Source of the DNA: a virus
Lineage: Duplodnaviria; Heunggongvirae; Uroviricota; Caudoviricetes
Reading direction: 5' to 3' (one strand)
DNA: 64,000 nt
IMG/VR virus record: IMGVR_UViG_3300025018_003790
Positions 1-64,000 of this stretch are shown piece by piece. Positions within the stretch are counted from its first letter, which is position 1. The number at the start of each line of letters is the position of its first letter. The position numbers and the translations under genes were made by a program. Below the pieces are notes generated by a model. It saw nothing but the letters and a program-made list of their open reading frames with translations, did no database searches and was not told the DNA's origin.

Positions 1-137
1 GCCATGCTAATTGTAGCCTCATGTGCGTCTTTACCAATAATTTGTTTTAAATGATTCCTAAAAAGTTCTTTCAAATCATCTTTAGGTCTATTCCCAAAAA
101 ACCATGGGCACAAATCATTTTTCGTCACTTTCTCCAT
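1..137 (-). CDS. hypothetical protein, N-terminal part only (gene continues past window start)
   Basis: ATG at 135-137 preceded by GAGGAGA Shine-Dalgarno; open frame MEKVTKNDLCPWFFGNRPKDDLKELF... runs off the window edge. Confidence 0.35.
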   Translation of the reverse strand, partial: MEKVTKNDLCPWFFGNRPKDDLKELFRNHLKQIIGKDAHEATISM

Positions 138-199
138 CTCTCGGTCTCCTCGTGAAAGAATTATCTCATAGTAACAGGCTACGACTGGCACTGGAAGTA

Positions 200-499
200 T
201 TAACTATCTTTTTTGCTTGATTCGCTCAAACTTATAGATTTACCATTATCAAATAAATTATCTATTTCTCTAGAATAACCGCTCTTGTATGAATGGTTTA
301 TAAAAAAGGGCAATTTTATTATTTTTATTTCTTTTGTATCTCTTAAAAAACATACTATGATATTTTTACTTATTTTCCATTTTATGGCATATTGAACACG
401 ATTAATTGATAGGGTATTTGGAACGTCATAGGAAGATGAATAAAGTGTAAATTTAATTCCATCTTCTTCAACAGTGTGAAGATTTGAATGCATTTTCAT
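200..499 (-). CDS. hypothetical protein
   Basis: ORF track; 4-nt overlap with upstream gene 496..969 in the same minus-strand operon. Confidence 0.4.
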   Translation of the reverse strand: MKMHSNLHTVEEDGIKFTLYSSSYDVPNTLSINRVQYAIKWKISKNIIVCFLRDTKEIKIIKLPFFINHSYKSGYSREIDNLFDNGKSISLSESSKKDS

Positions 500-969
500 T
501 TCTTCCTTTTAGCCATCGACACAGAGCGATCATTTTCAGATGGGTTTTGTTTAACAATTGAGATGCCAGTTTCAATAGGTTTTTTCCCATTAATTTTTTT
601 TATTCCTAAAATTAATTGTTTTTTTTCTTGTTGCTCAACTTTTAATATTTTCTTTTTTTCTTCTATTAAAAATTCTTCATGATCTTTTATCATTATCCCC
701 AAAAATTCTTTAGATTTCACAAACAAATCATCAACAACTTCATCTTCTCCTAATTTATATGAATAAATTTTTGGTTTAAAAAAATCTTCAATAGTTATAG
801 CCTCTTTTTTGGTATAAAAAACAATTTTTGTTCTCCAAGATATTTTCCATTCAATTGAATAATACCAATCATTCGAATTCCAATATTTAACTTTGAATAG
901 ACGAACTTTAAATTTCCCAAATTTTTTCTTTTCAAGTAAAATTCTAGCACTAATATCTATGTCGGTCAT
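496..969 (-). CDS. hypothetical Lys-rich protein
   Basis: ORF track; overlapping stop/start with flanking genes; no recognisable motif. Confidence 0.45.
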   Translation of the reverse strand: MTDIDISARILLEKKKFGKFKVRLFKVKYWNSNDWYYSIEWKISWRTKIVFYTKKEAITIEDFFKPKIYSYKLGEDEVVDDLFVKSKEFLGIMIKDHEEFLIEEKKKILKVEQQEKKQLILGIKKINGKKPIETGISIVKQNPSENDRSVSMAKRKK

Positions 970-1802
970 TCCTTTTCTCCAGTGTCTCCGAACAAATCTG
1001 AAAATTCTTTTTCTGCCATCTCGCTCATTGCTTCAGCGAATTTGGTTAAATCACAGCCATAAAGACCGGCGCAACTTCCTGCGTTTATTTCAACCACTTT
1101 GAAGCCGTCCGGTGTTTCACAAACATCTAATGCCCAAACTGGATCTGGTGAAAATTTCGATGGCAAAACATTTTCAACAAAATCAAAAACTTCTTGTTTG
1201 ATTCTTTGTGTCATCTCTAATTTTTTATCTATTAAATAACTAGAGGCTGTCACTATCTTTCCATTTGAAATAATAAATCGCCATTCAGAGAAAATTAGTT
1301 TTGGTTTGGCAACAACAACTAATGTTTCTGGAAATGGTTGGCAAAACGAAATTAAGTTAATATCGTTCTCCCAATTTTGACTATAAATTAGACATCCTTT
1401 AAAAACTTTTTCACCAACATTTGGCCTAACAAAAACACATCCGTCTTCACCCAAAGTATCTAATAAAAACTCTTTTTGTTTAATTAAATCACCATAAGGC
1501 ATCATTATATATGGTGAATTTAAAAGAGACTCAGAAAAGAAAGGATAATAATTTGTGCATTTATACTTATCAAATGAAGCAAAAGCTCCAGGATAGTTTT
1601 TTGTTGAACTTAAAATATAATTACAACCTTGTATGCTACCATAAAAAATTGCTGGATTTTTTAGTTCAAAGTCACAATCAGAAAGACTACGGTATGGCAT
1701 ATAATCTAATTCTATTAAATCAAAACCTAAAGATTTGATAGAATCAACTAAATCCCCATGCGTTTCTTCAAACACTTTTTTTTCTAGCATCCAGGTAATC
1801 AT
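966..1802 (-). CDS. ATP-grasp fold ligase-like protein
   Basis: Motifs VFVRPNVGEKVFKGCLI, EWRFIISNGKIV and LDVCETPDGFKVVEINAGSCAG resemble ATP-grasp K-loop / E-x-R / C-terminal EhN signatures; GGGAGAG SD before the ATG. Confidence 0.45.
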   Translation of the reverse strand: MITWMLEKKVFEETHGDLVDSIKSLGFDLIELDYMPYRSLSDCDFELKNPAIFYGSIQGCNYILSSTKNYPGAFASFDKYKCTNYYPFFSESLLNSPYIMMPYGDLIKQKEFLLDTLGEDGCVFVRPNVGEKVFKGCLIYSQNWENDINLISFCQPFPETLVVVAKPKLIFSEWRFIISNGKIVTASSYLIDKKLEMTQRIKQEVFDFVENVLPSKFSPDPVWALDVCETPDGFKVVEINAGSCAGLYGCDLTKFAEAMSEMAEKEFSDLFGDTGEKE

Positions 1803-1811
1803 GGCTCTCCC

Positions 1812-2300
1812 TCAAAGAACAATTTCATCCCACTCTTCAAATCTCGATTTGGGCCACTCTAAATCTCCATAATCCGGTGATGGTTCTGAAAGATTATATT
1901 TCGTTTTAAGATAAATTTCTGCTCCTTTAACATATCCGAATTCTTTAACATAAGTGATATAAATAGGGATACAACTTTTAAAATTCATATCATATAAAGA
2001 CAAAAATACCTTATCACCAAATGAATCTTCTAACTCTATTAAACTATCAGATCCTAACCAAACCTCAACATCAAATTCTTGTGTGAATTTAAACAAATAA
2101 GAACCGTCATTAATTAGTGAAATAGATATGTGTTCATTTTTATCAGAAATCACTTCCCAAAAAATATGACCTTTATTGAAACACGATGATAAAAATTTAA
2201 CTCTTGAAATAGAAATAGGTTTTTTGTTGTTTTTTGTTATTTTGATAATTACATCATTAATCCGAGGACAGACCAGATTCTCTGCTAGTTGGATTTCCAT
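1812..2300 (-). CDS. hypothetical protein
   Basis: ORF track; tiles the operon. Confidence 0.45.
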   Translation of the reverse strand: MEIQLAENLVCPRINDVIIKITKNNKKPISISRVKFLSSCFNKGHIFWEVISDKNEHISISLINDGSYLFKFTQEFDVEVWLGSDSLIELEDSFGDKVFLSLYDMNFKSCIPIYITYVKEFGYVKGAEIYLKTKYNLSEPSPDYGDLEWPKSRFEEWDEIVL

Positions 2301-2328
2301 TCAGACGATCCCTTTCTGTTAGTAATAA

Positions 2329-3717
2329 TTATATGATCCATCTAGCTATTCCAATTTTGTTTTGATTACACCATATTTTAAGTATTTCCAGATCCTTCGG
2401 GGTTGGTGATTGGTTTAATCTTTTTCTAGCTTGCACAACTTTCATAGAATTGGGATTTACTTCAACTGTTAACAATCTTTTAATTCCTAAAAAATTATCA
2501 GTAACACGTAAAGACCAAATACTTGAATTCCCTGATGCACATGAATTCCCATAACTAAAGACACAATGATGCATCTCCTTTCCTTCTTCTATAAGATCTT
2601 TTAAGTTAAGCAACTCAACCATTTCATAAATTTTTAGATTTTTTTCTTTGCCTTCTTTGTACAAAAAAGGTTTAAAATCCATAGAATCCCATTTTTCTGC
2701 TTTATATTTTCTTTTCAATAAATTGTTTAATGCGTGCCATTCTTCCATTTGCTTAATGGTTGCATCAACTTCACGCTGCCTCATTGAAAAATTTGGTTGA
2801 ACAGGAATTAAAAAATTGGGGTGTTCTGGATCAGGAATTCTTCTAGCATATTTCTGGTTGAAAAAGAAATCAATCAGTGGCCCATAATAATTAGGATCAA
2901 GCATTGGGTTATCAATAAACCATTTAAAAACAGATTCCCAAAAGATATTTTCCTGTTCACTAAAATCTGTGGCAAGTCTTGTGCCTAGAACTCCATTCAC
3001 AATCCTTTCATCTCCACCCATAGCTAAAATTTGCCCCCATCTAATTGCTTCGGGCATTGAATAAGAATCTGGTGCCATCATCATATAATGAGCAGCTTTT
3101 TTTGTCAATTTTAGCGGAAGATTTTCTGCTGTTCTAATGTTGTTGCCAGAAGCAACATGAGTATACCAAGTCAAATCTTTGTCTAAAAGCAATTGAATAT
3201 TTGGTAGAGCAGAATTTAGCCAAACATTATCAAAAAACTTCGGGACAGGATAAATAGAAAAACAATGATGAACCAAAGATATTAATTGTCTATCTATGTT
3301 GTGACTTTTACATTCCCATTCAGTTATCGGTCTAATTATTTTTTCATTCATTATCGCTATTTTAATAAAAGTATAAGCAACTTTTATTAAATAGTCTTTA
3401 TCTGAAAATTTACATTTTCTTTTAGAACTCAACTCTAAAAGTTCTTTGATTGGTTGAGCCAATTGTTTATTATCTTTGTTATGACAAACAACTCTGTCTA
3501 TTTCTTTAATCAATTCATTTTTCAACAAAATTCTTTGTGAGTATTTAATTCTCCCTAACAACAATTGATAAAAATAATCTATTTCTTCTTGTTCAATATC
3601 TTTTTTCGAATTATTTGAAGATAAAATCAATTCAGCAGTTTTAGCGCTTTTTTCTCTAGCTTTTTTAAAATCCCTTATTCTTTCTGCTCGCATCTTTTTT
3701 CGAGAAGAGCTTGGCAT
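2329..3717 (-). CDS. hypothetical protein (462 aa)
   Basis: Long uninterrupted ORF in the same operon; no motif recognised. Confidence 0.5.
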   Translation of the reverse strand: MPSSSRKKMRAERIRDFKKAREKSAKTAELILSSNNSKKDIEQEEIDYFYQLLLGRIKYSQRILLKNELIKEIDRVVCHNKDNKQLAQPIKELLELSSKRKCKFSDKDYLIKVAYTFIKIAIMNEKIIRPITEWECKSHNIDRQLISLVHHCFSIYPVPKFFDNVWLNSALPNIQLLLDKDLTWYTHVASGNNIRTAENLPLKLTKKAAHYMMMAPDSYSMPEAIRWGQILAMGGDERIVNGVLGTRLATDFSEQENIFWESVFKWFIDNPMLDPNYYGPLIDFFFNQKYARRIPDPEHPNFLIPVQPNFSMRQREVDATIKQMEEWHALNNLLKRKYKAEKWDSMDFKPFLYKEGKEKNLKIYEMVELLNLKDLIEEGKEMHHCVFSYGNSCASGNSSIWSLRVTDNFLGIKRLLTVEVNPNSMKVVQARKRLNQSPTPKDLEILKIWCNQNKIGIARWII

Positions 3718-3770
3718 TGGATTACCCGATCTTTGTGATTAATTCTATTCGCTCACAGATATCTTCGATT

Positions 3771-4235
3771 CTAGCCATGTGATCCCATATTCCTTTCTTT
3801 GAACCAATCTGGAGTTATAGAATACTTCCATTTTGCAAAATATGATTTTTCTTTAATATAGTATCTCTGGTATGCTGTCACTATATTTTTGTCTTTATAT
3901 TCTTCCGGCATAGCTTGCGGTGGATCTGTAAAACCAATGTCTTCTATTGGTGGCTCATTTTTCATCAACCACTCTATTTTTTCTTGTGTTTTATGGATTT
4001 TATTATATCTATAAGTATATTCATAACAAAGAGCCAAAGCTAATTCTCCTAACCAACGATAATTAGACAAAGAAATTCTAACCCATTTACAACATGGGTG
4101 ATTTTTATGTGTTAAACGATATGGAGCTTCTCCACCCAAAACCCAATGTGCTGATGATAATATTTGTGCAGATTCTAAAATCATTTTAACAACGTGCTTG
4201 TCGCAATGATGTTTCGCACAAACATTTGGATCCAT
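3771..4235 (-). CDS. hypothetical Cys/His-rich protein
   Basis: ORF track; CAKHHCDKH...HPCCKW cluster suggests metal binding. Confidence 0.45.
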   Translation of the reverse strand: MDPNVCAKHHCDKHVVKMILESAQILSSAHWVLGGEAPYRLTHKNHPCCKWVRISLSNYRWLGELALALCYEYTYRYNKIHKTQEKIEWLMKNEPPIEDIGFTDPPQAMPEEYKDKNIVTAYQRYYIKEKSYFAKWKYSITPDWFKERNMGSHG

Positions 4236-4605
4236 ATTAAGAAAAAAATATTCATAAGACCCGCTCGACCAGAACCGACAATGCGATCTTCATCACGATC
4301 CTTTCTTCTCCATCCAACTGCGAGACAAACACCTATTGATATTATTAATTAAAAAAAGATCTGATGTTTCTATTATCTTAAACTCTGTGATTTTAGACTC
4401 TGTGATTTTAGAATCCTTTCAAGCAATTCTCTTTTCTTTTGTTCAGCAAGTTGTTCTTTTCTAGCTTGTCTCTTCTCTACTTCTACAACTTTTTTGCAAA
4501 GAATTTTCACCAGTTTCTATTAAACGATCAATTAATTTATTATCATGTTTACGATAAATAAAATATATAACAAAACAACAACTTATTTTGACATAATTAT
4601 CCGAG

Positions 4606-4664
4606 GGGGAAAAAGACATGTTTGTTTTCCAGTCGATATCCCATGAAACAACATGTCTTTTTTT
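4606..4664 (-). terminator. bidirectional intrinsic terminator-like hairpin
   Basis: Inverted repeat AAAAGACATGTTTGTT / AACAACATGTCTTTTT (about 14 bp stem) flanked by a T-run on one side and an A-run on the other; lies in the 520-bp intergenic gap after the HNH gene. Confidence 0.5.
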
Positions 4665-4758
4665 AAGGAATAACTAAATTGGGCTGTCCTAATTCTTACT
4701 AATTTTCCATCTATCTCCCCTTTACAATAGATGTCTTTCATTCATCCCATTCTTTCTC

Positions 4759-4992
4759 TCACCATTTATAATCCCCGTTTTTTTCAGCTTCCAAAATATC
4801 TAAAATTGTTTTTCTTGGATTGCCACCTATAGCGCCGTTTTCTGCTGCATAAACAAGCATTTTATAAACAACAGCACAAGGGCACTTAATTCTTTTATGG
4901 GCTATATTCTCACATGTTTCGCATAAAACAATTAGATTTACCGGGCGATTTTCACCTCCTTTTGAGGCTGGAATAATATGATGTGCAATCAA
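4759..4992 (-). CDS. HNH homing endonuclease (annotated from TTG; domain extends upstream in frame)
   Basis: HHIIPASKGGENRPVNLIVLCETCENIAHKR = HNH motif. The frame stays open upstream to about 5110 and encodes DRCEICGN, the first CxxC of the HNH zinc site, but contains no ATG/GTG/TTG. Confidence 0.55.
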   Translation of the reverse strand: MIAHHIIPASKGGENRPVNLIVLCETCENIAHKRIKCPCAVVYKMLVYAAENGAIGGNPRKTILDILEAEKNGDYKW

Positions 4993-5122
4993 ATCCTCTT
5001 TTGAATTCCCACAAATTTCACAACGATCACTCCGTTTGTGAACTTGTCCCCTAACCCAACCGCTTGTACCCCTTTTTCTCCTTTTGTGTTTCTTTTTTGA
5101 TAAAATGATGAATCACCACCTT

Positions 5123-5578
5123 TCATTGATTCTCTAAATTTATTTGATAATCGAAATAAAAATAACCACGTCCAGTAGATTTTTTTGCAATCTCAAATGA
5201 TTTGAAACTTTTAAAGAATTCAGAAGAAACAGAGTCATGTGGCCCAACCATTAACTCATTTAGTCCCACATGCTTTGCTATTGAAGAAACTAATCGCTTC
5301 CCAATACCTAATCTTCTAAACTTTTCATCAACAAAAACACCAACAGCTTCAAATCGTTGAAAGAAGAGACACCATCCAACTATCTCTTCATTGACAACCG
5401 CAAAACAGATGGGGAAATCAGGATATCTTTTTCTATTTTTGATGTAGCATTTCATGTGCCCATCTGGAAAACATAGTTGTCTAAATCTTTTCCATTGATC
5501 TTCTGTTATGTCAGAAAATTTCTTAATGAAGATTTCAACGTTCATTGGGTTCCTCGCTAGATTTAGGATTTTCCTCAA
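5123..5578 (-). CDS. GNAT family N-acetyltransferase
   Basis: Motif A VDEKFRRLGIGKRLV (R-x-x-G-x-G) and upstream NEEIVGWCLF beta-strand typical of GNAT. Confidence 0.7.
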   Translation of the reverse strand: MRKILNLARNPMNVEIFIKKFSDITEDQWKRFRQLCFPDGHMKCYIKNRKRYPDFPICFAVVNEEIVGWCLFFQRFEAVGVFVDEKFRRLGIGKRLVSSIAKHVGLNELMVGPHDSVSSEFFKSFKSFEIAKKSTGRGYFYFDYQINLENQ

Positions 5579-5953
5579 GGATAGGTTCTACTTTCATCAA
5601 AATCTTGTTTTTTAATTCAGAGGCTGTTAAAAGAATAGATGTTAATGGACCATGTTCGCATCTTATTCTATTGATTTGGTTGAACAAGTTCTCGTCTGCT
5701 ACAAAGTCCATGAGAACACAATCTTTTATTAAACAGTCAGCTATATAGTATTGTTCTCCTTCCTCTTTAAAATAAGGGGAGAAACAACCAAGTATTGTCA
5801 AACTTATCGACTTGCTCTCTGGTTTCACAAGGCATCTCCTGACTTTGGTGTTTAAACAAAAGAACACCGAAAATAAGATTTAAACATTCGTGATAGTCTG
5901 AAGAAAATTTATAAGATTAAAAGACCAGATGTCACAGAGCAAAGAGACTCAGC

Positions 5954-6163
5954 TTAATATTCTTTTTTATTTTTAGATAATTTCCAACACATGTGTGAAG
6001 TTGAAATAAAACAAACCATGAGAGAGAATAGAAAAAAACTATATAGATTTAATCTATTGTATCCTATAAGTGCTCCACAAAGAATGAAATAACCAATAAA
6101 AATTGTTGAACAAACAGCTATTTCCCCAAAATTAGTTTGTTTGTCATTGCTCTCTTCTGCCAT
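5954..6163 (-). CDS. small membrane protein (70 aa)
   Basis: Internal ATG at 6161-6163 preceded by AAGGAGAG SD; hydrophobic helix IFIGYFILCGALIGY. The longer ORF-track version runs into a GC-rich leader and is probably not translated. Confidence 0.45.
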   Translation of the reverse strand: MAEESNDKQTNFGEIAVCSTIFIGYFILCGALIGYNRLNLYSFFLFSLMVCFISTSHMCWKLSKNKKEY

Positions 6164-6164
6164 C

Positions 6165-6275
6165 ACGTCTCTCCTTGGCCGCCCCATCCCCGGGGGCCAA
6201 GCTTGCCGCTGCTGGGCCTCTCTGGCCCTCCTAGCGACCTGTGGCACCATTATAGCATCTCCGCAGAGGGCTTTG
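6165..6275 (-). promoter_or_regulatory. GC-rich leader with TATAAT -10 element (GCTATAATGGTGCCAC)
   Basis: About 70% GC patch in an AT-rich context; TATAAT at 6249-6254 (minus) followed by a palindrome-rich 5' leader (CCCCGGGGG, GGCCAAGCTTGCC) ending at the SD of 5954..6163. Confidence 0.4.
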
Positions 6276-7115
6276 GGCTTGAAATGATTCAGGTGCATGA
6301 AGATGACATAATTGCATGTGCGTTAACTCGGTTGATAAGTCTTTTCTTTTTTAACTGTTCTTTTGTTAGAAAACTTTCCGGTGAAATTTGCATCAGGTCG
6401 CAGCTTTTGAAGACGTTAAAATCTTCATACCATTCATTTGGATTTTTCTCGTCAATTAAATCGTCGCCCTCAAACTCTGCACAGCTACGTTTAGCACAAA
6501 AATCTTTTGACCGCTGAACCACATCATCAAAGTTATTTGTCACAAATAACTCTGGTGACAACTCGGAAACACCATCTCTTTTTACTTGCTTTACATGATA
6601 AATCACATAAGTTATTATTTCTTCTCTACAAACTTTTTCTTCAAACACTCGAACTTTTCTTTTTGATTTTGTTCTTTCTTTTCTTTTTCTTCAAGTTTTC
6701 TGCGTACTAGATATTCATCGAAAAGTTTTTCCATTTTATCTGAAACAAAATCTTCGATGTTGAGTTGATTAAAATCACCAGACTCAAAGACGACTAACTC
6801 GTCTATCCATTCACTTTGATACAAATTTTTTTTCTTCAACAAGTTTTTTTCTATTAAGTCCACGCTTATTTTTATCATAGACAAGACGCTTGCTTTCCAT
6901 GAAAATTTTATCTGCAAAATTTTTCAGTTTTTCTTCATCCATAATTTCATGTGACACTTAAAGTGTGTTTAGATCATCATCATCATATGGATATCTGTCT
7001 CTTCGAATGTAAACTAAATATTTCTTCATGTCTTCCCTTTCTAAATCTAATTCCCTTACATCCATTATACCACTGACGGCAGAGAGGCACACCTTGGAAG
7101 CCTAGTAACCTTGAT

Positions 7116-7589
7116 CTATCCTTCAACAAGATCAATAGAGTTTTCAAGAATTTTGACAAGCTGTGGATTGATGTTGAATCGTGTAGCATTTATTTCAATG
7201 CTTTTTCGCAGGTTTCCATCATTTTGTCTTTGACAAGCAGAAGCACAATCACAAAAAAATTCTACTAGATCCAACAAATTAAAATCATCTATCCCATTTT
7301 TGAAGTGATCTGGATGGTGTCTATTGTTGGCATAGTGGTGAGCTAAAGCTGGCCCCATGTTCTTCAAATGTTCATTGTACTCTTCTGATCCATAAGTTGT
7401 TGCAGCCAATTTGGGCGTGAACTCTGTGAACAACTCAACTTCTGGACTTGAAAGTTTTGAGGCGTCGTGATCTTCGCCTCTCGAAATCAACTCACACGCC
7501 AATTTGTTGATCTTTTTTTGAACCAAATTAATATGATTCATTGTGTGAAAATTCGTTGCTTGTTCTTTGATCGTTAACTCTTTACTCAT
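7116..7589 (-). CDS. HD-domain phosphohydrolase
   Basis: H...HD motif (GEDHDASK) plus downstream HHYANNRHHPDHF histidines and a late aspartate, as in HD superfamily metal-dependent phosphohydrolases. Confidence 0.55.
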   Translation of the reverse strand: MSKELTIKEQATNFHTMNHINLVQKKINKLACELISRGEDHDASKLSSPEVELFTEFTPKLAATTYGSEEYNEHLKNMGPALAHHYANNRHHPDHFKNGIDDFNLLDLVEFFCDCASACQRQNDGNLRKSIEINATRFNINPQLVKILENSIDLVEG

Positions 7590-10058
7590 TTATCATTTCC
7601 TCTCTTATAAAAACTATCTCTTTTGCTAAACTTTCATATTTTTTATCTAAATCTTTTTGATATTCTACAATTAATTCTAAACATCCAAAAATTTTGGCGC
7701 TGTTTTCATCCATTAAATCTATTTTATCCTTTTGAGAATCTAAGATTTCTAGAAAAACATTCAATAATTTTATTAAATTTTTATTCCATACTTCAGATGG
7801 ACTTTTAATTAAATCTTCTTCTGTTTTTTTCATTTTTGTCCCCTCTAAATTTTTGAAGGTTCTCAAGCGATAGTCAAATAACCAGGGAATTCTTTTTCTA
7901 AAATTTTCAATTGGCACCTGTTTTCTAGCTCTTTTTTAAGATCTTCTTCTCTCATAGGAATTAAAGTCCAATTATTGTAAGAAAGTTTGTTTACAAAGAA
8001 ATCTTTATAAACATGTGCTAAAAAATAATTACCTTTTTTTGTCTTTAAAACAAAGACTATGTAATCTATCCCACAAAAATATAGATCATATCTCCCGATT
8101 ATTTTTGATTCTGATGTTTTATAAACAACTTGATCTTTAATTATCATAATAGCGGGTGGGCCTGAAATTTCTTGAGAGTCTTTATATATTTGAACTGCAC
8201 GAACAGTAAAAAAGCTCACAGCAGCAAGAATCACTAGCCAAATAACCCACATCTTTAGTCTCCTTTAGGATCAACAGACATACTAACTTTTATCCTATAA
8301 TCTTCAAATGATAAATCATCTGTAACAAAAACTCTTAAATAACAATTATTCAAGAACATGATTTGCAATTCTTTACCTTTTTCCAAAATGTTATCTTCAT
8401 CAGTGTCTAAAAAGACAAAAAGAGATTCTTCTAAAAATTCAGTTTCTGGGAAAAAAGATTCTGCGACTGAAACATGCCCAACCGAAAGAAGTGATTTAAA
8501 TCCATCTAAATCAACTGTTATTTTGTGATTATAAAAAATTTCTTTATAATTATCTGTTGTAAATTGTAATAAATCTAAATCTTTGATAGATTTTTCTAAT
8601 AGTTTATTTTTAAAATCTTTCATTGAATATAATATCTCGAACTGATCTGGATTAAAAATGTTTCCTTCTACATAACTAATAATTCCAATTATGTTCTTAA
8701 TCTTTTGTTTTGATTTTTCGTCTAATGCTTTGATGTATTCTAGAAAAATTCTTTTATTCTTTTGTGTCTCTAGTCTTGTTAAATGTTCTTTAGATTCTCT
8801 TTGTGTTTTAAAGATTAAGCCGTCGAATGACTTATAGAATTTATTAGATTTTCCATCTAATAAACATTCAAAGAAATTCTCACCGATGTAGGCTTTCTCA
8901 TTAACTTTCATTTTTCTTCTCTCCCTCTAGATAATCAGTTAGCACTTTGGTTGATCTAGCCAAACTTGTGACTGTTTTCGTTAATTCTTCAATTTTTTTC
9001 AAATTGTCAGAAATTTGTTTTTTTCTAATTTCTTGCAAATATTCTAATTCAAAGACACGATCTGAAAGAGAATTTATTGTTTCTGTGTTTATTCTCAACT
9101 CTTTTTCATTCTCAAGTCCTTTATCCCTTGATCTTCCCCACATTATGATTCCTCTCTTTAAAACAAATCACCATTTTCTTCACATTTTATGTCTTCATAA
9201 TCAGCAGCATATCTTCGATAAAACTCTTGTTTAATATTTTCGAGCACACCAGTTATCATCGCAATTTTTGAATACTTCGGAGTGCCAAAAGTTTCTAACA
9301 AAACTTTTGTGAATGAATAATTAATTAAACCAAGATAATTAATTGGAGTAAAATTAGCTTCTTTTTCAATTGCATCAGCTAGTTCTTTAATTTTTGGGTC
9401 AAGGTTTTCTCTCTGCTCTTGTTTGATGTATGGCATTTTTATCTCTTTCTTAAAAAAGGGGGACTGATCTAACCAATTCTTTTTTCTGCTTCTAGTTGTA
9501 GAAAAAACTTTTTGAAATCATCAGATACAACCGCTCCTTAACATATTCATAGCATTAAAAGTCTTCGGTGAAATCCTTTGAATTATTCTAATATCTTTGA
9601 CACCATCTCTTGCCTCCAAAATCTTTCCTTCTTTCCAGATGAAAATAACTTAGTCTCCTTGTGTCCAGATTACTTTAACAAGCTTGTTTGAATAATTATT
9701 TAAAACGAAATCGCCACGAAGCATTAAGTCACATCTGGGACAATAAAACATTTCAATAACATCATGGAATCCTTATCGACTCCACCGATCATAATTAGAC
9801 AAGGATGAATTAAAAACAAACTCTTTATGTCGGCAATCTTCTCTTGGTTCTTTGTTTAAAAACAACTCTTCCATCCAAAAATAAAGAAATGCCATAGCTT
9901 CTAACAATTCATCTTCTAGGATTTCTTTTGCAATTGGTCTTTTGTCATTCATAGCTGAAATTATATTGCCGACTTGATTAATCAACGCTGCGAGTTTTAG
10001 GTTATTAGAAGATCCTCTAAGGTACTCTGTGTCTGAAATTAGATTTTCCGAAGAAGTT

Positions 10059-10463
10059 TTATCTATTCATCTTTTCCGCAAACACCTCAAAATCGAACTT
10101 TGTTTGTCCTTGAAGTTCAAGTTGTTCGAAACGATCTTGAAGATATTTTGAGTGAAGTTCGGGATCTTCACCCAGATCCAAAACACTATATACTTCATCA
10201 TAATGATTAGCTGATAACCTTTGTTCTGCTAATTCATCGGCACGCAAAAATGCTTCATGTTCATCAAACGCTGCAACTATAATAACTTCTATTTCTGATG
10301 TTTTTTCTTCCGCAAGCTCACCATTTTCATCAGTGTATTCATTAACACAAACAGATTCTAAAACTACCTCAAATGCGTGCTTTATTTTCTCACAGGCTAA
10401 AGCTTCCATTTTATTTAATTCTTCTTTTCTTTTTTTTGTTTTTTCTTCCAGATCTTTAAGCAT
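10059..10463 (-). CDS. small highly acidic protein
   Basis: ORF track; Glu/Asp-rich (…DENGELAEEKTSEIEVIIVAAFDEHEAF…). Confidence 0.4.
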   Translation of the reverse strand: MLKDLEEKTKKRKEELNKMEALACEKIKHAFEVVLESVCVNEYTDENGELAEEKTSEIEVIIVAAFDEHEAFLRADELAEQRLSANHYDEVYSVLDLGEDPELHSKYLQDRFEQLELQGQTKFDFEVFAEKMNR

Positions 10464-10811
10464 TGTTTACAATCTGAAGTAGGCTTTCTGATCGCCTTGT
10501 AATATGGATGATCCTTGCATTTTAATTCAATCATTTGTTTCCTCCTGCCTTACGGATACGATCTTGTTTTGTATTATACCCGAGCCCCTGGGGGTTTTGG
10601 TTTTGGATTTAATTAATTAGATTTCGTTTGAATAGTATATTTTGAATTTGTATTGTTAAGCAATTCCTTAATTTTATCAATCGAATCCATGTTGACAATC
10701 ACCACATCCCAAGAATATTCTTCACCATCCATAACAAATGATTTTCTCACTAAAAAATCACGACTGCTCACTTCGTTGCTGTGAAGATAATTCCTCACAT
10801 GTGTTAGGCTT

Positions 10812-11522
10812 TCAAACTTCATGGCGTTCCCTTCCCATTCTTGCTAACTCTTTTAGGTTTAGAGAATACACCTTTTGTGATCTAGCATTTTCGTCAATTT
10901 CTCCGAACTCTTCTTTTAAATATCCAGAAAGCTCAACAATAGGATTAAAACGATCTTCTTCAGGATATTGATTTAAACCATTTTTATCTAATAATAAAAT
11001 ATCGTCATCAAAAGAAACAGAAATATCAAATTTAACTATTTCAAATCCAAATTTTTCACAAAGAATTTCAATTGTTCGATCTTCGAGTTCACTAAAAATA
11101 AAATTAGGACCAAATTCTAAATCTATCTTTGCCGATTCTATTTGATAATCATCGAAAAACCTATCTTTGTTTTCGACAATTGACTCATTTAATTTTATTT
11201 TCTTTTTAATTAATTCTTTTGCTGCTTGTGAAACAGAAAATGATAAACACTGGTCAAATGATTGACTAGAAAATTTCTCCGTGTGGATTAAAAAAATTTT
11301 ATTTCCAGATTCGACATCAAAATGCCCAATTGAATAAAAGAAAACACCGTTTCTACCCATTTCTCTTTCTTCTCTTTCTGCCTGCGTCTTTGCCTTTTTC
11401 AAATAAAGAAAGCCTGAATGCATGAAAATCTTCATTTTGTGCTTGCATGTCAACTTCACCGAAAACATTTTTGATTTTTTCTGATAATTGTATCGTAAGT
11501 TCCCCGTATTCCCCACCAACAT
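10812..11522 (-). CDS. hypothetical protein, tandem paralog A
   Basis: Shares CEKFGFEIVKFD / CKKFGFKMMAPD and surrounding blocks with the adjacent gene; the N-terminal overlap suggests the real start is an internal Met. Confidence 0.4.
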   Translation of the reverse strand: MLVGNTGNLRYNYQKKSKMFSVKLTCKHKMKIFMHSGFLYLKKAKTQAEREEREMGRNGVFFYSIGHFDVESGNKIFLIHTEKFSSQSFDQCLSFSVSQAAKELIKKKIKLNESIVENKDRFFDDYQIESAKIDLEFGPNFIFSELEDRTIEILCEKFGFEIVKFDISVSFDDDILLLDKNGLNQYPEEDRFNPIVELSGYLKEEFGEIDENARSQKVYSLNLKELARMGRERHEV

Positions 11523-11958
11523 AATCGCCTATTCTTTTTGTCAATAAACCAGTGTTACCAGATATCTGAATTTCAGCATCTGGTGCCATCATTTTAAATC
11601 CGAATTTTTTACACATCAATTCTGATAAGCAATCGATGATATCATAAATAGTTGGGTTTATACCTTTTAATGTGACTTTTGCAGATCCTACTAAAAATTC
11701 ATCTTTATCGTCTTTAATAATCTTTTCGAGTCTTATTTTTTCTTCAACAAGTTTTTTTCCCATGGACTTGCTGGCTGCTACACAAAACAACTCAAAAAAT
11801 TGTTCTTGCGAAAACTTTAATTCATGGTAAAAATGAAAAGTGTCACTATCTGGATAAAAATCAAGGCAAATTTCATAAAAAAATCTTTCTACTCTTTCAG
11901 GTTGATCTGTTAATTCACCCACAATTTGCTGAATGTTTTCAACTTGCTCTTGTGTCAT
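11353..11958 (-). CDS. hypothetical protein, tandem paralog B
   Basis: See paralog A. Confidence 0.4.
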   Translation of the reverse strand: MTQEQVENIQQIVGELTDQPERVERFFYEICLDFYPDSDTFHFYHELKFSQEQFFELFCVAASKSMGKKLVEEKIRLEKIIKDDKDEFLVGSAKVTLKGINPTIYDIIDCLSELMCKKFGFKMMAPDAEIQISGNTGLLTKRIGDYVGGEYGELTIQLSEKIKNVFGEVDMQAQNEDFHAFRLSLFEKGKDAGRKRRKRNG

Positions 11959-12085
11959 TCTCGGTCTCCACTGTTGACATTTTCACAATATTCTTTCCAA
12001 ATTTTATTCATTTCGATTCTTTTTTGAGGTCCATCAACGTTCTCAACGAACTCACCATTTTTTAGTTTTTCAATGGCATCATAAC

Positions 12086-12307
12086 TCATGGTGATTCCTT
12101 TTGTCCCTTTTCAATATTTGCTTGTTCAATTAATTCTTCTCTTGTTTCACATCCATAAAAATACATTGTTTCTTGTTCAGCAAAGAAAATTATTTCACCG
12201 CAGCTAAAACATTCAAAAGCATCAATATCATCCCCAAGTGGATGGTCGCTCCCGGCAACATAGTTCATTTGGCCGCATTTGGTGCATGGCTCTTTGTAGA
12301 TCGTCAT
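12086..12307 (-). CDS. zinc-ribbon protein
   Basis: CTKCGQ ... CFSCGE pair of CxxC motifs. Confidence 0.4.
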   Translation of the reverse strand: MTIYKEPCTKCGQMNYVAGSDHPLGDDIDAFECFSCGEIIFFAEQETMYFYGCETREELIEQANIEKGQKESP

Positions 12308-13123
12308 CTGTTAACCTCACCTTCAGAACGACAAGTCATTGAAAAAAAGATAATCTTTCATATCAATATCCTGGCAAAATTTTTCTTTATGAGTTTTTGA
12401 GACTAAAAATTGTCTATACATTTGAGTGTCCCATTGTAGTGCGATAAATAAATAAAAGTTGGAAAAATCTTTTATTTTCCAACTTTTTTGTTTTAGTTGT
12501 AGATACTCTTCAGAATCTAAATAGTTAGAAATTAAGATAGACCAATAAACCGACCCTTCAAAAATTTTAACCCCTCTTGTCTCTGAAAAATAGATACCGT
12601 TTTCGATAGACCCAGAAATGAATGGAGAAAAAAGCAAAGCGTTAGAGACAAAAATAACACCTGTTTTTTTCATATCAATCAACCAGTTTAAGATGATCTT
12701 TTTTAGGAGTCTCTTTCTTTATATCTGAAAATAAATCTTTAGGATTGGGTTCTTTATCTGTGATTAACCATTTGAAAAGTCTTTTTGAATTTTTCTTTCC
12801 ACAAATCCTACCTAATATAAAAAAGAATTCACACAATGCCCAGGTATCATTTGTGATTGTGATGCTAGCTGCTGATTCTTCTCTTGAATTCTCTTCAATT
12901 TTTTCTATTGCGTTCAAAGCTATGCCTGTTAAATGCACAGCTTTTTCCCCGAATGTTTCTGGAATAACTTCATCAAAAATAACTTTCCCTGTTTCAATAT
13001 CTTTGATTAAAATTCTATGTGGGGCTGTTACTATCTTAAAAGCCATGTTTGGCTCCTTTCTGCCCTCTGGCCAAATTCAAGTCTATCGCTTTTCTCGCCC
13101 AGGAGGAAAATCATTGTGTTCAT

Positions 13124-15328
13124 TCAGTCTATGTTTAATGTCCAGATTGCCTTGGGATTAGCTTCCCAGCTTCTGCAAGTTCTAATTTCGTAATTACCCA
13201 TTGGTAAGAATGTTGTTTCATGTTCTGGATGATCGATATAGGTCCCATTCTCAACAATTATACGACCTAGAACATATTTATCTTTTCCGCTGACTTCTTG
13301 GAACGGTAATTGTTCTCTAAACAAATGCGAATCATATGAATTTACAGTTTTTTCTGGAATTATTTCTTTGTCTGTTTTAACAAAAATCAAATCACCCTGT
13401 TGGGCAGCTATATGCTTGGCGTTGATGTTCCCAGCCATCCAGTTGTATGCTCTTGGAACCCAATTGTGAACCGGGTTGTAATCCCCGTCTTTTGATCTAC
13501 ATGGGTGTGTTCTGTGGAAGTGAACTCGTGTCCCTTTTTCTTTAAGTCTTTCAAAGATAATTAGGAAAGTTGGATAACCACGGCCTTGTGCTGTGCCCGT
13601 AAGGGTGTAAAACATTAATCCATAATCATCTCTACCGTTCAATTTCTCTTCAATATCGAACATGGCTGTATTGCCATTTAAAACAAATCCTCGTTTAATA
13701 ACATTGTAGCTCAAGCTATAACAATAAACTGTTTGATATCCTCCAATTGCCAAAGAGGCATATGGAACTGTTACAATTTTATTTTCATTGTCTACAATTG
13801 GTGTTAAAGCGGACCTTTGTCTAACAACACCCGTCTCGTCTTCTTTGGGAGCATCCAATTCGTTTTCGCTATTGACAAGTTTCGGGAGGCACGTCCATGG
13901 ATATCCTGTTTGTTCATTGAGATATTCAGGCAAAGCGTAAAGAATGAAATAAAAATAACTCATCAAATCTTTTTCATAAGTAGTTCTTTTACTTGCCTCT
14001 TTCGCTAGTTTTTTCGTTATCTCTGGATGTTTTTCTAACATCTCTTCCCATAGAACAAAATTGTCATTGAAAAGGAAATATTGTTCATTTTTTTCAGATT
14101 TGAAAAAGATCCTAAGTGGGATTTCACCTTCGGTCATTGCTTGATAAAGAAGAGGAAATCTTGATTCTGAAATATCGATTGAATCAATGTCTTGCATAAT
14201 TTTAGTAAAAGCACGATTGCCCTGGGTTTTAAGGACTGCTTTTCTTTTTTCTTTAAATTCAGGCAATTCTTCTATCCAAGGCATAGACTTTACATTACTA
14301 TAATTTATTGGTTGTTTAATCTTCATCATTAAATCTGATAAATTATTGCAAGCTTTTTCAAATTCTTCGAAAGTTTTAATTTTTCCAAAGTAAGAATTGA
14401 AAACAGTAGAGACTTTAACGGAATTAACTGTAAATTTAGAAGATTTCAAAAATGTTCTGAACCCCATTAATCCAAAGATATTTTTTTCTTTTAATTCCTC
14501 TAAAAATGGTTCTATTTTATTTAAAACCTTTGTTATTCCCGTCTTATTGTCTCCTAAAACATTGTCAATGTAATATCCCTTTGAGACAAAATACTTTAAT
14601 AGATTTTTGAAACTTTCTGAATCAAAATTAAATCTATATCTGATGTCATTTACCGTGTCAAAGGTAAAGTCAAAAGAGCTTGAACTATATTTCTTGTTTG
14701 AGACTAAAAGTTTAGCTAGATTATTTGCTGGGAATTCTTTACCTGACACTTCAAAGTTAAAAGCTTCATTTAATTTGAGACCATAGAGCCTGTCACAACT
14801 TTGCGGATCTATAATTATTGTAACTATTTCGTCGTTAACTTTTACAGATAGAATAACATCTGATTCATAAAATGGATAGCTTCTAGATGAAAACTTGCAG
14901 CCAATTGAGAACAAATCTATCTGTTCAACATCTATTGTTTCTTTTTCTCCTGAATAATCAGATGGGTTTTTTGTGATGTTGTAACTGCCATATCGTGTTT
15001 TCCCATAATTACTTGTTTCGTTAACAACAGTAAAAAACAGCGGAAAATCTTTTTTATCTCCAATTATATTGTAGTTGTTAAATGTCCCTTCGGCGAGAAA
15101 AATTCGAAGAGAAATTAACTTCATTTTATCATCTGGGATTGGAAAATCTGGTAAACTAAAATCATCATCTTGTTCTACAACCAAAAATTTACAATCCCCA
15201 TACACCCGGCCAAACAAATCACGGGGTCTGTCCTCAACTGGTAATAAATTATTATAGCTATTACTTTGGGCAAGCCCAAACAATTCATCAACAGCAACGA
15301 ATTTTCTATTCAGGTCTATGTTAAACAT
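13124..15328 (-). CDS. large hypothetical protein (734 aa)
   Basis: Long ORF with AAGGAG SD 8 nt before the ATG; no confident domain call. Confidence 0.55.
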   Translation of the reverse strand: MFNIDLNRKFVAVDELFGLAQSNSYNNLLPVEDRPRDLFGRVYGDCKFLVVEQDDDFSLPDFPIPDDKMKLISLRIFLAEGTFNNYNIIGDKKDFPLFFTVVNETSNYGKTRYGSYNITKNPSDYSGEKETIDVEQIDLFSIGCKFSSRSYPFYESDVILSVKVNDEIVTIIIDPQSCDRLYGLKLNEAFNFEVSGKEFPANNLAKLLVSNKKYSSSSFDFTFDTVNDIRYRFNFDSESFKNLLKYFVSKGYYIDNVLGDNKTGITKVLNKIEPFLEELKEKNIFGLMGFRTFLKSSKFTVNSVKVSTVFNSYFGKIKTFEEFEKACNNLSDLMMKIKQPINYSNVKSMPWIEELPEFKEKRKAVLKTQGNRAFTKIMQDIDSIDISESRFPLLYQAMTEGEIPLRIFFKSEKNEQYFLFNDNFVLWEEMLEKHPEITKKLAKEASKRTTYEKDLMSYFYFILYALPEYLNEQTGYPWTCLPKLVNSENELDAPKEDETGVVRQRSALTPIVDNENKIVTVPYASLAIGGYQTVYCYSLSYNVIKRGFVLNGNTAMFDIEEKLNGRDDYGLMFYTLTGTAQGRGYPTFLIIFERLKEKGTRVHFHRTHPCRSKDGDYNPVHNWVPRAYNWMAGNINAKHIAAQQGDLIFVKTDKEIIPEKTVNSYDSHLFREQLPFQEVSGKDKYVLGRIIVENGTYIDHPEHETTFLPMGNYEIRTCRSWEANPKAIWTLNID

Positions 15329-15737
15329 GTGGGTTGGCTCCTTCTGCCTCTCTCAGTCGAAACGATAATCTGTAGCTTCAAAATAATCAACGATTTCGTA
15401 TATCCTTTGTTGTGCTCTTTTAATAATATCATCTGCTATTTTCAAAGCGCCTTTAATGCATTCGCCTTTGTTTTCATCCCTAAATCTCTCTTCTTCCGTT
15501 TTTATTCTTATCTCTGCTTCATAATGGAAATCTTGTTCGCTATTTGGCATAGAATAAGATTTTCTTTGGATAAAGATACTAACTGGCCCGATGATAATGA
15601 CTTCTCTGGTGTCATTGACTTTCAAAAGTGGACTCATTGACATTTTTGTTTCCTACCAGCAATTCTGCAACAAGATGTTGCAGAGACATTGTAACACAGT
15701 CTACATACGCTCATGGTGGTATAGCCAAGTGGAATTT

Positions 15738-16655
15738 TTAAAAAGCCAGATCATTAAAAGATTGATCTTGATTGAATTGATCATCTTCCATTAGAATTGG
15801 GTTTTCATTTTTTGATCTTTCATACATTTCTTCTGTATCTAAAATTAATTCCTCTCTTTTTGCTAGTAGCCTATTTATTTCAAATTCTATTGAATCTATT
15901 TCATCTATTTTAGCCTGAATGGCAGCCAAAAATCTCTTGGGGCTTTTCCATCTTGATTTTTTTACAGAGACAGATATCAATTCTGATTGCTTCTTTTGAT
16001 TTATTAATTCTAAAATATCTTTTTCTTTTGAGATTTCATCTTCTTCAATAATTTCTTTTTCTTCTTTTCCTTCATCTTCTATATAATTTGATATATCAAA
16101 ATTTGCTCTTAAATAATCAGAAGCTTCTCTCAAAGTTTGGAATGTGTTTTGAGTAACAATTTCTGACCCTATATTGTAAATAATTAAGTCAAAATTATCA
16201 TTTTGAATAGTTATTTTATATCTAAAAGAATCTTCTCCTGAATATTTATTAAAATAGGTATTAACAAAATATATAGTCTCTTTGTTTATTGATTGGATTA
16301 GTCCGAGGATATTAGATAAATTACCAAAGACACCGATTGGATAATCTGGCATATAGAAAATGGGATCAAGCCGAACGCATTTCTTTCGAATTAATATAGA
16401 TTCTACTTCTTTTAAAGCATCTCGAAATGAAAAAAATTCCTTATTATAAGAATCTCTTTGTATAAGAAAAGATTCGGGGGTGTTGTCATATAAATCTTTA
16501 GTATATAACAAAATCTGATAAGTGTCTTCTTCAAAAGATCTATAAATTTCCACATAATAAAAGACGCTCCAATCCTTATCTTGCAACAATTCAATAGCCA
16601 TATTTTTTGGATAAAAAATATATGATTTTTGGAACGTAACTGATTGAGTTTTCAT
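15738..16655 (-). CDS. hypothetical protein
   Basis: ORF track, 305 aa. Confidence 0.45.
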   Translation of the reverse strand: MKTQSVTFQKSYIFYPKNMAIELLQDKDWSVFYYVEIYRSFEEDTYQILLYTKDLYDNTPESFLIQRDSYNKEFFSFRDALKEVESILIRKKCVRLDPIFYMPDYPIGVFGNLSNILGLIQSINKETIYFVNTYFNKYSGEDSFRYKITIQNDNFDLIIYNIGSEIVTQNTFQTLREASDYLRANFDISNYIEDEGKEEKEIIEEDEISKEKDILELINQKKQSELISVSVKKSRWKSPKRFLAAIQAKIDEIDSIEFEINRLLAKREELILDTEEMYERSKNENPILMEDDQFNQDQSFNDLAF

Positions 16656-16672
16656 TTTATTTTTCGATTAAC

Positions 16673-17050
16673 TTAAAAGATAAGATCCCCAAAATCATCT
16701 TTTGAATCTTCTCCCTCTTGAATTTCTGCAACATAGCTATTGTCTGCTTTCAGACCTTCTAATCTCCAACTCCAATCTAAAGGTTTTGACAAAATTTTAT
16801 ATCCTTTTTTTGTTTTTTCTCTTAATTTCTTTTTTGCATCTAAATAAGCTAATGTGTAAGATTTATAGTCTTTTATGTTTTTCACAGGATTACAACCAAT
16901 TCTGCCATGATAATAAATAACACTCACCAAACCATTTGATGTTGATGGACAAATTTCATATGCCCAGAATTTGAACTCATTTTTTTGATTGTTCACGCAT
17001 TCCGAATAGACACGCTGTTGCTTATCGCCAGCTTCTGCAAAGCTTTCCAT
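16673..17050 (-). CDS. WGR-domain-like protein
   Basis: KFWAYEICPSTSNGLVSVIYYHGRIG resembles the WGR signature (KFYxxQ...RWGRIG) with H replacing W. Confidence 0.35.
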   Translation of the reverse strand: MESFAEAGDKQQRVYSECVNNQKNEFKFWAYEICPSTSNGLVSVIYYHGRIGCNPVKNIKDYKSYTLAYLDAKKKLREKTKKGYKILSKPLDWSWRLEGLKADNSYVAEIQEGEDSKDDFGDLIF

Positions 17051-17453
17051 CTAATTTTCACCGTTCCTTAGTTGGTCTTCTCTAAAGATTTAGTTGCTCG
17101 AACAGACTTAATTTTTTTGTTTCTCTTTCGGTTTCATCTTCTATTTTTGACAATAAATCCTCTAACTTTTCGCTTAAATACTTCATTGCTTTAAGTATTT
17201 GTTGGATTTGGAAATCTATTGATTCTTTTGTCTCTGGCTGTTCTGTTGATTCGCTTATCATAAAAACCTCTATTCATCATCATCGTCTGAGTAATCCCAA
17301 TCGCAACCCTCTTCAAGCTCATTATCTATCAATTCAAATTTGTTATCTCCGATATAAATGATTTCAATTCCGGTCACTATTTCAAAAATTTCAGCCAAAT
17401 TATCTCTATCTACTGTTCTAACTCCTTCTAATATAGAAAAAATTACACTTTCT

Positions 17454-18227
17454 CTATCTGTTATATTTCCCATGATTTTTTTTGTTTATCCTTTTTTTTC
17501 TTGGTTTGCTTTGATGTTCTGTTTTCTTAAAACTTTGATCATCAAATCCTTTCATGTCTCTCATATCTTCATCAGAAATCTTTTGAGGCACTTCTTCATT
17601 GTTGGTTAAAACACCAGAAATAAACATTCTTATTTCTTGATACGCAGAAAAAGTGTCAAATATCTTTTGAAATTCCCAATCTTCAAGTTTCGGGCAAACT
17701 GTTAAAATTACTTCAACCTCTTTTGGTTGAATCAAAAAGCACGGAGTTTTAAGCTCAAAAAATATATTCAAAAAAGATTCTGAAATTGTATCCATTTTTG
17801 TAAACAACTCATTAGCTTTTCTTTTTCTTGAGACATGATCTGCATTTTCTCTTTTGCCTAATTTTTTATGAGATTGAAGAATTTTATTTGTTACCTCAAC
17901 AAATTCTTCAAATGAATAACAAAATTTCTTAACTACTTTATTCTCCATCTTATTCTCAACTTTGTTAAAAGTTTTTTCTGACCACCATACTATAGTTACT
18001 TCATAGAGTTTACCACAAAATCCAATTACATTAAACATGCAACTATATGGTAAACGATAATAACTCCAAGAACGAGCCACAAATCCAAAAAGTTTTTTTA
18101 ATTCACCTTCATAAGTATACTTTCGCAATTCTTCTTCAACTTGATTGCGAACAAAAACAGGTGTTCTTTCTTCATCATCCCTTTGAACAGAATCGTAATA
18201 ATCCTTGAAACCAGAGATTATACGCAT
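17454..18227 (-). CDS. hypothetical basic protein
   Basis: ORF track, 257 aa. Confidence 0.45.
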   Translation of the reverse strand: MRIISGFKDYYDSVQRDDEERTPVFVRNQVEEELRKYTYEGELKKLFGFVARSWSYYRLPYSCMFNVIGFCGKLYEVTIVWWSEKTFNKVENKMENKVVKKFCYSFEEFVEVTNKILQSHKKLGKRENADHVSRKRKANELFTKMDTISESFLNIFFELKTPCFLIQPKEVEVILTVCPKLEDWEFQKIFDTFSAYQEIRMFISGVLTNNEEVPQKISDEDMRDMKGFDDQSFKKTEHQSKPRKKRINKKNHGKYNR

Positions 18228-18510
18228 CGATCTTCAATGCCTCCTTTTCGGTTTTTTCGGGCGGATTTTCTTATTAATCCCTTTTTTCTTCTCAATCTCT
18301 TTTTTAAGATTATCCATCAAATCCTTGACTTCATCACGTTCAGAAATACCATCCATTCTTGGAAAATTAACTTCCCAAAAAGAATAAATCTTTAGTTCTG
18401 GACTTTTTTCAAGTTTTAAACAAAAAGATGCAGCATCCTCTATCCTAACGAAAAGATGTTCATCTAATTTCCAGAATCTTTCATCTTCAGGATCTTCAAT
18501 TTCTGAATGT

Positions 18511-18768
18511 TCAATTAATAATGATAGCATTATTAATTTCTAGTTTTTCTAGTTTTTCTAGTTTTTCTAGTTTTTCTAGTTTTTCTAGTTTTTCTAGTTT
18601 TTCTTGAAGCGCTGAAACAATATCTTCATGCAATATCTTCGAGCCTCTCCTTAAACACCAATCAATCCTTGCAGCATGGGATGGTTTTAATTCTTCTTCG
18701 GCTAAAACCTCTTCTGAAATATCTTTAACCAAATTATATAATAAATTTGGCAATGAACAGTTTCCCAT
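18511..18768 (-). CDS. small protein with (EKL)n repeat
   Basis: ORF track; contains an in-frame 9-bp tandem repeat encoding EKLEKLEKL... Confidence 0.4.
   Translation of the reverse strand: MGNCSLPNLLYNLVKDISEEVLAEEELKPSHAARIDWCLRRGSKILHEDIVSALQEKLEKLEKLEKLEKLEKLEKLEINNAIIIN
18538..18603. repeat. perfect tandem repeat, 9-bp unit TAGTTTTTC x7
   Basis: Directly visible at 18541-18603; multiple of 3, so copy-number change keeps the frame. Confidence 0.85.
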
Positions 18769-18818
18769 CTCTCGCTCCTCTCGCTCCTCTCGCTGGGGCT
18801 TTTCCGTCGCAGGTCTGG

Positions 18819-19496
18819 TTAGGTCGCATCCTGTGGCTCTGTTGGGGCATCCTGTGCTTGGGTCTCGCCTTCGCTACCTTCGTCTTTTACGAAAATGTCA
18901 AAAGAATCATTTGGGTAGGCAAAGAAATCTTCGTTTTTCCCATAAAAATCATGAAGTTGTCTTTTTGCTAATTCTGAGATATCAAAAAAATCTATTTCTC
19001 TAGGATTGTTTTTGTAGTTTTTTAATTTGATCGCATCACCAAGATTTATGTTATTCAAATAAGCAAAATAAATAACTTTAAGATATTGTTCACAAAGTTC
19101 TTTCCCACTAGTTTTGATTGCATTGGGATGTTTTAAAAAGCCACCTTTGAGTTCGGAAACTCTGACCCATTCATTATCAAATTCTCTTAACGGTTTGACT
19201 CTTTTTATCACAAAATCCCATGTCTCTTTGTAAAAGAAGATACTTCTTAAATCTGGTCTATCGTCAAATTCATGTTTTATCTCATAATCCAAGCCATCAA
19301 TAACTCCATCCTCTAAAACTCCGACTGCAATCATTTCAATTTTGTCAAGCAACCCGAAAGGGTGAGCAAAAGTCAAGGAAAAACAAAAAAAATAATCATC
19401 AACATCTTGTTCTGGTTTATATTTTGGCAAAACCATAACAACTTCTTCACCATTTGAAATTGGGACTTTAGTGAGCGCATCTGCCTCAAAATTCAT
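18819..19496 (-). CDS. hypothetical protein
   Basis: ORF track, 225 aa. Confidence 0.45.
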   Translation of the reverse strand: MNFEADALTKVPISNGEEVVMVLPKYKPEQDVDDYFFCFSLTFAHPFGLLDKIEMIAVGVLEDGVIDGLDYEIKHEFDDRPDLRSIFFYKETWDFVIKRVKPLREFDNEWVRVSELKGGFLKHPNAIKTSGKELCEQYLKVIYFAYLNNINLGDAIKLKNYKNNPREIDFFDISELAKRQLHDFYGKNEDFFAYPNDSFDIFVKDEGSEGETQAQDAPTEPQDAT

Positions 19497-19683
19497 TTGA
19501 TACTCCCCAACTTGACATTACCAAACAAGCTGAAATCAATCTCACAAACGAATTGTAAATTGCAAATTTCTCTCTTTTTTTGATTTTTAAACAAACTTCG
19601 TTGTTTTCAAACAACAATTGATATTTCTGACAAATTTTATTGATAAAATCATGTTTTTCATACGGTTCGTCTTTGATTGAGAT

Positions 19684-21087
19684 ACCGTTCCTTAAAATCT
19701 GCGGAAATCTAAGCATTTGACAATGCTCCAAATATTCGCAAACCTACTGGTTTAAAACCGGCACCGTAAGGTCCGGTAAAGAATCGATTCAAAATATTCC
19801 TCCCTGCATTTGTATCTGCGTTGCCTTTATGACCACAGCCAAGGCACAGGAATATCTCTCCATTCCGATTCTTCTTATCAGCATGACCACATTCAAGGCA
19901 AGTGATACTGGTATTATAACAGGGAACAGAACGGAAGGAAACACGGTTTTCTTCACATCCCATTTGAACCCGATTCAACCAATATCGCCACACCCACGAG
20001 CCGATAACTCGACGCATATTTTTGGAAAGGCGTCGTCTTTCCTTTGTCTTGTGATTCAAGTTTGACAACTTTTCAACAACCACAAGATCAATCTTTTCAT
20101 TAGAAACTATTTGTTTTGCAACCTCATCCATTCGTTGTTTCAATGCCCTTCTGGCTCGCTTTTGTCCTTTAGAGCCATGTTCACAACGAACTATTCTCTG
20201 CACACATTCTTTTATGTCTCTGCCCAACTGCTCACCGTTAGAAAAAGAAGCCAAGGCGTTGATGCCAGAGTCAATTCCGATAGCATTTTTGCCTTCCTTC
20301 TTCTCTCCTGTTTGAATCTCAAAGCAGAACTGGACATCTTTGTCTGTTATGATGTAGCTATTCAATCTCTGTCCCAAATTGTTCCATTTGTTAAAATGCT
20401 TGTGATATCTGATTGGCAAGTCAATGATAGTCTTTTCCCCAATAGAAGACAGATGTAGCCAACCATCGAATTCGTTTGTCTTAGATGGCTGAATATCAGC
20501 GATAGTGCAAGAGACATACATCCGATTGCCCTTATGCTTTGGCTTTTCTGCTGTCAATGCTTCTGCCTTCTGCTTCAACTGATTAGCTTTGTTGGAATAC
20601 TTCGCCTTTTCGGCTTTAGCTAACAATCGCTTCTTATCATTGGCTATTCGCTCTTGCGAGGCTTTAATCATATCTATTGCTTCACGAGCACAGACTTTTC
20701 TAAGTCTCGCTGATAGCCAAGACTCTGGTTTATTGACTATATCCTTTAGCAATTCTGCTTTGGTTGGGCAATCATCCCAGAAAGAATCAATGAACAGATT
20801 GCAAAGTCTACCATATTCAGTCAGCACAGTTTTAAGTTGCTCACGCTTGGTAGCGGTAGCGAATTTCAAAGAACACTGTGTTGACCGAATTATCTTCATT
20901 TTTCTGTCTTCGCCTCTGCTTCTTTAGCTTCCGCTTCTTTCTATTTTCACTACTTCTTTTGCCGTATATTTTGTTGGAAAATGACGCCATTAGAGAAGCC
21001 GGGTTTGCGAATGCTCACATGTTTCCCTTTCGTTTCCCGCAGTTATCCATAGATTTTCGCAGATTTAGTGCCAACTGTTATTAACCC
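19684..21087 (-). mobile_element. IS607-family element, internally deleted copy (tnpB only, with a tnpA 3' remnant)
   Basis: Right end ACCGTTCCTTAAAATCTGCGGAAATCTAAGCATTTGACAATGCTCCAAAT and left end ATCCATAGATTT(T/C)CGCAGATTTAGTGCCAACTGTTAT are shared with the copy at 47616..51623. Sequence 20900-20990 is homologous to the 3' end of tnpA in the other copy. Confidence 0.7.
19709..20899 (-). CDS. tnpB: TnpB (OrfB) RNA-guided endonuclease, IS607/IS605 family
   Basis: RuvC-I IGIDSGIN, RuvC-II VVVEKL, zinc finger CLECGH...CLGCGH, RuvC-III NADTNAGRNI; about 88% identical to the 47641..48831 copy, with the C-terminal half near-identical. Confidence 0.85.
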   Translation of the reverse strand: MKIIRSTQCSLKFATATKREQLKTVLTEYGRLCNLFIDSFWDDCPTKAELLKDIVNKPESWLSARLRKVCAREAIDMIKASQERIANDKKRLLAKAEKAKYSNKANQLKQKAEALTAEKPKHKGNRMYVSCTIADIQPSKTNEFDGWLHLSSIGEKTIIDLPIRYHKHFNKWNNLGQRLNSYIITDKDVQFCFEIQTGEKKEGKNAIGIDSGINALASFSNGEQLGRDIKECVQRIVRCEHGSKGQKRARRALKQRMDEVAKQIVSNEKIDLVVVEKLSNLNHKTKERRRLSKNMRRVIGSWVWRYWLNRVQMGCEENRVSFRSVPCYNTSITCLECGHADKKNRNGEIFLCLGCGHKGNADTNAGRNILNRFFTGPYGAGFKPVGLRIFGALSNA

Positions 21088-21311
21088 ATCAAGATAGCTA
21101 TTGTCCCTTCGTCGGACAGAACAAAATAATCATCTTCAATTGAGAAAATTATTGAGACACCAGAGCCATCTGGGTAAATCAAATCTGTTTCAACCAAAAA
21201 AGAGTTTTCACTATGATCTTGCAAAAAATATTCATTCCTTCCAATTAGATCGTAGACATCATCTAGTATTAAATGACCCATCTCTCTCACTGCCTCCGCT
21301 GCCATTGCCAC
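21081..21311 (-). CDS. hypothetical small protein (likely starts at internal ATG near 21281)
   Basis: ORF track; GGAGGCAGTGAGAGAG SD precedes the second Met; TATAAT lies only 10 nt upstream of the first ATG; the stop codon abuts the IS left end. Confidence 0.35.
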   Translation of the reverse strand: MAMAAEAVREMGHLILDDVYDLIGRNEYFLQDHSENSFLVETDLIYPDGSGVSIIFSIEDDYFVLSDEGTIAILMG

Positions 21312-21316
21312 CCTGT

Positions 21317-21328
21317 ATTATACCACAA
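21317..21328 (-). promoter_or_regulatory. extended -10 promoter TTGTGGTATAAT
   Basis: Sequence seen on the minus strand; same core found upstream of tRNA-Glu and after tRNA-Ser(CGA). Confidence 0.45.
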
Positions 21329-21350
21329 CGCTGCCTCTGCGGCGGTTGGT

Positions 21351-21384
21351 GGAAAAAACAAACGGCCGGTGGACTCCGGCCGTT
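21351..21384 (-). terminator. rho-independent terminator
   Basis: Minus-strand AACGGCCGG-agtcca-CCGGCCGTT (9-bp GC stem) followed by TGTTTTTTCC. Confidence 0.55.
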
Positions 21385-21583
21385 CGTGGTTCTTTATTAA
21401 CTTGGTCGTCCCAGCACACAATTACATTCTGACCATTCTTGGGGACGGGTCCTTTTACAGCTATAGCCGAAGTTGCGGCCTCTGATTTCGTCTTCAGGAC
21501 GCTTTTATTCCCATAAAAGTAAGGATGCATATTTTTGTGATTTACATATGCGTCTATAACCAATTTGGTTTTTTGCTGTTAAT

Positions 21584-22654
21584 TCAATTATATGTAACAA
21601 TTTCTAAATCTTCTCCGTTAATTTCTTTTTTAATTCTTTCTATCGCTATTTCACTTATTTTTACAAATTTTCCATCTGTCTTTTTAATCTTTTCATTAGA
21701 TTGGATACCTATGAATCGAAGATCGTTTTTGTGCCTTGAACAAGCTATCGCAGTTGAAGCTGTCCCCGCAAAAAAATCTAGAACAACGTCGCCATCATCT
21801 GTAAATATATCTAGAATTTTCAACAACAACCCAATTGGTTTTGGGGATTCAAAAGCACGAACATCACCTATTTCTTTTTGAAGATTTTGAGTTGCAGAGT
21901 GATAATGCCCAACCTCTTTCCAACTCCAAACTGTGCTTGGTGGGACCTCAAAAGTTTTGCTAAAATATTGTTTAACATAAACCTCCCAATGATTATTCTT
22001 TTTCACCCATTCAAGGAATTCTTTTTCTTTTTCAACTTTTTTCTTTGACCATCTCCAATGACCTTGGGTGCCATCAGGTTTGATGGGCCAAACCTCCGAC
22101 CCATCAGGTGAAGTCAAAGGGTAGAAAAGAGTTGGGGCATTTTCTTTTAAAGAACCTTTCCCTTCTTTTCTTAATGATCGTCGTCGATATTTCCCTTTTA
22201 AATCTTCGTGATTAAATCTATTTGTATAATTTTCATCAGCTTGTCTAATTTCTTTGTTTATTTTTGAATTTTTACTTCTTTTATAAACTAATAAATATTC
22301 ATGATCTTTTGAAAAGAACGAGCAATTCATTTTGGGGCTATAATTTCTATGCCAAACTAATGTCGCTACAAAATTACTTTCTCCGAAAATTTTATCCATC
22401 ATCAATTTCAAGTTGTAAATTTCATTATCATCAATAGATAAACAAATAAACCCATTGTTTTGAAGAATTCTAAAAGATTCTTTTAGGCAAGGATAAATCA
22501 TTTCTTTCCATTGTTGATGTGTTTTAGAATCTTCATAACTCAAAGAGTTTTTTGTATTGTAAGGCAAATCAGAATAAATTAATTTAACAGATTTATCATC
22601 AATTCTTTTTAATGCTATTTTATTATCAGATTCTATAAATAAAAATTTTATCAA
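21584..22654 (-). CDS. beta-class DNA amino-methyltransferase (N6-adenine or N4-cytosine), apparently orphan
   Basis: Motif IV LIYSDLPYN (DPPY-like) near the N-terminus and motif I VLDFFAGTASTAIA near the C-terminus; no adjacent restriction endonuclease candidate. Confidence 0.8.
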   Translation of the reverse strand: MIKFLFIESDNKIALKRIDDKSVKLIYSDLPYNTKNSLSYEDSKTHQQWKEMIYPCLKESFRILQNNGFICLSIDDNEIYNLKLMMDKIFGESNFVATLVWHRNYSPKMNCSFFSKDHEYLLVYKRSKNSKINKEIRQADENYTNRFNHEDLKGKYRRRSLRKEGKGSLKENAPTLFYPLTSPDGSEVWPIKPDGTQGHWRWSKKKVEKEKEFLEWVKKNNHWEVYVKQYFSKTFEVPPSTVWSWKEVGHYHSATQNLQKEIGDVRAFESPKPIGLLLKILDIFTDDGDVVLDFFAGTASTAIACSRHKNDLRFIGIQSNEKIKKTDGKFVKISEIAIERIKKEINGEDLEIVTYN

Positions 22655-22836
22655 TCATTCCCTTTCTAAATCAATTTGTTCTAATATTATATCTATGTTA
22701 GAACAAAATATGGGTTCTAATTCTAAACGCTGTGAAATATTTTGCAAAAGTTTCATTTCCTCTTCAATGTTGTAACCTAGGGATCCCATTAGTCCTTTTC
22801 GTGCTAATCTCAAAAAGATCGATTTTACTCTTAATC

Positions 22837-23142
22837 TCAAGTAATAAAGATATGCAACTTTAAACAGATTATATAATAAGACACATGAAATAACAAAATA
22901 TGAAATGAAAAAAATATCTCAATTGTCATAGAATACTCTAACCTAATCATTTCTTTGAAGATTTTATTGCAATCTTTTAGTAAAATGAAAAGAACCGAAA
23001 CCAATAGGAAACGTGTTGTTATAAATAAATTGCATTTTCTGGTTATTAGATCTTCTCTGTTAAAAGTGTCCAAACCTCCTAATTTTAAAATTTCTGATAC
23101 AGATCTAGTCTGTTGTTCTCTATAGTAGTTAATGGATTTCAT
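22837..23142 (-). CDS. small membrane protein
   Basis: Two hydrophobic helices (LLVSVLFILL, FFSFHILLFHVSYYIICL). Confidence 0.4.
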   Translation of the reverse strand: MKSINYYREQQTRSVSEILKLGGLDTFNREDLITRKCNLFITTRFLLVSVLFILLKDCNKIFKEMIRLEYSMTIEIFFSFHILLFHVSYYIICLKLHIFIT

Positions 23143-23159
23143 CTCTTACTCTCCTTCTG

Positions 23160-23702
23160 TTAAAGAGATATGTCATCAAACACAGATCCGACTTCAGACA
23201 TATTTGTTTTTTCTGGTGATTTTTTTAATAGGATGGGTAATTCAATACTAGAGATGGACGCCACAACTTTTCGGTTAGAGTATAAATATAGACCTTGATT
23301 ATCTAAGATTAATTCATTTCCAAAAACACCGACAGTTGTTCCCTCTGACAATTTATCCAAATTCAGAGAAAGAACAATATCTGATTGGGATATTTTTTGA
23401 GTATCATTTAAATTAGACAACAAGACTAAATCATTATTATAAATAATTTTGTGTATAAAATACCATACTGCAAAATACATATAAAAATACATAGATAGAT
23501 TAGAAATTCCGCCAAAAATAAAATAGAATATTAACTCGGATTTATAACTATGAAAAATAATTACTCCTGCTATAATACCTGTCACTATTGATACAAATAT
23601 AGATACCAACATTGCGTTGGAAATAAAATTTTTGGTAGAATTATATTGTTCTAATATATCACCGTGGACAGATACTAAATCAATCCGCTTATTTTGTTCC
23701 AT
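23160..23702 (-). CDS. membrane protein (180 aa)
   Basis: Predicted TM helices SIFVSIVTGIIAGVIIF and IFYFIFGGISNLSMYFYMYFAVWYFI. Confidence 0.4.
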   Translation of the reverse strand: MEQNKRIDLVSVHGDILEQYNSTKNFISNAMLVSIFVSIVTGIIAGVIIFHSYKSELIFYFIFGGISNLSMYFYMYFAVWYFIHKIIYNNDLVLLSNLNDTQKISQSDIVLSLNLDKLSEGTTVGVFGNELILDNQGLYLYSNRKVVASISSIELPILLKKSPEKTNMSEVGSVFDDISL

Positions 23703-23712
23703 ATCCTCACTC

Positions 23713-24678
23713 TCAAGCCGGGATTTGCATTTCAGGATATTTTTCTTCTATAATCTTATTTCTTAATTCCTCGGAAAGAATACATTCTTCTGAAGATTTT
23801 TCTACTAATTTAAACTTTGTGATATTGAGGCACAATGAACCTGAAATTAATTGATCCTCTCCTAGAAAAGCATCGTTATTCTGAACAGCTATCGAAAATG
23901 GGAATAGTATACTTCCTAGTCTTATTTTATTTTCTCCTTCTGTCTCACCAATCTCTAACTTTGGCTTTGAATCAGAATTATAAATATATCTCTCAACAAA
24001 ATCATAGTTTACATTTATGGCAATTGAACTAATTATTTTATCCATAAAAAATTCAGGATCAACATTAGCTACCCATTCTCTTATGCAAACCAGTTTGTCA
24101 TAAATTGAGATGTTTTTATCAAAATCTAATTGATGTCCACTTCTTAAATAGGAATATAAAATTTTAAAATTAATTAAAGATTTTTTATCTATGTAAAATT
24201 CATCAGAGAATGATGATTTTCTTTTTTTGAAATTGACTACAAATGGGAACAACTGATTAGTTGGTTCTTCAAAGAAAGTTATTTTTTGAAATGAATTTAA
24301 TGAGATGCTAACTAAAAAAATGTTATTAGGTATAAAACTAACCCCATAGACTTCTGTTAACAAAGAAAACCTTTTCATAACAGCAGATGAAAAACAATCT
24401 TTACATCTTTTATCCTCAAGTTTTTGAATTTCTTGTCTATCTAATCTTTTATTTTTTAATTCTAAAAATTCATCGCTTTTTGTTATCACGCCATTTTTGA
24501 TCACTGACATAATTGGAAAACCATTTTGTTTAAATCTAACTGTTGCATCTTTAATGTTTCTTTGATTTAAAAGATCAGTTATTTCTTTAGAAATATCTTT
24601 GACAACTCTATCTTTTTCTTCTAACTTTTCAAGGATACTTATTTTTATATCCAACATTCTCTCCTGGGCATAAATCAA
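23713..24678 (-). CDS. hypothetical protein
   Basis: ORF track, 321 aa. Confidence 0.45.
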   Translation of the reverse strand: MIYAQERMLDIKISILEKLEEKDRVVKDISKEITDLLNQRNIKDATVRFKQNGFPIMSVIKNGVITKSDEFLELKNKRLDRQEIQKLEDKRCKDCFSSAVMKRFSLLTEVYGVSFIPNNIFLVSISLNSFQKITFFEEPTNQLFPFVVNFKKRKSSFSDEFYIDKKSLINFKILYSYLRSGHQLDFDKNISIYDKLVCIREWVANVDPEFFMDKIISSIAINVNYDFVERYIYNSDSKPKLEIGETEGENKIRLGSILFPFSIAVQNNDAFLGEDQLISGSLCLNITKFKLVEKSSEECILSEELRNKIIEEKYPEMQIPA

Positions 24679-25182
24679 AGAGCCAACATATCAAAGAAGT
24701 TGTTACTAGTCCCGACTTGCGTTTCTTGATTCATATTTTCATCTTTTTTTGGCAACTCTTCTTTTAATGAATCAGATAATTCTTCTAATCCTTTAAACAT
24801 CCTATCTTCAAAATATTTAGAATAAAACACCACAGTGTTGACGCTATTAAATATCTGGTATGGTTGTGGATTCATCCTTTCCCTCTCTCTCTTCGTTAAA
24901 ATCAAGATCGTCGAAAATATTTAATTCTTCAGATTTATTTTCTTCAATGATAACATCATCTTTTTTCTTCTTTTTCTTTTTCTTCTTCTTTGTATATCCT
25001 AATTTCATCTCAACTGTTCTCCACTCCTAAAAGAATGGGTCTTGGAAAGCATTGCCCGACGCACCATTTCATCAGGATTCTATCCAAGACCCATCCTATT
25101 ATACATCAGGGGGCTGCCGTCAGCCAAGGAATTTTTGGAAGTAATAGGTTATTTCATTCCCAATGTTGAATTATAAATAACG

Positions 25183-26457
25183 GTGATAAAAATGAAGAAA
25201 AAAATAAAAATTAGTGAGCTAATTAGATCGTCGATCAAGAAAGATTTAGATGGAGAACATCGTAGTTCTGATGAATTAATCAAAATATCAGCACCGTTTT
25301 TAAGAGATATGTGGGACAAAATAAAAGGTTTTGGAGAAGAGGTCTCACATGGAATTAGCGCACAATTTTCTGCAATTGATGAAATTGATAAAATAACAGA
25401 TGAAATTGATGAATTCTTATCATCTGCAAATTTTGAAAATGAAGAGGATGGGAATCAATATGATAATCCATTTGGTAATTTCTACAAAGGAAGCAATGAA
25501 GAATATGTCATCGAAATTCCAACTAAAAACAATCAAAAATTAAGAATAACAATTAGAGATCCATTAGACCCAATTTTAATTGAAAAATTATTTTCTTTTA
25601 GAGATGGTAGAACAGAATGGAATCCAATTGCTACAATTTCAATCTATGATTTACCTAAAACTTATGAAAAATTTATTCACCCAGAAGAATCAAGACTCTC
25701 TGCTTTAGATCGAGGAATTAGTTTAAACACCGAGCAAGATCCAACAATAGAACGTGGGATTAGTTTAGCAGATCCAAAGAATGACTTGGAAGCAAGTGTT
25801 AAATCTAAATTTTCCAAAGTATCTTTTGTCCCGCAAGAAGTTTCTAAAACAAGAGAAAAGGCGTTACAACATTTTTATGGGAATCCTAACCCAACACCAG
25901 AAAGATTTAAAGAAGAGTTAGCCCCACGAGAAGCAAACGAATATGTTATCAATCCATGGAAAACAGGCGGTGGAGAAGCAACCTTGGATGTGGGGAATAG
26001 AAAACAAATTGAACTAGATGCTAACACTTGGATGGATGAAGCCTTTCTTCCACCAGAACACGGAAAAAGATTAACATACGAATCTAGAAGACCAGGGCAA
26101 TGGGGTTACGATGTCTTTTCACCTGAAAACTTTACTTTAACAGGGGAAGAAGATTTAGACACAAGAAAAGAGAGAGAAGAAATCTTCCATCAATTTGATC
26201 CGAATAACGAAGAAATGCAAAGAATGAAAGAAAATAATGAAAAAATTGAAACAGAAAGAGAAGGAAAAGAACAAAGATCTCTTGAAACAGAAACAATTGA
26301 AAGACAAAAAAATAAACTGATCAAAGAATTAATTGCTAAATATCCTGAAAAATTCAAAAAAATCATCCTAGAGTTAAAAAGAATTGATTCATCTGAAATT
26401 TCTTTAGATGAATGGAAGAGGTTGTTTAGAAAAATAAAAAAACAAATGGGGAAATAA
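25183..26457 (+). CDS. hypothetical Lys/Glu-rich protein (plus-strand block)
   Basis: ORF track, 424 aa; first gene of a three-gene block of opposite orientation. Confidence 0.5.
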   Translation: MIKMKKKIKISELIRSSIKKDLDGEHRSSDELIKISAPFLRDMWDKIKGFGEEVSHGISAQFSAIDEIDKITDEIDEFLSSANFENEEDGNQYDNPFGNFYKGSNEEYVIEIPTKNNQKLRITIRDPLDPILIEKLFSFRDGRTEWNPIATISIYDLPKTYEKFIHPEESRLSALDRGISLNTEQDPTIERGISLADPKNDLEASVKSKFSKVSFVPQEVSKTREKALQHFYGNPNPTPERFKEELAPREANEYVINPWKTGGGEATLDVGNRKQIELDANTWMDEAFLPPEHGKRLTYESRRPGQWGYDVFSPENFTLTGEEDLDTRKEREEIFHQFDPNNEEMQRMKENNEKIETEREGKEQRSLETETIERQKNKLIKELIAKYPEKFKKIILELKRIDSSEISLDEWKRLFRKIKKQMGK

Positions 26458-27057
26458 ATGAATAAAATATATAATTTGATTATTAATTTAATGAAGACCG
26501 CTGATCTAGCTGATCGCAAAGATTTAAAACAGATATCTGAAAGTCTCGATAAAATAGCCTTTGAATCAGGGAAGCTGATTAAAAAGTCTTTTGGGTTTAA
26601 CGTCCCACAGCAATCTAATGGTTTTCAAGGTGCTCAACAAACCCAACAACAACCTCAACAACAACCTCAACAGCCGGTAAATGAATTCCAAAGAATTCAT
26701 GCGTTTATAGAGCGTTGCGGTCAGGATATTTTTAGTCTTCAAGAACTTTTTCAAAATGACCCGCAAACAAGGGAAGCAATGATCAATGCACTCGGTTATT
26801 TAAATGGGCTTGATCAAGCATTTACACAAATAGAGAGGGCTTACAATTATTTAGCTGAAAATCCGAATGCAAATCAAAATGTTCCCACCAATCAACAAGC
26901 GCCTAATTATTCTACTGCTCAACAACAACAGATTTATAATAGTTTGTCACCAGAACAAAAACAAATTTATGATAGATTGACACCGGATCAAAAAGCAACT
27001 GTTAACATGTATGGGCAAGAAGCACGAACCTTAAATAATCAATGGGGCGGTCAATAA
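26458..27057 (+). CDS. hypothetical Gln/Pro-rich protein
   Basis: Start ATG overlaps the stop of the previous gene (TAAATG); QQTQQQPQQQPQQP low-complexity tract. Confidence 0.45.
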   Translation: MNKIYNLIINLMKTADLADRKDLKQISESLDKIAFESGKLIKKSFGFNVPQQSNGFQGAQQTQQQPQQQPQQPVNEFQRIHAFIERCGQDIFSLQELFQNDPQTREAMINALGYLNGLDQAFTQIERAYNYLAENPNANQNVPTNQQAPNYSTAQQQQIYNSLSPEQKQIYDRLTPDQKATVNMYGQEARTLNNQWGGQ

Positions 27058-27061
27058 TCGG

Positions 27062-27568
27062 TTAAATCATAACAATACATAAATAATCAGTTTCCTGAAA
27101 ACAATTAATTAACAAATTATCTATTTCAAATTCATCAATCCCTAACAACTCTTTGGATAAATCTGGAATTAAAAAAATCAAACTTTTTCCATAAGATTTA
27201 ATTTCAGGAATAATATATGAAAAAATGGAGCTTTTTACTTTTTGTAAATTTTTAGAAATAATTTTAGGATCGCATTGTTCTGATGGTGTCTCTCTAACTT
27301 TAAAGTTAAGAAAATATTCATTAAGCAAAGATTTAAATAAATAAACCTTTTCATTTTCTATTGGGTCTGATTGATAACGATTTAAATATCCTCTCTTCAT
27401 TTGATCATTATTAATTGATATCCTTCTTGAGAAACCAGTTTGAAATGGTTTTGATGAAATTAACGGAACTGCATACGCATATCTATATTTTTTTTCGAAA
27501 TTAATCTCATTTTCTGGTCTAAAAATCAACATACAAACATTCCTCCTATTTACTTCCATAGTTGACAT
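27062..27568 (-). CDS. hypothetical protein
   Basis: ORF track, 168 aa. Confidence 0.4.
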   Translation of the reverse strand: MSTMEVNRRNVCMLIFRPENEINFEKKYRYAYAVPLISSKPFQTGFSRRISINNDQMKRGYLNRYQSDPIENEKVYLFKSLLNEYFLNFKVRETPSEQCDPKIISKNLQKVKSSIFSYIIPEIKSYGKSLIFLIPDLSKELLGIDEFEIDNLLINCFQETDYLCIVMI

Positions 27569-27610
27569 GCTGACATACTCCCTCCGCTAAAGCAGGAAGG
27601 CTTTCTAGCC

Positions 27611-28720
27611 GTGTTCTTTGTAAATTATACCTTGTTGTGTCAACCAAAAATTTATGTTTTGCAGGGAATAAAATTTTTTGTTAGAATTAATACTTTGATC
27701 CTTTGGAGGTTTTTCAAAATGGAATTTAATAAAAAAGTAGATAGGGCTTTGTCTGATTTAACAAAATCTTCACAATGGTGTGATGATCATTTTAATGAAG
27801 GATGGGGAAATCTTGCAAATTGTTTTGATGATACTATTTTGCTTTTATCTGCATTTTCATCTAAAGATAAAAAATTAATTAAATTAAATCAACAAAGAAT
27901 TAAAATGGGAAAAATATCTGGTCTCCCTCAAATATCTCTTGATGCCATCTTGGAGAGTGGGGGTAGGAAAATTCTAGAGAATATTGTCCCCCTCGGCGAG
28001 AGGTTCTTGCAGCATCAAACTGGCGGTGGGGACCACATGAAAGACGAGAGGAAAGAAGTTCCAGGTTGGAGAGACAAAGCAGGAAGAGCTTTAGATTATG
28101 GGACTACATTTTCAAGGAACCCAGGTTTTTTGAATATGGTCGGCGCTGGTCTAGGGGAATATCTAAAAGGTGGTGATTTAAAGGGAGTTGCAGAAAAAGC
28201 TGGATTGGCAAATCTTCCATACGAAGTTAGAATCGGTCTTGAGACATTTGAGGGATTAATTCCATTGGTTGAGGAGGTTGCCCCTGTTCTTAATCAGTTC
28301 ACAAATTATAATGTCTCAGAAATTATTAACAAAATGAAATCTATAATCCCACAAGTAGCTGCTGCTATCGGTTGGGGTTTGTTACTCAGGAAAATCATGG
28401 GGCTTGGTGGGGGAGATCAAATAGACGAAAAGAATAAAGATCATAAAATAATAGATGATTCAGTCCCAGAAGCTCCAAAACCCCAAGAATCGGGAGAACC
28501 AACCAGGGTCATGCCATCAAATTCTTCAGACGGTTTTGCTAATGATGTTTCTGATTTTGGTTTAGGATCAGAAAAACAATTGGGATTGAGAAGAGAATCT
28601 TCAAAAAAATCATCAAATCCATTAGTTTATGTTGCAATAAAAAAGAAAAACTCAAATGGGACCATTAAAAAAGAACTTGGGATTTTGCCATACTCACTTG
28701 CTAAATTGATGAATGATTAA
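27611..28720 (+). CDS. hypothetical protein
   Basis: ORF track, 369 aa; its stop abuts the stop of the convergent gene 28721..29506. Confidence 0.45.
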   Translation: MFFVNYTLLCQPKIYVLQGIKFFVRINTLILWRFFKMEFNKKVDRALSDLTKSSQWCDDHFNEGWGNLANCFDDTILLLSAFSSKDKKLIKLNQQRIKMGKISGLPQISLDAILESGGRKILENIVPLGERFLQHQTGGGDHMKDERKEVPGWRDKAGRALDYGTTFSRNPGFLNMVGAGLGEYLKGGDLKGVAEKAGLANLPYEVRIGLETFEGLIPLVEEVAPVLNQFTNYNVSEIINKMKSIIPQVAAAIGWGLLLRKIMGLGGGDQIDEKNKDHKIIDDSVPEAPKPQESGEPTRVMPSNSSDGFANDVSDFGLGSEKQLGLRRESSKKSSNPLVYVAIKKKNSNGTIKKELGILPYSLAKLMND

Positions 28721-29506
28721 TCATTCATCAATTAAAAGATCTTCTAAAATTTGTTCAATTTGTTCTTCGGTGTATCCCCACACTCTTCCAAGTTTTCTTA
28801 TTTTTTTAATTATTTCCCTTTGATTGAAATTTTCCCAAAGACTTTCTGGGTCGTAGCCAACCAAGTCATGTGATTCGATAATTGCTTCAATCAATCCTGG
28901 ATCAATAATTTCATTATTATAAACAATCTGTGATTCATCTTCTTCATCTGATTTCCCCCAAAACCTCCAACCAAAAGGCATCCCATAAATTGGATTTGGG
29001 AATTCTGTAATATCTATTAAAAAACTTCCATTATCGTCTTCGGGCCACATCAAATCTTCTTCTCCAATTTTATCTTGATGCAAATACCATAGATAAGGAT
29101 TAAAATTCATAAGGCCATTACTTTGATCTGATAAAAAGATATCATAAACATAAGAATAAGATTGGGTAGCATCCCAGGGTGAAAAACCATAACTTGAAAT
29201 CAAGTCGGTGAATTGACCTAAAAAGTTTTTTCTTTCATCAGAATTGATTTCATTCCAAAATCCTTTTATTTTAACGAAAATATCTATATCTTTTGTGTCA
29301 GCGTCAAGTTCCTCTTCTTTGGCTAGTGCAGGTGAGCCAGTTGCATAAGCATTTTCAACAATTTCTGGGAAACTATGTTTCAAGACTTGACATATTTCAA
29401 TAGCAAAAGATAAGGCAATCCTTTTGCTAACATCAGCCATACTAATTTTCATTAGGAAATCGACTGTTGTATGTTTGCCTTTTCTTTCTAGATCACCTGA
29501 ATTCAT
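28721..29506 (-). CDS. Pol-beta-fold nucleotidyltransferase-like protein
   Basis: Helix then GS...D.D pattern (YATGSPALAKEEELDADTKDIDIFV), with a later acidic YVYDIFL, as in minimal/CD-NTase-type nucleotidyltransferases. Confidence 0.4.
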   Translation of the reverse strand: MNSGDLERKGKHTTVDFLMKISMADVSKRIALSFAIEICQVLKHSFPEIVENAYATGSPALAKEEELDADTKDIDIFVKIKGFWNEINSDERKNFLGQFTDLISSYGFSPWDATQSYSYVYDIFLSDQSNGLMNFNPYLWYLHQDKIGEEDLMWPEDDNGSFLIDITEFPNPIYGMPFGWRFWGKSDEEDESQIVYNNEIIDPGLIEAIIESHDLVGYDPESLWENFNQREIIKKIRKLGRVWGYTEEQIEQILEDLLIDE

Positions 29507-29586
29507 AAAAGATAATTCTTTTTTTGTTTAACTAATACTTTTATTATTCTGATAAAAGTACCCAATGACAAAATTATTTTTTAAAT

Positions 29587-30072
29587 CTAAAACAAACTCC
29601 CAGAATCATCAGCCTCAAGTTTTGTCCTTGCTTTCTCGTCTTTCTGATCTTTGGTTAAAATTTCGCCATAACATTCAGAAACTGTTGAAACCAAATCTAA
29701 AATCTTTCCAAGTTGTGTCTTTTTTCCACTCGTAACTATTTTATAGCACTTCCCAATTTGAATTTTATCAGCAGAAGCCAATGTCAAAGGATAAACCTCA
29801 ATTGATGAAGCAGATGGGATCGGGATGATATCCCCATCTTCATCAACGCTTACAGGGGATCCTCTAACCGTTAGATATTCATCAGAAATTTCTGTTTGGG
29901 AGATGATTAAGATAGTAGAAATTTCAAATGGTTTTGTTTTAGATTCATATGTAGATTTTAAGAAAAAAGGTGTTATAATTGATGCAAACATAGCAATTAT
30001 TGAAATAACAACTAACAACTCAACTAGACTAAATCCTCTTCGTTTCCTGATCATTTCGGTCCTCTCTCTCAT
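29587..30072 (-). CDS. type IV pilin / pseudopilin-like protein
   Basis: N-terminus KRRGFSLVELLVVISIIAMFASI = prepilin leader, G|F(S)LxE cleavage/methylation motif with Glu at +5, then a hydrophobic helix. Confidence 0.5.
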   Translation of the reverse strand: MRERTEMIRKRRGFSLVELLVVISIIAMFASIITPFFLKSTYESKTKPFEISTILIISQTEISDEYLTVRGSPVSVDEDGDIIPIPSASSIEVYPLTLASADKIQIGKCYKIVTSGKKTQLGKILDLVSTVSECYGEILTKDQKDEKARTKLEADDSGSLF

Positions 30073-30076
30073 GCTT

Positions 30077-32020
30077 TCAGATAGTTTTTAGTCTTTCTAG
30101 TTCATCAAGTTTTAAGAAATAGAACCCGAAAACAGTAGGATACTGCAAGGTTCTTTCTGTGTCAAGATCAATATCTTCCAAATGAGTTCCCTGTGGTTTT
30201 TGAACCCACTTATGAATGTTGCCAAAGAATCTAATAAAAAATTTTTTCACCCAATCAACGATTTGGTTGTGTAAATAATCTTCAAATTTTTCAAAGAGGA
30301 TCAATGCTATTTCATATGGTGATTTCCCATGAGTTACCAATAATTCATAACAAGAGTCTAAAACTTCAAATGGCATTAATTCTCTTTCATCTTCTTGGTT
30401 TTCTGCAAGTTCCGCAGAAGCAACAGTTTTGTAGATCAATCTAGCAAGAACAATCGCAAGTTGTGCGCTCTGTTCGTCGTTTTGATTTGCAAGTGCTTTT
30501 AGATAAAAATACTCCAAAATTTTGTTAATCTTTGTTTTTCGGCAACCAGAGATTGGGGCAAAATCTCCTTGCATATCACCAAGTTTTGTCGCATACCCAA
30601 CGGCTGTTTCCGACATATTGCTTGTGCAGAGCACAAGCCCTCGACAAATATTTGAAAGATTGGCAATTTTTGTTGCACGGATTCTCGCTTGTATATTTTG
30701 ATCTGCAATTCTGTAATCCGCCTCTCCAAAACCAAGCCCTTCATTCAATTTACGCAAATCTACTGATTCTCTTTGAAACGGTTCAGCAATTGATTGTTCG
30801 TAAAAATTAAGACCAAGTGTTTCACATAAATCCTTTGAAATATTTCTGGTAGCATCAGAGTTATAAGATGTTGGGAAAGAGACACAGGTAACAACATCGT
30901 GAGGATTCAAATTATTTCTGATTGCCCATTCATAAGCTAAAATTGCAACCAAGACAGAATCTCGGCCACCAGAAATAGAGATTAACATCCTATCAAAAGT
31001 ACCAACTTTTCTGAAATAATCACCCATTCCCATAATAATTGCATTAATTATTTCTTCGATTTCATCAAAAACTACAACTTTTTCTTGTTTTTTAATTCTT
31101 GATCGATCAATGTTTATTCCCTGTGGAATTTTGACTGTATAAATAGAAGGAATTAACTTTTCTCTTTCAATAAAATCTTCTGCTTGACTTTTCCAGGTTG
31201 TATCTCTTGCCCTTGATGCCCAGACTTCATCAAAATCAACATCTTGGATAACAATTCCTGGTTGGAATCGTTCCAATTCAGCTAAACATTCACCCTCTTG
31301 AATAATATAGCCACCACCATCAAATGAAAGTTCTCCGTTCCCACCAACTTGATATGCTGCTAGAAGAATCGAATGATCATCAATTGATCTTTGTCTCAAC
31401 ATCATTTTTCGATTGTTTTCGACTCCTGATCTAAAAGGCGATGCGTTCAAAATAGCATGAACAACTGCGCCTTCATAACCATGGTGCCTCATTGGCCCAT
31501 CTGGCACCCAAGAGGTTTCACAAATTTCACAAGAAAAAATGAAGGAACCATTAATTTCAAAAAGGAGATCGCCAAAATCTGGATTCTCTAAACCAAAACC
31601 AATTTTTGTTAAATCAAATTGTTTGCCTTCTGTGGTTGTTCTTTTTTCATAAAAAATACCATAGTTCGGAAGATGTTGTTTGGGGGTGATACCGACAACT
31701 TTACCTTTATGAATCACAAAAGCACAATTAAAAATTCCACGACTCGGGATCGGCAGGAATCCACCAATCACAAAAATTGTATCTAGATACATTGTAGCTT
31801 CACAAAATCTATAAATTTCTTCTATTTCTCGGTGAAAGAAAAATGGCAACAAAAGAAAATCGCTACAAGGATAACCTGTTACACAACCTTCTGCATAAAC
31901 CAATAGATTACAACCAAGATCATTTGCATGAGAAGCATAAGGAAGCATTAAATCTACATTGTTCTTAAAATCACCAACTTTAGGATTCATGGAGACAACA
32001 CCGAGACGTGCTTTTGACAT
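30077..32020 (-). CDS. nadE: glutamine-dependent NAD+ synthetase
   Basis: N-terminal CN-hydrolase (nitrilase) domain, C-terminal NAD synthetase domain with PP-loop ISISGGRDSVLVAI (SGGxDS); 647 aa. Confidence 0.8.
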   Translation of the reverse strand: MSKARLGVVSMNPKVGDFKNNVDLMLPYASHANDLGCNLLVYAEGCVTGYPCSDFLLLPFFFHREIEEIYRFCEATMYLDTIFVIGGFLPIPSRGIFNCAFVIHKGKVVGITPKQHLPNYGIFYEKRTTTEGKQFDLTKIGFGLENPDFGDLLFEINGSFIFSCEICETSWVPDGPMRHHGYEGAVVHAILNASPFRSGVENNRKMMLRQRSIDDHSILLAAYQVGGNGELSFDGGGYIIQEGECLAELERFQPGIVIQDVDFDEVWASRARDTTWKSQAEDFIEREKLIPSIYTVKIPQGINIDRSRIKKQEKVVVFDEIEEIINAIIMGMGDYFRKVGTFDRMLISISGGRDSVLVAILAYEWAIRNNLNPHDVVTCVSFPTSYNSDATRNISKDLCETLGLNFYEQSIAEPFQRESVDLRKLNEGLGFGEADYRIADQNIQARIRATKIANLSNICRGLVLCTSNMSETAVGYATKLGDMQGDFAPISGCRKTKINKILEYFYLKALANQNDEQSAQLAIVLARLIYKTVASAELAENQEDERELMPFEVLDSCYELLVTHGKSPYEIALILFEKFEDYLHNQIVDWVKKFFIRFFGNIHKWVQKPQGTHLEDIDLDTERTLQYPTVFGFYFLKLDELERLKTI

Positions 32021-32051
32021 CGCAGTTCCCTTTCGACACAGGCCCTTGGGT

Positions 32052-32696
32052 TTAGATTAACAATTCATCAAAAAGTTCTGTATCGAGATTAGTTAAGCAA
32101 TTGACTTCAAATTTTGAAAGTTGTTTGCCGTTGATCCACCAACTTTTATTGCCATCAGCTAATTCAATAGCAGGCCCATCAAGGCGGTGAAGCTGGCCAT
32201 TTTGCAACCAAGATTTTGAACCATTGGCAAATTCAATTGCTGGGCCATCAAGGCGATGAAGTTTGCCGTTGAGCCACCATTCTTTTGTTCCGTCAAACCT
32301 TTCAATAGCTGGCCCATCAAGGCGATGAGATTTGCCATTCAATCTCCATTCTTTTGATCCGTCGGCATTTTCAATTGCTGGCCCATCAAGGCGGTGAGGC
32401 TGGCCATTTTGCCACCATTCTTTTGATCCATCGGCAAATTCCTTTGCTGGCCCATCAAGACGATGAGGTTTGCCGTTGATGAACCATTCTTTTACCCCAT
32501 TGGGCCAATCAACAGCAGGCCCATTAAGGCGATGAAGTTTGCCGTTGATGTACCAATGTTCTACTCCCTCGGGTGTTTGATATGCTGGCCCATCTTCTCG
32601 GTGAAGTTGGCCATTTAAAGTCCAAGTTTTTACGCCATTATTCTCGATCCTTAATTTTGGATTTTTTTTCATAGTTAACCTCAATTCATCAATCAA
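32052..32696 (-). CDS. MORN-repeat (variant) protein
   Basis: About eight tandem units of the WxNGKxHRLDGPAxE..DGSKEW form. Confidence 0.7.
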   Translation of the reverse strand: MIDELRLTMKKNPKLRIENNGVKTWTLNGQLHREDGPAYQTPEGVEHWYINGKLHRLNGPAVDWPNGVKEWFINGKPHRLDGPAKEFADGSKEWWQNGQPHRLDGPAIENADGSKEWRLNGKSHRLDGPAIERFDGTKEWWLNGKLHRLDGPAIEFANGSKSWLQNGQLHRLDGPAIELADGNKSWWINGKQLSKFEVNCLTNLDTELFDELLI

Positions 32697-33952
32697 TAAA
32701 TAGTTTCTTCAAAGAATTCGGTTGAATTATCCCAAACACGTTGATACCTTTCGACTTCACTCTTGGGGCCTTGTGCTTTCGCAAGATTGTTGCTAATTTT
32801 AACTGTTGAAACAGGTTCGTTGATCATCAAAGAACTTATCACTTCAACTGCTTTAACAATAATTGACAAAGGATCCGCACCAAGATCATTCGAGCAATTT
32901 GTACCAATCCCGAATTTAACACCAATCCTTCCACTGAAAGCTTCAAATAGTTTTTTAGCAAGTGGGGGATTTAATCCATCACTGAAAAAGATGACTTTTT
33001 TGAGTGGGTCAATACCTTGCGATTGATAGAAAGAAATAACCCTTTTACCGAACTTGAAGGGGTCGCCAGAATCATGCCTAATCCCTTTGTAAAAACCAGA
33101 AAGAAATCCAGCAAAATCAGCAAAAAATGCATCATCACCAAATGTATCCCCCAAAGCTATTGATAATGGTTTCCCATAAAAAAGTTTCCAATTTCTAAGG
33201 ACAAATCTTTGTGATTTCCTCAAAGATTCATCCCCACCAATTGCCCCCATTATTGCAGCTATAACCATATACAATTCGTGGGCTTGAGTCCCGCCTGGAA
33301 TTTGTACGTGTTTCATAGCTAAATTAATATTTGATGTCCCTAAACAAGAAGGACAATTCTCAACAAAATCCTCATAACATTCTTCTTGCCATTCAGGACT
33401 AAAAGCCCGCCTTGTCCCAAATTCTACCCACTCAAAACCAGGAATAGAATTGAATAATTCAATTTTTTCTTTTCTGCGGCGGCGGCCTTCTTTTTTAAGT
33501 TCTTCCATTTGATTTGGATATTTATACCGATAATAAAGAGCATTGATTATTGACATAATAAAGGTCTCTGAATAACTGGATCTAGCCCAATAATCTTGAG
33601 AGTCGATCAAAAATTGTCCATCCCGAATGTCAACATTGATTTTAGGCATTTGATAATTTTTTAAGAATTCAAAATAATCAGAAAAATCTTCTTTCTTATA
33701 CCCAACCCTGAATGAATCAGCAATGAATCCAATTTCGTTTGCAGAAAACCTTAATGATCTGCAATGATCTAATTCTTCTCTAACTGCTTCAATTGGAATA
33801 ACTTCAGCTAATTTATTGTCTTTTTTTCTATTGTTGAAAGCAAATCTAACAATAGGGTCTGGGAATCTTTCTTCAATGAAAGCCTGCATGGCAATTTTAT
33901 ACCAATCTGTATGCAAAAGAGTTTTGATAATTGGTTCTGGGTTTGTTAGCAT
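32693..33952 (-). CDS. pncB: nicotinate phosphoribosyltransferase-like enzyme (NAPRTase/NAMPT superfamily)
   Basis: N-terminal LLHTDWYKIAMQ matches the PncB signature LLDTDAYKLHMQ; real start probably the internal ATG at 33950-33952, preceded by GAGGAGGAAAG SD. Confidence 0.65.
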   Translation of the reverse strand: MLTNPEPIIKTLLHTDWYKIAMQAFIEERFPDPIVRFAFNNRKKDNKLAEVIPIEAVREELDHCRSLRFSANEIGFIADSFRVGYKKEDFSDYFEFLKNYQMPKINVDIRDGQFLIDSQDYWARSSYSETFIMSIINALYYRYKYPNQMEELKKEGRRRRKEKIELFNSIPGFEWVEFGTRRAFSPEWQEECYEDFVENCPSCLGTSNINLAMKHVQIPGGTQAHELYMVIAAIMGAIGGDESLRKSQRFVLRNWKLFYGKPLSIALGDTFGDDAFFADFAGFLSGFYKGIRHDSGDPFKFGKRVISFYQSQGIDPLKKVIFFSDGLNPPLAKKLFEAFSGRIGVKFGIGTNCSNDLGADPLSIIVKAVEVISSLMINEPVSTVKISNNLAKAQGPKSEVERYQRVWDNSTEFFEETIY

Positions 33953-33990
33953 CTCTGCTTTCCTCCTCGCCCTCTTCCCCGTTTGTAGCA

Positions 33991-34025
33991 AAGCCCTGCG
34001 GCGCTGTGAGAGCGCCGCAGGGCTT
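33991..34025 (-). promoter_or_regulatory. 15-bp perfect GC-rich hairpin between the vWA and pncB genes
   Basis: AAGCCCTGCGGCGCT-gtgag-AGCGCCGCAGGGCTT; no U-tract, so not a canonical terminator. Confidence 0.5.
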
Positions 34026-34036
34026 ACGATCGGCTC

Positions 34037-34849
34037 TTACCCGAAGAGTCCGCTTGAGGCGGCCCCAGAGAAGCCCTTGGAGCTACGACTCATCGTTTGC
34101 GTCGTGCGTGAGGCGGCTTGGAACTTGAGCCGGACTTCTCGCTTCAAGGCGTCGGGGTCGGTGACCCCGACGCCGACTTCAACAATGTCTTTTTCGGGGA
34201 TTCCCATTCTTGTGAAAATATCTTTGTAGAAATCGGGCCTTGTTCCACCAATCCCCATAGCTGAAATTGTAATCCATTCATTAGGAACAATATCGTTTGT
34301 GATCAACGGAGCCAATTCTTCGGGGTTGCGGCCGGTGGTGTCGCCACCATCAGTCACAATCACAATCGCACCCCGAGGATCAATGTTGGCTGACCGAATG
34401 ACTTCATATTGTGCCAAAAAATCAGCAATAGCAGTTTCAATTGTGGGGATCAATGGGGTTCCGCCGCCGGGGAAATAATTCTGACGACTCAATCTTGTCG
34501 CCTGCTCAACAGGCATGAAAGAATCTAGCATCCCGTTGTTGAGTGTAAATGTGAGAACCAAAATATCATCCCTGACCTTCGAGGCTTCCATGCCATCAAG
34601 GATACAATTGAATCCTTCAATGATACAATCTTCAAATCCACTCAAACTTCCGCTATCATCAAGAATAATCAACATCAAAAATGCACTGGAACTTTCCAAA
34701 TCATCAGGGTCAATTGTTACAGCATCACGAATTGAAGTTGCAATTCCAGGTTGAGCAATTAGATTGCTTGCAGCCGATGAAAGCTCCCCATTACCAAATG
34801 CTTCATTAAATGCACGCTCAATATCGGTGAGTCCTTGGTTTTCAGACAT
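34037..34849 (-). CDS. von Willebrand factor A domain protein (TerY-like)
   Basis: MIDAS motif IILDDSGSLSG (DxSxS) and later T/D ligands; GC-rich C-terminal third. Confidence 0.7.
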   Translation of the reverse strand: MSENQGLTDIERAFNEAFGNGELSSAASNLIAQPGIATSIRDAVTIDPDDLESSSAFLMLIILDDSGSLSGFEDCIIEGFNCILDGMEASKVRDDILVLTFTLNNGMLDSFMPVEQATRLSRQNYFPGGGTPLIPTIETAIADFLAQYEVIRSANIDPRGAIVIVTDGGDTTGRNPEELAPLITNDIVPNEWITISAMGIGGTRPDFYKDIFTRMGIPEKDIVEVGVGVTDPDALKREVRLKFQAASRTTQTMSRSSKGFSGAASSGLFG

Positions 34850-34894
34850 CGGGATCGTCCTTTCGCCTTCCGTAGTTTAGATACGTTCACCAGT

Positions 34895-36025
34895 TCAGAG
34901 TCGGATTCCCCACTCTTCAATCGGAACGATCCTATCGCCGTCAAACATCTTCACAAATTTCATTCCAGCATCAGCAAATTTCTTGTAAGAAACTTCAGAA
35001 ATTGCATCAAATGGGACACCTTCAAATCCAACCGAAGGATTCGGTGGAATGTCGGGAACAGGAGAAGTTCCGTCACGAACGATCAGGACCTTCTGTGCCA
35101 GCGACGGATCCAATCCCATAATTCTTTCCAACAAATGATCAATGCAACATTTCACACAATGCGTTTTTGCTTCACCCTTGATGATCAAATAATCAACAGC
35201 AAGCAATTGGTTGATGAAGGTATCATCGTCTTCACCAACTTTGTATCCACCAAATGTTTCCGTAACTTCTGGACCCAATGGAGAAAAATGTTCCGTGTTG
35301 GGCCAAGTGCCCTTGATTGAAAAATCGAATTGAGATTTTCTTGCAACTGTGTGGAAAAATGCAAGTTCATACAAGGCCGGGATAAGCGCATGGCTCGGCT
35401 CACCAATCCCGCCGTGGTAGGTCCAAACTGTATGAAGGTATTTCCCCGTGTCCTCAAGTTCTTTGGTGTAGAAAAGAGAATGTTTGACCATCATTGCATA
35501 ATTACCCTTCCCGTCATCGGTCGGGAAAACATAATGTGCAATATCGGGATTCGGCATCCAAATTCTATTCTTGATATCTTCGTTTTTGATCACCGTAAAT
35601 GGACCTGGGAAGTTGCCATTCCGGTCAACCCAATAGATCGGGTGAAAAATTTGCATCGGGTAGTGCGAATCAAGAGTAATGAAAAATCTAGAAATATGAT
35701 CTAAATTAGCATAGGACCAACGACAGGTTCTCTCAACATCTCCAAGAGCACCTGGGACAACCAATTCATATCCGGGGATACAGAAAGTGATCTGAAAATC
35801 GACCCAAAGGACGCCAATTTTTACTTTATCGTTGAGATGATGTTCAACATTATTTGTTTTTGCCCAATCAACAGCGTCTTGTGCTCGTTGTTCCTTGGGG
35901 GTTGGCCAAACTTCTCCGAGCCGGGGCATGGTGTCCCGCTCGAAGAAAGTTGGCAAGGGTAGCAGTCTCGCATCTGGCATGGTCAAGGCTCCTTGTTGAC
36001 TGGTTAGTCGCCGAGATTCTCGCAC
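34895..36025 (-). CDS. cysteine-hydrolase (isochorismatase/nicotinamidase)-like protein
   Basis: KIGVLWVDFQITFCIPG resembles the isochorismatase-family D-x-Q-x-x-F start and KGEAKTHCVKCCI a candidate nucleophile cysteine, but the D-to-C spacing is much longer than in PncA. Confidence 0.35.
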   Translation of the reverse strand: MRESRRLTSQQGALTMPDARLLPLPTFFERDTMPRLGEVWPTPKEQRAQDAVDWAKTNNVEHHLNDKVKIGVLWVDFQITFCIPGYELVVPGALGDVERTCRWSYANLDHISRFFITLDSHYPMQIFHPIYWVDRNGNFPGPFTVIKNEDIKNRIWMPNPDIAHYVFPTDDGKGNYAMMVKHSLFYTKELEDTGKYLHTVWTYHGGIGEPSHALIPALYELAFFHTVARKSQFDFSIKGTWPNTEHFSPLGPEVTETFGGYKVGEDDDTFINQLLAVDYLIIKGEAKTHCVKCCIDHLLERIMGLDPSLAQKVLIVRDGTSPVPDIPPNPSVGFEGVPFDAISEVSYKKFADAGMKFVKMFDGDRIVPIEEWGIRL

Positions 36026-36026
36026 G

Positions 36027-37928
36027 TCACACAGAGAATGTCAAGCGGCGCAGACTCTTTCCTGCGAACGAGAACACAGTCCCGTCGCTAGAGACCCAAA
36101 CAACATCTCCATCTGAAATAAATTTTGAGGTATCAGGGAATTCTCGGGTCAAAGCAAACTCTCCACGATCTACTTCAAATCTTTTCAATCCTTCATCCGT
36201 AGCAACAAACAAATATCTACTGATGGCTGATTTACTTCCCATAGATTTCATTAATTCTTTATTCTTTTCTTCGTCGTCTGAAAATGCTAAAATATCTCCA
36301 GCAGAATTAACAACCAAACATTTGTTTTTAAGCTTCGGGCCATCTTTATGTGAGATGAAAATCCAAGCATAATCTTTTGAGAAACAGACATTCATATCAA
36401 TCAATTGTCCAGTGATTCTCGGGAAATCATTAATTATACTTTTGCCTTGACCTTCAACGGGAAAGGTAAAAGCAGAATAAAACGCTCCAACTCTAAACCA
36501 ACCAAAACCGAAATTTTCACCAATCCAAATCTTTGTTCTTCTCTGAAGAGCAGAACATATTTTTTTACTAGAAATCCCATCCCCATTCTTATAAACATTC
36601 CCGTTTTCCAACCAAAAATAAGCATTTGAATTTGCATCAATCATGGGGATGTTATCAACAACATCTAATTGTCCTTTATAACAAACCTCTCCATTTTTGA
36701 TAACTGAAAACTGGCTATTTTCCGCAAAAACTGTTAATTTACCACAAACCCTAATTCTTGATTTTGATGATTTCGGAAGATATTCGGTTGAGATAACTTC
36801 TCCATTTTCACGCAAAATAATCCTATCTTCTAATCTCACCAAAAGCATTTTGTTATTTTGTAACTGTGCAAATAAAATTCTTTTTGTTCTTTCCATTGGA
36901 GAAGATAGAACAATCTCACTTTTGACATTCCCCATAATTTGAATCGTTTGAGTCACAACCCCCCCAGCCCCACCACAAGAGGGACATGAGTTTCTCATGT
37001 GGACAGATCCACAAGTTGAACAAGTTGTAAATCTTAATGATTCTAATAGCCTTTTTGGAATAGGTTCTCTTCTATCTTGAACAAAACAATTATAGAAAAT
37101 CTGTAAAAGATCATCATTGATGTATCCAAATGGCATTGCATTTTTGGGGAATCCAACTTGTTTTTCATCGAAGACGGTTATCCTATTCCTTCTTCGATAA
37201 ACCCAAGTTTCATCTCTTGTCATTTTACTCGGGGGTGTAAACTTGCCACCATAAGGGCCTTCAAAAGTTAGACCAGTGAAAAGAAGACAGAGATATCCAT
37301 ACCAGTCAGATTGAACACTATGTCTATTTGAGAATTTTATTTCATTAGCATCTAAATCACAATTTAATGGATCAACATAATCAACAGAAAAAACACGGCA
37401 AGGCCAAGAATCATATTGCATACTATCTGCGTCAATAAAATATGGAGTCAAATCTGCATTAGAAACCATTAAGTTAAATTCACTCACATCTCCAACAACA
37501 ACCTTTTGTGAGTGAATTTCTTGCATCGTGTTAGCAAAACCAAGAAAAATATTCAAGATATCATTTATATCTTTTGACCCTCTAAATTTTTTATTAAACC
37601 ATCTTGAAAGCAGAACATGATCTGACAAAAGTTGCATGGTGTAACCAATAACCATTTTGTTATTCAGAATCAAATCAGTTGGGCTTACAACATTAGATGG
37701 TAAATTTCTTGGAAATGCTGGCAGTTTTGATTGATATTCGTCAATTCTATCTTTGACTGCTTTTTGTCTCCAAGGTTCTGTGAAATCTGGGTGATTCGGT
37801 GGTTTATAAATCTTAAAAAGGATATTCCCCAATTTGTAAATAGTTGCTTCGCCACCCTCTGAAAAGTAGTTGTTTACATCATCAATTTTCTCTGTCCGAC
37901 CGTTAACCTGGATGTTGAAGTTACCCAT
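36027..37928 (-). CDS. atypical Ser/Thr protein kinase-like protein with zinc ribbon and repeat-rich C-terminal domain
   Basis: Gly-rich loop FSEGGEATIYKLGN, Lys in LFKIYK, catalytic-loop-like VVVGDVSEFNLMV, DFG-like FIDADS, then CSTCGSVHMRNSCPSCGG zinc ribbon; start overlaps the stop of the PP2C gene. Confidence 0.5.
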   Translation of the reverse strand: MGNFNIQVNGRTEKIDDVNNYFSEGGEATIYKLGNILFKIYKPPNHPDFTEPWRQKAVKDRIDEYQSKLPAFPRNLPSNVVSPTDLILNNKMVIGYTMQLLSDHVLLSRWFNKKFRGSKDINDILNIFLGFANTMQEIHSQKVVVGDVSEFNLMVSNADLTPYFIDADSMQYDSWPCRVFSVDYVDPLNCDLDANEIKFSNRHSVQSDWYGYLCLLFTGLTFEGPYGGKFTPPSKMTRDETWVYRRRNRITVFDEKQVGFPKNAMPFGYINDDLLQIFYNCFVQDRREPIPKRLLESLRFTTCSTCGSVHMRNSCPSCGGAGGVVTQTIQIMGNVKSEIVLSSPMERTKRILFAQLQNNKMLLVRLEDRIILRENGEVISTEYLPKSSKSRIRVCGKLTVFAENSQFSVIKNGEVCYKGQLDVVDNIPMIDANSNAYFWLENGNVYKNGDGISSKKICSALQRRTKIWIGENFGFGWFRVGAFYSAFTFPVEGQGKSIINDFPRITGQLIDMNVCFSKDYAWIFISHKDGPKLKNKCLVVNSAGDILAFSDDEEKNKELMKSMGSKSAISRYLFVATDEGLKRFEVDRGEFALTREFPDTSKFISDGDVVWVSSDGTVFSFAGKSLRRLTFSV

Positions 37929-38844
37929 TCTTCCTTCTCCTGATTGCGATCAATGAGGTATCATCAATCAGGAGTGAATTCTCTGTCCGAACTTTTCTAT
38001 TGTCCCAATCAACAACAGTCCTATTGGCTTGCATCATGCCAAATAAACGTTGCAAAGTTTGCGGGTTTCTGAAAAAAACATCAGTTGAAATTATTTCATC
38101 AATAGAAGGGACTACCTTGTCGGTTCTGCCAGGAAGAAGTTCCCCTTGAGCTTCTTCCAAGAACATGACCCCATCTGATCCTACAACAAGACTTTCAACA
38201 TCTTCTGTCGCAAGCTCTTCATGGAATGAAAATTCGAAACAAAGTGGTTGAGTTTCATGGAAACTTGAATATTTACTTGCAATAATCTCTTCGTGTGTTT
38301 CTCTGAACCCTTCAATTGCACTATAGACAATATAAGGCGGGGCATTATTTTCAAATGGACCTATTTGAGTCCTTTGACCATTAAGATAATAAACCCCATC
38401 ACCAATTGAAAAAATAGTTGTTTTATCTTCTGTTACAACAAACCCAATCAATGTTGCAGCAAAAGTATCAATCATATCTTTAATAGTTTCTAATAAACAA
38501 AAATTCTTATTAGATTGATAGATTCCAAAACTTGTTCTTTTGATTAAAGAGACCAAAGATAAATGTAGACTACTATAAATAAATTCGTTTATAGTATCCC
38601 AATATCCAGTCCTGATTTGAGTCGCAATTGAATTAGCTAAATAATTAGCAAGGATACTTGATCCAATTTGGGCGTTATCGGTGCTCCCACACCCGTCTGA
38701 AACAACTCCAATAAGAAAAAGTTTATGATGATTAAGAGCAATGGAATCTTGATTCGGCAATCCTTTCAAGCCTATTTCATTGCCTAAGTGTTCTCTACCA
38801 ATGATTGAAGCACTGGTAGTTTCGAACCTCTCCATCAGATCCAT
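37921..38844 (-). CDS. PP2C-family (PPM) Ser/Thr phosphatase
   Basis: LIGVVSDGCGSTDNAQIGS (DG.GG-like), FSIGDGVYYLNG (GDSR-like), VVGSDGVMFLEE (SDG-like) metal-binding motifs. Confidence 0.7.
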   Translation of the reverse strand: MDLMERFETTSASIIGREHLGNEIGLKGLPNQDSIALNHHKLFLIGVVSDGCGSTDNAQIGSSILANYLANSIATQIRTGYWDTINEFIYSSLHLSLVSLIKRTSFGIYQSNKNFCLLETIKDMIDTFAATLIGFVVTEDKTTIFSIGDGVYYLNGQRTQIGPFENNAPPYIVYSAIEGFRETHEEIIASKYSSFHETQPLCFEFSFHEELATEDVESLVVGSDGVMFLEEAQGELLPGRTDKVVPSIDEIISTDVFFRNPQTLQRLFGMMQANRTVVDWDNRKVRTENSLLIDDTSLIAIRRRKNG

Positions 38845-38863
38845 TTACTGCTCCATCCTTCGG

Positions 38864-39457
38864 TCAGGTGGTTGAATTTCGGCAATTAAAGCACAAACTA
38901 TCTAGGTTATCTAATGGGTATGGGGAAAGAGATTTACATTTTTTGCAAACACAAAGTTCTTTTAATTCTTCAATAGCATCTTGCATTAATCCTAAATTTA
39001 ATTCATAAGCATCAAACAAAAGATCTTGACCAGAAACAGATTTAATTAATGGGAGATTATTCAGTGCCAAGTAGAACAGAAATTTATCAATCATTCCTAT
39101 TTCCTCGACGGTTAATGTCCAGTCTTCTTTTCTTTTAGAGACATAATCAATCAAATCAGAGTCAAACGAATATTCGGAGATACTCGTCCTCAATTTAGCT
39201 TTTTGAATTTTGTCCCAAGCTTTTTGTTTTATAAGAACTAGAAGTCTTTTATCACATTCAATATCTTTAATTCCACCACAATCATCATAGATACCAATGA
39301 AAATTTGTGAAAAAACATTTACTGATTGAAAAGGTCCTGAATATTGTTCCATATAATTAGATAAAAATTGTTTTTCATTAGCTAATAAACCAACTACTTT
39401 TTCATCTTCTATAATTGGAATTCTAGTTGCAGCGCACAAAGAATTGTAATATCCCAT
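38864..39457 (-). CDS. hypothetical protein with C-terminal zinc ribbon
   Basis: CVCKKCKS...CFNCRN at the C-terminus. Confidence 0.4.
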   Translation of the reverse strand: MGYYNSLCAATRIPIIEDEKVVGLLANEKQFLSNYMEQYSGPFQSVNVFSQIFIGIYDDCGGIKDIECDKRLLVLIKQKAWDKIQKAKLRTSISEYSFDSDLIDYVSKRKEDWTLTVEEIGMIDKFLFYLALNNLPLIKSVSGQDLLFDAYELNLGLMQDAIEELKELCVCKKCKSLSPYPLDNLDSLCFNCRNSTT

Positions 39458-39895
39458 TAGGGAGCCCCTTCTTTTGTTTTAGTTGTTATTTCTACATATT
39501 CTTTATCTTCAATCATTTCCTTAATCATAGCAATAATATCAGATTCTGAAACAAAATCACCAATTTCCCTATCAACGCCCTTTATTGCTGATTTTCTGCT
39601 GACATTATTTAAAGAGGTGCTATTTTTTTGAACACCAACCACCCAAGCACCACTATCTATATCATCAAGTAATTCACAAAAAACTTTTGCTTTAAAATCA
39701 TTGGTCTTCGATGAATTATTAGAATTAAAATTAACAAAAACAATATCAATTTTTTCTAGCAAAGTTTTTAAAGAATTTTTCCCATCAGATAGATCTGGAA
39801 GTTTTAAACTTATAATATAAAACATATTTATCAATTTTACAGCCCAAGCAGATGATCTTTCTTCACTAAAACCAACCAATAGAGCATTATTCTTG

Positions 39896-40465
39896 TCATC
39901 CATCTTTTTTATCTTCCGTTTCTTCGGTTGCTTCCGTTTCTTCGGTTGCTTCCGTTTCTTTGACTTCTTCCGTTTCTTCGGTTGCTTCGGCTTCTTCAGC
40001 GCTGGTAATAGCTTCTAGAATGTTTTGGATAATTATTTTTGATGCTGCAAATTTGTAAAGTTTTACTCCACCAGCTTCTTCTATTTTGACTCTTATTGGT
40101 TCACTAATTATTTGTGTTAAACCAAAAACAACAAGACTTGGGAAATTCTGGACTAATGATTTTATAACAGTCAGATTTTTTGAAGCAACGCTTTCCACAG
40201 GGACAATGATTGAACAGTAATCTTTATCTTGAATTAACTTCGCTAAACTTTTTCCACCATTTTCTAAATCTTTTTTGACAATTGAGTTCACCTCAAAAGC
40301 ATCTAATAGTTTTTCAACAAAACTATTTACGAAGTTATCGGGGGCGAGACCAACGATCAAGATGCTCTGCTTCTCGGATGACATATTCGTTCTACCTTTC
40401 GGTGGTTTTTGTGATTCGATCAAATTGTTCTTTGAGAGCAGGAAATTCTTGCATCCTTTGTTCAA
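39896..40465 (-). CDS. hypothetical protein with acidic TEETEA repeat tail
   Basis: ORF track; 18-bp tandem repeats TTCCGTTTCTTCGGTTGC (about 4 copies, 39914-39985) encode the repeat. Confidence 0.4.
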   Translation of the reverse strand: MNKGCKNFLLSKNNLIESQKPPKGRTNMSSEKQSILIVGLAPDNFVNSFVEKLLDAFEVNSIVKKDLENGGKSLAKLIQDKDYCSIIVPVESVASKNLTVIKSLVQNFPSLVVFGLTQIISEPIRVKIEEAGGVKLYKFAASKIIIQNILEAITSAEEAEATEETEEVKETEATEETEATEETEDKKDG

Positions 40466-40731
40466 GATATGCCTTCGTCTCTTCTATCCCTTTTGTGGCC
40501 ATCATAAAAACTAAAAACTGGATATCTGAAAGTTTTTTTTCAAGTAATTCAATTTCTTTTTTAATCCTCGCTCTTTCATAGCCTTCTCGATCATCTCTTA
40601 AAACTTTCGAAACAATAGCATTAACTATACTTGAAAATAATACTACACCGAATTCTTTCCACTCTCCAAAACCTTGTTTCCTTGTTCTCATGCTCTTCCC
40701 TTCTCCAAACATTCTACCACATCCGATCAAA

Positions 40732-41676
40732 TCAGCCGGTGGGTGGAACAAAATCTTCCCTTAATCTCTCAGGTGTCACTAAGCAAGGATCTAAATAGTT
40801 GCCCTTTTTTGAATTACATAAGCAACACATTGTTTGAATGTTGACCGGATTATCATTCCCACCTTTTGACTTTGGAACAATATGATCATGAGTCATCAAA
40901 TAATTCTCACCATCATAAAGATTGAAGTGTGGTCTATTTTGATTGACAGGAAGTTCTAAAACAAATTTAACACCAACTCGCCCACATTCAGAACAAACAA
41001 GTGAATCTTTAAACGCCATCAAACGAACAGAATTTAATCTTGATTTATAAAAACAACCATCTATTTCTATTTCTAGATCATGCGTAGATCCAAGTAATGG
41101 AACTATTTCATCAACTGAAAACTCTTTCAAATTAATCAAATTTGTGTTCCCAAGTTTTGTCCCAACATTCCCTTGGTTTTTCTTTTTTCTCTTCTTCTTT
41201 TTGCCCTGCCGTTCCACAAAAGGTAGGGTTTTGCTTATTCTAGAAGAACTTATGGAATTCATTACTTTAATAAACTCAAAATATTCAAGATCTATTTTTG
41301 AAAATAAATCTAATTTGGTTATATCCGCAAACATATTTATTTTCAAAATAGCAGGGACAAATCTTGTGTCAATTCTTTCTGTGTCGAAAGAATAACTTTC
41401 AAAATCTTCTTCGTCCATTTCTAAATCAATAAGTGCATCAATTCTATCAAAAACATCTAAACAAAAAAACAACAATTTCTCTTCATCTTTTAATTCCACA
41501 CCACTAATTAATTCTATCAATCCCATAGAAAGAGAGGTTATCTTAGATAATGGAATTTGATCTTCTAATTCAAAAAAGTCAATTTCACCTAACCCTAAAA
41601 TGACACAGATAGCTTTTTCACCTGGAAAAATAGGCATTTTAGAGATTGCACAGACCGGATGTTTTAATTCAGACAT
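40732..41676 (-). CDS. HNH endonuclease (free-standing, 314 aa)
   Basis: C-terminal HDHIVPKSKGGNDNPVNIQTMCCLCNSKKGN = HNH motif with CxxC...CxxC. Confidence 0.6.
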   Translation of the reverse strand: MSELKHPVCAISKMPIFPGEKAICVILGLGEIDFFELEDQIPLSKITSLSMGLIELISGVELKDEEKLLFFCLDVFDRIDALIDLEMDEEDFESYSFDTERIDTRFVPAILKINMFADITKLDLFSKIDLEYFEFIKVMNSISSSRISKTLPFVERQGKKKKRKKKNQGNVGTKLGNTNLINLKEFSVDEIVPLLGSTHDLEIEIDGCFYKSRLNSVRLMAFKDSLVCSECGRVGVKFVLELPVNQNRPHFNLYDGENYLMTHDHIVPKSKGGNDNPVNIQTMCCLCNSKKGNYLDPCLVTPERLREDFVPPTG

Positions 41677-43718
41677 CGAAGCTATCGCCTTTCCTTCCCC
41701 AAATTATCTATTTGATTTAATTTTTGCAATTTTTTCTATTTCTTTTAGTCTTTCTTGTGTATCAATATCTTCATCTAACAAAATCGCAGATAAAAGATCA
41801 ATAATTTTTATTTCATTATTCTTAAGTTCTTCAAAATCTAGATTCAATTTAGAGAATTCTTTGGAAAGTTCTGAAAACTTCTTTTCTTTATTTTGTTTAG
41901 ATAGTTCAAACAAATTATCAATTATATAAAACAACACCCCTCCGACAATAATAATAATGATTAGGTCGTTCATTTTTTATCTCCGAAGATTAAGCTTGAA
42001 GAACTTGAAAAAACTAAATCATCCTTAAAAAGAGGATTTTCGGTTTTTTTGAAAGGACAGGGGATCTGATCATAAAATTGATTGATATTTCTTCCGAATA
42101 TTGAATAGCCTTCTTTTTGTTTAATGACTTGAATTCTCTTGGTAGAAAGGCCACGAGTATTCCTTGAATAAGTTGGTGCATTAAGATTAATAATCAAGAT
42201 ATCTTTGTTCTTAGGGCGCCAAATATCATATACAGAAAGCCATCTTAAATCATTTTCTTGCAAATCTTTCACAAGAATTATTTTTGGCTCTTCTTTTTCT
42301 TTATAAACTATCTTTTCTTTTTGGGGTGGAATAACAAATGGTTTTACTGCAAATATAAACAAAGCCATTGATAGGATAAAATAGATCAACTTCGGTCTGT
42401 TTTTCATGGCTGTTCCCTTCCCAAAATGGGCGCATTGCCTACGATAACCGTTTCTTCTCCTGCTTGGACTTCAAATTCTTTTTGGGTTAAATCAAAACAG
42501 CCGCTTGCTAAACCAATTTTTATATCCTTTTGATGAAGTGGACAGGTTAAACAACCAAGTAATTTCAAATATTGAGTTGAGTTTGGGTTGATCACCATCC
42601 CACTTGCCTGCCTTTCAGGATGAGTGCCCGACCAGTCCATACTTAATGCACACTTCGCCCACAATGTTTGATTTTAAAAAGGAGATCAAATCAGAATATT
42701 CTAATTCCATCAATTCAATTTGCCTTTCCCTTTCAGAATCTGAAGGGATTTCAAAAAGCAATCCTTCTTGAAACATTTTCTCTTCATTCCACCAAAAACT
42801 TTCAACCTTAACCTTTGATGAATTAGTCATTAGAACAACACGGTTTGATTCGTTAAAAGTCCCACGATCACAAAGACGATCATAGAAATCTTCCGGGAAA
42901 TTTTTGGTATCATATCCTAATTTAATCAAAGCTGTCGAAACACCATCACCAACAATTTCGATGTATGGCCCCATGTAGTGTCTGATTGAAAATGACATCT
43001 CCAGCCCCTCTGGCAGTCCAGCCGCCACACCTTAGTATACCCCAACGGAGGCCATCCGAGTAAGCTTCGCCGTTGGGGCGCAAAAATATCAAAAAATTGA
43101 TTAGTTATTTAGATTTAATCAAATAGCTAATTGCTTGTTCTATTGTTTCAAAAGTAGCCTCTGTCTCATAAAAAGATGTAACAAGAGCTACACCTTTTTT
43201 ATAAATAAATAAAGTGCTATTTTCATCCAATATTGATACACAAGAAAGACTAAAAGAAAATGAAATTCTTAATACTTTTGCACTAATCATACTATGTTTT
43301 TTGTTGATGCCATGTTCATCACAATCATAATAATCAATTTCAAAGTTTTTTCTAATAAACGGAAGAATACAATTTAATTCTTCCATATATTCTTCTATTG
43401 GAGTATTTCCAAAAACCATTAAATAAAAATCACACTGTTCTTTTTCTTTATTAAAACAATTTTGATAAATATGCTTAAATTTAGCATCCATTGCAGCGGT
43501 ATAAGCTGCAATTTCCCAGATGTTTGAATTTGTTTTATATTTATATGAGAACCAATCTAGAATTTCCTCTCGTGTCAGACTCATAATTCTTTCTAATTCA
43601 TTTTCTTCTGTTGGATCCCTAATTTCAGTTAAAATATCACCTTTTTTTAATTTAAATGTCTCAACTTGTGCTTTTTCAGATGAAAAGAATGTTATATCCA
43701 TAAGTTTTTTCTACTACA

Positions 43719-44144
43719 TCAATACAGACTTAGAACACCAGTTATTTCGTCGATGTCCTCTGATTTGTTTGGGCCAATTCCAACTGCTGTGTTAGTAGGA
43801 ATCCCCTTGAATTCAGTTAAACCTGCATCTGTGATTAATTCACAGGTTAATCCTGCTTCTTTTGCTCTGTTGAAAATATATAAAAGTTCTTCTTCACTTC
43901 CAACTTGCAGACAGACTTTTGTGAATTTCCCATTAATCCAAATAATTTCTTCTTCTGTTAATTCAATTGTTACTTGGTTTGATGAGGGTTTCAATTCTTT
44001 TCTGATTTTGTTTGTCAAAAAAGCTTGTGCGGCATGGCTACCTTGTGCAATTTCTTTCCCTCTTCGAACTTTTAAATCTTTCCTCATAATTATTACCTGC
44101 TTCACATTCATCATCCCCACCTCCATTCTAGTGTGTTTAGCCAT
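43719..44144 (-). CDS. pth2: peptidyl-tRNA hydrolase, PTH2 family
   Basis: KQVIIMRKDLKVRRGKEIAQGSHAAQAF matches the PTH2 N-terminal core (K/R-G-K-hAAQ-SHA). Confidence 0.75.
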   Translation of the reverse strand: MAKHTRMEVGMMNVKQVIIMRKDLKVRRGKEIAQGSHAAQAFLTNKIRKELKPSSNQVTIELTEEEIIWINGKFTKVCLQVGSEEELLYIFNRAKEAGLTCELITDAGLTEFKGIPTNTAVGIGPNKSEDIDEITGVLSLY

Positions 44145-44939
44145 TGCTCAGAACCGTCTTCATAAACAAGAACTTGCCTTGTTCTTAATTTTTTAATTTT
44201 ACCATTATAAAAAACATATTTGTAATATCATCCATTCTCCTTTTCTAATTGTTTTAACAATTCAATTAGTTCAATTGGGATTTCAATTCGGTATGAAATA
44301 TCCCAAGCCATAATTCTAGAAAACCATTTGTCCTTTTTGGCTAATAAAATCAAACTGCTTCTATTTAATCTTTCATAAAAATCAGGATTTAAAGAAGAAC
44401 TTTTGTTAATCCTCTCTCCCCATTCATAGTACCATTCTAAATCTTTTAATGGGCAATTCTTTTCAACACTTATCCCAGATCTAAGTCTTGTATCAATTTC
44501 TAAAACCTCTAAAGGATGTCTTTTAATTGCACGATTAATATCTATTTTTATCTTTCCATCTTCAAGTAGCATATTCATCAAGAATCTCCTCGTTGATTAA
44601 CCTATAATTCCTTTGAATGACTTGACAGCATTTCTTTAATCGTTTTTCACGCTGAAAGAGATTGGTGATAACAGCCTTATTCTCAAATTCTCTTGGCTCG
44701 TCTCCCCAAGAATTCCCAGCATATCCACCAGCAAAATATTTCCCTGTCTCAGTGTTCTTTATCACAAACACCGTTTTTGTCTCTGTTAGTTTGAATCCCA
44801 TTGCTCCGACCTCCATCCTCTCGGGTTGAGAGCATCTCATTATACCACAGAGACAAGGACGAAACACACCGGAAAGAAGGAACTTTTTAGAAGGATATTT
44901 AAGAAAGCTTGAGAATTAGGAATAATCAGGAGAATAAAA

Positions 44940-45680
44940 ATGCCTAATATTGACAAAAATTTTATTGTGGAAATTCTTAAATATGCAGAAAAATATGAGA
45001 AAGATGGGAATGTAATATTTTCTGACATACTTGATTCTGTAGCTGAAACTCTAGCAACTATTTCTAATCCATCAAAAATTAAACGTTTTTCACAAACTGA
45101 CCAACAAGTAATTCCTAATCAAAAACTTGAAATATCAGAACCAATTTCTTTTAATGGAAGAGAGAATTCTGATTTTGATCAAGCTTTTAATCTTCTAGAA
45201 AAAGCAATAGAAATAGTTCTTCCATATAAAGGCATTCCACAACTTCAACAACCTATTGCTAATTTGTTCAATTCTGTTCAAATGATGGGATGGGCTATTG
45301 GTGGGAATCCTTTAATGAAACAAGATTCAAAATGGGCTCAAGAAATGATTGCAGCGGGACGTGGCCCAGAAGTTTTCCAATTTATCAGTCAATTAGATAA
45401 CCCCGACGAACAAACAAGGAATGAAATTGTTGAAAACGGATATATCCCTGGGAAAAGTCTTTCAGATATTATTGATGATACTACCCAACAAAATGTCCCC
45501 GAAAAAGAAAAACCATTAGCACCAAAAGAAGCAGAGAATAAAACTATTAAAAAACTTGCAGAAGCGAACCCAAAATTTGAAGATCTTGATGGTAAAACAA
45601 AAGTAGCATTTATTTCAAATTATGGTTTAATGATTTTAAACAAAAATCTGTATCTGAAACTACAAGATTTTTGCAACTAG
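44940..45680 (+). CDS. hypothetical protein (plus strand)
   Basis: ORF track, 246 aa, divergent from the upstream minus-strand genes. Confidence 0.45.
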   Translation: MPNIDKNFIVEILKYAEKYEKDGNVIFSDILDSVAETLATISNPSKIKRFSQTDQQVIPNQKLEISEPISFNGRENSDFDQAFNLLEKAIEIVLPYKGIPQLQQPIANLFNSVQMMGWAIGGNPLMKQDSKWAQEMIAAGRGPEVFQFISQLDNPDEQTRNEIVENGYIPGKSLSDIIDDTTQQNVPEKEKPLAPKEAENKTIKKLAEANPKFEDLDGKTKVAFISNYGLMILNKNLYLKLQDFCN

Positions 45681-45746
45681 ATTGGAAAGCAACACACAGG
45701 CAAAATTGCTTTGCCTGTGTGTTGCTTTCCAATTCTTTTCAGTCTC

Positions 45747-46658
45747 TTATTTTTCTGCTTTTTTCGACTTGCTGCTGGTTTCTTCTGCGGCCGGAAGATT
45801 GAGAATCATCCCGTTCCCAGAGCCAACGACCAAGGGTTGTGCCCCATCCCAAGCATCAATCGTAAGATACTTCAAAAGACTTGGAGTCAAAGATTCGTTG
45901 ATAATTCTATTCGATTCTGCTTGTGCTCGGGCGATTTCCAGCTTCGATTCGGCCTCGCCCTTTGCTTTCGCAATTGCCTGATCAGCTTGTGCCTTAATCT
46001 CCTTGACCTTTTGCTCCGCTTTACTGGCCTCCTGGCTGGCTTCGATCACAGCGTTGATCGAGTTTACAACCCTTTCGTCAGGCCGAGGAGCGGTCATAAA
46101 GCTAACGTTGTTGAAAATAAATCCACTTGGGCCAAGTTCCGATTCCAAATATTCCTTAACTTCATCAAGCAATGCACCCTTCTTTTCACCGAAAATTTCA
46201 ATCGCTGAATACTTCGAGGCACAACGATTGAATCCATCCCTGACTCTGTCACGGACAGTGTTGTCAGAAAGTTCTTCAATCGTCGTCCAACGATATTTGC
46301 TGTAAATATCAGGGGCTTTTGCCGGATCAATTTGATATTCAATACTCACATCAGCATTGAAATTTGCACCTTCGCTGGACGAAAAATCGAAAGAATCATC
46401 GTTCTTGCTACCCTCTGTGGGGTTTTTCGTCCATTTCTCTGATTGACGATAAATTGGGAAAACAATAATTTCTGTTGTGGGCATGAAATAGAAATGGTAT
46501 CCAACGCCCAACGGAGTCGGGTGGACGCCAGCAGAGCTACCTGTTTTTTTGACTTCAACCCCGACATGTTGCGGTGGGACCTTCGCACACCCCGAAGCAA
46601 AAATTGACACAAAAATCATAATCGAAACTGCCACTGCGGTTCTTTTGGAGAACATCAT
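45747..46658 (-). CDS. SPFH/Band-7 (prohibitin-like) lipoprotein
   Basis: Lipobox IFASGC after a signal helix; SPFH core followed by an Ala/Glu/Lys-rich coiled coil (EASKAEQKVKEIKAQADQAIAKAKGEAESKLEIARAQAE). Confidence 0.7.
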   Translation of the reverse strand: MMFSKRTAVAVSIMIFVSIFASGCAKVPPQHVGVEVKKTGSSAGVHPTPLGVGYHFYFMPTTEIIVFPIYRQSEKWTKNPTEGSKNDDSFDFSSSEGANFNADVSIEYQIDPAKAPDIYSKYRWTTIEELSDNTVRDRVRDGFNRCASKYSAIEIFGEKKGALLDEVKEYLESELGPSGFIFNNVSFMTAPRPDERVVNSINAVIEASQEASKAEQKVKEIKAQADQAIAKAKGEAESKLEIARAQAESNRIINESLTPSLLKYLTIDAWDGAQPLVVGSGNGMILNLPAAEETSSKSKKAEK

Positions 46659-46951
46659 TCACCTTCTTTCGGTTCGGTTGCCGCTTTGATTTCAGCAGGA
46701 GGTTGTTCGGCTTCAACGGTTGGTTTCCAAATTCCAGCGATTTTATTAACACCAATAAGCACAAGGATCAAATCTATACCGAGGACAAGGATCCCATTAA
46801 TTACATATAAATCATTTCTTTTGTTCAAGAGAAAAATTCCAATAATTGCAATAATTGAGACAGCAATTAACCCTAAAATTGAATAGAAAATTGTTTTCGA
46901 AATTTTCATCAGCATCTCGTCACTCATCATCGCTTTCTGTCCTTTCCCCAA
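46655..46951 (-). CDS. small integral membrane protein, SPFH partner
   Basis: Two TM helices; 4-nt overlap with the SPFH gene. Confidence 0.5.
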   Translation of the reverse strand: MGKGQKAMMSDEMLMKISKTIFYSILGLIAVSIIAIIGIFLLNKRNDLYVINGILVLGIDLILVLIGVNKIAGIWKPTVEAEQPPAEIKAATEPKEGE

Positions 46952-47005
46952 ACAAAAAAACGAGAGGCTGAACCAACCAGGGCCATTGGTCGATTCAGCC
47001 TCTCG
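46951..47005 (-). terminator. strong rho-independent terminator
   Basis: CGAGAGGCTGAA-(19 nt loop)-TTCAGCCTCTCG perfect 12-bp stem followed on the minus strand by TTTTTTTGTTTGG. Confidence 0.6.
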
Positions 47006-47289
47006 TATCTTGCTTTTTGGCGCTTGTTAGCACCTTTTCGGCCAACCCAAGCCGGTTCCATAATCCGCAAGAGATCATGGCTCATTGTGCCACCCAGGCC
47101 GAAATGGAGATCACCGATTGCCGGTTTCTTCGAAATGATCATCAACAGCTTTTCAGCCGGATAGGCCCATTTCGACTTCACCAAGAATCTCCCTCACAAA
47201 TCGGCTTACCTTTTTGTGGCACCTTCCACGATACCTCGAACCGGAGAGGCGGATGGTCCTCTCCGGCCCGAGGCACTCTGCGTCAACAC
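46951..47289 (-). ncRNA. candidate structured ncRNA (about 335 nt, GC-rich, promoter-to-terminator unit)
   Basis: Sigma70-type promoter TTGACA-N16-TATACT (47296-47323, minus) upstream, intrinsic terminator downstream; about 55% GC with many perfect stems (e.g. CCGGAGAGG/CCTCTCCGG). The only ORF (TTG start) runs through the terminator hairpin. Confidence 0.35.
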
Positions 47290-47295
47290 ACCTAG

Positions 47296-47323
47296 AGTAT
47301 ATCACCCCAGCGACCAGTGTCAA
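47296..47323 (-). promoter_or_regulatory. sigma70-like promoter TTGACA-N16-TATACT
   Basis: Exact -35 and near-consensus -10 read on the minus strand. Confidence 0.5.
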
Positions 47324-47640
47324 ACTAGGTGGCCTCTGGAAGAAATTCTATCTTTTCTAATAAATCGTTATTGGGAAGCCACTCATCAAACCAATTAAGA
47401 TATTCATCTAATCGTTCTTTTGAAAGATTCAATCTCATACCATGATCACGATCAAGAGAGATTAAGCAACATAACAATTTTTCTAAAAAATCTATGGAAA
47501 TAGACAACCACCATTTTCTACCGAATGAAGAAAAAAGAATCGAGCCGCTGCTGGCCCTATAAAAATAACCACATTGAGTAGGATAATCTTCTCCAATCGG
47601 GACAAAAAGAATCAAACCGTTCCTTAAAATCTGCGGAAAT

Positions 47641-48831
47641 CTAAGCATTTGACAATGCTCCAAATATCCGCAAACTCACTGGTTTGAAACCGGCACCGTA
47701 AGGTCCGGTGAAAAATCGATTCAAAATATTCCTCCCTGCATTTGTATCTGCGTTGCCTTTATGACCACAACCAAGGCACAGGAATATCTCTCCATTCCGA
47801 TTCTTCTTATCAGCATGACCACATTCAGGGCAAGTGATACTGGTATTATAACACGGAACGGTTCGGAAGGAAACACGGTTTTCTTCACACCCCATTTGAA
47901 CCCGGTTCAACCAATATCGCCACACCCACGAGCCAATAACTCGACGCATATTTTTGGAAAGGCGTCGTCTTTCCTTTGTCTTGTGATTCAAATTGCTAAG
48001 CTTCTCCACAACCACAAGATCAATCTTTTCATTAGAAACTATTTGCTTCGCAACCTCATCCATTTGTTGCTTCAATGCCCTTCTGGCTCGCTTTTGTCCT
48101 TTAGAACCATGTTGGCAACGATTGATGCGATTAACGCAACCTTTTATATCTCTGCCCAACTGCTCGCCGTTGGAAAAAGAAGCTAAAGCATTGATACCAG
48201 AATCAATCCCTATGGCATTTTTGCCTTGCTTCTTTTCACCAGTTTCAATTTCAAAGCAAAATTGAACAGAATCTTTTGTTATGATATAGGAATTAAGTCT
48301 TTTTCCCAAGTTGTCCCATTTATTGAAATGCTTATGGAAACGAATTGGCAGGTTCATCACGATCTTATTTCCTATTGAAGCTAGATGAAGCCAAGCATCG
48401 AATTCATTAGTTTTAGACATTTGAAGATCAGCAATAGTGCAACTGACATTCATTCTATTGCCTTTGTGCTTTGGCTTCACGGCTATCAATGACTCTGCTT
48501 TCTGTCTCAATTGGTTCGCCTTTGTTGCGCTTTTAGCTTTTTCTGCTTTGGCAAGAAGCCTCTTCTTTTCGTTGTTGGTTTTTTCTTGGGAAGCCTTGAT
48601 CATGTCAATTGCTTCTCTGGCACAAACCTTTCTAAGTCTAGCTGAAAGCCAAGAATCAGGAGCGTTCACGATGTCTTTTAACAATTCTGCTTTGGTTGGG
48701 CATTGCTCCCAGAAGGAATCGATGAACAGGTTGCAAACTCTTCCGTATTCGGTCAACACAGCACCAAGCTCCAGCCTCTTTGCGGAGGTTGAAAACTTGA
48801 GGCTGCACTGTGCTGACCGAATAATTTTCAT
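47641..48831 (-). CDS. tnpB: TnpB (OrfB) RNA-guided endonuclease
   Basis: Same RuvC-I/II/III and zinc-finger motifs as 19709..20899. Confidence 0.85.
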   Translation of the reverse strand: MKIIRSAQCSLKFSTSAKRLELGAVLTEYGRVCNLFIDSFWEQCPTKAELLKDIVNAPDSWLSARLRKVCAREAIDMIKASQEKTNNEKKRLLAKAEKAKSATKANQLRQKAESLIAVKPKHKGNRMNVSCTIADLQMSKTNEFDAWLHLASIGNKIVMNLPIRFHKHFNKWDNLGKRLNSYIITKDSVQFCFEIETGEKKQGKNAIGIDSGINALASFSNGEQLGRDIKGCVNRINRCQHGSKGQKRARRALKQQMDEVAKQIVSNEKIDLVVVEKLSNLNHKTKERRRLSKNMRRVIGSWVWRYWLNRVQMGCEENRVSFRTVPCYNTSITCPECGHADKKNRNGEIFLCLGCGHKGNADTNAGRNILNRFFTGPYGAGFKPVSLRIFGALSNA

Positions 48832-48832
48832 A

Positions 48833-49120
48833 TCAGTGGACCATCCCTTGCGTATCTATGGTAATTTTCTTTTCTCTCACACTATCTAATATAATAGGAT
48901 ATGGCCTTGATTCAGTAAAAACCTCTTCTCCAATAAGACCGGCTGTATATTCTCCAGATTCCAATGCTAATTGTTTATCATCTTTAACCCACCAATCCAT
49001 TACTTGCTGTTCTTCACCTTCACCAGAAGAAGCAACCTCTGATAATTCGAATTCTATATTCAATTCATAGTCATGTCCATCAATGTTTAGTTTGTGTTCA
49101 GTTTCATATTTAGTTGTCAT
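48833..49120 (-). CDS. small acidic protein (95 aa) inside the IS element
   Basis: ORF track; pI clearly acidic (EFELSEVASSGEGEEQQVMDWW...); 1-nt gap to the tnpB start. Confidence 0.45.
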   Translation of the reverse strand: MTTKYETEHKLNIDGHDYELNIEFELSEVASSGEGEEQQVMDWWVKDDKQLALESGEYTAGLIGEEVFTESRPYPIILDSVREKKITIDTQGMVH

Positions 49121-49132
49121 AATTTTTCTCCT

Positions 49133-50650
49133 TTACAGGTACATAACAGTTTTCTTGAGCTTGCCTAGTTCAATAACATTCTCTATAGGTTCGAACCAAA
49201 AATACTTTCCCTCCCAATCCGGCTGCCTTTGAATAAGTGAATTCCAACTATCAATGTGATTTGAATTTGGGCCGTCACAAAAAGTAAGTCTTTCTTTTCC
49301 AGCGAAGGCGCTTTCTCTCGGATTCCTATCCAATAGGGCCTTTGCCCTATCAATCCCCTTTTCACCAGATACCGTATTCGTAGCAACGCTCTTCTTTATT
49401 ATTTCCTCTGGAATATCCTCATACTTATCAAACACAATCATCTTGTATTGTCTTTTAATTTTGCTTTGAGAATTCCATCTCCCACCAGGGATTATGGTGA
49501 ATTCTCCATCAAAGAATCCGATGATATTATCCACCAATTTAGTGCTTGAGATATAAATCGGGAACACGTCGTCTTGTTTCCTGTGTCCTGATTTACAAGG
49601 AAAGCCTAAATATCTACCGATGGACTGATATAAAGAATCATCGGTTTTATAAGCATCAATATGCATACGAATATGCATAGTCTCATTTAGTGTCTTTCCT
49701 GCTCTCATTGCGCCTTTGATTATAATAATAGAAGGCTTTTTGGGTTGCTCTGATAAAGCACCATCTAACTGACTAATTTCGTAATCTCCATCAATAGAGT
49801 ATTCCCTAAACCAAATATTGGGATAGTTTTGCCCCAAATATCTTTCTATAACGAAGGGGGCTTGCCCCTGTGTCCTAATCACAAGATGACCGTTTCCATT
49901 CTTGTTGCAAAGACCAATGAATTCGTCTAGTCTTTCTTTAAAGAATGGAGTGACACAAGACTTCCTATCATCGGCCACTTTTGTTTCATGAACGACTACA
50001 AATCTCCCATCATTCTTTGCGTCTTCGATTGAATAATAATTATCACTCAATTCCAATTGGATACAAGAAAATGAATTCTCTCTTATTTTTGACTGAAGGA
50101 CAGATGCAAATGGGGTAGCTGACAGAGAAAGAACATAGTTATGACCATTATTCCAATCAGAAATAGGCATACCATATTCTATGCCCAATTTATCAAACAG
50201 CACATTAAGTGGACGACTATTGCCTAGAGCCTGATGGCATTCGTCAAGGAAGATTAGCCTTCTATCTACCGTTAGATCTATTTTATCGGGGATCGCATAT
50301 TCTGCCCCGCTTTTCTTAGTAAAATCTGCGAGATGGAAAACTTTAACCCGACAAGAAGCATTAGGCTCGTAGATACCAGCGTTCTGTAACCTTCGTTGCT
50401 GTTGTATTTTGAGTTCATTATCGGAAATATGAAGGATAAACAATATTTCGTAAGTTAGTCCTTCTTTCTCCCATTCATCTTTCATCATTTTAGCGACAAA
50501 GGTAGCCACTCCAGTTTTCCCCTGTTGGGTTTGAGCAATTAGCAATGGCGGGCCTTCATGCTTGGCAAATTCTTCTATAACCTCTTCTCCTGCTTTAATT
50601 TGTTCATAGTAAATAACTTCATCTCCAATTTTCATTTCAGATAGGCTCAT
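49133..50650 (-). CDS. SF2 helicase-like ATPase (DExH type)
   Basis: Motif I AQTQQGKTGVA, motif II FLDECHQAL, motif III SATP, motif VI-like QSIGRYLG; start overlaps the tnpA stop by 14 nt. Confidence 0.55.
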   Translation of the reverse strand: MSLSEMKIGDEVIYYEQIKAGEEVIEEFAKHEGPPLLIAQTQQGKTGVATFVAKMMKDEWEKEGLTYEILFILHISDNELKIQQQRRLQNAGIYEPNASCRVKVFHLADFTKKSGAEYAIPDKIDLTVDRRLIFLDECHQALGNSRPLNVLFDKLGIEYGMPISDWNNGHNYVLSLSATPFASVLQSKIRENSFSCIQLELSDNYYSIEDAKNDGRFVVVHETKVADDRKSCVTPFFKERLDEFIGLCNKNGNGHLVIRTQGQAPFVIERYLGQNYPNIWFREYSIDGDYEISQLDGALSEQPKKPSIIIIKGAMRAGKTLNETMHIRMHIDAYKTDDSLYQSIGRYLGFPCKSGHRKQDDVFPIYISSTKLVDNIIGFFDGEFTIIPGGRWNSQSKIKRQYKMIVFDKYEDIPEEIIKKSVATNTVSGEKGIDRAKALLDRNPRESAFAGKERLTFCDGPNSNHIDSWNSLIQRQPDWEGKYFWFEPIENVIELGKLKKTVMYL

Positions 50651-51287
50651 TGTTTTCTTCCTTTTCTTTTTCAGCTTTACGCTTTTTCCTATTATCAGCA
50701 GACCGTTTTCCGTAAATTTTATTTGAAAAAGATGCCATCAGCGAAAGAATGTCTTCCACTAACTCTTCTTCATAACTCTTTCCAAGTATTTCTTCAACCC
50801 ATTCAATCTCGACACCGTGGCTTCGGAAGAATTTCACAAGAAACTCAAACATAAATCGGCACAACCGATCACGATGTTCAATGATAACCTTGTCAATCTC
50901 ACCTTCTTCAGCCAGTTTGAGAAGCCGGTTCAATTTTGGGCGATCATCCGACATTCCAGAAGCAACCTCTTCAAAAGTTGCCACGACGAAATATTTTTTA
51001 TCAACACAATATTTTGACAATCTTCCCGATTGTCTCCCTAAGTCGCCTTTTGTTTTTTGTTCTTGCGATGATACTCTAGCATATACCGCTACTCTGATAG
51101 TATCTCTAGTTTTCTCTGCCTCTTCGCCAATAAAAGCCTGAATATCTGATATTTTGTATCGCCTGTGACCACCGGGGGTTTTCATCGGGACAAGAGTTCC
51201 TGACTTGTCCCATTGGCGCAAGGTATCTATATTGACTCCAAGGATTTGTGAGGCTTCTCCTATGCTAACTAACTTCTGTTGCGCCAT
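50637..51287 (-). CDS. tnpA: IS607-type TnpA serine recombinase with N-terminal MerR-like HTH
   Basis: HTH LVSIGEASQILGVNIDTLRQWDKSG; resolvase catalytic block IRVAVYARVSSQEQ...GDLGRQ; 216 aa. Confidence 0.8.
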   Translation of the reverse strand: MAQQKLVSIGEASQILGVNIDTLRQWDKSGTLVPMKTPGGHRRYKISDIQAFIGEEAEKTRDTIRVAVYARVSSQEQKTKGDLGRQSGRLSKYCVDKKYFVVATFEEVASGMSDDRPKLNRLLKLAEEGEIDKVIIEHRDRLCRFMFEFLVKFFRSHGVEIEWVEEILGKSYEEELVEDILSLMASFSNKIYGKRSADNRKKRKAEKEKEENNEPI

Positions 51288-51613
51288 CTATAAGTTCTTT
51301 CTCCTTGAAGGTGTAATACCATTGATCATAGATTCTTTGGAATTCTTCAATCTCAGGAAGTTCATCTTCGGCAAATGGCAACGGATGCGGAAAGACCGAT
51401 CCGTTATCAAGTTCGAATTCAGTTGTTGTAAGTCTAACAACAGTATGCTTTGTAATCATTTTGTCCATACCTTCCTATTCGCAGTTTTCTAACAGATTCC
51501 TGCATATTTTTAAGATTTCCTGAGATTTATTTTGAGGACAGATTTTGCAATGCTCGTTAGAGCATCTTATTTACCCATATATCCATAGATTTCCGCAGAT
51601 TTAGTGCCAACTG

Positions 51614-51877
51614 TTATCTACCCTTTTGGAGCGCAATCAAAGATCCTGCTATTTCTTCATAAACAACACCCAATCTTGTGTTTCCTAAAAGAAACTTTTG
51701 GGATAAAACCATAGCCATATGTTTATCGTCGATATTAAGACCTTTTGCTTTAAGTAATTCTTGGAATTTTACCCTAATTTGATACAAATCATGCCTATTT
51801 TCAGATAAAAACTTCAAAACATCTTTCACCCCCTGGCCCTCTTCCTCTGACATGGCTCTAGACCTTCCTGAAATCAA
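51614..51877 (-). CDS. hypothetical protein (stop codon supplied by the IS left-end sequence)
   Basis: ORF track; TAA at 51614-51616 lies inside the conserved IS terminal block. Confidence 0.4.
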   Translation of the reverse strand: MISGRSRAMSEEEGQGVKDVLKFLSENRHDLYQIRVKFQELLKAKGLNIDDKHMAMVLSQKFLLGNTRLGVVYEEIAGSLIALQKGR

Positions 51878-52288
51878 TTCACAATTGAAATTTCAGAATT
51901 CGAGTACCCAGACCAAAAAGATCTAGATTGAAGAGTTTGAATAGCCCTTGCTGAAAGTAAAGAAATGATCAAGATCAAAATTACCTTTTTCATTTCTTTT
52001 TCTCCGATTCAATCTTTTCTTTCAATGAACCTAATGCCAATGGGATTGTGCCTCTTTTTTCAGAGTTAAAATCTACACCAAAAATAGTATGTTTGAAAGC
52101 TTCAAAACTATCACCATCTTTAGTGATTTCAATTAAATATCCTTCGGATCTTGTTGGTCTGCAAATAAAAGAGTTTCCATCATCTGATGACGAAACATTA
52201 AATTCTTCACCTAAAAACCCCCTGACTAATTCACTGATCTGTTCACATTGTCCCATGTCTTAACTCCTTTTGTGGTTTTTTCGAAACA

Positions 52289-52362
52289 TAGCCAAGGAGA
52301 GACTCGAACTCTCAATAACACGGTTCTTGGCCATGCTCCTCTACCAATTGGGATACTTGGCC
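52289..52362 (-). tRNA. tRNA-like gene, anticodon loop CCAAGAA (nominal anticodon AAG, Leu) with C33; possibly aberrant
   Basis: 74 nt: acceptor GGCCAAG/CTTGGCT (G1-U72), D-arm with GG, anticodon stem CATGG/CCGTG, short variable loop, T-arm GAGAG-TTCGAGT-CTCTC, discriminator A, no encoded CCA. Confidence 0.5.
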
Positions 52363-52370
52363 ATCAGACA

Positions 52371-52889
52371 TTATTCAACTATCCTTAAAAAGTAAATCAC
52401 ATGCATCTCATCAAAATTTTCACTTTTGAAACCAATCACTTCAAAACCATCATCAACAACATTTTGAATTGCTTCTTGTAATGAAAAATCTGAATATCTA
52501 AAAGTCTTTGTTGCAACTTCTTTTTTGATTCCAGCTAATTTTTCGAATTCTTTAACCGTTTTGAAAATTAGACCCATTCGTTTTTTCAAATTTTTAAACA
52601 ATTCTTCAGGGTCTCTTTTCGGTGGATAGGTTTTGATGGGCGGCAATGTTTCACAACAAAGACAAGCAATGTATCCACTCCATTCTTCGTGACTCTCCCA
52701 TTCATCGGAAACAACAATCGCAAAATCTTTCTTTTCTGCGGGTTGAAATTCAACCCTAAATCTTCCAGAACTTTCCAAAAAACTCTCAACAAAATCTTTT
52801 GGCTTAACTACAACCCAAGAATAACCTGGGAAAACTTTGGAAATAGCAGCTAAAAGTTCTTCTATCGCTTTCTCCTTTAGCGACATCAT
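52371..52889 (-). CDS. hypothetical protein
   Basis: ORF track, 172 aa. Confidence 0.45.
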   Translation of the reverse strand: MMSLKEKAIEELLAAISKVFPGYSWVVVKPKDFVESFLESSGRFRVEFQPAEKKDFAIVVSDEWESHEEWSGYIACLCCETLPPIKTYPPKRDPEELFKNLKKRMGLIFKTVKEFEKLAGIKKEVATKTFRYSDFSLQEAIQNVVDDGFEVIGFKSENFDEMHVIYFLRIVE

Positions 52890-53018
52890 TGCGCCTCCTT
52901 TAGATCACTTTTTATTTCATCATTCTCCCGTGAATCTTTAAGTTCCCATTCCATCCCAGGAAATTCTTTTTTGATAGCTTCCATTATTTCTTTTTGTTCA
53001 TCCGTCAAAGTTTGGTTC

Positions 53019-53453
53019 TCACTCATAAATCACCTCCGAAACATCGGTCGTGATTTTGATTTCTTCATTAGGAATTACCATAAAACGAAATTGTTTCAGA
53101 CGATTTGCCCATTCTTCAGGAACCTTTGAATATTTGTTAAAAACGGTTTCATCAACATCAGAGACACGAACAATTTCATTGTTTCCAAACAAAGTATCTA
53201 ATTGGGCACGGATTTCTTTAAGAGATTTATCAGACAAGATGTATTTGTACAAACTCCCATCCGGCCAAGAATAGCAAGGGAGATGTTCAATTCCTGCTTC
53301 TTCTAAAACTGTTCTTACGATTTCTTTTGCGTCTGAAAGTGCCTTCTGTTCTTTTTCGCTTGGTTCTATCCCACCATGAGGCTCTTGATAATAAAAAGCA
53401 ATAGTAAACGAAAGATATTTTTTCCCACAGACATCCGGTGTTGCTTGGCCCAT
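53019..53453 (-). CDS. hypothetical protein
   Basis: ORF track, 144 aa. Confidence 0.45.
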   Translation of the reverse strand: MGQATPDVCGKKYLSFTIAFYYQEPHGGIEPSEKEQKALSDAKEIVRTVLEEAGIEHLPCYSWPDGSLYKYILSDKSLKEIRAQLDTLFGNNEIVRVSDVDETVFNKYSKVPEEWANRLKQFRFMVIPNEEIKITTDVSEVIYE

Positions 53454-53455
53454 TT

Positions 53456-53860
53456 TCAGTCCTTTCTCTCAATCCCAAGAAGTTTTAGATCTTCTGGGGA
53501 CAAACCTGCAAGCAATTTCTTTTTTTTGAAATCATCTAAAGAATAACTTGTTTGCGCCAAAATTGATTGAGAAATTTCAGGTGGGGTTATATCTGCTTCC
53601 CAATCCATAATCTCTTTCCCTGCGAACCAAGCTTTTCTCCAAACACCACCATATTCACTCAGACCATCAAGAACAATAACCACACCAGGAAGTTTTTCTG
53701 AAACCTTCGCAATATTCTCATAATCCCATGATTTTGTGTTCCCAACTCCGGGGCAATCTGTCATTTTGAAAAACAATTCCTCAACTTCTTTTGTTGCTTC
53801 TGTCGGGACAACAGTTAAGGTGTGCTTAGTGTAATCGCCCACGGGTTTTCTCCTGCTCAT
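53456..53860 (-). CDS. hypothetical protein; start codon overlaps tRNA-Glu discriminator base
   Basis: The ATG is formed by the tRNA discriminator A plus TG. The longer ORF-track version (TTG at 54067) is the reverse complement of tRNA-Glu and a GC-rich leader, so it is rejected. Confidence 0.45.
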   Translation of the reverse strand: MSRRKPVGDYTKHTLTVVPTEATKEVEELFFKMTDCPGVGNTKSWDYENIAKVSEKLPGVVIVLDGLSEYGGVWRKAWFAGKEIMDWEADITPPEISQSILAQTSYSLDDFKKKKLLAGLSPEDLKLLGIERKD

Positions 53861-53931
53861 AGCCCTGGGGGGAATTGAACCCCTCGTTTTAGCCTTGAAA
53901 GGGCTGCGTTCTACCATTGAACTACAGGGCC
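53860..53931 (-). tRNA. tRNA-Glu(TTC)
   Basis: 72 nt: acceptor GGCCCTG/CAGGGCT (G1-U72), D-arm GTTC-AATGGTA-GAAC, anticodon loop CTTTCAA, T-arm GGGG-TTCAATT-CCCC, discriminator A; coordinates anchored to the ORF track (+/-1). Confidence 0.8.
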
Positions 53932-54029
53932 TAACCGGGGAGCACCTCACCCCACTGTGTAACAGGCGCATCGCCCAACTCATGCATGGGGGAGTTTCCC
54001 CTCGGCCCGATCTGGTGCCTGCCCGTGGC

Positions 54030-54150
54030 GGGGCTGAGACAACCCCAGCCCCGCCACGGAGGCTCAACAGGTATGGTAGACCAACCCGGCCGCCAAGTCA
54101 ACAACGAGCCCTCGGGCTCGTTGGGTGTCTTTATTATACCACGAGTTTTT
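54030..54150 (-). promoter_or_regulatory. GC-rich leader with tandem promoters and two perfect hairpins upstream of tRNA-Glu
   Basis: Minus strand: CGTGGTATAAT, hairpin AACGAGCCC-gag-GGCTCGTT, TTGACT-N17-TACCAT, then 12-bp perfect stem GTGGCGGGGCTG/CAGCCCCGCCAC, then about 95 nt to the tRNA. Confidence 0.45.
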
Positions 54151-54763
54151 TGCTCAATTCCAAGAATTCAAAAGTAGAGTCTTAATTTAACGCTGCGGAT
54201 TAAATCTTTTCCCCAAATTCTGTAATCCTCCATTTCTTTTCCCCTACTTTCCCTTTCGGATAAATCATCTTTTTCCTTGACATATTAGCAATGACCTGAT
54301 TCTTTTGTGATTTTGTTAATTTAAAAATAAGATATTTTGTGGGAATCCTCTTCGCCAATCATTCTTTCGGCAAGAAATACAGCTTCTTCTATTTCATCTT
54401 CATCACTTCTGTAACCGTTCATCTCCCCTATTGTTTTTTGAATATAAACATCTTTTTCAGATTTAATATTCTTGATTCTAGAATAAAAACCTAAAAGTCT
54501 TAATGTCTCAAAGAAACAAAAAATAATCTTCATCCCCACATCAAAATATGAAAAGGCTGTAATTAAAATAACAAAAGTTGAAATAAACAAAACTTTGTTC
54601 ATTTTTATTTGTTTATCTTTTGCTTTTAAATTCATTCATTTTGATTTTAATTCTTTTATTTCTCTGAAGTATTTTAGTTCAATAAAAGCTAAAAAGAAAT
54701 AAATTGCAGAAATTATCCACCAAGCGAATGGAATCATATCTTTTTCTCCTGGGTTTGATTAGT

Positions 54764-55639
54764 TCAAGTGTTCACAATCTCGAACCAAAACTGTTCTCTA
54801 TCAAGGTCAGCGAGAACGAAATTGTTTTCATTTTCGTTGGGAATTGATGTAAATCCGTTTTTCATTCTGGTTGGTGTTGCTTTGACCCAAACGCCAAACT
54901 CAGGGTAAAGCGAAAGAACAGCAGATAATGGATCGTGAAATGCTTTTTGGTCTCTTTGATCTAGATAAATTGACATTCCTTCCCGAATCAATTCTCCCCC
55001 TATACTTTTTGTATTTGAGGCTAAAACTCGTTCATGAATTTGTTTGTTGTAAACAACTGTATGACAAATATTCTTCCCTACAAATCTTCTTTCAGAGAAA
55101 TTGGATAGCAACAACATTTCAAGTCCAGAGGGGCACCCCATCATGTTGAAGGTTGGGAAAAACTCATGCCCCTCAAATTTTTCTAATCTTTGTTTTGGAG
55201 AAAACTTTGAGTAGGGCAGAAATCCACCCTGCATCAAAAGCTTCCCAAGTTGATGTGTTTGATTGAGGGCTATTTCACCAGAAGCAATAGCCGGACCAAT
55301 GACGAACCAATTATCTTCTTCAGAAATTTCTATTTTATCTTCGTCAGCTTCCAACTCAAAAGGAGCATTATGTCTGGTCAAAACTTTCTGATGAAAACCA
55401 TGGGAATAATCTTTTCGATCACTTGATTTCCCTGGTTTGCTTGAAAAGATTGGGAAGTCTTGTTCAAACTTGTCCCTCAAAAATTTAGCAATGGCTATTT
55501 GTGTTGAGTATCCCGGCGTGATAAACCAAGCTTTGAATTTAATCCCCTTTGATTGAAGATAGCACAAAGCAAAAAAATCATCTGGGTCTCCACCAAGATC
55601 AGTCTCAATTATCATTTTTAATCCTTCGACCATTGCCAT
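54764..55639 (-). CDS. nucleoside hydrolase (IU-NH family)-like protein
   Basis: N-terminal IIETDLGGDPDDFFAL matches the DxDxxxDD Ca-binding signature of inosine-uridine nucleoside hydrolases. Confidence 0.5.
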   Translation of the reverse strand: MAMVEGLKMIIETDLGGDPDDFFALCYLQSKGIKFKAWFITPGYSTQIAIAKFLRDKFEQDFPIFSSKPGKSSDRKDYSHGFHQKVLTRHNAPFELEADEDKIEISEEDNWFVIGPAIASGEIALNQTHQLGKLLMQGGFLPYSKFSPKQRLEKFEGHEFFPTFNMMGCPSGLEMLLLSNFSERRFVGKNICHTVVYNKQIHERVLASNTKSIGGELIREGMSIYLDQRDQKAFHDPLSAVLSLYPEFGVWVKATPTRMKNGFTSIPNENENNFVLADLDREQFWFEIVNT

Positions 55640-55686
55640 TCTTCTTCATCATCTTCATCACGGCCCGCCTTCCTCAACAAAAACAA

Positions 55687-55771
55687 CGGAGAGCAGAGGA
55701 CTCGAACCTCAACCACTTCCATGATCCAACCGATTAGCAATCGGTGCCCAAACCTCTTGGGTTTACTCTCC
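55687..55771 (-). tRNA. tRNA-Ser(GCT), type II
   Basis: 85 nt: acceptor GGAGAGT/GCTCTCC, anticodon arm ACCGA-TTGCTAA-TCGGT, 17-nt variable arm, T-loop TTCGAGT, discriminator G. Confidence 0.85.
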
Positions 55772-55785
55772 TCATTTTCCTAAAA

Positions 55786-56307
55786 TCAATCCCCGATAAT
55801 TTCACGAGCAAATTTGGCGAACCAATCTCTTCGTTCGAAAAGACCTTTAAGTTGACCACCGACAACCGAAATCTCCCTCGAAATGATTTTACGAACAATT
55901 TCTGAAGGTTCTCCTGACGCCAAATTCTTTTTGGGAATTTTGAATTGGAATTTGATGGGACGTTCTATTTCCTTCTTCTTGCCCTTCTTTCCATTCTTCT
56001 TCTTCTTTTTGATCTTCTTCTTTTTATTTTCAGCAAGAAGTCGCTGAATTGCAATTGACGCCCCGTCCTTTGTGTCAAATTCATCCAAATCAGCACAAAT
56101 CGCAAATCCAACTCTGAAATAATCCCCACAATCAAGAATTGCGGCCGTTAAACCGCCAGTTTCTTCGAACTCACCCCGAGGGGTTGAACGAAGAAGAGTG
56201 AGAAGCTTAACCTTTGCTGGGTCAGCTTCTACATTTGAAGCAGCCTTCGTTTTCATCTCGCTCATGTCGATCCCTTCTTTTGTCTCGGATTGGTTTAGTC
56301 GGTTCAA
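55786..56307 (-). CDS. hypothetical protein with poly-Lys tract
   Basis: KKKKIKKKKKNGKKGKKKE; ORF track. Confidence 0.45.
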   Translation of the reverse strand: MNRLNQSETKEGIDMSEMKTKAASNVEADPAKVKLLTLLRSTPRGEFEETGGLTAAILDCGDYFRVGFAICADLDEFDTKDGASIAIQRLLAENKKKKIKKKKKNGKKGKKKEIERPIKFQFKIPKKNLASGEPSEIVRKIISREISVVGGQLKGLFERRDWFAKFAREIIGD

Positions 56308-57103
56308 TTTGTTCTAAAATTAGCAAACGGATCAGTCTCTTTTTTCCATTCAATTCCACGAAATCCTCTGCCGTCAGCATACCAATCAATTCCACCAAAT
56401 TCAAAAGAAATACTTCCATAATATTCACACAAACAATCTACAATTGAAGCCAAAAAACGACAAAGGCTTGAGGCTTTCGAAGCTGCTTTTTTGAATTCCT
56501 TTTTCAATTGTCCAACTGTTGTAAACCAAACTTTAGATCCCTCTCCTGGGAAACTACAACCAGTGACTCTTATCTTGTAATCATCTGGCAAACAAAATTC
56601 TGTCGGCAAACGCTCTCCTGATTTGTAATAGCTCCTCAAAACGATTGGCCCTTTCGTTCCCACGACAGACTCCTTTCGTTAGCCGCCAACCCTTCAAAAC
56701 TCATTCAAAAAATCAAGAGGTTCAATATCAATTGGATTTCTTCTAAAAGTCATACCTTTGTTTTCTAGATCTAAATTAATTCCAGTAAATTCCACCAATT
56801 CAAAACGAAGTCTATGTTTCGGATCTGGGACAAAACATGAAGAAACAGCTTTTTTAGGGGATCCATCTCCTTCTTCAAAAAAAGAAGTAACCAACCATCC
56901 ATTTGGCATTGGAATAAATTCATAACTTGGATCCCCATTAAAAACAACTCTATCAAAAATAACTGTTTGAGCATTTTGATTGTTTTTCAAATGTCGAAGA
57001 GGAAAAACACCACCTAACTTTTTCTTCTTTCTAATCCAATATTGAATCGAAAACTTCAAATCACGAAAGCAGTTCCAATCCCACGGCCATTTCCATCGAA
57101 TTT

Positions 57104-57394
57104 TCATCGACCCACTCCCCACTCTTCTTCTAATATCTTATTGGAATAATCTATTGTTTTTTGATCTAAATCTGCAAGGGTTTTGTTCCTTTGAACCCGA
57201 TCTTCTTCTGATTTAGAAATTAAATAAGCTAAAGATAATTCATCTTCGTGATAAATAAATTCGTTTTTAGCAAATTTATCTCTGGCCTTTTGAGTTAAAT
57301 CGGAAGTTTCTTGTTTCTTATGCCCAAAAATCTCTACTAGAAACCTTTCGGTGATAGACCAAAAGGTTTCTTCCATCTGATCTATTCCCCTCAT
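57104..57394 (-). CDS. hypothetical protein (shortened from ORF-track call)
   Basis: The N-terminal 75 codons of the ORF-track version are antisense to tRNA-Ser(CGA) and a GC-rich spacer; the first plausible Met is at 57392-57394. Confidence 0.35.
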   Translation of the reverse strand: MRGIDQMEETFWSITERFLVEIFGHKKQETSDLTQKARDKFAKNEFIYHEDELSLAYLISKSEEDRVQRNKTLADLDQKTIDYSNKILEEEWGVGR

Positions 57395-57434
57395 CTCAAT
57401 TCCTTCCTTGCTGCCACACAGGCCGCACAAACAC

Positions 57435-57446
57435 AGTATACCACAA
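57435..57446 (-). promoter_or_regulatory. extended -10 promoter TTGTGGTATACT in GC-rich spacer 57400-57525
   Basis: Same TTGTGGTATA(A/C)T core as sites 21317 and about 54140. Confidence 0.4.
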
Positions 57447-57525
57447 GGCCGACAGAGCCCGCAATAGCAGACCTGTGGCGTTGCTGTGGCAAGGTGTGAG
57501 GGCTCGGAGTGTGGGGGGGCGAGAA

Positions 57526-57610
57526 CGGAAGGGGTGAGACTCGAACTCACAAGGGCTTTGCCACCCCACTTGTTTTCGAAACAAACTCCTGATCCAGCCG
57601 GATCCCTTCC
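57526..57610 (-). tRNA. tRNA-Ser(CGA), type II
   Basis: 85 nt: acceptor GGAAGGG/CCCTTCC perfect, anticodon arm TTTGT-TTCGAAA-ACAAG, long variable arm, T-arm GTGAG-TTCGAGT-CTCAC, discriminator G. Confidence 0.8.
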
Positions 57611-57729
57611 TGGGAGCAAACTTTCAATCTTTAATCATTCATAGATTACTTTTAATTTAGCCATTAAATGCGGATCATTTTGATCTTCTATATCCATTCG
57701 GAGTCTCACTTTCCTGGGTTTTCAAAACA

Positions 57730-57802
57730 AGCCGGTGATTGGGGTTGAACCAACGACCTGCGGGTTACAAATCCGCTGCTCTACCAACTGAGCTACACCG
57801 GC
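57730..57802 (-). tRNA. tRNA-Thr(TGT)
   Basis: 73 nt: acceptor GCCGGTG/CACCGGC, D-arm GCTC-AGTTGGTA-GAGC, anticodon loop TTTGTAA, T-arm GTTGG-TTCAACC-CCAAT, discriminator T. Confidence 0.8.
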
Positions 57803-58402
57803 ATTTTCGACACACTTTCATTTTTTCTAAACTAAATCCTACAATTATCTGAAATCTAAAAAATCAAACAAAGATAAAATTTCATCTTTTCTATAAAACT
57901 TTTCTGCCGAACTAACAATATCTTGAATTATTTTATCCCCAAACCTTGGATAACTAGGTCTAATTTCTTCCGCATCCCAAAATAAATCTGTGCTTAAAGA
58001 AATCATTAAATAAACAACTTGTTCGTCTCTCTCATCAAAGCAAATGTTCAAATGAATCTCACTGTTTAGTTTTGAAATCAAAACATTATTTTTTCTATTC
58101 CAAATAAGTTCTGACATTTTTTTATTTTCAAAATTTTTAAGATTGATCAATTTTCATGCCCAACTCAAACCTGGGCCATCATGCAAAGAGTTATACAAAT
58201 TGTCAATTAACAGTTCCCACTCCGCCCCACTATAACCGCAATGTGTATGCAAATTTCCAATCCTTATCGTCAAACTATTACCGCCAAGATCTTCTTCAAT
58301 TGAAACAATCGCACCATTTTCGTTAATTATCTCAACAATCTTTTTGAGGCACTCTTCGCATTTCTCTGCGGTTGTCATTGCTTCCTCACTTTTAAATCAA
58401 AA

Positions 58403-58486
58403 CGGTAGACCTGGGACTCGAACCCAGAAGGGCTATTAACCCCACCGCTTTTCAAGAGCGGCCCCTGATCCAGCCGGTTGCCTACC
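58403..58486 (-). tRNA. tRNA-Ser(TGA), type II
   Basis: 84 nt: acceptor GGTAGGC/GTCTACC, anticodon arm CCGCT-CTTGAAA-AGCGG, long variable arm, T-arm CTGGG-TTCGAGT-CCCAG, discriminator G. Confidence 0.85.
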
Positions 58487-58607
58487 AAGAACAGACCAAT
58501 CAATCTTTAATTTTTCTCTTTGTCGTCCCTCTCATTTAGCAATCTAACAAGAGCCTGTGCTGCTTTTTTCCCGCCAAAGGTTTTGCCCTCCATGTTTTAC
58601 TCCTCTT

Positions 58608-59015
58608 TCAAAGCACAACCATCGGGAAACCGACTCCACACCAATGAGCGATCCACAAGAACGGGGCAACCAAAATAACACTTTCCAAAGTTAGAACCCC
58701 ACCAACACAATCTACAAAAAATGGAATGTTCTTCCCGACTATCACATTCAAACAATAATTAAATGAAGCACCCCCTAAAATAAAAATAAAAAGAAGAAGC
58801 AAAGAGCAACAACAGCAACAAAACGCTAATGATTTATCGCTCTCCTGTTTTTCTTTTATTTCTCTTTCCTCCCTCTTTTTGTTCATCTCCTCAATAATTT
58901 CTTTTCCACTTCTTTTCTTTTTTTTGGGCATTTTGTCGGTGTCAAAAAGATTAAGATTTAGTTTCCCATCCCTTGGTGTGAGCCCCATCACTCTCTCCTT
59001 GTCCTCACAAATCAA
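58608..59015 (-). CDS. small Cys-rich membrane protein, paralog 1
   Basis: CCCCCS + TM helix + conserved C-terminus ...VGKNIPFFVDCVGGVLT...VAPFLWIAHWCGVGFPMVVL, shared with 60227..60562. Confidence 0.45.
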   Translation of the reverse strand: MICEDKERVMGLTPRDGKLNLNLFDTDKMPKKKKRSGKEIIEEMNKKREEREIKEKQESDKSLAFCCCCCSLLLLFIFILGGASFNYCLNVIVGKNIPFFVDCVGGVLTLESVILVAPFLWIAHWCGVGFPMVVL

Positions 59016-59373
59016 GGACTTGTCCTAATTCTTTGATTGCTTTGTTTTTTAATTCTGTCCTTAAATCTTCTCCTTGTTCTAAAAATTCAGTTAAACTCTT
59101 TGTTGCTGAATTGATATATTCTTGAACAACAGGATTATTCCATTCAATATCAGATGTAGTTATTTCGCAGTTAATAATAATTGTTTTATAGCCATTCTCT
59201 TGTCGAAACTTTTTCAATTGAATTGAATATGGATCGGTTTCTTTAAATGAAACTAAGATTTCTCTATTTTCTTTTTCGATATAAGCTCTATATACGATAA
59301 GTTTCAAAGAGTCCTTATAAACATACCATTTACCGTGTTTGCTCATTTTGTCCCTTCTTTCGGTTTCAGGGTT

Positions 59374-60114
59374 TTACCTAAGAAAGTAATGCCATTCTTC
59401 AGTTGTTTTGTTGATCCCATCAGATTCAACAGTTGGTCCTTTATCATTTTCGATTGAAATTCCTAGATAATCTTCATAAATAGAAAAGATATTTGCATCA
59501 AATTTTCTGCAAAGCTTATGAAGTCCTTGAAGGAATTTTTTCATTTTCTTTGACATTTTCGGCGGTTCCACAAAATTCTCGGCAACTTCACTTAAATAAT
59601 CATTTGTTTCTTGATAATGAGCTTTTGCAAAAATTCTCAATTCATCAACTGTTGGGATAGACCCACCTTCAATTGCAACAACTCTTCCAGAAGTCAAACC
59701 TGCAATTTGATTGGTTTTAAGAGCGTGATTAATTCTTGTTTTTTGAATTGCATGACCATAATTCCTATAAAAAAATACTTTTTCTCTTTCTTGAAATGCA
59801 CGGTAAGAAGGATCAGTTAAAGACATAAAAGATCCAGCCTCAAGATCGATATCAAACTCTTCCCAATGAAGAACTCCACCATCTAATTGAATCTCAAATT
59901 TTTTGATTTGATCTTCGGTTAAATCTTTAAGTGCCGGAATTTCTAAAACGTGGACATTAAATGTTTTTCCGCTTTTCATAATAACCGTCAGAAATCCATC
60001 CTTAAAACAAGCATCCTGAATGATGAAGTCTTTCCTCGACATGATGGCTATCTCTCCCTTTCTTTCCTGACTCAAACCTTCAAATTTGTCAAATACTCCT
60101 GAATTAAATAACAA
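59374..60114 (-). CDS. hypothetical protein
   Basis: ORF track, 246 aa. Confidence 0.45.
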   Translation of the reverse strand: MLFNSGVFDKFEGLSQERKGEIAIMSRKDFIIQDACFKDGFLTVIMKSGKTFNVHVLEIPALKDLTEDQIKKFEIQLDGGVLHWEEFDIDLEAGSFMSLTDPSYRAFQEREKVFFYRNYGHAIQKTRINHALKTNQIAGLTSGRVVAIEGGSIPTVDELRIFAKAHYQETNDYLSEVAENFVEPPKMSKKMKKFLQGLHKLCRKFDANIFSIYEDYLGISIENDKGPTVESDGINKTTEEWHYFLR

Positions 60115-60226
60115 TAAGTCTCAATATCCCCCGACGCACAACCAACACTTTTTGGATTCTCCATACCAACTGATCTTCGAAGGAAAACAACTTCTTCCAT
60201 TGTGGTTCAACATTCCTCTAACACAA

Positions 60227-60562
60227 TCATAGCACAACCATTGGAAAATTCATGCCACATAAATGACAAATCCATAAAAAGGGTGCAACAACAAGCACAC
60301 ATTCAGCAGTCAAAAGGCCGCCAACACAATCAGCAAAAAATGGGATTTCTTTTCCAACCATCGCATTCAAACTATAATCAAAAGTCCAACCGCCCAAAAG
60401 AAAAATAATAACCATAGCTAACAAACAACAATAACAAGAATATACCAATGAATCTGTGTTACCACTCTTTTGTTTTCTTGTTTTTTTAATTTGATCTAGT
60501 TCTGCAATTGATCTTTTAATTGGCTGACCAAAATAAAGATCCGTCTCAGATTCGTCTGGCAT
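60227..60562 (-). CDS. small Cys-rich membrane protein, paralog 2
   Basis: CYCCLLAMVIIFLLGG...VGKEIPFFADCVGGLLT...VAPFLWICHLCGMNFPMVVL. Confidence 0.45.
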   Translation of the reverse strand: MPDESETDLYFGQPIKRSIAELDQIKKTRKQKSGNTDSLVYSCYCCLLAMVIIFLLGGWTFDYSLNAMVGKEIPFFADCVGGLLTAECVLVVAPFLWICHLCGMNFPMVVL

Positions 60563-60963
60563 TCTCCGGCCCCTTTTCAGCTTGGCATACCATTAACAAT
60601 TTGCCAAGGTTCAACGCCAACAGATTCAATGTATTTGCATCTTTTCCAAATTTCTTCGACATTTGCCGCAGCCAACGACAATTCGTCTTTATGGAAATAA
60701 AAAACGACAGGATCACCGCCTCCGCAACTTTGACCGTGCATATCTCTATTAAATTCCATAAATACCTTATCTAGAAGGTCTTGCGCCTCAACTTCCATTT
60801 CGTCTGTCATCCAATCATATTCGTATGGACTGAAAATTAAGACTTTTAATTTCCAATAGATATCATCATGATTTTCAAAAGGATTAACAAGAGATTGTGG
60901 CTCAGAAAGTTCTTCATTGCTCATTCCATCTCTCCTTCATTGGTTTTTTTTCGAACCTAACAA

Positions 60964-61035
60964 TACCCCCGGCAGGAATCGAACCTGCATTAATGGCTTA
61001 GAAGGCCACTGCTCTATCCATTGAGCTACGGAGGC
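60964..61035 (-). tRNA. tRNA-Arg(TCT)
   Basis: 72 nt: acceptor GCCTCCG/CGGGGGT (two G-U pairs), D-arm GCTC-AATGGATA-GAGC, anticodon arm GTGGC-CTTCTAA-GCCAT, T-arm GCAGG-TTCGATT-CCTGC, discriminator A. Confidence 0.85.
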
Positions 61036-61081
61036 AAACTACGAACCGTCAGTCTAGCCAACCATTCAATTATACTTCAAT

Positions 61082-61615
61082 TCATTCTTTAACTGCTGTT
61101 TTCTTTTCGTTCATTTTGGTCTCAACAATTTTCGGGACATAATTTGAAACATCAAGGTTCAAATCGAACAATTGTTTAACCATTGAAGAACTGAGATGAC
61201 TCAAGTCCTGGTCTCCAGTCAAAAATACTGTTTGAACTCCAGATATTTCTTGATTGATCTTTGCTATTTCAATTTCAAACAAAAAATCAGTTACACTTCG
61301 GAGGCCCCGCACGATTGAGACGTTGGCGTTCCCAAGCCTTTCCATTATTTCTTTTGCTGTGACTGCTGTTGATCCTTCATAACAAACAACACTCCACATC
61401 CCGTCAAAATCATCAAGTGTTTCTTTTAGAGCTTGATTGACAAGTTCTTCTCGTTCTTTGATATCAAAAAATTCACTTCCTACCTTTGCCGGGTTGATGC
61501 CAATCCCAACAATCACATGATTAAAGACATTTGTTGCTTCTTTGATCACAGAGATATGGCCGAATGTAATTGGATCAAAGCTTCCTGGGTAAAAACCTGC
61601 CGAAATTTTATTCAT
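61082..61615 (-). CDS. cytidylyltransferase-fold nucleotidyltransferase (PPAT/NadD-like)
   Basis: AGFYPGSFDPITFGHISVI = (T/H)xGH motif in the PPAT/NaMN-adenylyltransferase context. The start is probably the ATG at 61613-61615 (AAGGGA SD), because the upstream 44 codons of the ORF-track call lie in a GC-rich leader. Confidence 0.6.
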   Translation of the reverse strand: MNKISAGFYPGSFDPITFGHISVIKEATNVFNHVIVGIGINPAKVGSEFFDIKEREELVNQALKETLDDFDGMWSVVCYEGSTAVTAKEIMERLGNANVSIVRGLRSVTDFLFEIEIAKINQEISGVQTVFLTGDQDLSHLSSSMVKQLFDLNLDVSNYVPKIVETKMNEKKTAVKE

Positions 61616-61760
61616 AATCCCTTGATCGCTTTCTTCCGGCGGCCCGGCGCTTCCTGGCCGCCTCCTGCTTCGTGCCACCATGATACCCCGAAGCACCGCT
61701 CTTAGCAATACGCCAGAGGCTTTCTTCGACGGCCCGCCTTTGGGCAACAGCGTCGGGCAT
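61616..61760 (-). promoter_or_regulatory. GC-rich leader with TATCATGGTGGCAC element
   Basis: Shares TAT(A/C)ATGGTG(C/G)CAC and downstream GGCCAG(A/G)A composition with the 6165-6275 leader. Confidence 0.4.
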
Positions 61761-62872
61761 ATCGGTGGACTCGATTCTATTTGTTTTTTTCTCCCTTTTC
61801 ATTTTCTTCCTCTATCCATCCAAATCCAGACTGACATACTCCCTCCGCTAAAGCAGGAGGGCTTTCTAGCCGTGTTCTTTATAATGAGCGATGACATCAT
61901 TAAAAAAGTTCCAAACAAAGGGAACTATTTCCTTTTTTCCCCATAACTTCTTCATGTGTCAACCACAAAAGTTCCGAACATTTATCAGGTTCTTTAATTT
62001 CATGTATTCCACTCCAAATTGCTGTTTCCCAAAAAAGGTCCAGATATTCGCCTTTATCGCCCATCCGATGGCAAACATGGCAAAGATTCATATTTTCAGT
62101 TTAAACACCAACACCAACTTTCAGTCTGAAACGCTCGTCGCCCGTGTCGCTCATATCACTCATTCTACACCCCTAAACTTAAAACAAAAATCAAAAATCT
62201 TTGCAGTTTATTCATTTTCTTTTCTCCCTAAAATTGGGCTTGTTGCTCCAAAAAATAAACATTAAGTTCTTGATAATCTACTAAATCATCACCATATTGC
62301 TCGTTATATTCATAGATATAAAATCCAAGAATTTGTTTTCCTTGATCAACAAGTTGTTGAAGGATTTCTTCGATTATAAACGGTTGTTTAAAAACTTCAC
62401 ATTTGACCATAATTTACTCCTGTTCTTCAAATTCTCCGATGTCCTCCGGTTCCAACCCATTCATCCATTCCTGATAAAATAGTCCTCTGACAGTATACTC
62501 TTCAATTTGAAGCCCTCGCCGTCTGGTTCTTTGGAAACGTTCTTTATCTGTTTCTTTAGCCATTAATTCTGCTTCTGCTTTGACTAAAGGAATTATTCCA
62601 CAGGAAGAGATTGAACAATATCTACCAAGACAATAAAGTTCAAGTTCTGGTAGAATTTTTTTGAATTGAGTCCAATCAACCGGCAATTCTGGTAAATTCA
62701 ACCCATCTGTTTTACCTGTTGCAGCAAACCATTTAATCAAGCTGATCCCAACAATTTCATCTTCTTCATCATCTCTAAAGATTCACAACTGAGGTTCAAA
62801 AAAACAATCTTCATAAAAGGTTCCTGGTTGAATTTCAGGTCTTATATGCGCTTCAGATATTGAATTCCCCTT

Positions 62873-64000
62873 TCATAAATTAATCTTTTCTGGAAAATCT
62901 CTTGGAATTAGAGAAATTTGGTCAAAGAAATCAAGTTCTTGCGACAGTGCTACAAAACCATGACCTTTTAAATTGATTACCATTTCAGTTGTTTCAGCAT
63001 CTGGAAAAACATCCATAATTTCATCAGCTTCTTCAATGGCCCCGCAAGGCACAATCATCGGAATCCCATCAATTTCTTTTGTCAACATGGGGGCACCTTC
63101 AACATAAAAATGCCCATGAATAATATATCTAATGTTGGGATAAAAATCATAAAGACAAAGTTGAACTGGTGCATCTACTGAAGGTTTATGTGGGCCAAAA
63201 AATTCAACAGGAAGAACACCTGGATTCAAAGCGACAAAACCATCTTTGGAAATCATTGATTTATTTAGATTTCTTTTAGACATATAAATATAATTTTCAT
63301 CTTTGAATGATGTGAATCCGTTCAAACAACGATCAACAATTTTATTTCTAAAAGAGGCATTCCCTAAATATCTAACTTGTTCGACACCTGGAAATTTGCT
63401 TTCAAAAAGACAATTAAAATCATCAGAAAATCTTCGAACTATTGTAAAAAAGGCTTCATCCTCGGGAATTTCAACAGCTTCCCCGGCTTGAAAACTACTG
63501 ATTCTTGTAACATAGAGACTAAGTTGACTTGCTCTTTCAGCAACAACCCTGCACAATTCCTGAATTTCTGTTGAATAATCTAAAAAGAGATTACCAAAGG
63601 GGTCAAGAACACGGGCTTGGAATTTATCATTTGCTCTTGAAAACTCTATTACAATATTTGATCTTGTTCTAAGAGAGTGTTGAACCACATCAAAAGATGT
63701 GTAATTCCCATTTTCAACTCGTTTTGATGAAATAAAAATACTTGTTTTGTATTTTGATTTCATTTTGTCAATAAGCTTTTCAAGTTCATTGGGGATATTT
63801 GGCATCCAAAGAACTATATCAAAATCGTTTTCTTCTGAGAGAACAGCTTGTAAATTTTGATAATAGCCTCCGTTACGAAGTTCTATTTCAAGACCTATTT
63901 TTTGGAATTCTTCTGACATTTGTTGAACTATGCCAGAAGATTTGCCTCCATTTAAATCAAAATTCCCACCAACAAAAAGAAGTTTCATGGGATTCTTCAT
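62873..64000 (-). CDS. hypothetical protein (375 aa); start codon is the last triplet of the window
   Basis: ORF track; N-terminal KLLFVGGNFDLNGGKSSGIVQQ Rossmann-like glycine-rich segment, no confident family call. Confidence 0.45.
   Translation of the reverse strand: MKNPMKLLFVGGNFDLNGGKSSGIVQQMSEEFQKIGLEIELRNGGYYQNLQAVLSEENDFDIVLWMPNIPNELEKLIDKMKSKYKTSIFISSKRVENGNYTSFDVVQHSLRTRSNIVIEFSRANDKFQARVLDPFGNLFLDYSTEIQELCRVVAERASQLSLYVTRISSFQAGEAVEIPEDEAFFTIVRRFSDDFNCLFESKFPGVEQVRYLGNASFRNKIVDRCLNGFTSFKDENYIYMSKRNLNKSMISKDGFVALNPGVLPVEFFGPHKPSVDAPVQLCLYDFYPNIRYIIHGHFYVEGAPMLTKEIDGIPMIVPCGAIEEADEIMDVFPDAETTEMVINLKGHGFVALSQELDFFDQISLIPRDFPEKINL

Follow-up and report, generated by a model that had tools for sequence, protein, structure and literature searches.

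Putative extended −10 promoters and heterogeneous leaders in the GC-rich patches of an AT-rich phage genome

Strong phage promoters typically have AT-rich UP elements, and the TRTGn or '−16 region' variant of the extended −10 element is common in Gram-positive bacteria. PeSLs, found in T4-like phages, occur in several copies that resemble one another and act as points of recombination. Among bacterial promoters carrying an extended −10 element, the TGn/−10 class has been defined and shown to be independent of a −35 element (PMC2988021).

The sites described here resemble extended −10 sigma-70 promoters in that TGn is present in seven of ten, no −35 is conserved and they occupy intergenic gaps of the coding strand, but they differ in having a GC-rich upstream flank with no AT-rich UP element and in three sites with GGn, and their activity is predicted from sequence. 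The likeness extends to the early promoters of lytic phages (T4 Pe, T5, T7 A1 and SPO1 early), which are also near-consensus, of host type and placed before small ORFan genes or tRNAs. T4 early promoters carry the TGn element, as here (PMC2988021), yet they are 'uber' promoters composed of UP, −35, TGn and −10, of which UP and −35 are missing here except at site D. As in the PeSLs of T4-like phages (PMC4122927, PMC2839356), a promoter stands behind a stem-loop or terminator in the gaps at sites B, C and H, but the islands have only the −10 in common and show none of the likeness between copies that defines PeSLs. At sites A, D and E a structured RNA comes right after the promoter, as in HK022 put, lambda nut, riboswitch and attenuator leaders, and at site D the RNA closes, attenuator-like, with a terminator that immediately precedes the next gene. 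Unlike such leaders, however, the sites have no sequence or structure in common and no Rfam match.

The window, i.e., the whole 64-kb stretch of DNA that was analysed, has a GC content of 35.1% and is taken here as a portion of an uncultivated, probably large phage. Nearly all of its genes are coded on the minus strand, and our own gene model, used as the gene map, leaves ~9.1–10.5% of the window non-coding. Genes that can be recognised in it include two diverged tnpB copies, a DNA methylase, an NAD synthase, an NAPRTase, a cytidylyltransferase-like gene, HNH endonucleases, a resolvase, a PcfJ-like gene and an SPFH gene; the same 114-kb contig carries an anti-Pycsar Apyc1 gene a short way outside the window. 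For most window proteins there is no Pfam or PHROG family. The 25 Pfam families listed (of 31 matched; 101 window proteins) contain neither a sigma factor family nor an RNA polymerase family. Five tRNAs are found by ARAGORN at default settings, to which a relaxed threshold adds two class-II tRNA-like genes (57527–57610, Ser-cga; 55687–55772, Leu-taa). A Borg-like archaeal element was set aside, the promoters, Shine-Dalgarno sequences (SDs) and terminators being of bacterial type.

Extended −10 sites on the coding strand

The original prediction listed five near-identical extended −10 cores on the minus strand, and all five quoted strings were recovered there: GCTATAATGGTGCCAC (6256–6241, site A), TTGTGGTATAAT (21328–21317, site B), CGTGGTATAAT (54143–54133, site E), TTGTGGTATACT (57446–57435, site F) and GGGTATCATGGTGGCAC (61688–61672, site G). 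The last is doubtful and does not deserve the description, as it reads TATCAT without TG at 61685.

Across the window, TGNTATAAT has nine matches against 3.3 expected, and GGTATA(A/C)T (GGTATAMT) also has nine, against 1.94 expected, a count to which none of 100 shuffles gets. Every GGTATAMT match is on the minus strand and eight of the nine fall in non-coding gaps, an enrichment with a binomial P of ~1e-7 to 4e-8 (4e-8 with a 9.1% gap fraction). Similarly, TG.TATA[AC]T has ten minus-strand matches, seven of them non-coding where 10.5% of the window is non-coding, and two plus-strand matches, neither of them non-coding. A motif as common in coding sequence as in the gaps would have spoken against promoters; the check found the extended −10 concentrated in coding-strand gaps and rare in coding sequence, and the promoter reading survives because the two frequencies are not similar.

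Reading through all of the gaps gave ten good sites (A, A2, H, B, I, C, C2, D, E and F), whose alignment has the consensus tGTGGTATA(A/C)T, i.e., a TRTGn/TGn extended −10. The hexamer is TATAAT or TATACT in all ten, with positions 1–4 and 6 (T, A, T, A, T) invariant, and immediately upstream there is G at −2 in 10/10, G at −1 in 8/10, T at −3 in 7/10 and G at −4 in 7/10. TG stands one base 5′ of the hexamer at A, A2, B, C2, D, E and F, all seven of which have R at −4, while C, H and I carry GGn. A −35 box is found at site D only and none is conserved across the other nine; k-mer enumeration against shuffles returned no −35, MotA-box-like or leader motif, and in the 55 nt upstream and 60 nt downstream of the −10 no shared k-mer beats shuffles, the best downstream words being the SD-like GGAGG and GGAGGG. 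The 15 nt 5′ of the −10 average 63% GC over the ten sites. Each site lies 30–200 nt 5′ of an SD and ATG, a tRNA or a terminator-closed, ORF-poor RNA.

All of the sites are on the minus strand. Site A2 (TGgTATAAT, 7064–7072, first hexamer T 7069) matches the motif and has a GC-rich 5′ side, and its 35-nt leader, which is AT-rich, runs to a small ORF (ATG 7029). At site H (GGTATAAT, 10573–10580, T 10578) a CCCC-A-GGGG mini-hairpin precedes the motif, and a 38-nt leader with AGGAGG runs to a small Cys-rich ORF (ATG 10534). Site B (TTGTGGTATAAT, 21317–21328, T 21322), also a motif match, has a 35-nt purine-rich leader to the ATG at 21281 of a 66-aa ORF, which is followed by tnpB copy 1. An intrinsic terminator (21353–21383, minus strand), with an 8-bp GC stem and a T-run, lies 25 nt 5′ of site B and supplies much of the GC of the patch at 21307–21386; the hairpin scan gives it −16.1 kcal/mol and the fold upstream of site B reaches −32.4 kcal/mol. 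Site I (GGTATAAT, 27624–27631, T 27629) sits in an AT-rich context and adjoins a 54-nt leader (27623–27570) with a hairpin that pairs with the SD GGAGGG. This is the sole repeated leader (repeat D9), with 96% identity between 27570–27623 and 61831–61884. Site C (GGTATACT, 43034–43041, T 43039) has a 35-nt leader to the ATG at 42998, and a 9-bp hairpin (CCCCAACGG...CCGTTGGGG) abuts its −10. Site C2 (TGgTATAAT, 44839–44847, T 44844) lies in a divergent intergenic region with a 37-nt leader to the ATG at 44801, and site F (TTGTGGTATACT, 57435–57446, T 57440) has a 40-nt leader to the ATG at 57394. Site E (TGgTATAAT, 54133–54141, T 54138) would be the promoter of a tRNA transcription unit. Sites B, C, F and, weakly, H have a stem-loop directly 5′ of the promoter, which A, A2, I, C2 and E lack.

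Site D (47296–47323, T 47301) has the make-up of a full sigma-70 promoter, TTGACA, 16 nt and TGaTATACT. In the contig flanks there are TTGACA-17-TATGCT and TTGACA-17-CATAAT promoters, both within GC-rich patches. These canonical TTGACA-16/17-TATAxT promoters, at site D and twice in the flank, suggest that the host polymerase would read the classical consensus. A sigma-54 site was set aside, its TGGCAC having no TTGC partner.

Site A, the leaders and the content of the GC-rich patches

Site A (TGcTATAAT, 6249–6257, minus strand, first hexamer T 6254) is a TGNTATAAT match with no usable −35, and it lies in a gap of 125 nt with 63% GC (6164–6288). Here sigma region 3 would read the TG and region 2 the TATAAT, no −35 being needed, and transcription is predicted to begin near 6242. 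The transcript would then carry a G-rich 5′UTR of 79 nt and ~70% GC (6164–6242, minus strand), with two hairpins and ending AAGGAG-N7-ATG, for a 69-aa membrane protein. The gene model places this hydrophobic ORFan at 5954–6163 on the minus strand, with an SD and an ATG at 6163–6161, and the protein has a weak Pfam match to DUF4181 (E = 0.005). The leader has a minimum free energy (MFE) of −40.7 kcal/mol (z = −2.4), a stability matched by one of 200 shuffles, and the 120-nt window at 6240–6121 scores z = −4.0, rank ~22 of 1597 windows. The second hairpin (CUUGGCC...GGCCAAG) covers the first three bases (AAG) of the SD AAGGAG at 6176–6171, and it might thereby affect translation or stability.

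Gene callers read this island differently, as an N-terminal extension that lengthens the protein to 114 aa or 98 aa, so that three different starts have been called for one gene, one of them, that of the 98-aa call, within the TATAAT of the −10 box. Searched against 5.8 billion proteins, the 114-aa ORF returned only itself. We regard the island as non-coding with moderate confidence, because a 45-codon open frame (6298–6164) is not significant at such GC and has no homologues, and because tRNA-Glu too is covered by such an artefactual frame. The good SD and ATG of the 69-aa gene stand at the point where the composition returns to AT-rich. The practical lesson is that GC-rich regulatory spacers in AT-rich genomes mislead gene callers into extending ORFs across them.

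Site G (GGGTATCAT then GGTGGCAC, 61680–61688, minus strand, first hexamer T 61685) lies within a possible 64-aa ORF (61802–61608) that ends on a stop overlapping the start codon (ATG, 61615) of the cytidylyltransferase-like gene, and the patch at 61616–61760 may be a small ORF; the homologue search with the 64-aa ORF gave only itself among 5.8 billion proteins. TATCAT variants are plausible, because a clean TGTGGTATCAT stands beside a 15-bp GC hairpin elsewhere on the same contig (locus L018). The GGTG(C/G)CAC and GGCCAG(A/G)A blocks said to be shared by 6165–6275 and 61616–61760 are indeed present in both, but the two leaders do not align: alignment revealed no homology, and they have ten 8-mers in common against 7.8 ± 5.1 in shuffles. 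What they do share is TAT(A/C)ATGGTG(C/G)CAC, with 12/14 positions identical at the same offset, in which GGTGSCAC abuts the −10. The GGTGSCAC word, whose GTG-S-CAC core is an interrupted palindrome, occurs four times against 0.64 expected and only within islands (A, G and twice in D), a figure to be read with the local background being GC-biased and two copies being promoter-proximal. Its position at A and G hints at a possible extra signal beyond the promoter parts.

The D RNA (46954–47289, minus strand) would extend ~336 nt at ~52% GC from the site D start to a terminator, i.e., a long hairpin of ~18 bp followed by U7 (47005–46954). Its MFE is −164 kcal/mol against −117 ± 5 kcal/mol in shuffles (z = −8.9), and three-frame translation meets stops in every frame. 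An 84-aa TTG ORF left in the region (46927–47181) has a weak gene-model score and no Pfam match. Searches with the RNA gave no Rfam match at E ≤ 1, no tmRNA or tRNA and no phage BLAST match; a tmRNA or permuted tmRNA was rejected on the negative ARAGORN result, and a T-box or riboswitch was set aside given the Rfam outcome. It is a candidate for a stand-alone ncRNA or for a long leader, of attenuator type, to the genes for the membrane protein and SPFH. The E spacer RNA (53932–54126, minus strand; ~195 nt, 63% GC), between site E and tRNA-Glu (53931–53860), holds perfect hairpins of 9 bp and 16 bp and has no Rfam family. Its MFE is −108 kcal/mol (z = −4.2, none of 200 shuffles as stable), and it reaches z = −7.1 in the structure scan, which covered the minus strand in 1597 windows of 120 nt with 25 dinucleotide shuffles each and ranked D, E, terminators and tnpB 3′ ends at the top.

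A structured 5′ leader RNA family had been proposed for the promoters first listed, and this part of the original prediction is not supported. The distance from hexamer to ATG, tRNA or terminator is ~32 nt at C2, ~200 nt at E and ~340 nt at D, there is no common motif, and most leaders fold like their shuffles. Against dinucleotide shuffles, 'palindrome-rich' suits leaders A (z = −2.4) and E (z = −4.2), and D scores z = −8.9, but B (+0.5), F (−0.4) and G (−0.8) are near zero, with C at +0.25 and C2 at −0.8; about 3/10 leaders fold better than shuffles. Rfam at the gathering threshold yields tRNAs only, and at E ≤ 1 the islands give only tRNA-like matches. The RNAs behind the promoters are unrelated to one another and are not supported as a new leader-RNA family, while the promoters themselves are upheld by the motif enrichment.

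The high-GC patches are real, with 12 stretches in which 80-nt windows reach 60% GC or more, among them 6133–6286, 21307–21386, 53897–54133, 57410–57580 and 61609–61775. They are a mixture of ordinary regulatory parts, tRNAs, coding sequence and two structured RNAs. Some consist of a promoter with a short purine-rich 5′UTR containing repeated GGAG/GAGG (B, C, C2 and F), others of such a UTR with no promoter (18769–18818, with GAGAGGAGCGAGAGGAGCGAGAG-ATG, and 33953–34036, with a 15-bp hairpin and then GGGGAAGAGGGCGAGGAGGAAAGCAGAG-ATG), and at B, C and H there are GC hairpins or terminators just 5′ of the promoter. Transfer RNA genes account for 58402–58489, for the 3′ part of 53897–54133 and for the 5′ part of 57410–57580, and GC-richer coding sequence for the NAD-salvage cluster at 32–36 kb. 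In 57410–57580 the upstream third is a degenerate class-II tRNA-like gene, tRNA-Ser(cga), at 57527–57610 on the minus strand (ARAGORN −ps80, relaxed threshold), which scores 37.8 bits with the Rfam tRNA-Sec model, level with the accepted tRNA-Ser at 58404. Pfam searches of the ORFs beside the islands gave nothing useful.

Competing explanations for the islands

We put a probability of about 0.65 on the reading that the recurring element is a set of extended −10 promoters of host sigma-70/sigma-A type, heading transcription units of the coding strand, and that the GC patches are no single RNA family. The host holoenzyme would use these promoters to transcribe ORFan genes, tRNAs and one ncRNA-like unit, and the GC-richness would be that of ordinary GC- or purine-rich regulatory parts standing out against coding sequence of 35% GC. 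The 63% GC found 5′ of the −10 is not fully explained by such ordinary parts, and in a genome that is drifting towards AT, ~60–70% GC kept up over ~100 nt implies that constraint is dense or acquisition recent, both of which are putative. That the GC-rich stretches are instead protein-coding, as N-terminal extensions (the 114 or 98 aa at site A, or a 199-aa cytidylyltransferase-like protein) or as small basic ORFs (64 aa), is unlikely. Frames are open across the islands and are used by gene callers, and the 64-aa ORF has its own GAGGA-N6-ATG, a stop overlapping the next ATG and a sequence that looks like a helix with a basic tail. However, a composition estimate puts the chance of open frames of 45–65 codons at ~0.1–0.25 per frame at 60–70% GC, and a frame likewise 'opens' across tRNA-Glu (ORF 53456–54067). 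At site A, moreover, two callers disagree on the start, with one inside the TATAAT, while a good SD and ATG are available where the composition drops, and neither ORF has homologues. Structured leader RNAs acting on their transcripts (HK022 put/lambda nut-like antitermination, a processing site or a riboregulator) would account for the folds of A, E and D, all directly downstream of promoters, but not for B, C, C2, F and G, with z from +0.5 to −0.8, nor for lengths of 32 to ~340 nt, leaders A and G that cannot be aligned, the lack of an Rfam match and the lack of any motif beyond the SD-like GGAGG in the 60 nt after the −10; we hold this reading very unlikely.

The islands could also be mobile or imported cassettes, either PeSL-like terminator/promoter modules or GC-rich fragments from a GC-richer host or donor. 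PeSLs are small composite terminator/promoter sequences (PMC4122927), and a hairpin followed by a promoter is found at B, C, H and L018 (~15380–15420); the tRNAs for A/U-ending codons are consistent with a GC-richer host, and relatives of the window's 734-aa protein have 44–51% GC. Yet self-BLAST and the repeat search found no similarity between islands beyond the −10, the 54-nt D9 (27570–27623, 61831–61884) is the sole repeated leader, flanking direct repeats were not seen and genome scans did not find a source sequence, and import in either form appears quite unlikely. Selection on the GC-rich flanks at the DNA level, for regulator binding sites (e.g., GTG-S-CAC over the A and G starts) or for insulation from AT-binding silencers, we judge very unlikely. 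It draws on the enrichment of GGTGSCAC, all within islands, on the identical offset of the longer TAT(A/C)ATGGTG(C/G)CAC word at A and G, and on the three tandem 23-bp repeats 5′ of one of the flank TTGACA promoters, by which operator-like arrays do exist here. Against this, just two copies are promoter-proximal, local GC inflates the enrichment, no regulator was identified and a generic sigma-70/terminator scan does not discriminate in this genome (85 sites against 82.5 expected). It is also improbable that host-type promoters, 5′UTRs and small RNAs are deliberately kept by an AT-rich and probably huge phage in 'regulatory islands' of high GC. A much GC-richer host could be the cause, or an escape from AT-targeting silencers or nucleases. 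New RNAs could then be encoded in some of the islands, the candidates being above all the ~336-nt D RNA, then the ~195-nt E spacer and a GTG-S-CAC operator at the A and G starts.

Relatives, host and significance

Against 50,697 sequenced phages, no match came from megablast, blastn or tblastn, whether for DNA or for protein. Contigs carrying this phage, found by exact-protein look-up, are all 99.96–100% identical to the window, and scans of viral contigs with the DUF5662, 291-aa and 734-aa proteins returned only unrelated or 42%-identical loci. A metagenome scan added five loci with 45–63% amino acid identity and 44–51% GC. These nearest relatives share solely the 734-aa protein (42–63% identity), with neither synteny with the window nor the GGTATAMT motif, and given their GC content the window genome is an AT-rich outlier of its group. 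As for the host, a genome scan with TnpB found no relative, and one with NAPRTase gave a single 34-residue match to a Dehalococcoidia MAG, both results being uninformative. The phage tRNAs decode mainly A/U-ending codons, and this, like the AT-rich outlier status, fits a putative host of higher GC than the phage. Such a host may have to do with the high GC of the regulatory spacers, via constraint or acquisition.

The promoter finding does not itself open a new question; the one element that might is the ~336-nt D RNA. If the promoters are real, they map the transcription units of a phage-like genome that is uncultivated and deeply novel, and they would indicate a host with classical TTGACA/TGnTATAAT recognition and strong use of GGAGG Shine-Dalgarno sequences.

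Predicted structured transcripts and leaders

A predicted RNA unit lies on the minus strand at 46954-47323. The unit is headed by a canonical promoter (TTGACA-16-TGaTATACT) and continues into an RNA of ~336 nt and ~52% GC, which begins with a 5' hairpin of 19 bp and finishes in a long terminator hairpin (~18 bp) followed by U7. The predicted fold is far more stable than that of dinucleotide shuffles (MFE -164 vs -117 kcal/mol, z = -8.9). No convincing ORF was found within the RNA, and comparisons with Rfam, tmRNA and phage sequences each returned no match. A copy of tnpB (copy 2) sits ~300 nt upstream, and genes for a small membrane protein and an SPFH/Band-7 lipoprotein lie directly downstream. 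The transcript is a candidate for a new ncRNA, or else for a long attenuator leader.

Also on the minus strand, the spacer separating a TGgTATAAT promoter from tRNA-Glu (53932-54126, ~195 nt, 63% GC) contains two perfect hairpins of 9 bp and 16 bp (z = -4.2) and matches no Rfam family. The arms CCGTGGCGGG...CCCGCCACGG of the spacer's hairpins are found again in a second hairpin of the same contig (~15380-15415 of piece L018), which adjoins a TGTGGTATCAT promoter.

Among the leaders, only one of 54 nt is truly repeated, with two minus-strand copies (27570-27623 and 61831-61884) at 96% identity. It forms the hairpin CC(U/C)UCC-UGCUUUAGC-GGAGGG, in which the Shine-Dalgarno sequence 4 nt ahead of the ATG is paired, and the sole stem difference between the copies is U.G vs C-G. 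The first copy is preceded by a GGTATAAT promoter and followed by a 168-aa gene; the second, with only a 12-codon remnant behind it, sits immediately upstream of island G, a GC-rich patch with a doubtful promoter site.

The tnpB genes and their surroundings

Two tnpB (Cas12f-like TNB) genes are present, both on the minus strand (copy 1, 19709-20899; copy 2, 47641-48831). They share 84% identity overall and 95% across the final ~300 nt, and 25 nt beyond the stop codon their homology stops. In each gene TGTTATAAT occupies a matching internal position (19913-19921 and 47845-47853), ~220 nt ahead of the end of homology, and the 3' region of each is structured (z = -4.6 and -6.6 for the two genes). 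Such a pattern of identity, TGTTATAAT and structure fits an omega-RNA scaffold of ~220 nt that would be promoted internally. Within its first ~100 nt, copy 2 also has a long and very stable hairpin on the minus strand (48721-48840, z = -9.8) with arms ATTCGGTCAGCACAGTGCAGCC...GGTGCTGTGTTGACCGAAT; symmetry is lower at the matching position of copy 1.

A repeat of 38-44 nt (21044-21087 and 51580-51623, 93-97% identity) is located at the 3' ends of two small ORFs, the former immediately upstream of tnpB copy 1 and the latter ~2.7 kb upstream of copy 2, with a ResIII helicase among the genes between. Part of this repeat, GATTTTCGCAGATTT, is similar in inverted orientation to the tnpB 3' end GATTTCCGCAGATTT, and the repeat may be a transposon-end remnant.

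Other repeats

Some genes contain tandem repeats that keep the reading frame and are perfect or nearly so, at 18528-18613 (~9 copies of a 9-nt unit, TTTCTAGTT on the plus strand), 39894-39997 (a further array of 9-nt units) and 32124-32606 (a 206-aa ORF with five to seven units of 69 nt). Between convergent genes, a perfect 24-bp inverted repeat (45681-45733) is the best-scoring structure of the window (z = -11) and looks like a bidirectional terminator. In the contig flank, a tandem set of three ~23-bp repeats, CCTTGCAAGCCTCCGGGGGGAGC (2999-3238 of piece L014, ~5.5 kb past window position 64000), stands directly upstream of a TTGACA-17-TATGCT promoter inside another GC-rich island, and resembles an operator or iteron array.

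tRNA-like genes and gene starts

Two class-II tRNA-like genes on the minus strand, Ser(cga) at 57527-57610, whose acceptor stem has a mismatch, and Leu(taa) at 55687-55772, were absent from the default ARAGORN run and reported at a relaxed threshold. The Rfam tRNA-Sec model gave them 37.8 and 39.5 bits, respectively, and scored an accepted tRNA-Ser at a like level.

Public gene calls run ORFs into the GC-rich spacers at 6164-6298, 61616-61681 and 7029-7065. One gene has three lengths (114 aa and 98 aa in public calls, 69 aa here), the product of a cytidylyltransferase-like gene is 199 aa long in the public call vs 177 aa in our analysis, and the start of a publicly called 35-aa ORF falls within TATAAT. 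Such extension into GC-rich spacers is probably a systematic start-site artefact of this genome.

Follow-up and report, generated by a model that had tools for sequence, protein, structure and literature searches.

Two IS607-type transposon insertions in a probable large phage genome, with predicted TnpB guides at their right ends

Introduction

What kind of element carries the two tnpB genes found in this phage DNA, where does each copy end, and could the sequences just outside the right ends serve as guides for the nuclease? The window, that is, the whole stretch of DNA analysed here, comprises 64,000 nucleotides from a virus of the class Caudoviricetes (IMG/VR record IMGVR_UViG_3300025018_003790) and, to judge by indirect signs, probably belongs to the genome of a large phage. 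An earlier note, made by reading the sequence, had viewed the two copies in the generic TnpB picture and had taken the 20 nucleotides beyond each right end as two different omega-RNA guides. TnpB nucleases of the IS607 family, along with the guide RNAs from their right ends, have already been characterised, and what is described here is a variant of that known system. For example, ISXfa1, an IS607 element, has a GG crossover core, the TAM GGG and a scaffold that includes the right-flanking nucleotide (Yoon et al. 2023, PMC10711439), and CboTnpB, from CboIStron, has the TAM TGGG, as against TCGG at the right end (Zedaveinyte et al., bioRxiv 10.1101/2023.11.20.567912). Taken as a whole, the locus is best explained, and in our judgement is likely to have arisen, by two independent insertions of one IS607-type transposon, with the flanking sequences acting as TnpB guides.

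Results

Extent of the two copies

All features described below lie on the minus strand. Self-comparison of the window with blastn returned a single alignment, 19684-20899 against 47616-48831, with 82.4% identity over 1220 columns. In gene orientation, global alignment showed homology between the copies running from the tnpB ATG to ...TAGATTTCCGCAGATTTTAAGGAACGGT, 25 nt past the TAG stop. The shared right-end sequence is ...GGAACGGT, the 52 nt adjoining the right end are identical in both copies, and divergence sets in at 19684|19683 and 47616|47615, beyond which the flanks are unrelated (ATCTCAATCAAAGACGAACC in copy 1 versus TTGATTCTTTTTGTCCCGAT in copy 2). The computed alignment therefore returned exactly the flank coordinates proposed by eye in the earlier note, 19664-19683 and 47596-47615. 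These points of divergence are the true right ends, as is borne out by ~90 related loci that have this terminal motif and diverge just as abruptly; there, (G)AACGGT stands between a few and ~50 nt past the tnpB stop and is followed by 80 differing flanks with no conserved position, variable from +1. Near-identical element pairs in differing contexts (for example, the loci L021/L029, L088/L092, L091/L093 and L077/L082) end exactly at ACGGT.

The left ends are marked by a 44-nt repeat common to both copies (21040..21083 in copy 1, where it reads TAATAACAGTTGGCACTAAATCTGCGAAAATCTATGGATA, and 51576..51619 in copy 2), which starts just past a GGGT (21084..21087 and 51620..51623) that is the predicted TAM and target-site core. 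Copy 1 is thus a complete, non-autonomous element of 1400 bp (19684..21083) consisting of a left end, a 3' remnant of tnpA, tnpB and a right end. Copy 2 is an autonomous element of 4004 bp with cargo (47616..51619), in the order left end, orfX, tnpA, a helicase-like gene, a 95-aa ORF, tnpB and right end. With both ends, 28 tnpA codons and an intact tnpB retained, copy 1 is an internal-deletion derivative.

Throughout the family, both copies here included, the junctions read ...GGGT|element on the left and ...ACGGT|flank on the right, with a T following the GG on each side; at this shared core, a target duplication of the GGT bases is indistinguishable from a crossover core. Left flanks from 33 distinct sites gave the family consensus RGGGT: before GGT, position -1 was G in 31/33 sites, -2 a purine in 29/33 and -3 A in 20/33, with copy 1 carrying T, not a purine, at -2. 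On the basis of these sequences, RGGGT is the predicted TAM of these TnpBs, which is close to the GGG and TGGG published for IS607 TnpBs. The extreme termini, AACAGTT on the left and AACGGT on the right, are in direct orientation and are not inverted repeats; terminal inverted repeats are said to be absent from IS607 elements (PMC13565253). Further in, a 17-nt subterminal core occurs inverted at both ends (5 matches versus 0.46 expected), and the left end holds further, degenerate copies. In copy 1 the left-end core occupies 21050-21066, as the reverse complement of the one at the right end, and in copy 2 the left-end core lies at 51586-51602, with a weaker copy at 51512-51528.

Recombinase and cargo genes

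Copy 2 encodes a 216-aa IS607-family serine recombinase, TnpA (50637..51287), with a MerR-type HTH and a resolvase domain. It matched NF033518 transpos_IS607 at 191.5 bits (cutoff 110), Pfam Resolvase PF00239 at 91.9 bits and MerR PF00376 at 45.9 bits. The spacer of copy 1 retains 28 codons of the TnpA C-terminus (20913..20996), which by tblastn are 78.6% identical to the copy 2 protein over its residues 182-209 (E 5e-14). TnpA homologues were located directly upstream of TnpB homologues in dozens of genomic and metagenomic loci. In place of the generic picture of the earlier note, these data give an IS607-type element, with a serine recombinase, GG-type crossover and a predicted G-rich TAM. 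A MerR-like gene upstream of tnpB in the closest relative, P0003, was considered as a tnpA and rejected, as it is HTH-only and lacks the resolvase domain, and it is therefore no proof of IS607 membership by itself. Several insertion contexts for P0003 had been suspected from gene calls, but all ten contigs have one flank.

The small ORF orfX (67 aa, 51265..51468) is kept upstream of tnpA in the subfamily, with tblastn homologues immediately upstream of tnpA in most related loci, and had no Pfam, NCBIfam or PADLOC match. The interval between tnpA and tnpB of copy 2 holds a ResIII/helicase-like cargo gene of 505 aa (49133..50650; PF04851, E 1.6e-6), which had no PADLOC or PHROG match and is not significantly similar to the helicases carried by two related loci (L056 and L103), and a 95-aa ORF (48833..49120) with no family match.

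TnpB nuclease

The tnpB genes of copy 1 (19709..20899) and copy 2 (47641..48831) each encode 396 aa, match PF07282 (44.8 and 47.1 bits, respectively; cutoff 26.3) and give proteins that are 87% identical. In copy 1, the RuvC residues D210/E276/D362 and the zinc-finger cysteines C334/C337/C352/C355 are all present, and the D-E-D triad and zinc-finger residues form invariant columns in a 32-sequence TnpB alignment. A nuclease-dead, TldR-type TnpB was considered and is excluded by the presence and invariance of D210, E276 and D362. Against curated models, the proteins scored 74-82 bits with NCBIfam guided_TnpB, under its cutoff of 100, 62-64 bits with the NCBIfam Cas12f2 model, and very low with IS607_TnpB (23 bits; cutoff 350). 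The best PDB sequence matches were Cas12j-SF05 and Cas12f-like proteins (E ~1e-8), weak and confined to the C-terminus; the ISDra2 TnpB chain was not among the PDB matches.

A structured RNA ending at the right end

Covariance model R1, built from 68 relatives with the sequences of the window left out, matched the window at the two predicted sites alone (next best 15.6 bits): 19684..19856 in copy 1 (137.9 bits, E 1.7e-25) and 47616..47788 in copy 2 (140.5 bits, E 5.3e-26). The matches end at 19684 and 47616; the scaffold search that the earlier note had proposed as a check thus stops at the boundaries predicted there. RNAalifold on related loci placed three helices in the last ~170 nt, which in copy 1 correspond to helix A (19853-19849 with 19800-19796), helix B (19845-19841 with 19827-19823) and helix C (19777-19771 with 19762-19757), followed by a terminal stem-loop (19743-19696) and a 3' tail, UUAAGGAACGGU (19695-19684). 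Paired bases occupied 96.6% of helix cells versus 35-45% when partners were slid, compensatory changes were found in 200 cells versus 11-42, and the observed pairing and covariation values were reached in 0/500 shuffles. In helix C, for example, the wobble position of a Thr codon, where changes are synonymous, covaries with position one of the codon for an R/G/C/S residue. Family-wide, the terminal stem-loop has a mean stem of 7.7 bp versus 5.9 bp in shuffles (p = 2e-10). Minimum free energy folding of the copy 1 scaffold gave the helices again (z = -2.9), and the copy 2 scaffold had a z of -4.3. As modelled from this covariation, a conserved structured RNA, the predicted omega-RNA scaffold, overlaps the 3' end of tnpB and terminates exactly at the right end.

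A pseudoknot between the invariant 3' GGAACGGU and an upstream GUUCC, spotted by eye in the alignment, was discarded when its variable positions showed no covariation. Across the window, Rfam returned only tRNA at gathering score and no guide-RNA family (for example RAGATH-18, IS605-orfB motifs or HEARO), and relaxed searches found no relevant match in 19400-21200 (E <= 10) or 46850-47700 (E <= 1). Solo copies of the guide RNA were absent from the window and from 28 related loci.

Predicted guides and their register

As the scaffold stops at the right end, the adjoining flank is the predicted guide. For copy 1 this would be 5'-AUCUCAAUCAAAGACGAACC-3' (19664..19683), starting directly after the conserved ...ACGGT with the first 16-20 nt as guide, and for copy 2 5'-UUGAUUCUUUUUGUCCCGAU-3' (47596..47615), again starting directly after the right end. 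Each 20-mer occurs once in the window with up to 3 mismatches allowed, giving no second target. The proposal that the flanks are guides held for their position next to the scaffold end and their difference between the copies, and needed amending for the type of element, which is IS607. The last nucleotides of the scaffold are common to the target site, with the terminal GGT at both junctions, an overlap also published for IS607 TnpBs, and the conserved T after GG is without counterpart in the characterised IS607 elements compared here, so that the TAM/guide register could be either GGG+T or GGGT.

Near-identity of the tnpB 3' halves

Identity between the copies was 96.0% in 19684-19856, 93.4% in 19857-20100 and 91% in 20101-20190, as against 68-81% in the 5' 600 nt of tnpB, and identity at third codon positions rose abruptly from 0.36-0.61 to 0.82-0.97. 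The earlier observation that the 3' halves are near-identical and the 5' halves diverged therefore stands. Of the two causes offered there, RNA scaffold or gene conversion, the first fares less well: the near-identical zone of ~500 nt extends ~330 nt beyond the ~170 nt of covarying scaffold, and the paired positions of related scaffolds vary freely, both of which fit recombination or gene conversion better than RNA constraint. The ~500 nt of near-identity at the 3' ends of the tnpB genes thus most likely stem from recombination or gene conversion between the copies.

Genes probably split by the insertions

Two ORFs, 19486..19731 and 47325..47663, run across the right ends. Their first 16 codons are shared and lie inside the right end, where the earlier dismissal of both ORFs as translation artefacts is apt; the remaining 66 and 96 codons stay in frame with ORFs cut at the left ends, an in-frame continuation across both insertions which indicates that they are probably the 3' halves of disrupted genes. 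[quoted passage not shown] For copy 2, the corresponding halves lie at 47325..47615 and 51620..51853 and join to a 174-codon frame. Searches with the proteins rejoined in silico matched the phage's own chimeric ORFs alone, and a full HMMER search with the 3' fragment of copy 2 matched only itself and P0123. The latter has 943 aa made up of 8 identical repeats; it is apparently the spurious product of translating tandem DNA and was regarded as uninformative. IMG/VR scans with TnpB and two flanking proteins found no relatives of the phage, which is why no empty-site allele was recovered. Uninterrupted sites would read ...GGGT|ATCTCAATC... or ...GGGT|TTGATTCTT..., and empty-site alleles would span TCTTGATGGGTATCTCAATCAAAG or CCAAAAGGGTTTGATTCTTTTTG.

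Discussion

Proposed mechanism

By analogy with ISXfa1 and CboIStron, TnpA would move the element out and in as a dsDNA circle, with crossover in the GG(T) core; the circle junction would read ...GGAACGGT-TAATAACAG... and the donor joint ...GATGGGTATCTCAATC.... Among relatives, near-identical whole elements occur in differing flanks, which lends indirect support to re-integration of such circles. The tnpB transcript would be processed to an omega-RNA whose scaffold ends ...GGAACGGU and continues into a guide of ~16-20 nt (AUCUCAAUCAAAGACGAACC from copy 1, UUGAUUCUUUUUGUCCCGAU from copy 2), and TnpB with this RNA would cleave DNA in which 5'-(R)GGGT directly precedes the guide sequence. Such a target would be presented by the site left vacant after excision or by an insertion-free site in a co-infecting genome, and repair after cleavage would restore the element by copying. 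The occupied site would be spared, as its right end reads CGGT and not GGGT.

Alternative explanations

The two copies might instead be IS200/IS605-type elements, in which a Y1 HUH TnpA transfers single strands, the guide starts directly behind a hairpin at the right end and the TAM is rich in A and T. The guide would then occupy the same position relative to the right end, and TnpB does weakly match the OrfB_IS605 and IS200_TnpB models. However, Y1 transposases are absent in or near either copy and in relatives, an IS607 serine recombinase is found inside copy 2 and beside tnpB homologues, and the left flanks are G-rich (RGGGT), with GGT at both junctions, making an IS200/IS605 origin extremely improbable. 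We attach somewhat more weight, though still very little, to the possibility that the flanking 20-mers are not guides, whether because the RNA is not made or processed, because the register is off by 1-3 nt or because the right end holds TnpA sites only. The right-end sequences do recur inverted at the left end, as expected of recombinase sites, the GGT core common to element and target allows for a register shift of 1-3 nt, and uncertainty over the register is stated in published IS607 work (bioRxiv 10.1101/2023.11.20.567912). Yet TnpA binding cannot account for covariation within coding sequence, reaching 170 nt from the end, and the flank is variable from +1 in 80 contexts and the nuclease residues are intact.

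An unlikely alternative, if less so than these two, is that transposition has in practice been lost and the phage keeps TnpB and its omega-RNA as a free-standing homing or exclusion nuclease, with TnpA playing no role. Co-infecting relatives with uninterrupted target genes would then be cut, and double-strand-break repair that copies the tnpB-to-right-end module would yield the 3' identity. Such a role is in keeping with copy 1 lacking tnpA, with the closest relatives having only an HTH-only TnpA fragment upstream (one with a mutated core, GGAACGAT), with the many family pairs that share the tnpB-to-right-end module alone, homologous from the exact ATG, and with the TnpB homing published for IS605 and IS607 (bioRxiv 10.1101/2023.11.20.567912; PMC13565253). 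Nevertheless, the tnpA of copy 2 is intact and scores above its curated cutoff, matching ends are intact in both copies, and competitor genomes with the target site were not found. Homing also overlaps with, and does not exclude, the explanation preferred here, namely two independent insertions of one IS607-type transposon with flank-derived guides.

Comparison with known systems

Features in common with ISXfa1 and CboIStron are the serine-recombinase TnpA carrying a MerR-type HTH at its N-terminus, the position of tnpB next to the right end, a scaffold of ~150-170 nt that overlaps the 3' end of tnpB, the GG core found at either junction, a G-rich target/TAM and a predicted guide that begins past the shared core. 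As in CboIStron, the right end has C where the TAM has G (TCGG/TGGG there, CGGT/GGGT here). The element differs from both in the conserved T after GG (GGT at both junctions), in orfX upstream of tnpA, in the unrelated genes that occupy the tnpA-tnpB interval of different members and in the 17-nt subterminal inverted repeat; it has no group I intron. ISDra2 TnpB (IS200/IS605) is likewise a compact RuvC and zinc-ribbon nuclease of ~400 aa, with an omega-RNA from the tnpB 3' end/right end, a guide formed by the flank outside and cutting of the vacant donor, all three of which are predicted here. In contrast to the element described here, ISDra2 moves by single-strand peel-and-paste with a Y1 HUH transposase, and its TAM, TTGAT, is AT-rich. 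Similarity to the miniature type V effectors Cas12f and Cas12j covers ~130 C-terminal residues of the RuvC and zinc-ribbon module, but there is no CRISPR array here, and the predicted guide would be set by the insertion site rather than acquired. A functional likeness only may be drawn to the T4 Seg/Mob homing endonucleases (reviewed in PMC13565253): a phage-borne nuclease could cut relatives that lack it and spread by repair, taking neighbouring genes along. Unlike those enzymes, the element would recognise its target by RNA guide and TAM, and it has its own recombinase and defined ends.

Family context

The family has 1000+ members, and its backbone consists of a left end, orfX and tnpA, followed, after an open slot, by tnpB with its predicted omega-RNA and the right end. 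The genes in the slot between tnpA and tnpB are unrelated from member to member and include helicase-like ones, a type II DNA methyltransferase that comes with a partner ORF, an acetyltransferase of the GNAT type and many orphans, and the tnpB-to-right-end module appears to have been swapped among backbones with breakpoints at the tnpB ATG. It is conceivable, if rather doubtful, that these TnpBs represent an undescribed branch of IS607 forming a small cargo-carrying transposon, whose RNA-guided nuclease, when carried by a phage, homes cargo into co-infecting genomes.

The analysis adds a fully delimited pair of elements for which a TAM, RGGGT, and two explicit guides are predicted, together with a covariance model, so that the 396-aa nuclease with its predicted G-rich TAM is now directly testable. 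The family context, with its third conserved gene, variable cargo slot and mosaic tnpB-to-right-end modules, may outweigh the guides in interest. With an element of this family residing in a probable large phage, RNA-guided homing could carry cargo between co-infecting genomes.

Right ends, predicted guides and omega-RNA scaffold

The two insertions of the TnpB transposon, copy 1 and copy 2, each carry a 396-aa tnpB on the minus strand (19709..20899 and 47641..48831, respectively), and their proteins are 87% identical. Comparison of the window with itself by blastn gave a single alignment over the tnpB region (19684-20899 versus 47616-48831), in which homology runs, in gene orientation, from the ATG to ...TAGATTTCCGCAGATTTTAAGGAACGGT, 25 nt beyond the stop codon. 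The 52 nt adjoining the right end are identical between the copies, and the flanks beyond ...TAGATTTCCGCAGATTTTAAGGAACGGT have nothing in common. The identical-then-diverging right ends described in the earlier note are thus real, and its flank coordinates (19664-19683 and 47596-47615) are exact by computed alignment. Read on the minus strand, the predicted guides are 5'-AUCUCAAUCAAAGACGAACC-3' for copy 1 (19683 down to 19664) and 5'-UUGAUUCUUUUUGUCCCGAU-3' for copy 2 (47615 down to 47596), each occurring once in the window with up to three mismatches allowed.

For 71 non-redundant family members, the final 180 nt were aligned, and RNAalifold found three helices. Standard pairs filled 96.6% of cells (35-45% in a slid-partner control), 12 of the 18 pairs were changed on both sides and 200 cells held compensatory changes (11-42 in the control), with none of 500 shuffles as high as observed. 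In helix C (ACNGG...CCNGT), the synonymous wobble base of a Thr codon covaries with codon position 1 of an Arg, Gly, Cys or Ser residue, a pattern that protein constraint cannot yield. In most members a long terminal stem-loop stands 9-19 nt from the right end; its uninterrupted stem averages 7.7 bp versus 5.9 bp in shuffles (p = 2e-10), and the tail has an MFE z-score of -2.0 on average across the family. Single-sequence folds of both window scaffolds give the same helices (z = -2.9 and -4.3), and none of the seven differences between these scaffolds breaks a pair.

We trained a covariance model on 68 relatives, leaving out the window and its closest relative; the model matched the window at 47616-47788 (140.5 bits, E 5e-26) and 19684-19856 (137.9 bits, E 2e-25). 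Both matches are full length and stop at the predicted right ends, while the next best reached 15.6 bits, so the search proposed in the earlier note returned these two sites only. No Rfam family matches the scaffold regions. The reading of the flank as guide is well supported computationally, since the scaffold ends there, and it fits the known mechanism; guide use, guide length and cleavage we infer for both copies.

Element family and gene content

Both TnpBs belong to the Cas12f1-like/TnpB family of Pfam, and alignment with homologues (32 sequences) shows no variation at RuvC D210, E276 and D362 or at the four zinc cysteines. Copy 2 (47616-51619, minus strand, 4.0 kb) comprises orfX, tnpA, a 505-aa ResIII/helicase-like gene, a 95-aa ORF and tnpB. 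Its 216-aa TnpA (50637..51287, minus strand) combines a MerR-type HTH with a resolvase domain and scores 191.5 bits against the NCBIfam equivalog "IS607 family transposase" (cutoff 110). Among 23 genomic and 80 metagenomic TnpB-relative loci examined by tblastn, homologues of this recombinase lie directly upstream of tnpB, usually with a homologue of orfX (51265..51468) upstream of them; the hosts are archaeal and bacterial MAGs, including Altiarchaeales, Thermoplasmata, Promethearchaeota, Saccharofermentanales and Vampirococcus. The elements and the related loci examined showed no Y1 transposase. Because the recombinase is found upstream of tnpB homologues across the related loci, the family is, judged by its gene content, IS607-type and not IS200/IS605-type, and the family assignment needed correcting on this point.

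Copy 1 (19684-21083, minus strand, 1.4 kb) has a spacer between left end and tnpB that still codes for 28 residues 79% identical to the TnpA C-terminus; as judged from this remnant, it is a non-autonomous derivative by internal deletion. The product of orfX (window 51265-51468) is ~60-67 aa, and the gene is kept directly upstream of tnpA in most of the related loci L015-L117, often overlapping the tnpA start. It has no match in Pfam, NCBIfam or PADLOC and appears to belong, as a third gene, to the core of the IS607 subfamily.

The nearest relatives of the window TnpB (loci L003-L012, L038, L039 and L080; 73-83% identity) carry, in place of tnpA, an upstream MerR-type HTH-only protein of 130-146 aa that shares 41% identity with the N-terminus of TnpA and whose gene runs into the start of tnpB. 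A paralogous HTH resembling the MerR protein linked to P0003, the closest TnpB relative, maps to the tnpA N-terminus (51096-51278). The terminal core of P0003 is mutated to GGAACGAT, and in L039 the right end precedes the tnpB stop codon.

Element ends and predicted target motif

The left ends share a 44-nt repeat (21044-21087 versus 51580-51623; 93% identity in the window self-comparison), which reads ATAACAGTTGGCACTAAATCTGCG[A/G]AAATCTATGGATA in gene orientation and follows directly on two unrelated ORFs. Within the repeat, the core AAATCTGCGGAAATCTA is an exact reverse complement of its right-end counterpart, TAGATTTCCGCAGATTT; the window contains this motif five times, always at element ends (0.46 expected by chance). 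Both left flanks end in GGGT (21087-21084 in copy 1, 51623-51620 in copy 2). About 90 loci carry (G)AACGGT at a few to ~50 nt past the tnpB stop, and the 80 different flanks that follow it have no conserved position. Near-identical elements in different contexts (L021/L029, L088/L092, L091/L093 and L077/L082; 99.9% over 2442 bp for L088/L092) stop exactly at ACGGT, and such pairs start with (G)GGT, then ~4 nt and AACNGTT. Across the family, 33 distinct left flanks have G at -1 before GGT in 31 cases, a purine at -2 in 29 and A at -3 in 20. These left-flank and right-end patterns therefore place GGT at both junctions, and (R)GGGT, the predicted TAM, followed by guide-matching sequence would be expected at a vacant site.

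This junction pattern agrees with published IS607 biology, in which crossover occurs at a GG core and the TnpB of ISXfa1 has the TAM GGG, with a fixed right-flanking nucleotide forming part of the scaffold (PMC10711439). In CboIStron, TGGG is read by TnpA and TnpB alike, and the right end, TCGG, leaves the occupied site protected (bioRxiv 10.1101/2023.11.20.567912); the equivalent pair in the window elements is GGGT/CGGT. In contrast to ISXfa1 and CboIStron, the window family has an extra conserved T after GG, so that the register could be GGG+T or GGGT. At ~1235-1260 of L082, an element copy directly follows a right-end-like sequence (...GGTAGATTTCAAGGAAC joined to GGT...), suggesting that it inserted at the GGT that ends an older remnant; a search for a second scaffold upstream of this element gave no match.

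Genes at the insertion sites

The earlier note took ORFs 19486..19731 and 47325..47663 for translation artefacts of the RNA region. This holds for their common stretch, MEHCQMLRFPQILRNG, which is right-end read-through and a translation artefact, but the remainder of each ORF is not obviously one. ORFs enter the left ends with no stop of their own, the TAA and AGA-TAA coming from the first bases of the element, and the left and right flanks rejoined at GGGT give one open frame of 141 codons (copy 1) or 174 codons (copy 2), the former overlapping the start of the next gene at its end. Both insertions therefore probably split genes, of which the ORF tails, from these rejoined frames, are probably the 3' halves. 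No intact homologues of the split-gene proteins were found (orphans), and the sole distant match was a repetitive protein, probably spurious.

Cargo slot and genome context

Between tnpA and tnpB, members of the IS607 subfamily (L015-L117; window slot 48833-50650) have 10 to 2867 nt, and the ORFs in this slot are unrelated from one member to another: a 768-aa ResIII/DEAD helicase with a 147-aa ORF, a type II DNA methyltransferase with a 211-aa ORF, a GNAT acetyltransferase and, in further members, many orphans. Complete units with cargo were found again in different flanks. The helicase-like gene of copy 2 shows no relationship to the helicase of L056, nor does it match any defence system. We found no description of this cargo slot in the open-access literature on IS607.

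The window genes are packed on the minus strand, with five tRNA genes (Leu-AAG, Glu-UUC, Thr-UGU, Ser-UGA and Arg-UCU) scattered on that strand among small ORFs at 52288-61036, and NAD-salvage genes and an HNH endonuclease have PHROG matches. The best TnpB match in the phage collection is from a 462-kb uncultured phage (26% identity), and contigs of up to 131.9 kb are listed for the copy-2 protein cluster. The source is likely a large phage.

A GC-rich minus-strand stretch with no called gene (46950-47325; ~55% versus 30-39% around it) has a near-consensus promoter (TTGACA-16-TG-TATACT, 47323-47296), a 20-bp hairpin with U-run terminator (47006-46960) and a 391-nt fold with an MFE of -180 kcal/mol (z = -8.7). 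It matched nothing in Rfam, tRNA/tmRNA or phage databases and is a candidate new structured RNA of ~330 nt. ORF 18511..18768 contains a perfect tandem repeat with a 9-nt unit (TTTCTAGTT x 7.6; 18537-18604), whose copy number varies between two assemblies of the same phage (ORF of 73 versus 85 aa). Diverged 69-nt tandem repeats (32123-32616; ~6 units, ~72-81% identity) between ORFs 30077..32020 and 32693..33991 are probably part of a repeat-containing protein. Two further pairs of short, very similar repeats are unrelated to the TnpB elements, one of 54 nt (27570-27623 / 61831-61884; 96% identity) and an inverted one of 36 nt (41733-41768 / 43230-43265; 94%).

Probable exchange of the tnpB-to-right-end module

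Nucleotide identity between the copies is 96% over 19684-19856, 93% over 19857-20100 and 91% over 20101-20190, versus 68-81% in the 5' 600 nt of tnpB, and third-codon-position identity climbs from 0.36-0.61 to 0.82-0.97 toward the 3' part. Near-identical tnpB-to-right-end modules on unrelated upstream sequence, joined to it precisely at the tnpB ATG, were also observed in L042/L055 and L083/L109/L114; swapping of modules or chimeric assembly could account for them.

The earlier note attributed the conserved 3' halves to the RNA scaffold or to gene conversion. The scaffold can account for no more than the final ~150 nt of the tnpB ORF, whereas high synonymous-site identity spans ~400 nt; moreover, the scaffolds of relatives vary freely at paired positions, so RNA constraint alone need not give near-identity. 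Many family pairs have only the tnpB-to-right-end module in common, with homology from exactly the tnpB ATG. For example, L089 and L098 are 100% identical over 1140 nt with unrelated upstream sequence, and copy 1, copy 2 and P0003 follow the same pattern. Some of these junctions in metagenomic loci may be chimeras created at repeats during assembly. Of the two causes proposed, recombination or gene conversion of the tnpB-to-right-end module appears, from these comparisons, the better explanation of the 3' near-identity.

Follow-up and report, generated by a model that had tools for sequence, protein, structure and literature searches.

The 64,000-nucleotide stretch of DNA analysed here (the window) comes from a large mobile genome, at least 114–132 kb in size and most likely that of a big phage, and we consider it reasonably probable that this genome carries a full deamidated salvage route for NAD+, together with a captured signalling cassette, for NAD+ upkeep. 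Three of the four route genes, those for a PncA-like cysteine hydrolase, PncB and NadE, form one co-directional array on the minus strand, within which the PncA-like gene is embedded in a cassette of signalling genes that also occurs in other viral contigs and in bacteria.

Genes for a proposed route from nicotinamide to NAD+

The open reading frames named in an earlier note on this DNA, which had been made from the letters alone, are all present on the minus strand where that note had placed them. The first, NadE (30077..32020, minus strand, 647 aa), matches the Pfam families CN_hydrolase (1.9e-13) and NAD_synthase (1.2e-33), and in the PDB it is most similar to glutamine-dependent NAD+ synthetases (3ilv, 1.4e-48; 3dla, 2.6e-44), with which the glutaminase Glu, Lys and Cys residues and the SGGRDS loop align; against NF010588 an E-value of 4.4e-88 is obtained, yet the score of 296 bits is below the equivalog cutoff of 479. 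No close relative was found in a homologue search of IMG/VR. These domains and residues bear out its reading as NadE, and the protein is predicted to be a two-domain glutamine-dependent NAD+ synthetase converting NaAD to NAD+. PncB (32693..33952, minus strand), whose reading frame extends to a TTG at 33991 and gives 419 aa from the ATG, matches NAPRTase (5.4e-41) and NAPRTase_N (1.4e-15) as well as PDB entry 1ybe (8.9e-63), with the histidine of the GTxAHE motif aligned, and reaches 267.6 bits with TIGR01514 (cutoff 269.55). Its recognition from an N-terminal signature is thereby confirmed by profiles, and the protein is a putative nicotinate phosphoribosyltransferase, which would form NaMN from nicotinate and PRPP.

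The third protein is more divergent. The hydrolase is encoded by an open reading frame at 34895-36025, of which public gene calls use the ATG at 35980 (34895..35980, minus strand, 361 aa), and it matches no Pfam or NCBIfam model, even at E<=10. Its 317 homologues are named "nicotinamidase-related amidase" or "isochorismatase", and its fold agrees with that of nicotinamidases (the isochorismatase fold), with 13-20% identity to solved structures and, by sequence, an E-value of about 0.06 against solved PncA structures. Two residues of the catalytic triad, Asp and Cys, correspond in the alignment to Asp8 and Cys138 of M. tuberculosis PncA, and both a D-x-H...H metal motif and a KG...YS motif are present. 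The nicotinamidase assignment, called weak at first, is now supported by fold, motifs and gene context, and we propose that this long, divergent nicotinamidase-like cysteine hydrolase performs the step from nicotinamide to nicotinate.

The remaining gene, for NadD, lies about 16 kb past the end of the window and 44 kb from the operon, on a contig identical to the window (100%) across a 4.3-kb overlap. A 145-aa C-terminal fragment scores 100.8 bits with TIGR00482 and shows the FxPxxxNPxK and ISSTGIR motifs. With NadD included, this genome has a gene for each of the four steps that lead from nicotinamide to NAD+. The nicotinate-branch route suggested in the earlier note is in this sense partly supported, though not through the gene to which the note had pointed: 61082-61681 (61082..61681, minus strand) scores 129.1 bits with TIGR01510 (cutoff 103.3) and 18–33 bits with NadD models, and of the label "NadD/PPAT-like" only the PPAT (CoaD) half is retained, the candidate being rejected as NadD.

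Between the NadE and PncB genes lies the gene for a repeat protein (32052..32672, minus strand) built from seven to eight units of 23 residues that follow the pattern W-x-NG-x-x-HR-x-DGPA. It had been described as a MORN protein, and its position agrees with that description, but no Pfam MORN match was obtained, only a weak one to DUF6745; a paralogue with 61% identity, overlapping the end of NadD beyond the window, has relatives labelled MORN_2 or YwqK, so that "MORN-variant" (YwqK-like) is the accurate name. The gaps among the NadE, repeat-protein, PncB, vWA and hydrolase genes are 20–84 nt, compatible with one transcription unit. A gene for a pilin-like protein with an N-terminal methylation motif (29587..30054, minus strand; Pfam N_methyl, 2.8e-08) follows 4 nt downstream of the NadE gene, and its membership of the functional unit is uncertain. 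Elsewhere in the window, 54764..55639 (minus strand) has no match in single-sequence searches; the profile of its family, built on 408 homologues in which an N-terminal Asp cluster is invariant, matches RihA (3.2e-13) and IU-NH (2.7e-12) over the full length, and the guess that it is a nucleoside hydrolase therefore holds, in the form of a divergent protein of that fold. It is peripheral to the route and might release a base, e.g. nicotinamide, from its riboside.

A signalling cassette around the nicotinamidase-like gene

The nicotinamidase-like gene occupies third place in a conserved cassette of four genes, which run PP2C, Ser/Thr kinase, PncA-like, vWA. The vWA, kinase and PP2C genes of the array are not mentioned in the earlier note. 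The PP2C-type phosphatase (37921..38844, minus strand; Pfam PP2C_2, 1.1e-15) overlaps the kinase gene (36027..37928, minus strand) by 8 nt. Searched against the PDB, the profile of the kinase family (A3) finds Ser/Thr kinases (RSK, 7e-11; PknB, about 1e-6), with the Gly-rich loop, Lys39, His139/Asp147/Asn152 and Asp166 invariant or nearly so, and Pfam Pkinase matches nine kinase homologues in IMG/VR loci. The kinase domain is followed by a zinc ribbon (CxxC...CxxC; zf-ChsH2, E 0.0013) and by a conserved domain of about 300 aa at the C-terminus, which had no match in a PDB profile search and whose AF2 model from single-sequence input has a pLDDT of 36. In the vWA-domain protein (34037..34849, minus strand) the MIDAS motif (DxSxS...T...DG) is intact, with D64, S66, S68, T131, D167 and G168 invariant in the family; the profile of this family has a weak similarity to integrin I domains (E 0.02), and Pfam recognises up to nine neighbour proteins in IMG/VR loci (VWA in seven, VWA_2 in two).

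The cassette order is kept, tightly packed, in IMG/VR contigs of 42–416 kb (L012-L015, L022, L027), and a looser version is found in six further loci; in 5 of 19 loci a PncB or NadE gene is no more than 10 kb away. Among 80 bacterial loci, PP2C and kinase genes are present in 14, a vWA gene is downstream of the PncA-like gene in 18 and the ADP-ribose-responsive NAD regulator NrtR adjoins in 10, while an unbiased survey also places NAPRTase and QRPTase among the immediate neighbours. In one bacterial locus (L086) the genes for NrtR, PP2C, kinase, PncA-like protein, vWA and PncB follow one another in the same order as in the window. These bacterial loci point to a bacterial origin of the cassette and to a link with NAD. 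Since no NrtR gene was found in the seen part of the element, the element itself presumably controls the array.

Proposed function and nature of the element

In the proposed mechanism, the divergent PncA-like protein would convert nicotinamide to nicotinate, PncB would join nicotinate and PRPP into NaMN, NadD would turn NaMN into NaAD and glutamine-dependent NadE would complete NAD+. The nicotinamide could stem from host NADase defences or from NAD-consuming enzymes of the element itself, and would most likely serve to keep or rebuild the infected cell's pool of NAD+. The array appears to have been captured together with the PP2C, Ser/Thr kinase and vWA cassette, and a probable role of this triad is to switch the nicotinamidase step by phosphorylation. 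The distance of 44 kb between NadD and the operon speaks against this scheme.

The route may also work purely as a metabolic booster, one that feeds replication and the NAD-consuming enzymes of the element with NAD+ and has no counter-defence role, which we regard as possible though somewhat unlikely. Four steps are slow and costly next to NARP1-3, the deamidated route requiring more ATP plus glutamine. Genes for Tpt1, a NAD-dependent ligase and an ADP-ribosylglycohydrolase are found near the cassette in other viral contigs, and a survey of jumbo phages interprets such gene sets likewise (PMC11662467). An Apyc1-like anti-Pycsar hydrolase is, however, encoded in the same genome, and the CBASS inhibitor Acb3 is close to the cassette in one viral contig, both of which would fit a counter-defence benefit. 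Cleavage of NAD+ always releases the nicotinamide base, and nicotinamide, where the route would begin, is exactly what TIR and SIR2 NADases release. The ancestral operon in bacteria is, moreover, tied to NrtR, an ADP-ribose-binding regulator (PMC2330246). The two roles are compatible.

That the element is a phage is likely but unproven, the evidence being circumstantial. It has about 100 mostly small, co-directional open reading frames, the majority without family match, five scattered tRNA genes, and genes for HNH, TnpB, methylases, PTH2, HisRS and PurF; a 114-kb contig of the genome is ERZ27293386 k141_349346. Homologues of the PncA-like protein, PncB and NadE occur in the huge-phage genomes LR756511, LR756500 and LR745208, while the window DNA has no megablast match among GenBank phages. 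The description "phage-borne" agrees with the general traits of the element and lacks a hallmark gene, none for capsid, terminase, portal, tail or packaging being recognised in about 88 kb. This lack, the housekeeping-type CoaD, HisRS, PurF, PTH2 and tRNAs, a PcfJ-like protein, a resolvase and TnpB copies, and the same cassette on bacterial chromosomes would all suit a large plasmid, another extrachromosomal element or a mis-binned cellular fragment, in which the NAD genes would be ordinary salvage genes for the host of that replicon. We think this unlikely: no ribosomal or core metabolic operon is present and no conjugation gene was seen other than the PcfJ-like one, the short, co-directional, mostly unmatched reading frames do not favour it, huge phages typically have scattered tRNAs, a tRNA synthetase, HNH and an Apyc1-like hydrolase, and outside bacteria the nearest occurrences of the cassette are in IMG/VR contigs and in published genomes of huge phages.

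Quite improbable, in our view, is a self-contained TerY-P-type signalling or conflict module whose hydrolase acts on an amide other than nicotinamide beside an incidental PncB and NadE, leaving only a path from nicotinate to NAD+, even if the hydrolase fails nicotinamidase and isochorismatase models of Pfam and NCBIfam, exceeds PncA by about 150 residues and has signalling proteins, not NAD enzymes, as its tightest conserved partners, the PncA-like and vWA genes differ in GC3 from their flanking genes, and TerY-P-like triads are reported to be stand-alone anti-phage systems (PMC11090510).

Comparison with known systems

The earlier note had presented a nicotinate-branch route in a phage as a different solution, and this novelty was overstated: a 2024 survey describes jumbo phages in which the Preiss-Handler set is complete, one cluster being pncB-nadD-nadE, and phage pncA is mentioned there too (PMC11662467), so that the route itself is not new. 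In these phages (e.g. Kuafu_71; Microbiome 2024, PMC11662467), as here, PncB, NadD and NadE are encoded in a viral genome by partly clustered genes, and host-independent NAD+ production is the proposed purpose. The present genome differs in that NadD is 44 kb from PncB and NadE, and in the addition of a PP2C/kinase/vWA triad, a MORN-variant protein and a nicotinamidase step, with which the route can begin at nicotinamide. The cultured Agrobacterium jumbo phage Atu_ph07 (MF403008) has an annotated nicotinate phosphoribosyltransferase and NAD synthetase, with 31% and 25% identity to the window proteins; unlike in the window, these genes are about 89 kb apart and form no operon, and tblastn found no PncA-like homologue in that record.

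NARP1 (Adps and Namat), NARP2 (NadV/Nampt and NMNAT) and NARP3 (PnuC and NadR-like) share the proposed outcome, the restoration of NAD+ in the infected cell from a breakdown product or precursor, whereas the route described here would use the deamidated branch (nicotinate, NaMN, NaAD) and four enzymes where those pathways need two. A scan of the other 68 reading frames of the window gave 20 Pfam families, none of them a NARP signature family, and PncA, PncB and NadE are absent from the NARP paper. The same pathway genes form the bacterial NrtR-regulated "salvage I" operons, such as pncA-pncB and pncB-nadD-nrtR-nadE (Rodionov et al. 2008, PMC2330246), and bacterial PncA-like homologues adjoin NrtR; in contrast, the nicotinamidase of the window belongs to a long divergent family and sits inside the PP2C/kinase/vWA cassette. 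The text of that study contains neither "phosphatase" nor "von Willebrand", and the parts of it on which we drew link no protein kinase to NrtR regulons. The coupling of a nicotinamidase to the triad appears to be an undescribed link.

Canonical PncA and Pnc1 share the isochorismatase fold with the window hydrolase but have 180–216 aa, whereas the hydrolase, at 361 aa, has an N-terminal extension and large insertions and lies beyond what the Pfam Isochorismatase model can detect. The TerY-P triad (TerY-like vWA, PP2C and Ser/Thr kinase-zinc ribbon) comprises the same three domain types in a compact operon, with a zinc ribbon following the kinase in both, and PADLOC models, TerY-P included, do not detect the window triad. 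In the window, the kinase and vWA genes are separated by a nicotinamidase-like gene, the kinase has its extra C-terminal domain, and the context is NAD salvage rather than the tellurite resistance or restriction of TerY-P.

Genes of a proposed deamidated NAD+ route

The minus strand of the window carries a co-directional gene array that is unbroken over 28.7–38.8 kb, and all of the ORFs named in the earlier note, which had read a NadE, a PncB-like protein and a cysteine hydrolase as a phage gene set for rebuilding NAD+, with a MORN protein in one operon with them, were recovered in our ORF calls. The 647-aa NadE (30077–32020, minus strand) matches both Pfam CN_hydrolase (1.9e-13, above the gathering score) and NAD_synthase (1.2e-33), in agreement with the two domains proposed for it, and a PDB search returned solved glutamine-dependent NAD+ synthetases, namely 3ilv (1.4e-48) and that of M. 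tuberculosis, 3dla (2.6e-44). Its glutaminase Glu, Lys and Cys line up with the residues of 3ilv, its PP-loop SGGRDS is aligned with SGGADS in the same structure, and it passes the domain model TIGR00552 (94.2 vs. 63.65) and falls below the NCBIfam equivalog cutoff (NF010588, 296 bits vs. 479); judged from its sequence, it is a divergent member of the two-domain NAD+ synthetases.

The PncB assignment is equally borne out by the 419-aa product of 32693–33952 (minus strand, counted from the ATG of public gene calls), in which both the catalytic (PF04095 NAPRTase, 5.4e-41) and the N-terminal domain (PF17767 NAPRTase_N, 1.4e-15) were found, with PDB NAPRTases matched at up to 8.9e-63, the value obtained for the A. 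tumefaciens structure 1ybe. On TIGR01514 it reaches 267.6 bits, the equivalog cutoff being 269.55. Its GTQAHE is aligned with GTNAHE of 1ybe, so that the GTxAHE histidine, which we take to be the ATP-dependent autophosphorylation site, is conserved.

Between NadE and PncB lies the gene described as encoding a MORN protein (32052–32672, minus strand), which does consist of repeats, 23 residues long and seven to eight in number (W-x-NG-x-x-HR-x-DGPA), but does not match Pfam MORN and gives a weak match to DUF6745 only; relatives of its paralogue are annotated as MORN_2 or YwqK. A type IV pilin-like protein of 155 aa with an N-terminal methylation motif (29587–30054, minus strand) begins 4 nt past NadE, and a 261-aa ORF without assignment follows beyond an 80-nt gap. 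Promoter and terminator scans gave counts no higher than in shuffled sequence, and the riboswitch search with Rfam yielded tRNAs only.

The gene at 61082–61681 (minus strand), called NadD/PPAT-like and assigned to the NadD step, turned out to encode phosphopantetheine adenylyltransferase, CoaD, as it scores 129 bits on the CoaD equivalog (cutoff 103) and 18–33 bits on NadD models, and it was rejected as a NadD candidate. A bona fide CoaD, here adjoining tRNA-Arg, is thus found in a phage-like genome; in 5 of the best 80 bacterial loci, some of which stem from MAGs of Nitrospirae type, the PncA-like gene has a CoaD gene directly upstream as well. The true NadD was found approximately 16 kb past the window's right end, on a matching contig from another sample (L036) that is 100% identical to the window across a 4.3-kb overlap. 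The fragment (L036:2–439) comprises the C-terminal 145 of 185 aa, contains the ISSTGIR motif and scores 100.8 bits on TIGR00482 (E 9.4e-29), against a cutoff of 112.45 for the full-length protein. The next gene (L036:429–1073), which overlaps NadD by 11 nt, encodes another MORN variant, 61% identical to the product of 32052–32672, each paralogue therefore lying directly beside an NAD enzyme gene (NadD, or PncB and NadE). No such 23-residue-repeat protein was found alongside the cassette described below in the IMG/VR loci examined. Because NadD belongs to the same genome, this one genome encodes enzymes for each of the four steps that lead from nicotinamide, by way of nicotinate, NaMN and NaAD, to NAD+, the nicotinamidase-like hydrolase being the candidate for the first; the deamidated route suggested earlier accordingly stands as regards its NadE, PncB and nicotinamidase-like genes, with a different gene in the place of the NadD then pointed to. 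The proposed IU-nucleoside hydrolase (54764–55639, minus strand), which is missed by standard Pfam and gave no match in single-sequence searches, belongs to a family of about 290 aa with 408 homologues, the profile of which gives full-length matches to nucleoside hydrolases (RihA, 3.2e-13), upholding the fold.

The nicotinamidase-like hydrolase (361 aa; ORF 34895–36025, called from 35980, minus strand) was the weakest assignment of the earlier note. Single-sequence searches returned nothing useful in Pfam, NCBIfam, PHROGs, PADLOC or PDB sequences, and neither Pfam Isochorismatase PF00857 nor the NCBIfam nicotinamidase models matched even at E≤10, its identity being obtained only by homologue collection, structure prediction and fold search. 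The 317 homologues collected (about 344 aa, 40–44% identity) carry source labels such as 'nicotinamidase-related amidase' or 'isochorismatase', and at least 591 loci are present in GTDB species representatives, mainly of cyanobacteria, Nitrospirae and Chloroflexi. In an alignment of 34 members D61 (VDxQ), K223 (KG...E-H-YS) and C275 (AK-x-HCV) are invariant, as are D104-x-H106...H113, whose D-x-H...H spacing in the alignment is that expected of a metal site. We take these motifs, following the PncA/Pnc1 literature, to be the catalytic triad and the putative metal site of nicotinamidases, K223 being the probable triad Lys from its motif position. The family profile aligns the Asp and Cys with Asp8 and Cys138 of M. 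tuberculosis PncA (3pl1), with an E of only 0.06. An AlphaFold2 model (pLDDT 83, pTM 0.85) has an isochorismatase-type fold nearest to nicotinamidases, the top Foldseek matches being yeast Pnc1, Leishmania PNC1, Pyrococcus PncA and S. pneumoniae nicotinamidase; a BFVD search with the same model gave no significant phage match and only giant-virus nicotinamidases at E≥0.01. Homologue labels, invariant motifs and fold match together give the nicotinamidase assignment reasonable support, and we infer nicotinamide to be the substrate.

A cassette of phosphatase, kinase, hydrolase and vWA genes

The earlier account of the gene set, correct in the ORFs that it named, did not include three genes by which the hydrolase is enclosed. 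On one side, between PncB and the hydrolase, is a 270-aa vWA protein (34037–34849, minus strand), in the family of which the MIDAS motif DxSxS...T...DG is invariant; the family profile matches PDB integrin I domains weakly (E 0.02), and Pfam VWA or VWA_2 matches up to nine cassette-neighbour proteins at other loci. The gene next upstream of the hydrolase (36027–37928, minus strand) encodes a 633-aa Ser/Thr kinase, whose family profile matches PDB Ser/Thr kinases (RSK 7e-11, PknB ~1e-6) and keeps the Gly-rich loop, the catalytic Lys, the HxD/N loop and the DxD residues. C-terminal to the kinase domain, the family consensus contains a CxxC-x10-CxxC zinc ribbon (zf-ChsH2, E 0.0013), and beyond it comes an all-beta domain, likewise conserved and about 300 aa long, for which a PDB profile search was empty and a single-sequence AF2 model unusable (pLDDT 36). 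The kinase gene overlaps by 8 nt that of a PP2C phosphatase lying upstream of it (37921–38844, minus strand; PF13672 PP2C_2, 1.1e-15). GC3 is 0.42–0.44 in the PncA-like and vWA genes (34037–35980) and 0.24–0.28 in the kinase, PP2C, PncB and NadE genes, a contrast that hints at separate or more recent acquisition, or replacement, of the former two.

Hydrolase relatives are encoded at 19 IMG/VR loci, and the order PP2C, kinase, hydrolase and vWA, with the genes only a few nucleotides apart, recurs in L012/L013, L014, L015, L022 and L027 (contigs of 42–416 kb), another six loci keeping the kinase and/or the vWA gene within a few kb. At 5 of the 19, PncB or NadE lies no more than 10 kb away. The window genes common to these loci are nearly only the four cassette genes and PncB/NadE, with the single exception of a weak 52-residue match in L030, and because almost no other window genes are shared with those contigs, the cassette is considered to move as a unit.

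Among the best 80 bacterial loci, PP2C and kinase genes lie upstream of the hydrolase in 14, a vWA gene lies downstream in 18, and 10 have alongside them a homologue of NrtR, a Nudix-related NAD regulator, all three counts being lower bounds because many contigs are short. In an Entotheonellaceae locus (L086) the genes run NrtR, PP2C, kinase, hydrolase, vWA and PncB, as they do in the window from PP2C onwards, and in Oscillatoria a reduced PP2C-hydrolase pair is found under NrtR. An unbiased Pfam scan of the immediate bacterial neighbours also gave NAPRTase (4), QRPTase (3–4) and cytidylyltransferase-like proteins (4). Operons for the synthesis and salvage of NAD are under the control of NrtR, for which PMC2330246 describes an ADP-ribose-binding effector domain; the words 'phosphatase' and 'von Willebrand' are absent from the text of that paper, and the passages of it consulted tie no protein kinase to NrtR regulons. 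A tblastn search of the inspected part of the element found no NrtR gene. Three short contigs binned in CPR or DPANN MAGs, with the labels Gracilibacteria, Woesebacteria and Woesearchaeota (L041, L061 and L115), all carry the PncA-like gene, with the full cassette in L061 and L115 and NrtR additionally in L061; mis-binning of mobile or viral DNA may explain their placement.

Nature of the element carrying the cassette

Contigs identical to the window occur in ENA, Logan and JGI, with lengths reaching 114,323 bp, and 131,852 bp is on record; about 88 kb of the genome were inspected. Most of the approximately 100 ORFs in this inspected part are short and co-directional, and the majority have no family match. 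Five tRNA genes were called by ARAGORN (Leu-aag, Glu-ttc, Thr-tgt, Ser-tga and Arg-tct; 52288–61036, minus strand), four of which are confirmed by Rfam, and are interleaved with small ORFs without assignment. Two IS200/IS605-type TnpB-like ORFs of 396 aa each (19709–20899 and 47641–48831), with a Cas12f1-like TNB domain, are 87% identical to each other, which suggests an insertion element active within the genome. An R2K-clade ATP-grasp (966–1802), a PcfJ-like protein (2329–3717), DUF5662 (7116–7589), a PTH2 peptidyl-tRNA hydrolase (43719–44144), an SPFH/Band_7 protein (45747–46658) and a MerR-resolvase beside a ResIII-like helicase (49133–51287) are accessory content as in very large phages or plasmids. 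The contig L036 (L036:1–9851, about 6–16 kb past the window's right end) adds, besides NadD and the MORN variant, an RlpA-like protein, a 649-aa ORF without assignment, cREC-REC, PurF (387 bits), HisRS (321 bits) and an MBL hydrolase with a precomputed match to the anti-Pycsar protein Apyc1.

We consider the element to be probably, though not certainly, a large phage, the main alternative being a large plasmid-like element. Against the phage reading, PHROG and Pfam searches of 68 window and 31 flanking ORFs, about 88 kb in all, gave no gene for capsid, portal, terminase or tail, and a relaxed PHROG scan of the ten largest unassigned ORFs gave no virion gene either. Likewise against it, the genome has no close relative among GenBank phages or in IMG/VR: megablast of 24 kb against GenBank phages gave no match, and NadE and the PcfJ-like protein lack close relatives in IMG/VR. 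The largest window ORF (13124–15328, 734 aa) matches no family and nothing in phage databases; the one relative it has is a 42%-identical protein on a 100-kb IMG/VR contig (L118) with which no neighbours are shared. In favour of a large phage are the short, co-directional and family-less ORFs, the scattered tRNAs and the TnpB pair, together with further phage-like content in the form of HNH endonucleases, DNA methylases, PTH2, HisRS, PurF and the Apyc1-matching MBL hydrolase. The only non-bacterial homes found for the hydrolase family, moreover, are published huge-phage genomes (LR756511, LR756500 and LR745208) and IMG/VR contigs. The case for the genes being phage-borne is circumstantial.

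Possible working and relation to known systems

NAD+ depletion is a common bacterial anti-phage strategy, and nicotinamide is the base freed by every NAD+ glycohydrolase reaction. The four enzymes would turn this nicotinamide back into NAD+ with PRPP, ATP and glutamine as inputs, the triad most plausibly gating the nicotinamidase step by phosphorylation. Such gating is suggested because the hydrolase gene is physically enclosed by the triad, because this enclosure is conserved across bacteria and viral contigs, and because an NrtR-controlled PP2C-hydrolase pair occurs in Oscillatoria. The benefit may be the defeat of Thoeris/DSR/SIR2-type NAD+ depletion or the feeding of NAD-dependent viral enzymes, roles which are compatible with each other; Tpt1, an NAD-dependent ligase and an ADP-ribosylglycohydrolase are found near the cassette in other viral contigs. 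Tentatively, and as a reading that as a whole we hold to be rather doubtful, the four cassette genes could form one unit, a phosphorylation-gated nicotinamide-recycling switch that in bacteria is controlled by the ADP-ribose sensor NrtR and has been repeatedly captured by large phages, in which it would sense NAD+ cleavage and turn on deamidated four-enzyme rebuilding, constituting a fourth kind of viral NAD+ reconstitution and tying a TerY-P-type triad to NAD+ homeostasis. Overall, the original observation is confirmed and its interpretation partly supported.

Preiss-Handler genes in jumbo phages have so far only been listed by surveys, and the locus offers a compact gene set for testing, with a putative nicotinamidase that would close the loop from the NADase product nicotinamide to NAD+. 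Quite apart from phages, the conserved position of a nicotinamidase-like gene within the triad, with NrtR beside it in many bacteria, suggests a layer of post-translational control over NAD salvage that has not been described before, and the cassette supplies a concrete biochemical partner for an enigmatic type of triad. The most useful product of this analysis is the testable hypothesis of a phosphorylation-gated nicotinamide-recycling cassette.

As regards known viral systems, NARP1, NARP2 and NARP3 have been demonstrated by experiment, none of them using the nicotinate branch, and PncA, PncB and NadE go unmentioned in the NARP paper. Their enzymes differ from those of the deamidated route in the element, and none of the NARP signature pairs (Adps+Namat; Nampt+NMNAT; PnuC+NadR-like) was found among the 20 Pfam families of 68 other window ORFs or among the operon proteins. 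The element can also be compared with the NAD-jumbo phages of PMC11662467, in which complete salvage or Preiss-Handler pathways are reported for 174 of 668 gut jumbo phages, including 'Kuafu_71' with a pncB-nadD-nadE cluster, and phage pncA is mentioned too. The element likewise encodes pncB, nadD and nadE; a phage of that group would also have a genome of >200 kb with virion genes, and the longest contigs of the element are 114,323 and 131,852 bp, with no structural gene found in about 88 kb. In the cultured phage Atu_ph07 both PncB and NadE are annotated, and a tblastn search of 50,697 GenBank phage records found PncB in 13 and NadE in 19. Since phage Preiss-Handler sets have thus already been published, the central idea of the earlier note is a variant of a known, experimentally unproven kind.

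The triad matches the domain recipe given for TerY-P in PMC11090510, in which a vWA protein and a PP2C phosphatase are joined by a kinase that bears a zinc ribbon at its C-terminal end. Its proteins are missed by the TerY-P models of PADLOC, whose defence models gave no match for PP2C, vWA or hydrolase and only a weak MkoA match for the kinase. A full-text literature search gave no paper joining a nicotinamidase with PP2C and vWA. What appears to be new, compared with these systems, is a divergent nicotinamidase family that would close the loop from nicotinamide, and its embedding in a TerY-P-like triad that appears to be kept both in bacterial operons linked to NrtR and in the genomes of large viruses.

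Follow-up and report, generated by a model that had tools for sequence, protein, structure and literature searches.

The window, meaning the whole 64,000-nucleotide stretch of Caudoviricetes DNA analysed here (IMG/VR record IMGVR_UViG_3300025018_003790), carries on its minus strand a cassette of four genes followed by genes of NAD+ salvage:

37921..38844, minus strand: PP2C-type Ser/Thr phosphatase, 307 aa, the first gene of the cassette, with a match to Pfam PP2C_2
36027..37928, minus strand: Hanks-type Ser/Thr kinase with a zinc ribbon and an all-beta, propeller-like domain, 633 aa
34895..35980, minus strand: predicted long-form nicotinamidase, a PncA/Pnc1-like cysteine hydrolase, 361 aa
34037..34849, minus strand: vWA-domain protein with a complete MIDAS, 270 aa
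32693..33952, minus strand: nicotinate phosphoribosyltransferase (NAPRTase, PncB), matching Pfam NAPRTase (5e-41) and NAPRTase_N (1e-15)
32052..32696, minus strand: repeat protein with MORN-like G-x-W-x-NG-x-x-HR repeats, recognised by eye, between NAPRTase and NadE
30077..32020, minus strand: NadE, glutamine-dependent NAD+ synthetase, matching Pfam NAD_synthase (1e-33) and CN_hydrolase (2e-13)

NAPRTase catalyses the step of Preiss-Handler salvage that comes after nicotinamidase, and NadE the final step. Every junction among the genes from 40465 to 29587 is a short gap or an overlap, with no terminator signal above chance between them; the start of the kinase gene overlaps the stop of the PP2C gene by 8 nt, as an earlier sequence-only reading had noted. 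NadE also matches phrog_36784 ('NAD synthetase') at 5e-56; PHROG and Pfam matches are few across the window, and the phage collection searched contains no DNA-level match to it; judged by these matches, a phage origin is plausible rather than established. The mechanical ORF of the NAPRTase gene runs on to a TTG at 33991. The GC content of the nicotinamidase and vWA genes is 44-47%, that of the PP2C and kinase genes 35-36% and that of the window 35%, so the four cassette genes may differ in history.

The phosphatase, kinase and vWA assignments made from the letters alone (metal-binding motifs, kinase-like motifs with a zinc ribbon, an intact MIDAS) are borne out by Pfam matches, fold and conservation. 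The PP2C protein matches PP2C_2 with an E-value of 1e-15 (58 bits against a cut-off of 24), its metal-binding Asp motifs (D33, D50-G51, D149, D224-G225 and D294-D295) are at least 98% conserved among 97 homologues, and a phosphatase of the same family is found at 96 of 101 related loci. The product of 36027..37928 is a Hanks-type kinase: its fold is that of a kinase, and it has a G-loop, the beta3 Lys, the catalytic Asp and Asn and an Asp equivalent to that of DFG. It consists of a kinase domain (approximately residues 1-295), a zinc ribbon (approximately 298-320) and an all-beta, propeller-like domain (334-633). Its motifs G25-G26-E27-A28, K39, G146-D147...N152, D166-A-D168-S and D208-W209 are 96-99% conserved among 103 homologues, and among them are the catalytic Lys (K39) and Asp (D147), the absence of which had been named beforehand as grounds for abandoning the triad reading. 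The Cys4-type ribbon (C303/C306/C315/C318) is conserved to the same degree in the same homologues, whereas the adjacent H310 does not vary in alignment A1 (19 sequences) but is missing from the positions at least 90% conserved in the 103; the alpha-C Glu (E64), which would pair with the beta3 Lys, is the majority residue in A1 but is not invariant. The AF2 model of the kinase (pLDDT 87.7) matches the structures of LRRK2 (kinase plus WD40), IRAK4 and BRAF in Foldseek with E-values of 1e-10 to 1e-7, the kinase profile matches RSK, LanKC, Rio2 and Nop10 in the PDB, and the family comprises at least 1,097 representative clusters at E<=1e-30, of which the best 150 are nearly all full length, at roughly 550-670 aa. 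The MIDAS of the vWA protein (D64-D65-S66-G-S68, T131, D167-G168) is at least 94% conserved among 95 homologues; the family profile matches integrin I domains (E 0.02), Pfam VWA matches three of 42 family members, the protein of the window matches phrog_7371 at 3e-7, and a Ser/Gln-rich C-terminal tail is conserved in the family.

The sequence-only reading had described these three genes as a triad. The genes stand, but their contiguity does not: the 361-aa nicotinamidase gene (34895..35980) lies between the kinase and vWA genes. Its product matches no model of Pfam or NCBIfam, isochorismatase models included, at E<=0.1. Its fold is isochorismatase-like, with nicotinamidases closest, and around the Asp and Cys motifs there are weak profile matches to M. 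tuberculosis PncA and to the nicotinamidase of A. baumannii. The catalytic triad (D61, K223, C275) and metal site (D104, H106, H113), all six present in the protein of the window, are invariant in alignment A3 and, with the exception of H113, at least 99% conserved in a set of 100 sequences; fold and conserved site point to a nicotinamidase, with the activity expected of one. Identity to the long eukaryotic nicotinamidases, yeast Pnc1 and Drosophila Naam, is approximately 16%, and unlike these the 361-aa protein has bacterial/phage-specific N-terminal and internal insertions, and low-confidence loops at 67-72, 192-199 and 307-324. Members of this long family also stand alone (two of three bacterial look-ups and seven of 19 IMG/VR loci), and thus the nicotinamidase does not need the other three proteins as a switch.

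A census was taken of 101 loci retrieved via the kinase from huge-phage contigs, CPR bacteria, cyanobacteria, DPANN archaea and others, including some redundancy: two loci (L001 and L002) are identical to the window, and others, such as L003/L004 and L061/L062, are apparent near-duplicates. The order PP2C-kinase-nicotinamidase-vWA on one strand is kept at 86 of the 101 loci (82 exactly, four with an extra copy). The nicotinamidase is present at 96, at least one of the exceptions being a truncated contig, and L031, L037 and L038 have no nicotinamidase adjacent to the kinase; the vWA gene is found at 93, always paired with the nicotinamidase, rearranged gene order included. A second order, PNCA-VWA-PP2C-(ARH)-KIN, where ARH is ADP-ribosylglycohydrolase, occurs in six of eight further phage contigs and keeps the pairs PNCA-VWA and PP2C-KIN. 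Oscillatoria has a reduced version, nrtR<>PP2C-PNCA, from which kinase and vWA are absent and in which the phosphatase is therefore tied directly to the nicotinamidase; PP2C-nicotinamidase pairs are also seen without other NAD genes. Co-conservation in related phages, on which the triad had been staked, extends to approximately 22 distinct IMG/VR phage contigs, and the module is likewise co-conserved in most of 80 retrieved genomes (457 matching species), with Pseudanabaena spp., Archangium gephyra and Argonema antarcticum as culturable carriers. The functional unit is four genes, nicotinamidase included, not three; it is widespread, resides in bacterial NAD-salvage operons and has been acquired repeatedly by large phages. 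A search of the accessible literature found no description of this unit, which is apparently new. The three ORFs at 38864-40465 that were said to follow the triad actually precede the PP2C gene, being on its 5' side on the minus strand, and are not conserved, recurring only in L001 and L002. The repeat protein, with Pfam matches of repeat type only and homologues at three loci (L001, L002 and L020), is weakly linked to the four-gene system.

Proximity to NAD-salvage genes, which had been considered unusual, is instead the defining context of the family. The regulator NrtR is encoded at 57 of the 101 loci, NAPRTase at 35 (within 10 kb of the cassette), ARH at 25, a NadD-NAD kinase fusion at 17, NadE at 16, and Prs and NUDIX at six each; a full array reads NrtR-PP2C-KIN-PNCA-VWA-NadD/NadK-ARH-NUDIX-NAPRT-Prs-NadE. 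The palindrome TAGTGT-N7-ACACTA, allowing at most one mismatch, occurs 110 times in 1.74 Mb where approximately four sites are expected by our calculation; 71 of these immediately precede the PP2C gene and 22 are at nrtR (93 of 110 together). It is a predicted NrtR operator, matching the form of the published site, a 21-bp palindrome with a GT-N7-AC core, from which ADP-ribose is reported to release NrtR (PMC2330246). In most of the bacterial loci the PP2C gene is immediately preceded by such a 21-bp operator, and because NAD-gene neighbours and NrtR-type operators recur across loci, adjacency to NAD salvage is the rule for the four-gene family. The window itself contains no NrtR homologue and no NrtR box above chance, and HMMs from related loci found no NaMN adenylyltransferase, ARH, Prs or NUDIX gene in the 64 kb, so that the NAD+ pathway is incomplete within it; the CTP_transf_like ORF at 61082-61747 is CoaD.

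The architecture agrees with the sequence-only reading in being TerY-P-like: the TerY-P triad of Anantharaman, Iyer and Aravind 2012, as recounted in PMC11090510, likewise brings together genes for a PP2C phosphatase, a vWA protein with a MIDAS and a Ser/Thr kinase fused at its C-terminus to a zinc ribbon, with the same proposed phosphorylation-dependent switch on a metal-binding vWA protein. By comparison with that account, the unit described here has a fourth obligate partner, the nicotinamidase between kinase and vWA, its kinase has an extra beta-propeller-like domain of approximately 300 aa, and it is set within the NrtR regulon and NAD salvage rather than among Ter, DNA-processing, restriction or CoCoNuT genes. 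The PADLOC TerY-P models match neither the PP2C protein, nor the vWA protein of the window, nor any of 42 vWA homologues, and the kinase has only weak MkoA and generic kinase matches. An operon of Deinococcus radiodurans (DRA0331-0334) also combines vWA, STPK and PP2C genes in a signalling module, but as outlined in bioRxiv 10.64898/2026.01.23.701218 it differs in that it includes an FHA protein and lacks a nicotinamidase, and its context is DNA damage. With the NrtR-regulated pncA-pncB-nadD-nadE 'salvage I' operons (Rodionov et al. 2008, PMC2330246) the unit shares NrtR, 21-bp GT-N7-AC operators, PncB/NadD/NadE neighbours and the logic that salvage is induced when ADP-ribose signals NAD+ consumption; unlike them, it includes kinase, PP2C and vWA genes, which are not listed in the published regulons, and its nicotinamidase is a divergent form, approximately 345-360 aa long, which the Pfam Isochorismatase model fails to recognise.

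The identities of the genes, the conservation of their catalytic sites, their synteny and the NrtR operators of relatives are matters of observation, and are consistent with a model, held with moderate confidence, in which a TerY-P-like phospho-switch controls the nicotinamidase and thereby gates entry to Preiss-Handler NAD+ salvage, boosting or rebuilding NAD+ in phages. Nicotinamide, the product of enzymes that consume or cleave NAD+, would be deamidated to nicotinate by the nicotinamidase; NAPRTase would convert nicotinate to NaMN; a NaMN adenylyltransferase, presumably encoded by the host or elsewhere on the element because none is found in the window, would form NaAD; and NadE would amidate NaAD to NAD+. 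Kinase and PP2C would form a reversible phospho-switch with the nicotinamidase-vWA pair as its client, phosphorylation altering what the vWA MIDAS binds and so acting as a gate for nicotinamide at the start of the deamidated route, which costs ATP. In cellular genomes, NrtR, an ADP-ribose-responsive repressor, would control transcription of the whole unit, whereas in the phage-like element of the window the unit, inside a long co-directional array with neither NrtR gene nor operator, may raise or rebuild NAD+ during infection. Co-localisation by itself does not name the substrate of the kinase; from the arrangement we infer which protein is phosphorylated, in which direction the regulation works and what the phage gains.

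A conflict system, in which the nicotinamidase is an effector and a TerY-P-like sensor triggers removal of nicotinamide rather than housekeeping salvage, is unlikely. In a cell, it could starve nicotinamide-dependent phage NAD+ reconstitution or free SIR2/TIR NADases from inhibition by their product; a phage could use it to redirect nicotinamide into a route that host defence cannot block. Triads of TerY-P type are reported in defence contexts, including a TerY-P-like defence module (Gao et al. 2020) that according to PMC11090510 acts against phages on its own; nicotinamide is used by phage NARP1 and NARP2; the module is distributed patchily over distant phyla and phages, and in one Paceibacterota genome is an island between rplB and rpsS; and the ARH, macro-like and NUDIX genes that also adjoin the cassette in relatives handle ADP-ribose. 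However, its main neighbours, NAPRTase, NadD-NadK and NadE, rebuild NAD+ from nicotinate under NrtR, a regulator of NAD homeostasis, no Ter, restriction or toxin genes recur near the cassette in the 101 loci, and PADLOC provides no defence-model match to PP2C or vWA and only weak kinase-domain matches. What survives of the suggested link to defence or counter-defence is a possible connection via NAD+ metabolism only; a sequence link to defence-type TerY-P models does not.

It is also unlikely that the triad targets other proteins (NrtR, NAPRTase, NadE or host proteins), or that the kinase acts on a small molecule, with the nicotinamidase merely co-transcribed, although NrtR is regulated by acetylation in mycobacteria according to PMC6800001. 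Phage copies keep all four genes yet lack NrtR, and PP2C-nicotinamidase pairs occur apart from other NAD genes. The kinase has its own large, sensor-like beta-rich domain, but also a protein-kinase C-lobe in which the D-W motif of subdomain IX is present, and a protein phosphatase as its partner; and against the three loci where it has no adjacent nicotinamidase stand the 96 of 101 where one is present. That the vWA protein is by analogy an assembly or metal-delivery factor for a metal-dependent nicotinamidase, kinase and PP2C only tuning maturation, appears quite improbable. PNCA and VWA are adjacent in both gene orders and differ in GC content from the PP2C and kinase genes of the window, the Asp/His/His metal site of the nicotinamidase is conserved and the MIDAS is itself a metal site, but vWA maturation factors usually work with an AAA+/MoxR ATPase, none of which recurs in the loci, and long nicotinamidases exist without any vWA protein. 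Least probable is a generic triad lying beside NAD genes by chance and working independently: the architecture fits the TerY-P definition as given in PMC11090510, but the neighbourhood census contradicts it, since nicotinamidase at 96 and NrtR at 57 of 101 loci, with 71 operators upstream of PP2C, are far beyond chance.

Phosphorylation control of the nicotinamidase, the preferred reading, may be extended tentatively to phage NAD+ reconstitution, for which NARP1 (Adps plus Namat), NARP2 (Nampt plus Nmnat) and NARP3 (PnuC plus NadR) have been described. As in these, phage-borne enzymes would rebuild NAD+ from breakdown products or precursors, with resistance to NAD+-depleting defences as a plausible benefit by analogy; the unit differs in its deamidated route (nicotinamidase, NAPRTase, NadD, NadE) and its kinase-phosphatase-vWA layer. 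By HMMs from related loci the window has no Prs-like or NMNAT-like ORF, and the phosphoribosyltransferase present is NAPRTase. A fourth, regulated route is possible, though doubtful, in which Preiss-Handler enzymes (NadK being optional) are combined with a TerY-P-type switch that senses NAD+ or ADP-ribose and gates the first enzyme, and which is shared horizontally among CPR bacteria, cyanobacteria and huge phages.

TerY-P-type vWA/PP2C/kinase triads are widespread, and here one is locked to a single, easily assayed enzyme, giving the unit a clear metabolic read-out in nicotinamidase activity, NAD+ pools and NrtR control. If the model is correct, an enzymatic client would for the first time have been identified for a TerY-P-like triad, and the function of such triads would become directly testable. 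The cassette and its neighbours are a candidate NAD+-rebuilding gene set in large phages, distinct from NARP1-3, which bears on immunity by NAD+ depletion; and the unit suggests that deamidation of nicotinamide is a post-translationally controlled step in cyanobacteria and in CPR bacteria, with their minimal metabolism.

The cassette lies in a minus-strand array of ORFs extending from 40465 to 29587, closely packed with overlaps or gaps of less than 90 nt, and consists of four genes:

Genes of the cassette in the window
38844..37921, minus strand: PP2C phosphatase, 307 aa (Pfam PP2C_2, E 1e-15, exceeding the curated cut-off)
37928..36027, minus strand: kinase, 633 aa, its ATG 8 nt before the PP2C stop
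35980..34895, minus strand: nicotinamidase-like protein, 361 aa by the annotation of public assemblies (the mechanical ORF start is a GTG at 36025)
34849..34037, minus strand: vWA protein, 270 aa, with MIDAS motifs

The sequence-only reading, which had proposed a vWA-kinase-PP2C triad, described these three genes rightly but missed the 361-aa gene that separates the kinase gene from the vWA gene. It had also listed three further coupled ORFs at 38864-40465; their homologues are confined to contigs identical to the window, and because none was found in any related locus they are placed outside the system. They have only marginal similarity to each other and to an HNH protein: the 197-aa zinc-ribbon ORF (38864-39457) and the 314-aa HNH protein (40732-41676) have in common a short N-terminal motif, C-A-x-x-x-x-P-I (BLASTP E 0.025), a marginal likeness that possibly arose by chance. 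Directly 3' of the cassette are genes for NAPRTase, a repeat protein and a glutamine-dependent NAD synthetase (NadE). The repeat protein (32052-32696) has about eight units of the form G-x-W-x-NG-x-x-HR-x-DGPA; its ORF runs across the stop of the NAPRTase gene and comes before NadE, and a related repeat ORF occurs in phage locus L020. Directly after NadE, the same array encodes a small protein (29587-30072) whose N-terminus bears a methylation motif of prepilin type (Pfam N_methyl, 3e-8). A scan of 29-42 kb for promoters and terminators gave nothing beyond chance level. The GC content of the nicotinamidase and vWA genes (34037-35980) is 44% and 47% (GC3 42-44%), that of the PP2C and kinase genes (36027-38844) is 35-36% (GC3 27%), and that of the whole window is 35%; the two pairs may stem from separate acquisitions at different dates.

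The 361-aa protein reaches no model in Pfam or NCBIfam, and has 317 detectable homologues (about 40% identity), many of which carry the source labels "nicotinamidase-related amidase" or "isochorismatase". An alignment of 45 sequences shows no substitution at D61, K223, C275 or the D104-x-H106...H113 motif, and in a set of 100 sequences each of these residues except H113 reaches at least 99% conservation. By established structures of PncA-type enzymes, they correspond to the catalytic triad and to the site of the metal that holds the pyridine nitrogen. The best Foldseek match of the AlphaFold2 (AF2) model (pLDDT 83.8) is yeast Pnc1. On account of the homologue labels, the conserved catalytic and metal residues and the match to Pnc1, the protein is predicted to be a long-form nicotinamidase. 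In five loci (L009:11861-12630, L024, L028, L035 and L039) a domain of about 250 aa that matches no Pfam or NCBIfam model forms an N-terminal fusion with the nicotinamidase; it also occurs as a separate gene beside the NadE or vWA gene (L017:5990-6715 and L035:14830-15612).

Single-sequence searches with the kinase gave weak matches at the catalytic loop alone (RIO1, the LanL/LanKC kinase domain and MkoA). Since single sequences of the kinase, nicotinamidase and vWA protein returned nothing useful from the PDB, family profiles were needed for that comparison. The kinase profile matches RSK kinases over the stretch between the catalytic loop and subdomain IX, and its zinc ribbon aligns with Nop10. 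Among 19 full-length homologues (29-35% identity), the invariant residues are G25-G26-E27-A28, K39, H139, G146-D147, N152, D166-A-D168-S and D208-W209, together with a Cys4-type zinc ribbon (C303/C306/C315/C318), beside which H310 is conserved; apart from H310, all of them reach at least 96% conservation across 103 sequences. The catalytic Lys and Asp are thus kept, and their loss, which would have counted against the sequence-only reading, is not seen; variation of the alpha-C Glu among the homologues is a caveat on the assignment. The AF2 model (pLDDT 87.7) matches LRRK2 (kinase and WD40 domains), IRAK4, BRAF and Aurora (E 1e-10 to 1e-7), and its residues 334-633 form about 27 beta-strands, suggestive of a domain that resembles a propeller and serves in sensing or docking. 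The kinase belongs to a large, uniform family of at least 1,097 representative clusters at E<=1e-30; nearly all of the best 150 clusters are full length (roughly 550-670 aa).

Homologues of the vWA protein were taken from the kinase-retrieved loci because a word-index search returned only the protein itself. At 24-33% identity they keep D64-D65-S66-G-S68, T131 and D167-G168, and most have a conserved Ser/Gln-rich C-terminal tail. Pfam VWA matches three of 42 members, and the family profile aligns with integrin I domains (E 0.02) with the MIDAS motifs in register. PP2C retains its five Asp-containing motifs.

Related loci were collected through the kinase from three sources, namely contigs encoding homologues, IMG/VR (14 contigs, 42-545 kb) and GTDB genomes (457 species matched, 80 genomes fetched), and were surveyed with profiles built iteratively from the window proteins. 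In the resulting census of 101 loci, which is conditional on the kinase query and includes redundant loci, PP2C and the nicotinamidase are each present in 96 and the vWA protein in 93, so that the triad genes are co-conserved, as the sequence-only reading required; the one-strand order PP2C-kinase-nicotinamidase-vWA occurs in 86, and several of the incomplete loci are short or truncated contigs. From the nicotinamidase side, IMG/VR yielded 19 loci. The full set of four genes is present in 12 of these, among them eight new phage contigs, six of which show a second order, nicotinamidase-vWA-PP2C-(ARH)-kinase, where ARH is an ADP-ribosylglycohydrolase; in the other seven a shorter nicotinamidase stands by itself. 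In bacteria, three look-ups from the same side found one nrtR<>PP2C-nicotinamidase pair and two stand-alone genes. The pair belongs to a reduced version in Oscillatoria sp. SIO1A7 (L102:5198-8062), where nrtR is divergent from PP2C-nicotinamidase and no kinase or vWA gene lies within 7 kb. By these counts the kinase family is nearly always tied to the long nicotinamidase, and the nicotinamidase family extends beyond the cassette. Host assignment from best matches was set aside, the cassette proteins being about 30-42% identical to all relatives alike.

When all neighbouring ORFs of the 101 loci were clustered and the cluster representatives annotated, the neighbourhood was seen to be one of NAD and ADP-ribose genes: NrtR (NUDIX plus NrtR winged helix; 57 loci, as a rule directly 5' of the PP2C gene), NAPRTase (35), ARH (25; between the PP2C and kinase genes in cyanobacteria), a NadD-like adenylyltransferase fused to NAD kinase (17), NadE (16), PRPP synthetase (6), NUDIX (6) and canonical PncA (5). 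Five phage loci (L018, L019, L021, L008 and L020) encode, beside the cassette, a 165-aa macro/DarG-like protein (NCBIfam DarG, 3e-5), which hints at ADP-ribose removal within the cassette gene set. Complete arrays exist, such as NrtR-PP2C-KIN-PNCA-VWA-NadD/NadK-ARH-NUDIX-NAPRT-Prs-NadE (KIN, kinase; PNCA, long-form nicotinamidase). On a 742-kb Paceibacterota contig (L003:9175-20205), an entire array (PP2C, kinase, nicotinamidase, vWA, ARH, NadE, NAPRTase, NadM-NUDIX and NrtR) separates rplB from rpsS and looks like an insertion into the S10 operon.

Upstream of the PP2C gene, a de novo search for palindromes found TAGTGT-N7-ACACTA. Allowing at most one mismatch, there are 110 sites in 1.74 Mb versus a calculated expectation of about 4: 71 are just upstream of PP2C, 22 are at nrtR, and most others precede NAPRTase or PncA genes. 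As published, the sites of NrtR are palindromes of 21 bp around a GT-N7-AC core, from which NrtR is released by ADP-ribose, and the NrtR regulons are listed without kinase, PP2C or vWA genes (PMC2330246). The window has neither NrtR nor an NrtR-type box. The only phage loci with such a box are L011 and L012 (IMG/VR contigs of 266 and 236 kb), which have no nrtR gene; a perfect copy, TTAGTGTTATAAGTACACTAA, lies 40 nt upstream of the nicotinamidase gene (L011:2572 and L012:12336), which may be under the control of a host ADP-ribose-responsive repressor.

The window is a putative phage, its content resembling that of a large mobile element or phage. Its DNA has no similarity to the phage collection, an exact 40-mer from the kinase gene is absent from IMG/VR, and PHROG and Pfam matches are few, with no structural genes recognised within the 64 kb. 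Nearly all genes are on one strand, many short ORFs have no match, and the encoded proteins include two TnpB copies, a serine recombinase, an HNH protein and a DNA methylase. The TnpB/Cas12f1-like genes (19709-20899 and 47641-48831) encode 396 aa each with 87% mutual identity, and beside the second are genes for a ResIII helicase-like protein (49133-50650) and a serine recombinase with a MerR HTH (50637-51287). Within 9 kb (52288-61036) the minus strand has five tRNA genes: Leu-aag, Glu-ttc, Thr-tgt, Ser-tga and Arg-tct. A related cassette-bearing contig, L005, has a phage portal gene.

The vWA protein, PP2C and ribbon-bearing kinase agree with the published definition of TerY-P, as the sequence-only reading had proposed, and this three-part architecture is itself known. 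The openly searchable literature, which takes in neither the 2012 Ter paper nor other work in subscription journals, yielded no description of a module of nicotinamidase/isochorismatase with PP2C, vWA or NrtR; nor were the features that appear new relative to TerY-P found there, namely the obligate nicotinamidase partner, the kinase propeller, the NrtR-regulon context and the spread among huge phages.

The pairs nicotinamidase-vWA and PP2C-kinase both outlast rearrangement of gene order. Most economically, the kinase and PP2C would form a reversible switch with the nicotinamidase-vWA pair as its client; we infer the phosphorylated protein, the sensing by the propeller and the sign of the switch (activating or inhibiting). 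Alternatively, the kinase targets may lie elsewhere, or the vWA protein may be a maturation factor. If the set were instead a conflict system, the nicotinamidase would be its effector; PADLOC models, including the defence-type TerY-P, matched none of the 42 vWA homologues, and the PADLOC defence models gave no meaningful matches.

The proposed kinase-PP2C switch would control the committed first step of Preiss-Handler salvage, from nicotinamide to nicotinate, which then leads to NaMN, NaAD and NAD+. Pathway genes present in the window are those of nicotinamidase, NAPRTase and NadE; no NaMN adenylyltransferase was found within it. The sole cytidylyltransferase-like ORF (CTP_transf_like, 61082-61747), a candidate for that enzyme, is instead a homologue of phosphopantetheine adenylyltransferase (CoaD; E 2e-24 to solved CoaD structures), and places a gene of CoA biosynthesis on a phage-like element. 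In cells, NrtR would additionally set transcription in response to ADP-ribose. A phage carrying the set could raise its NAD+ supply, or rebuild NAD+ after NAD+-cleaving defences release nicotinamide, a role parallel to that of the known phage NAD+ reconstitution pathways NARP1-3 but with different chemistry.
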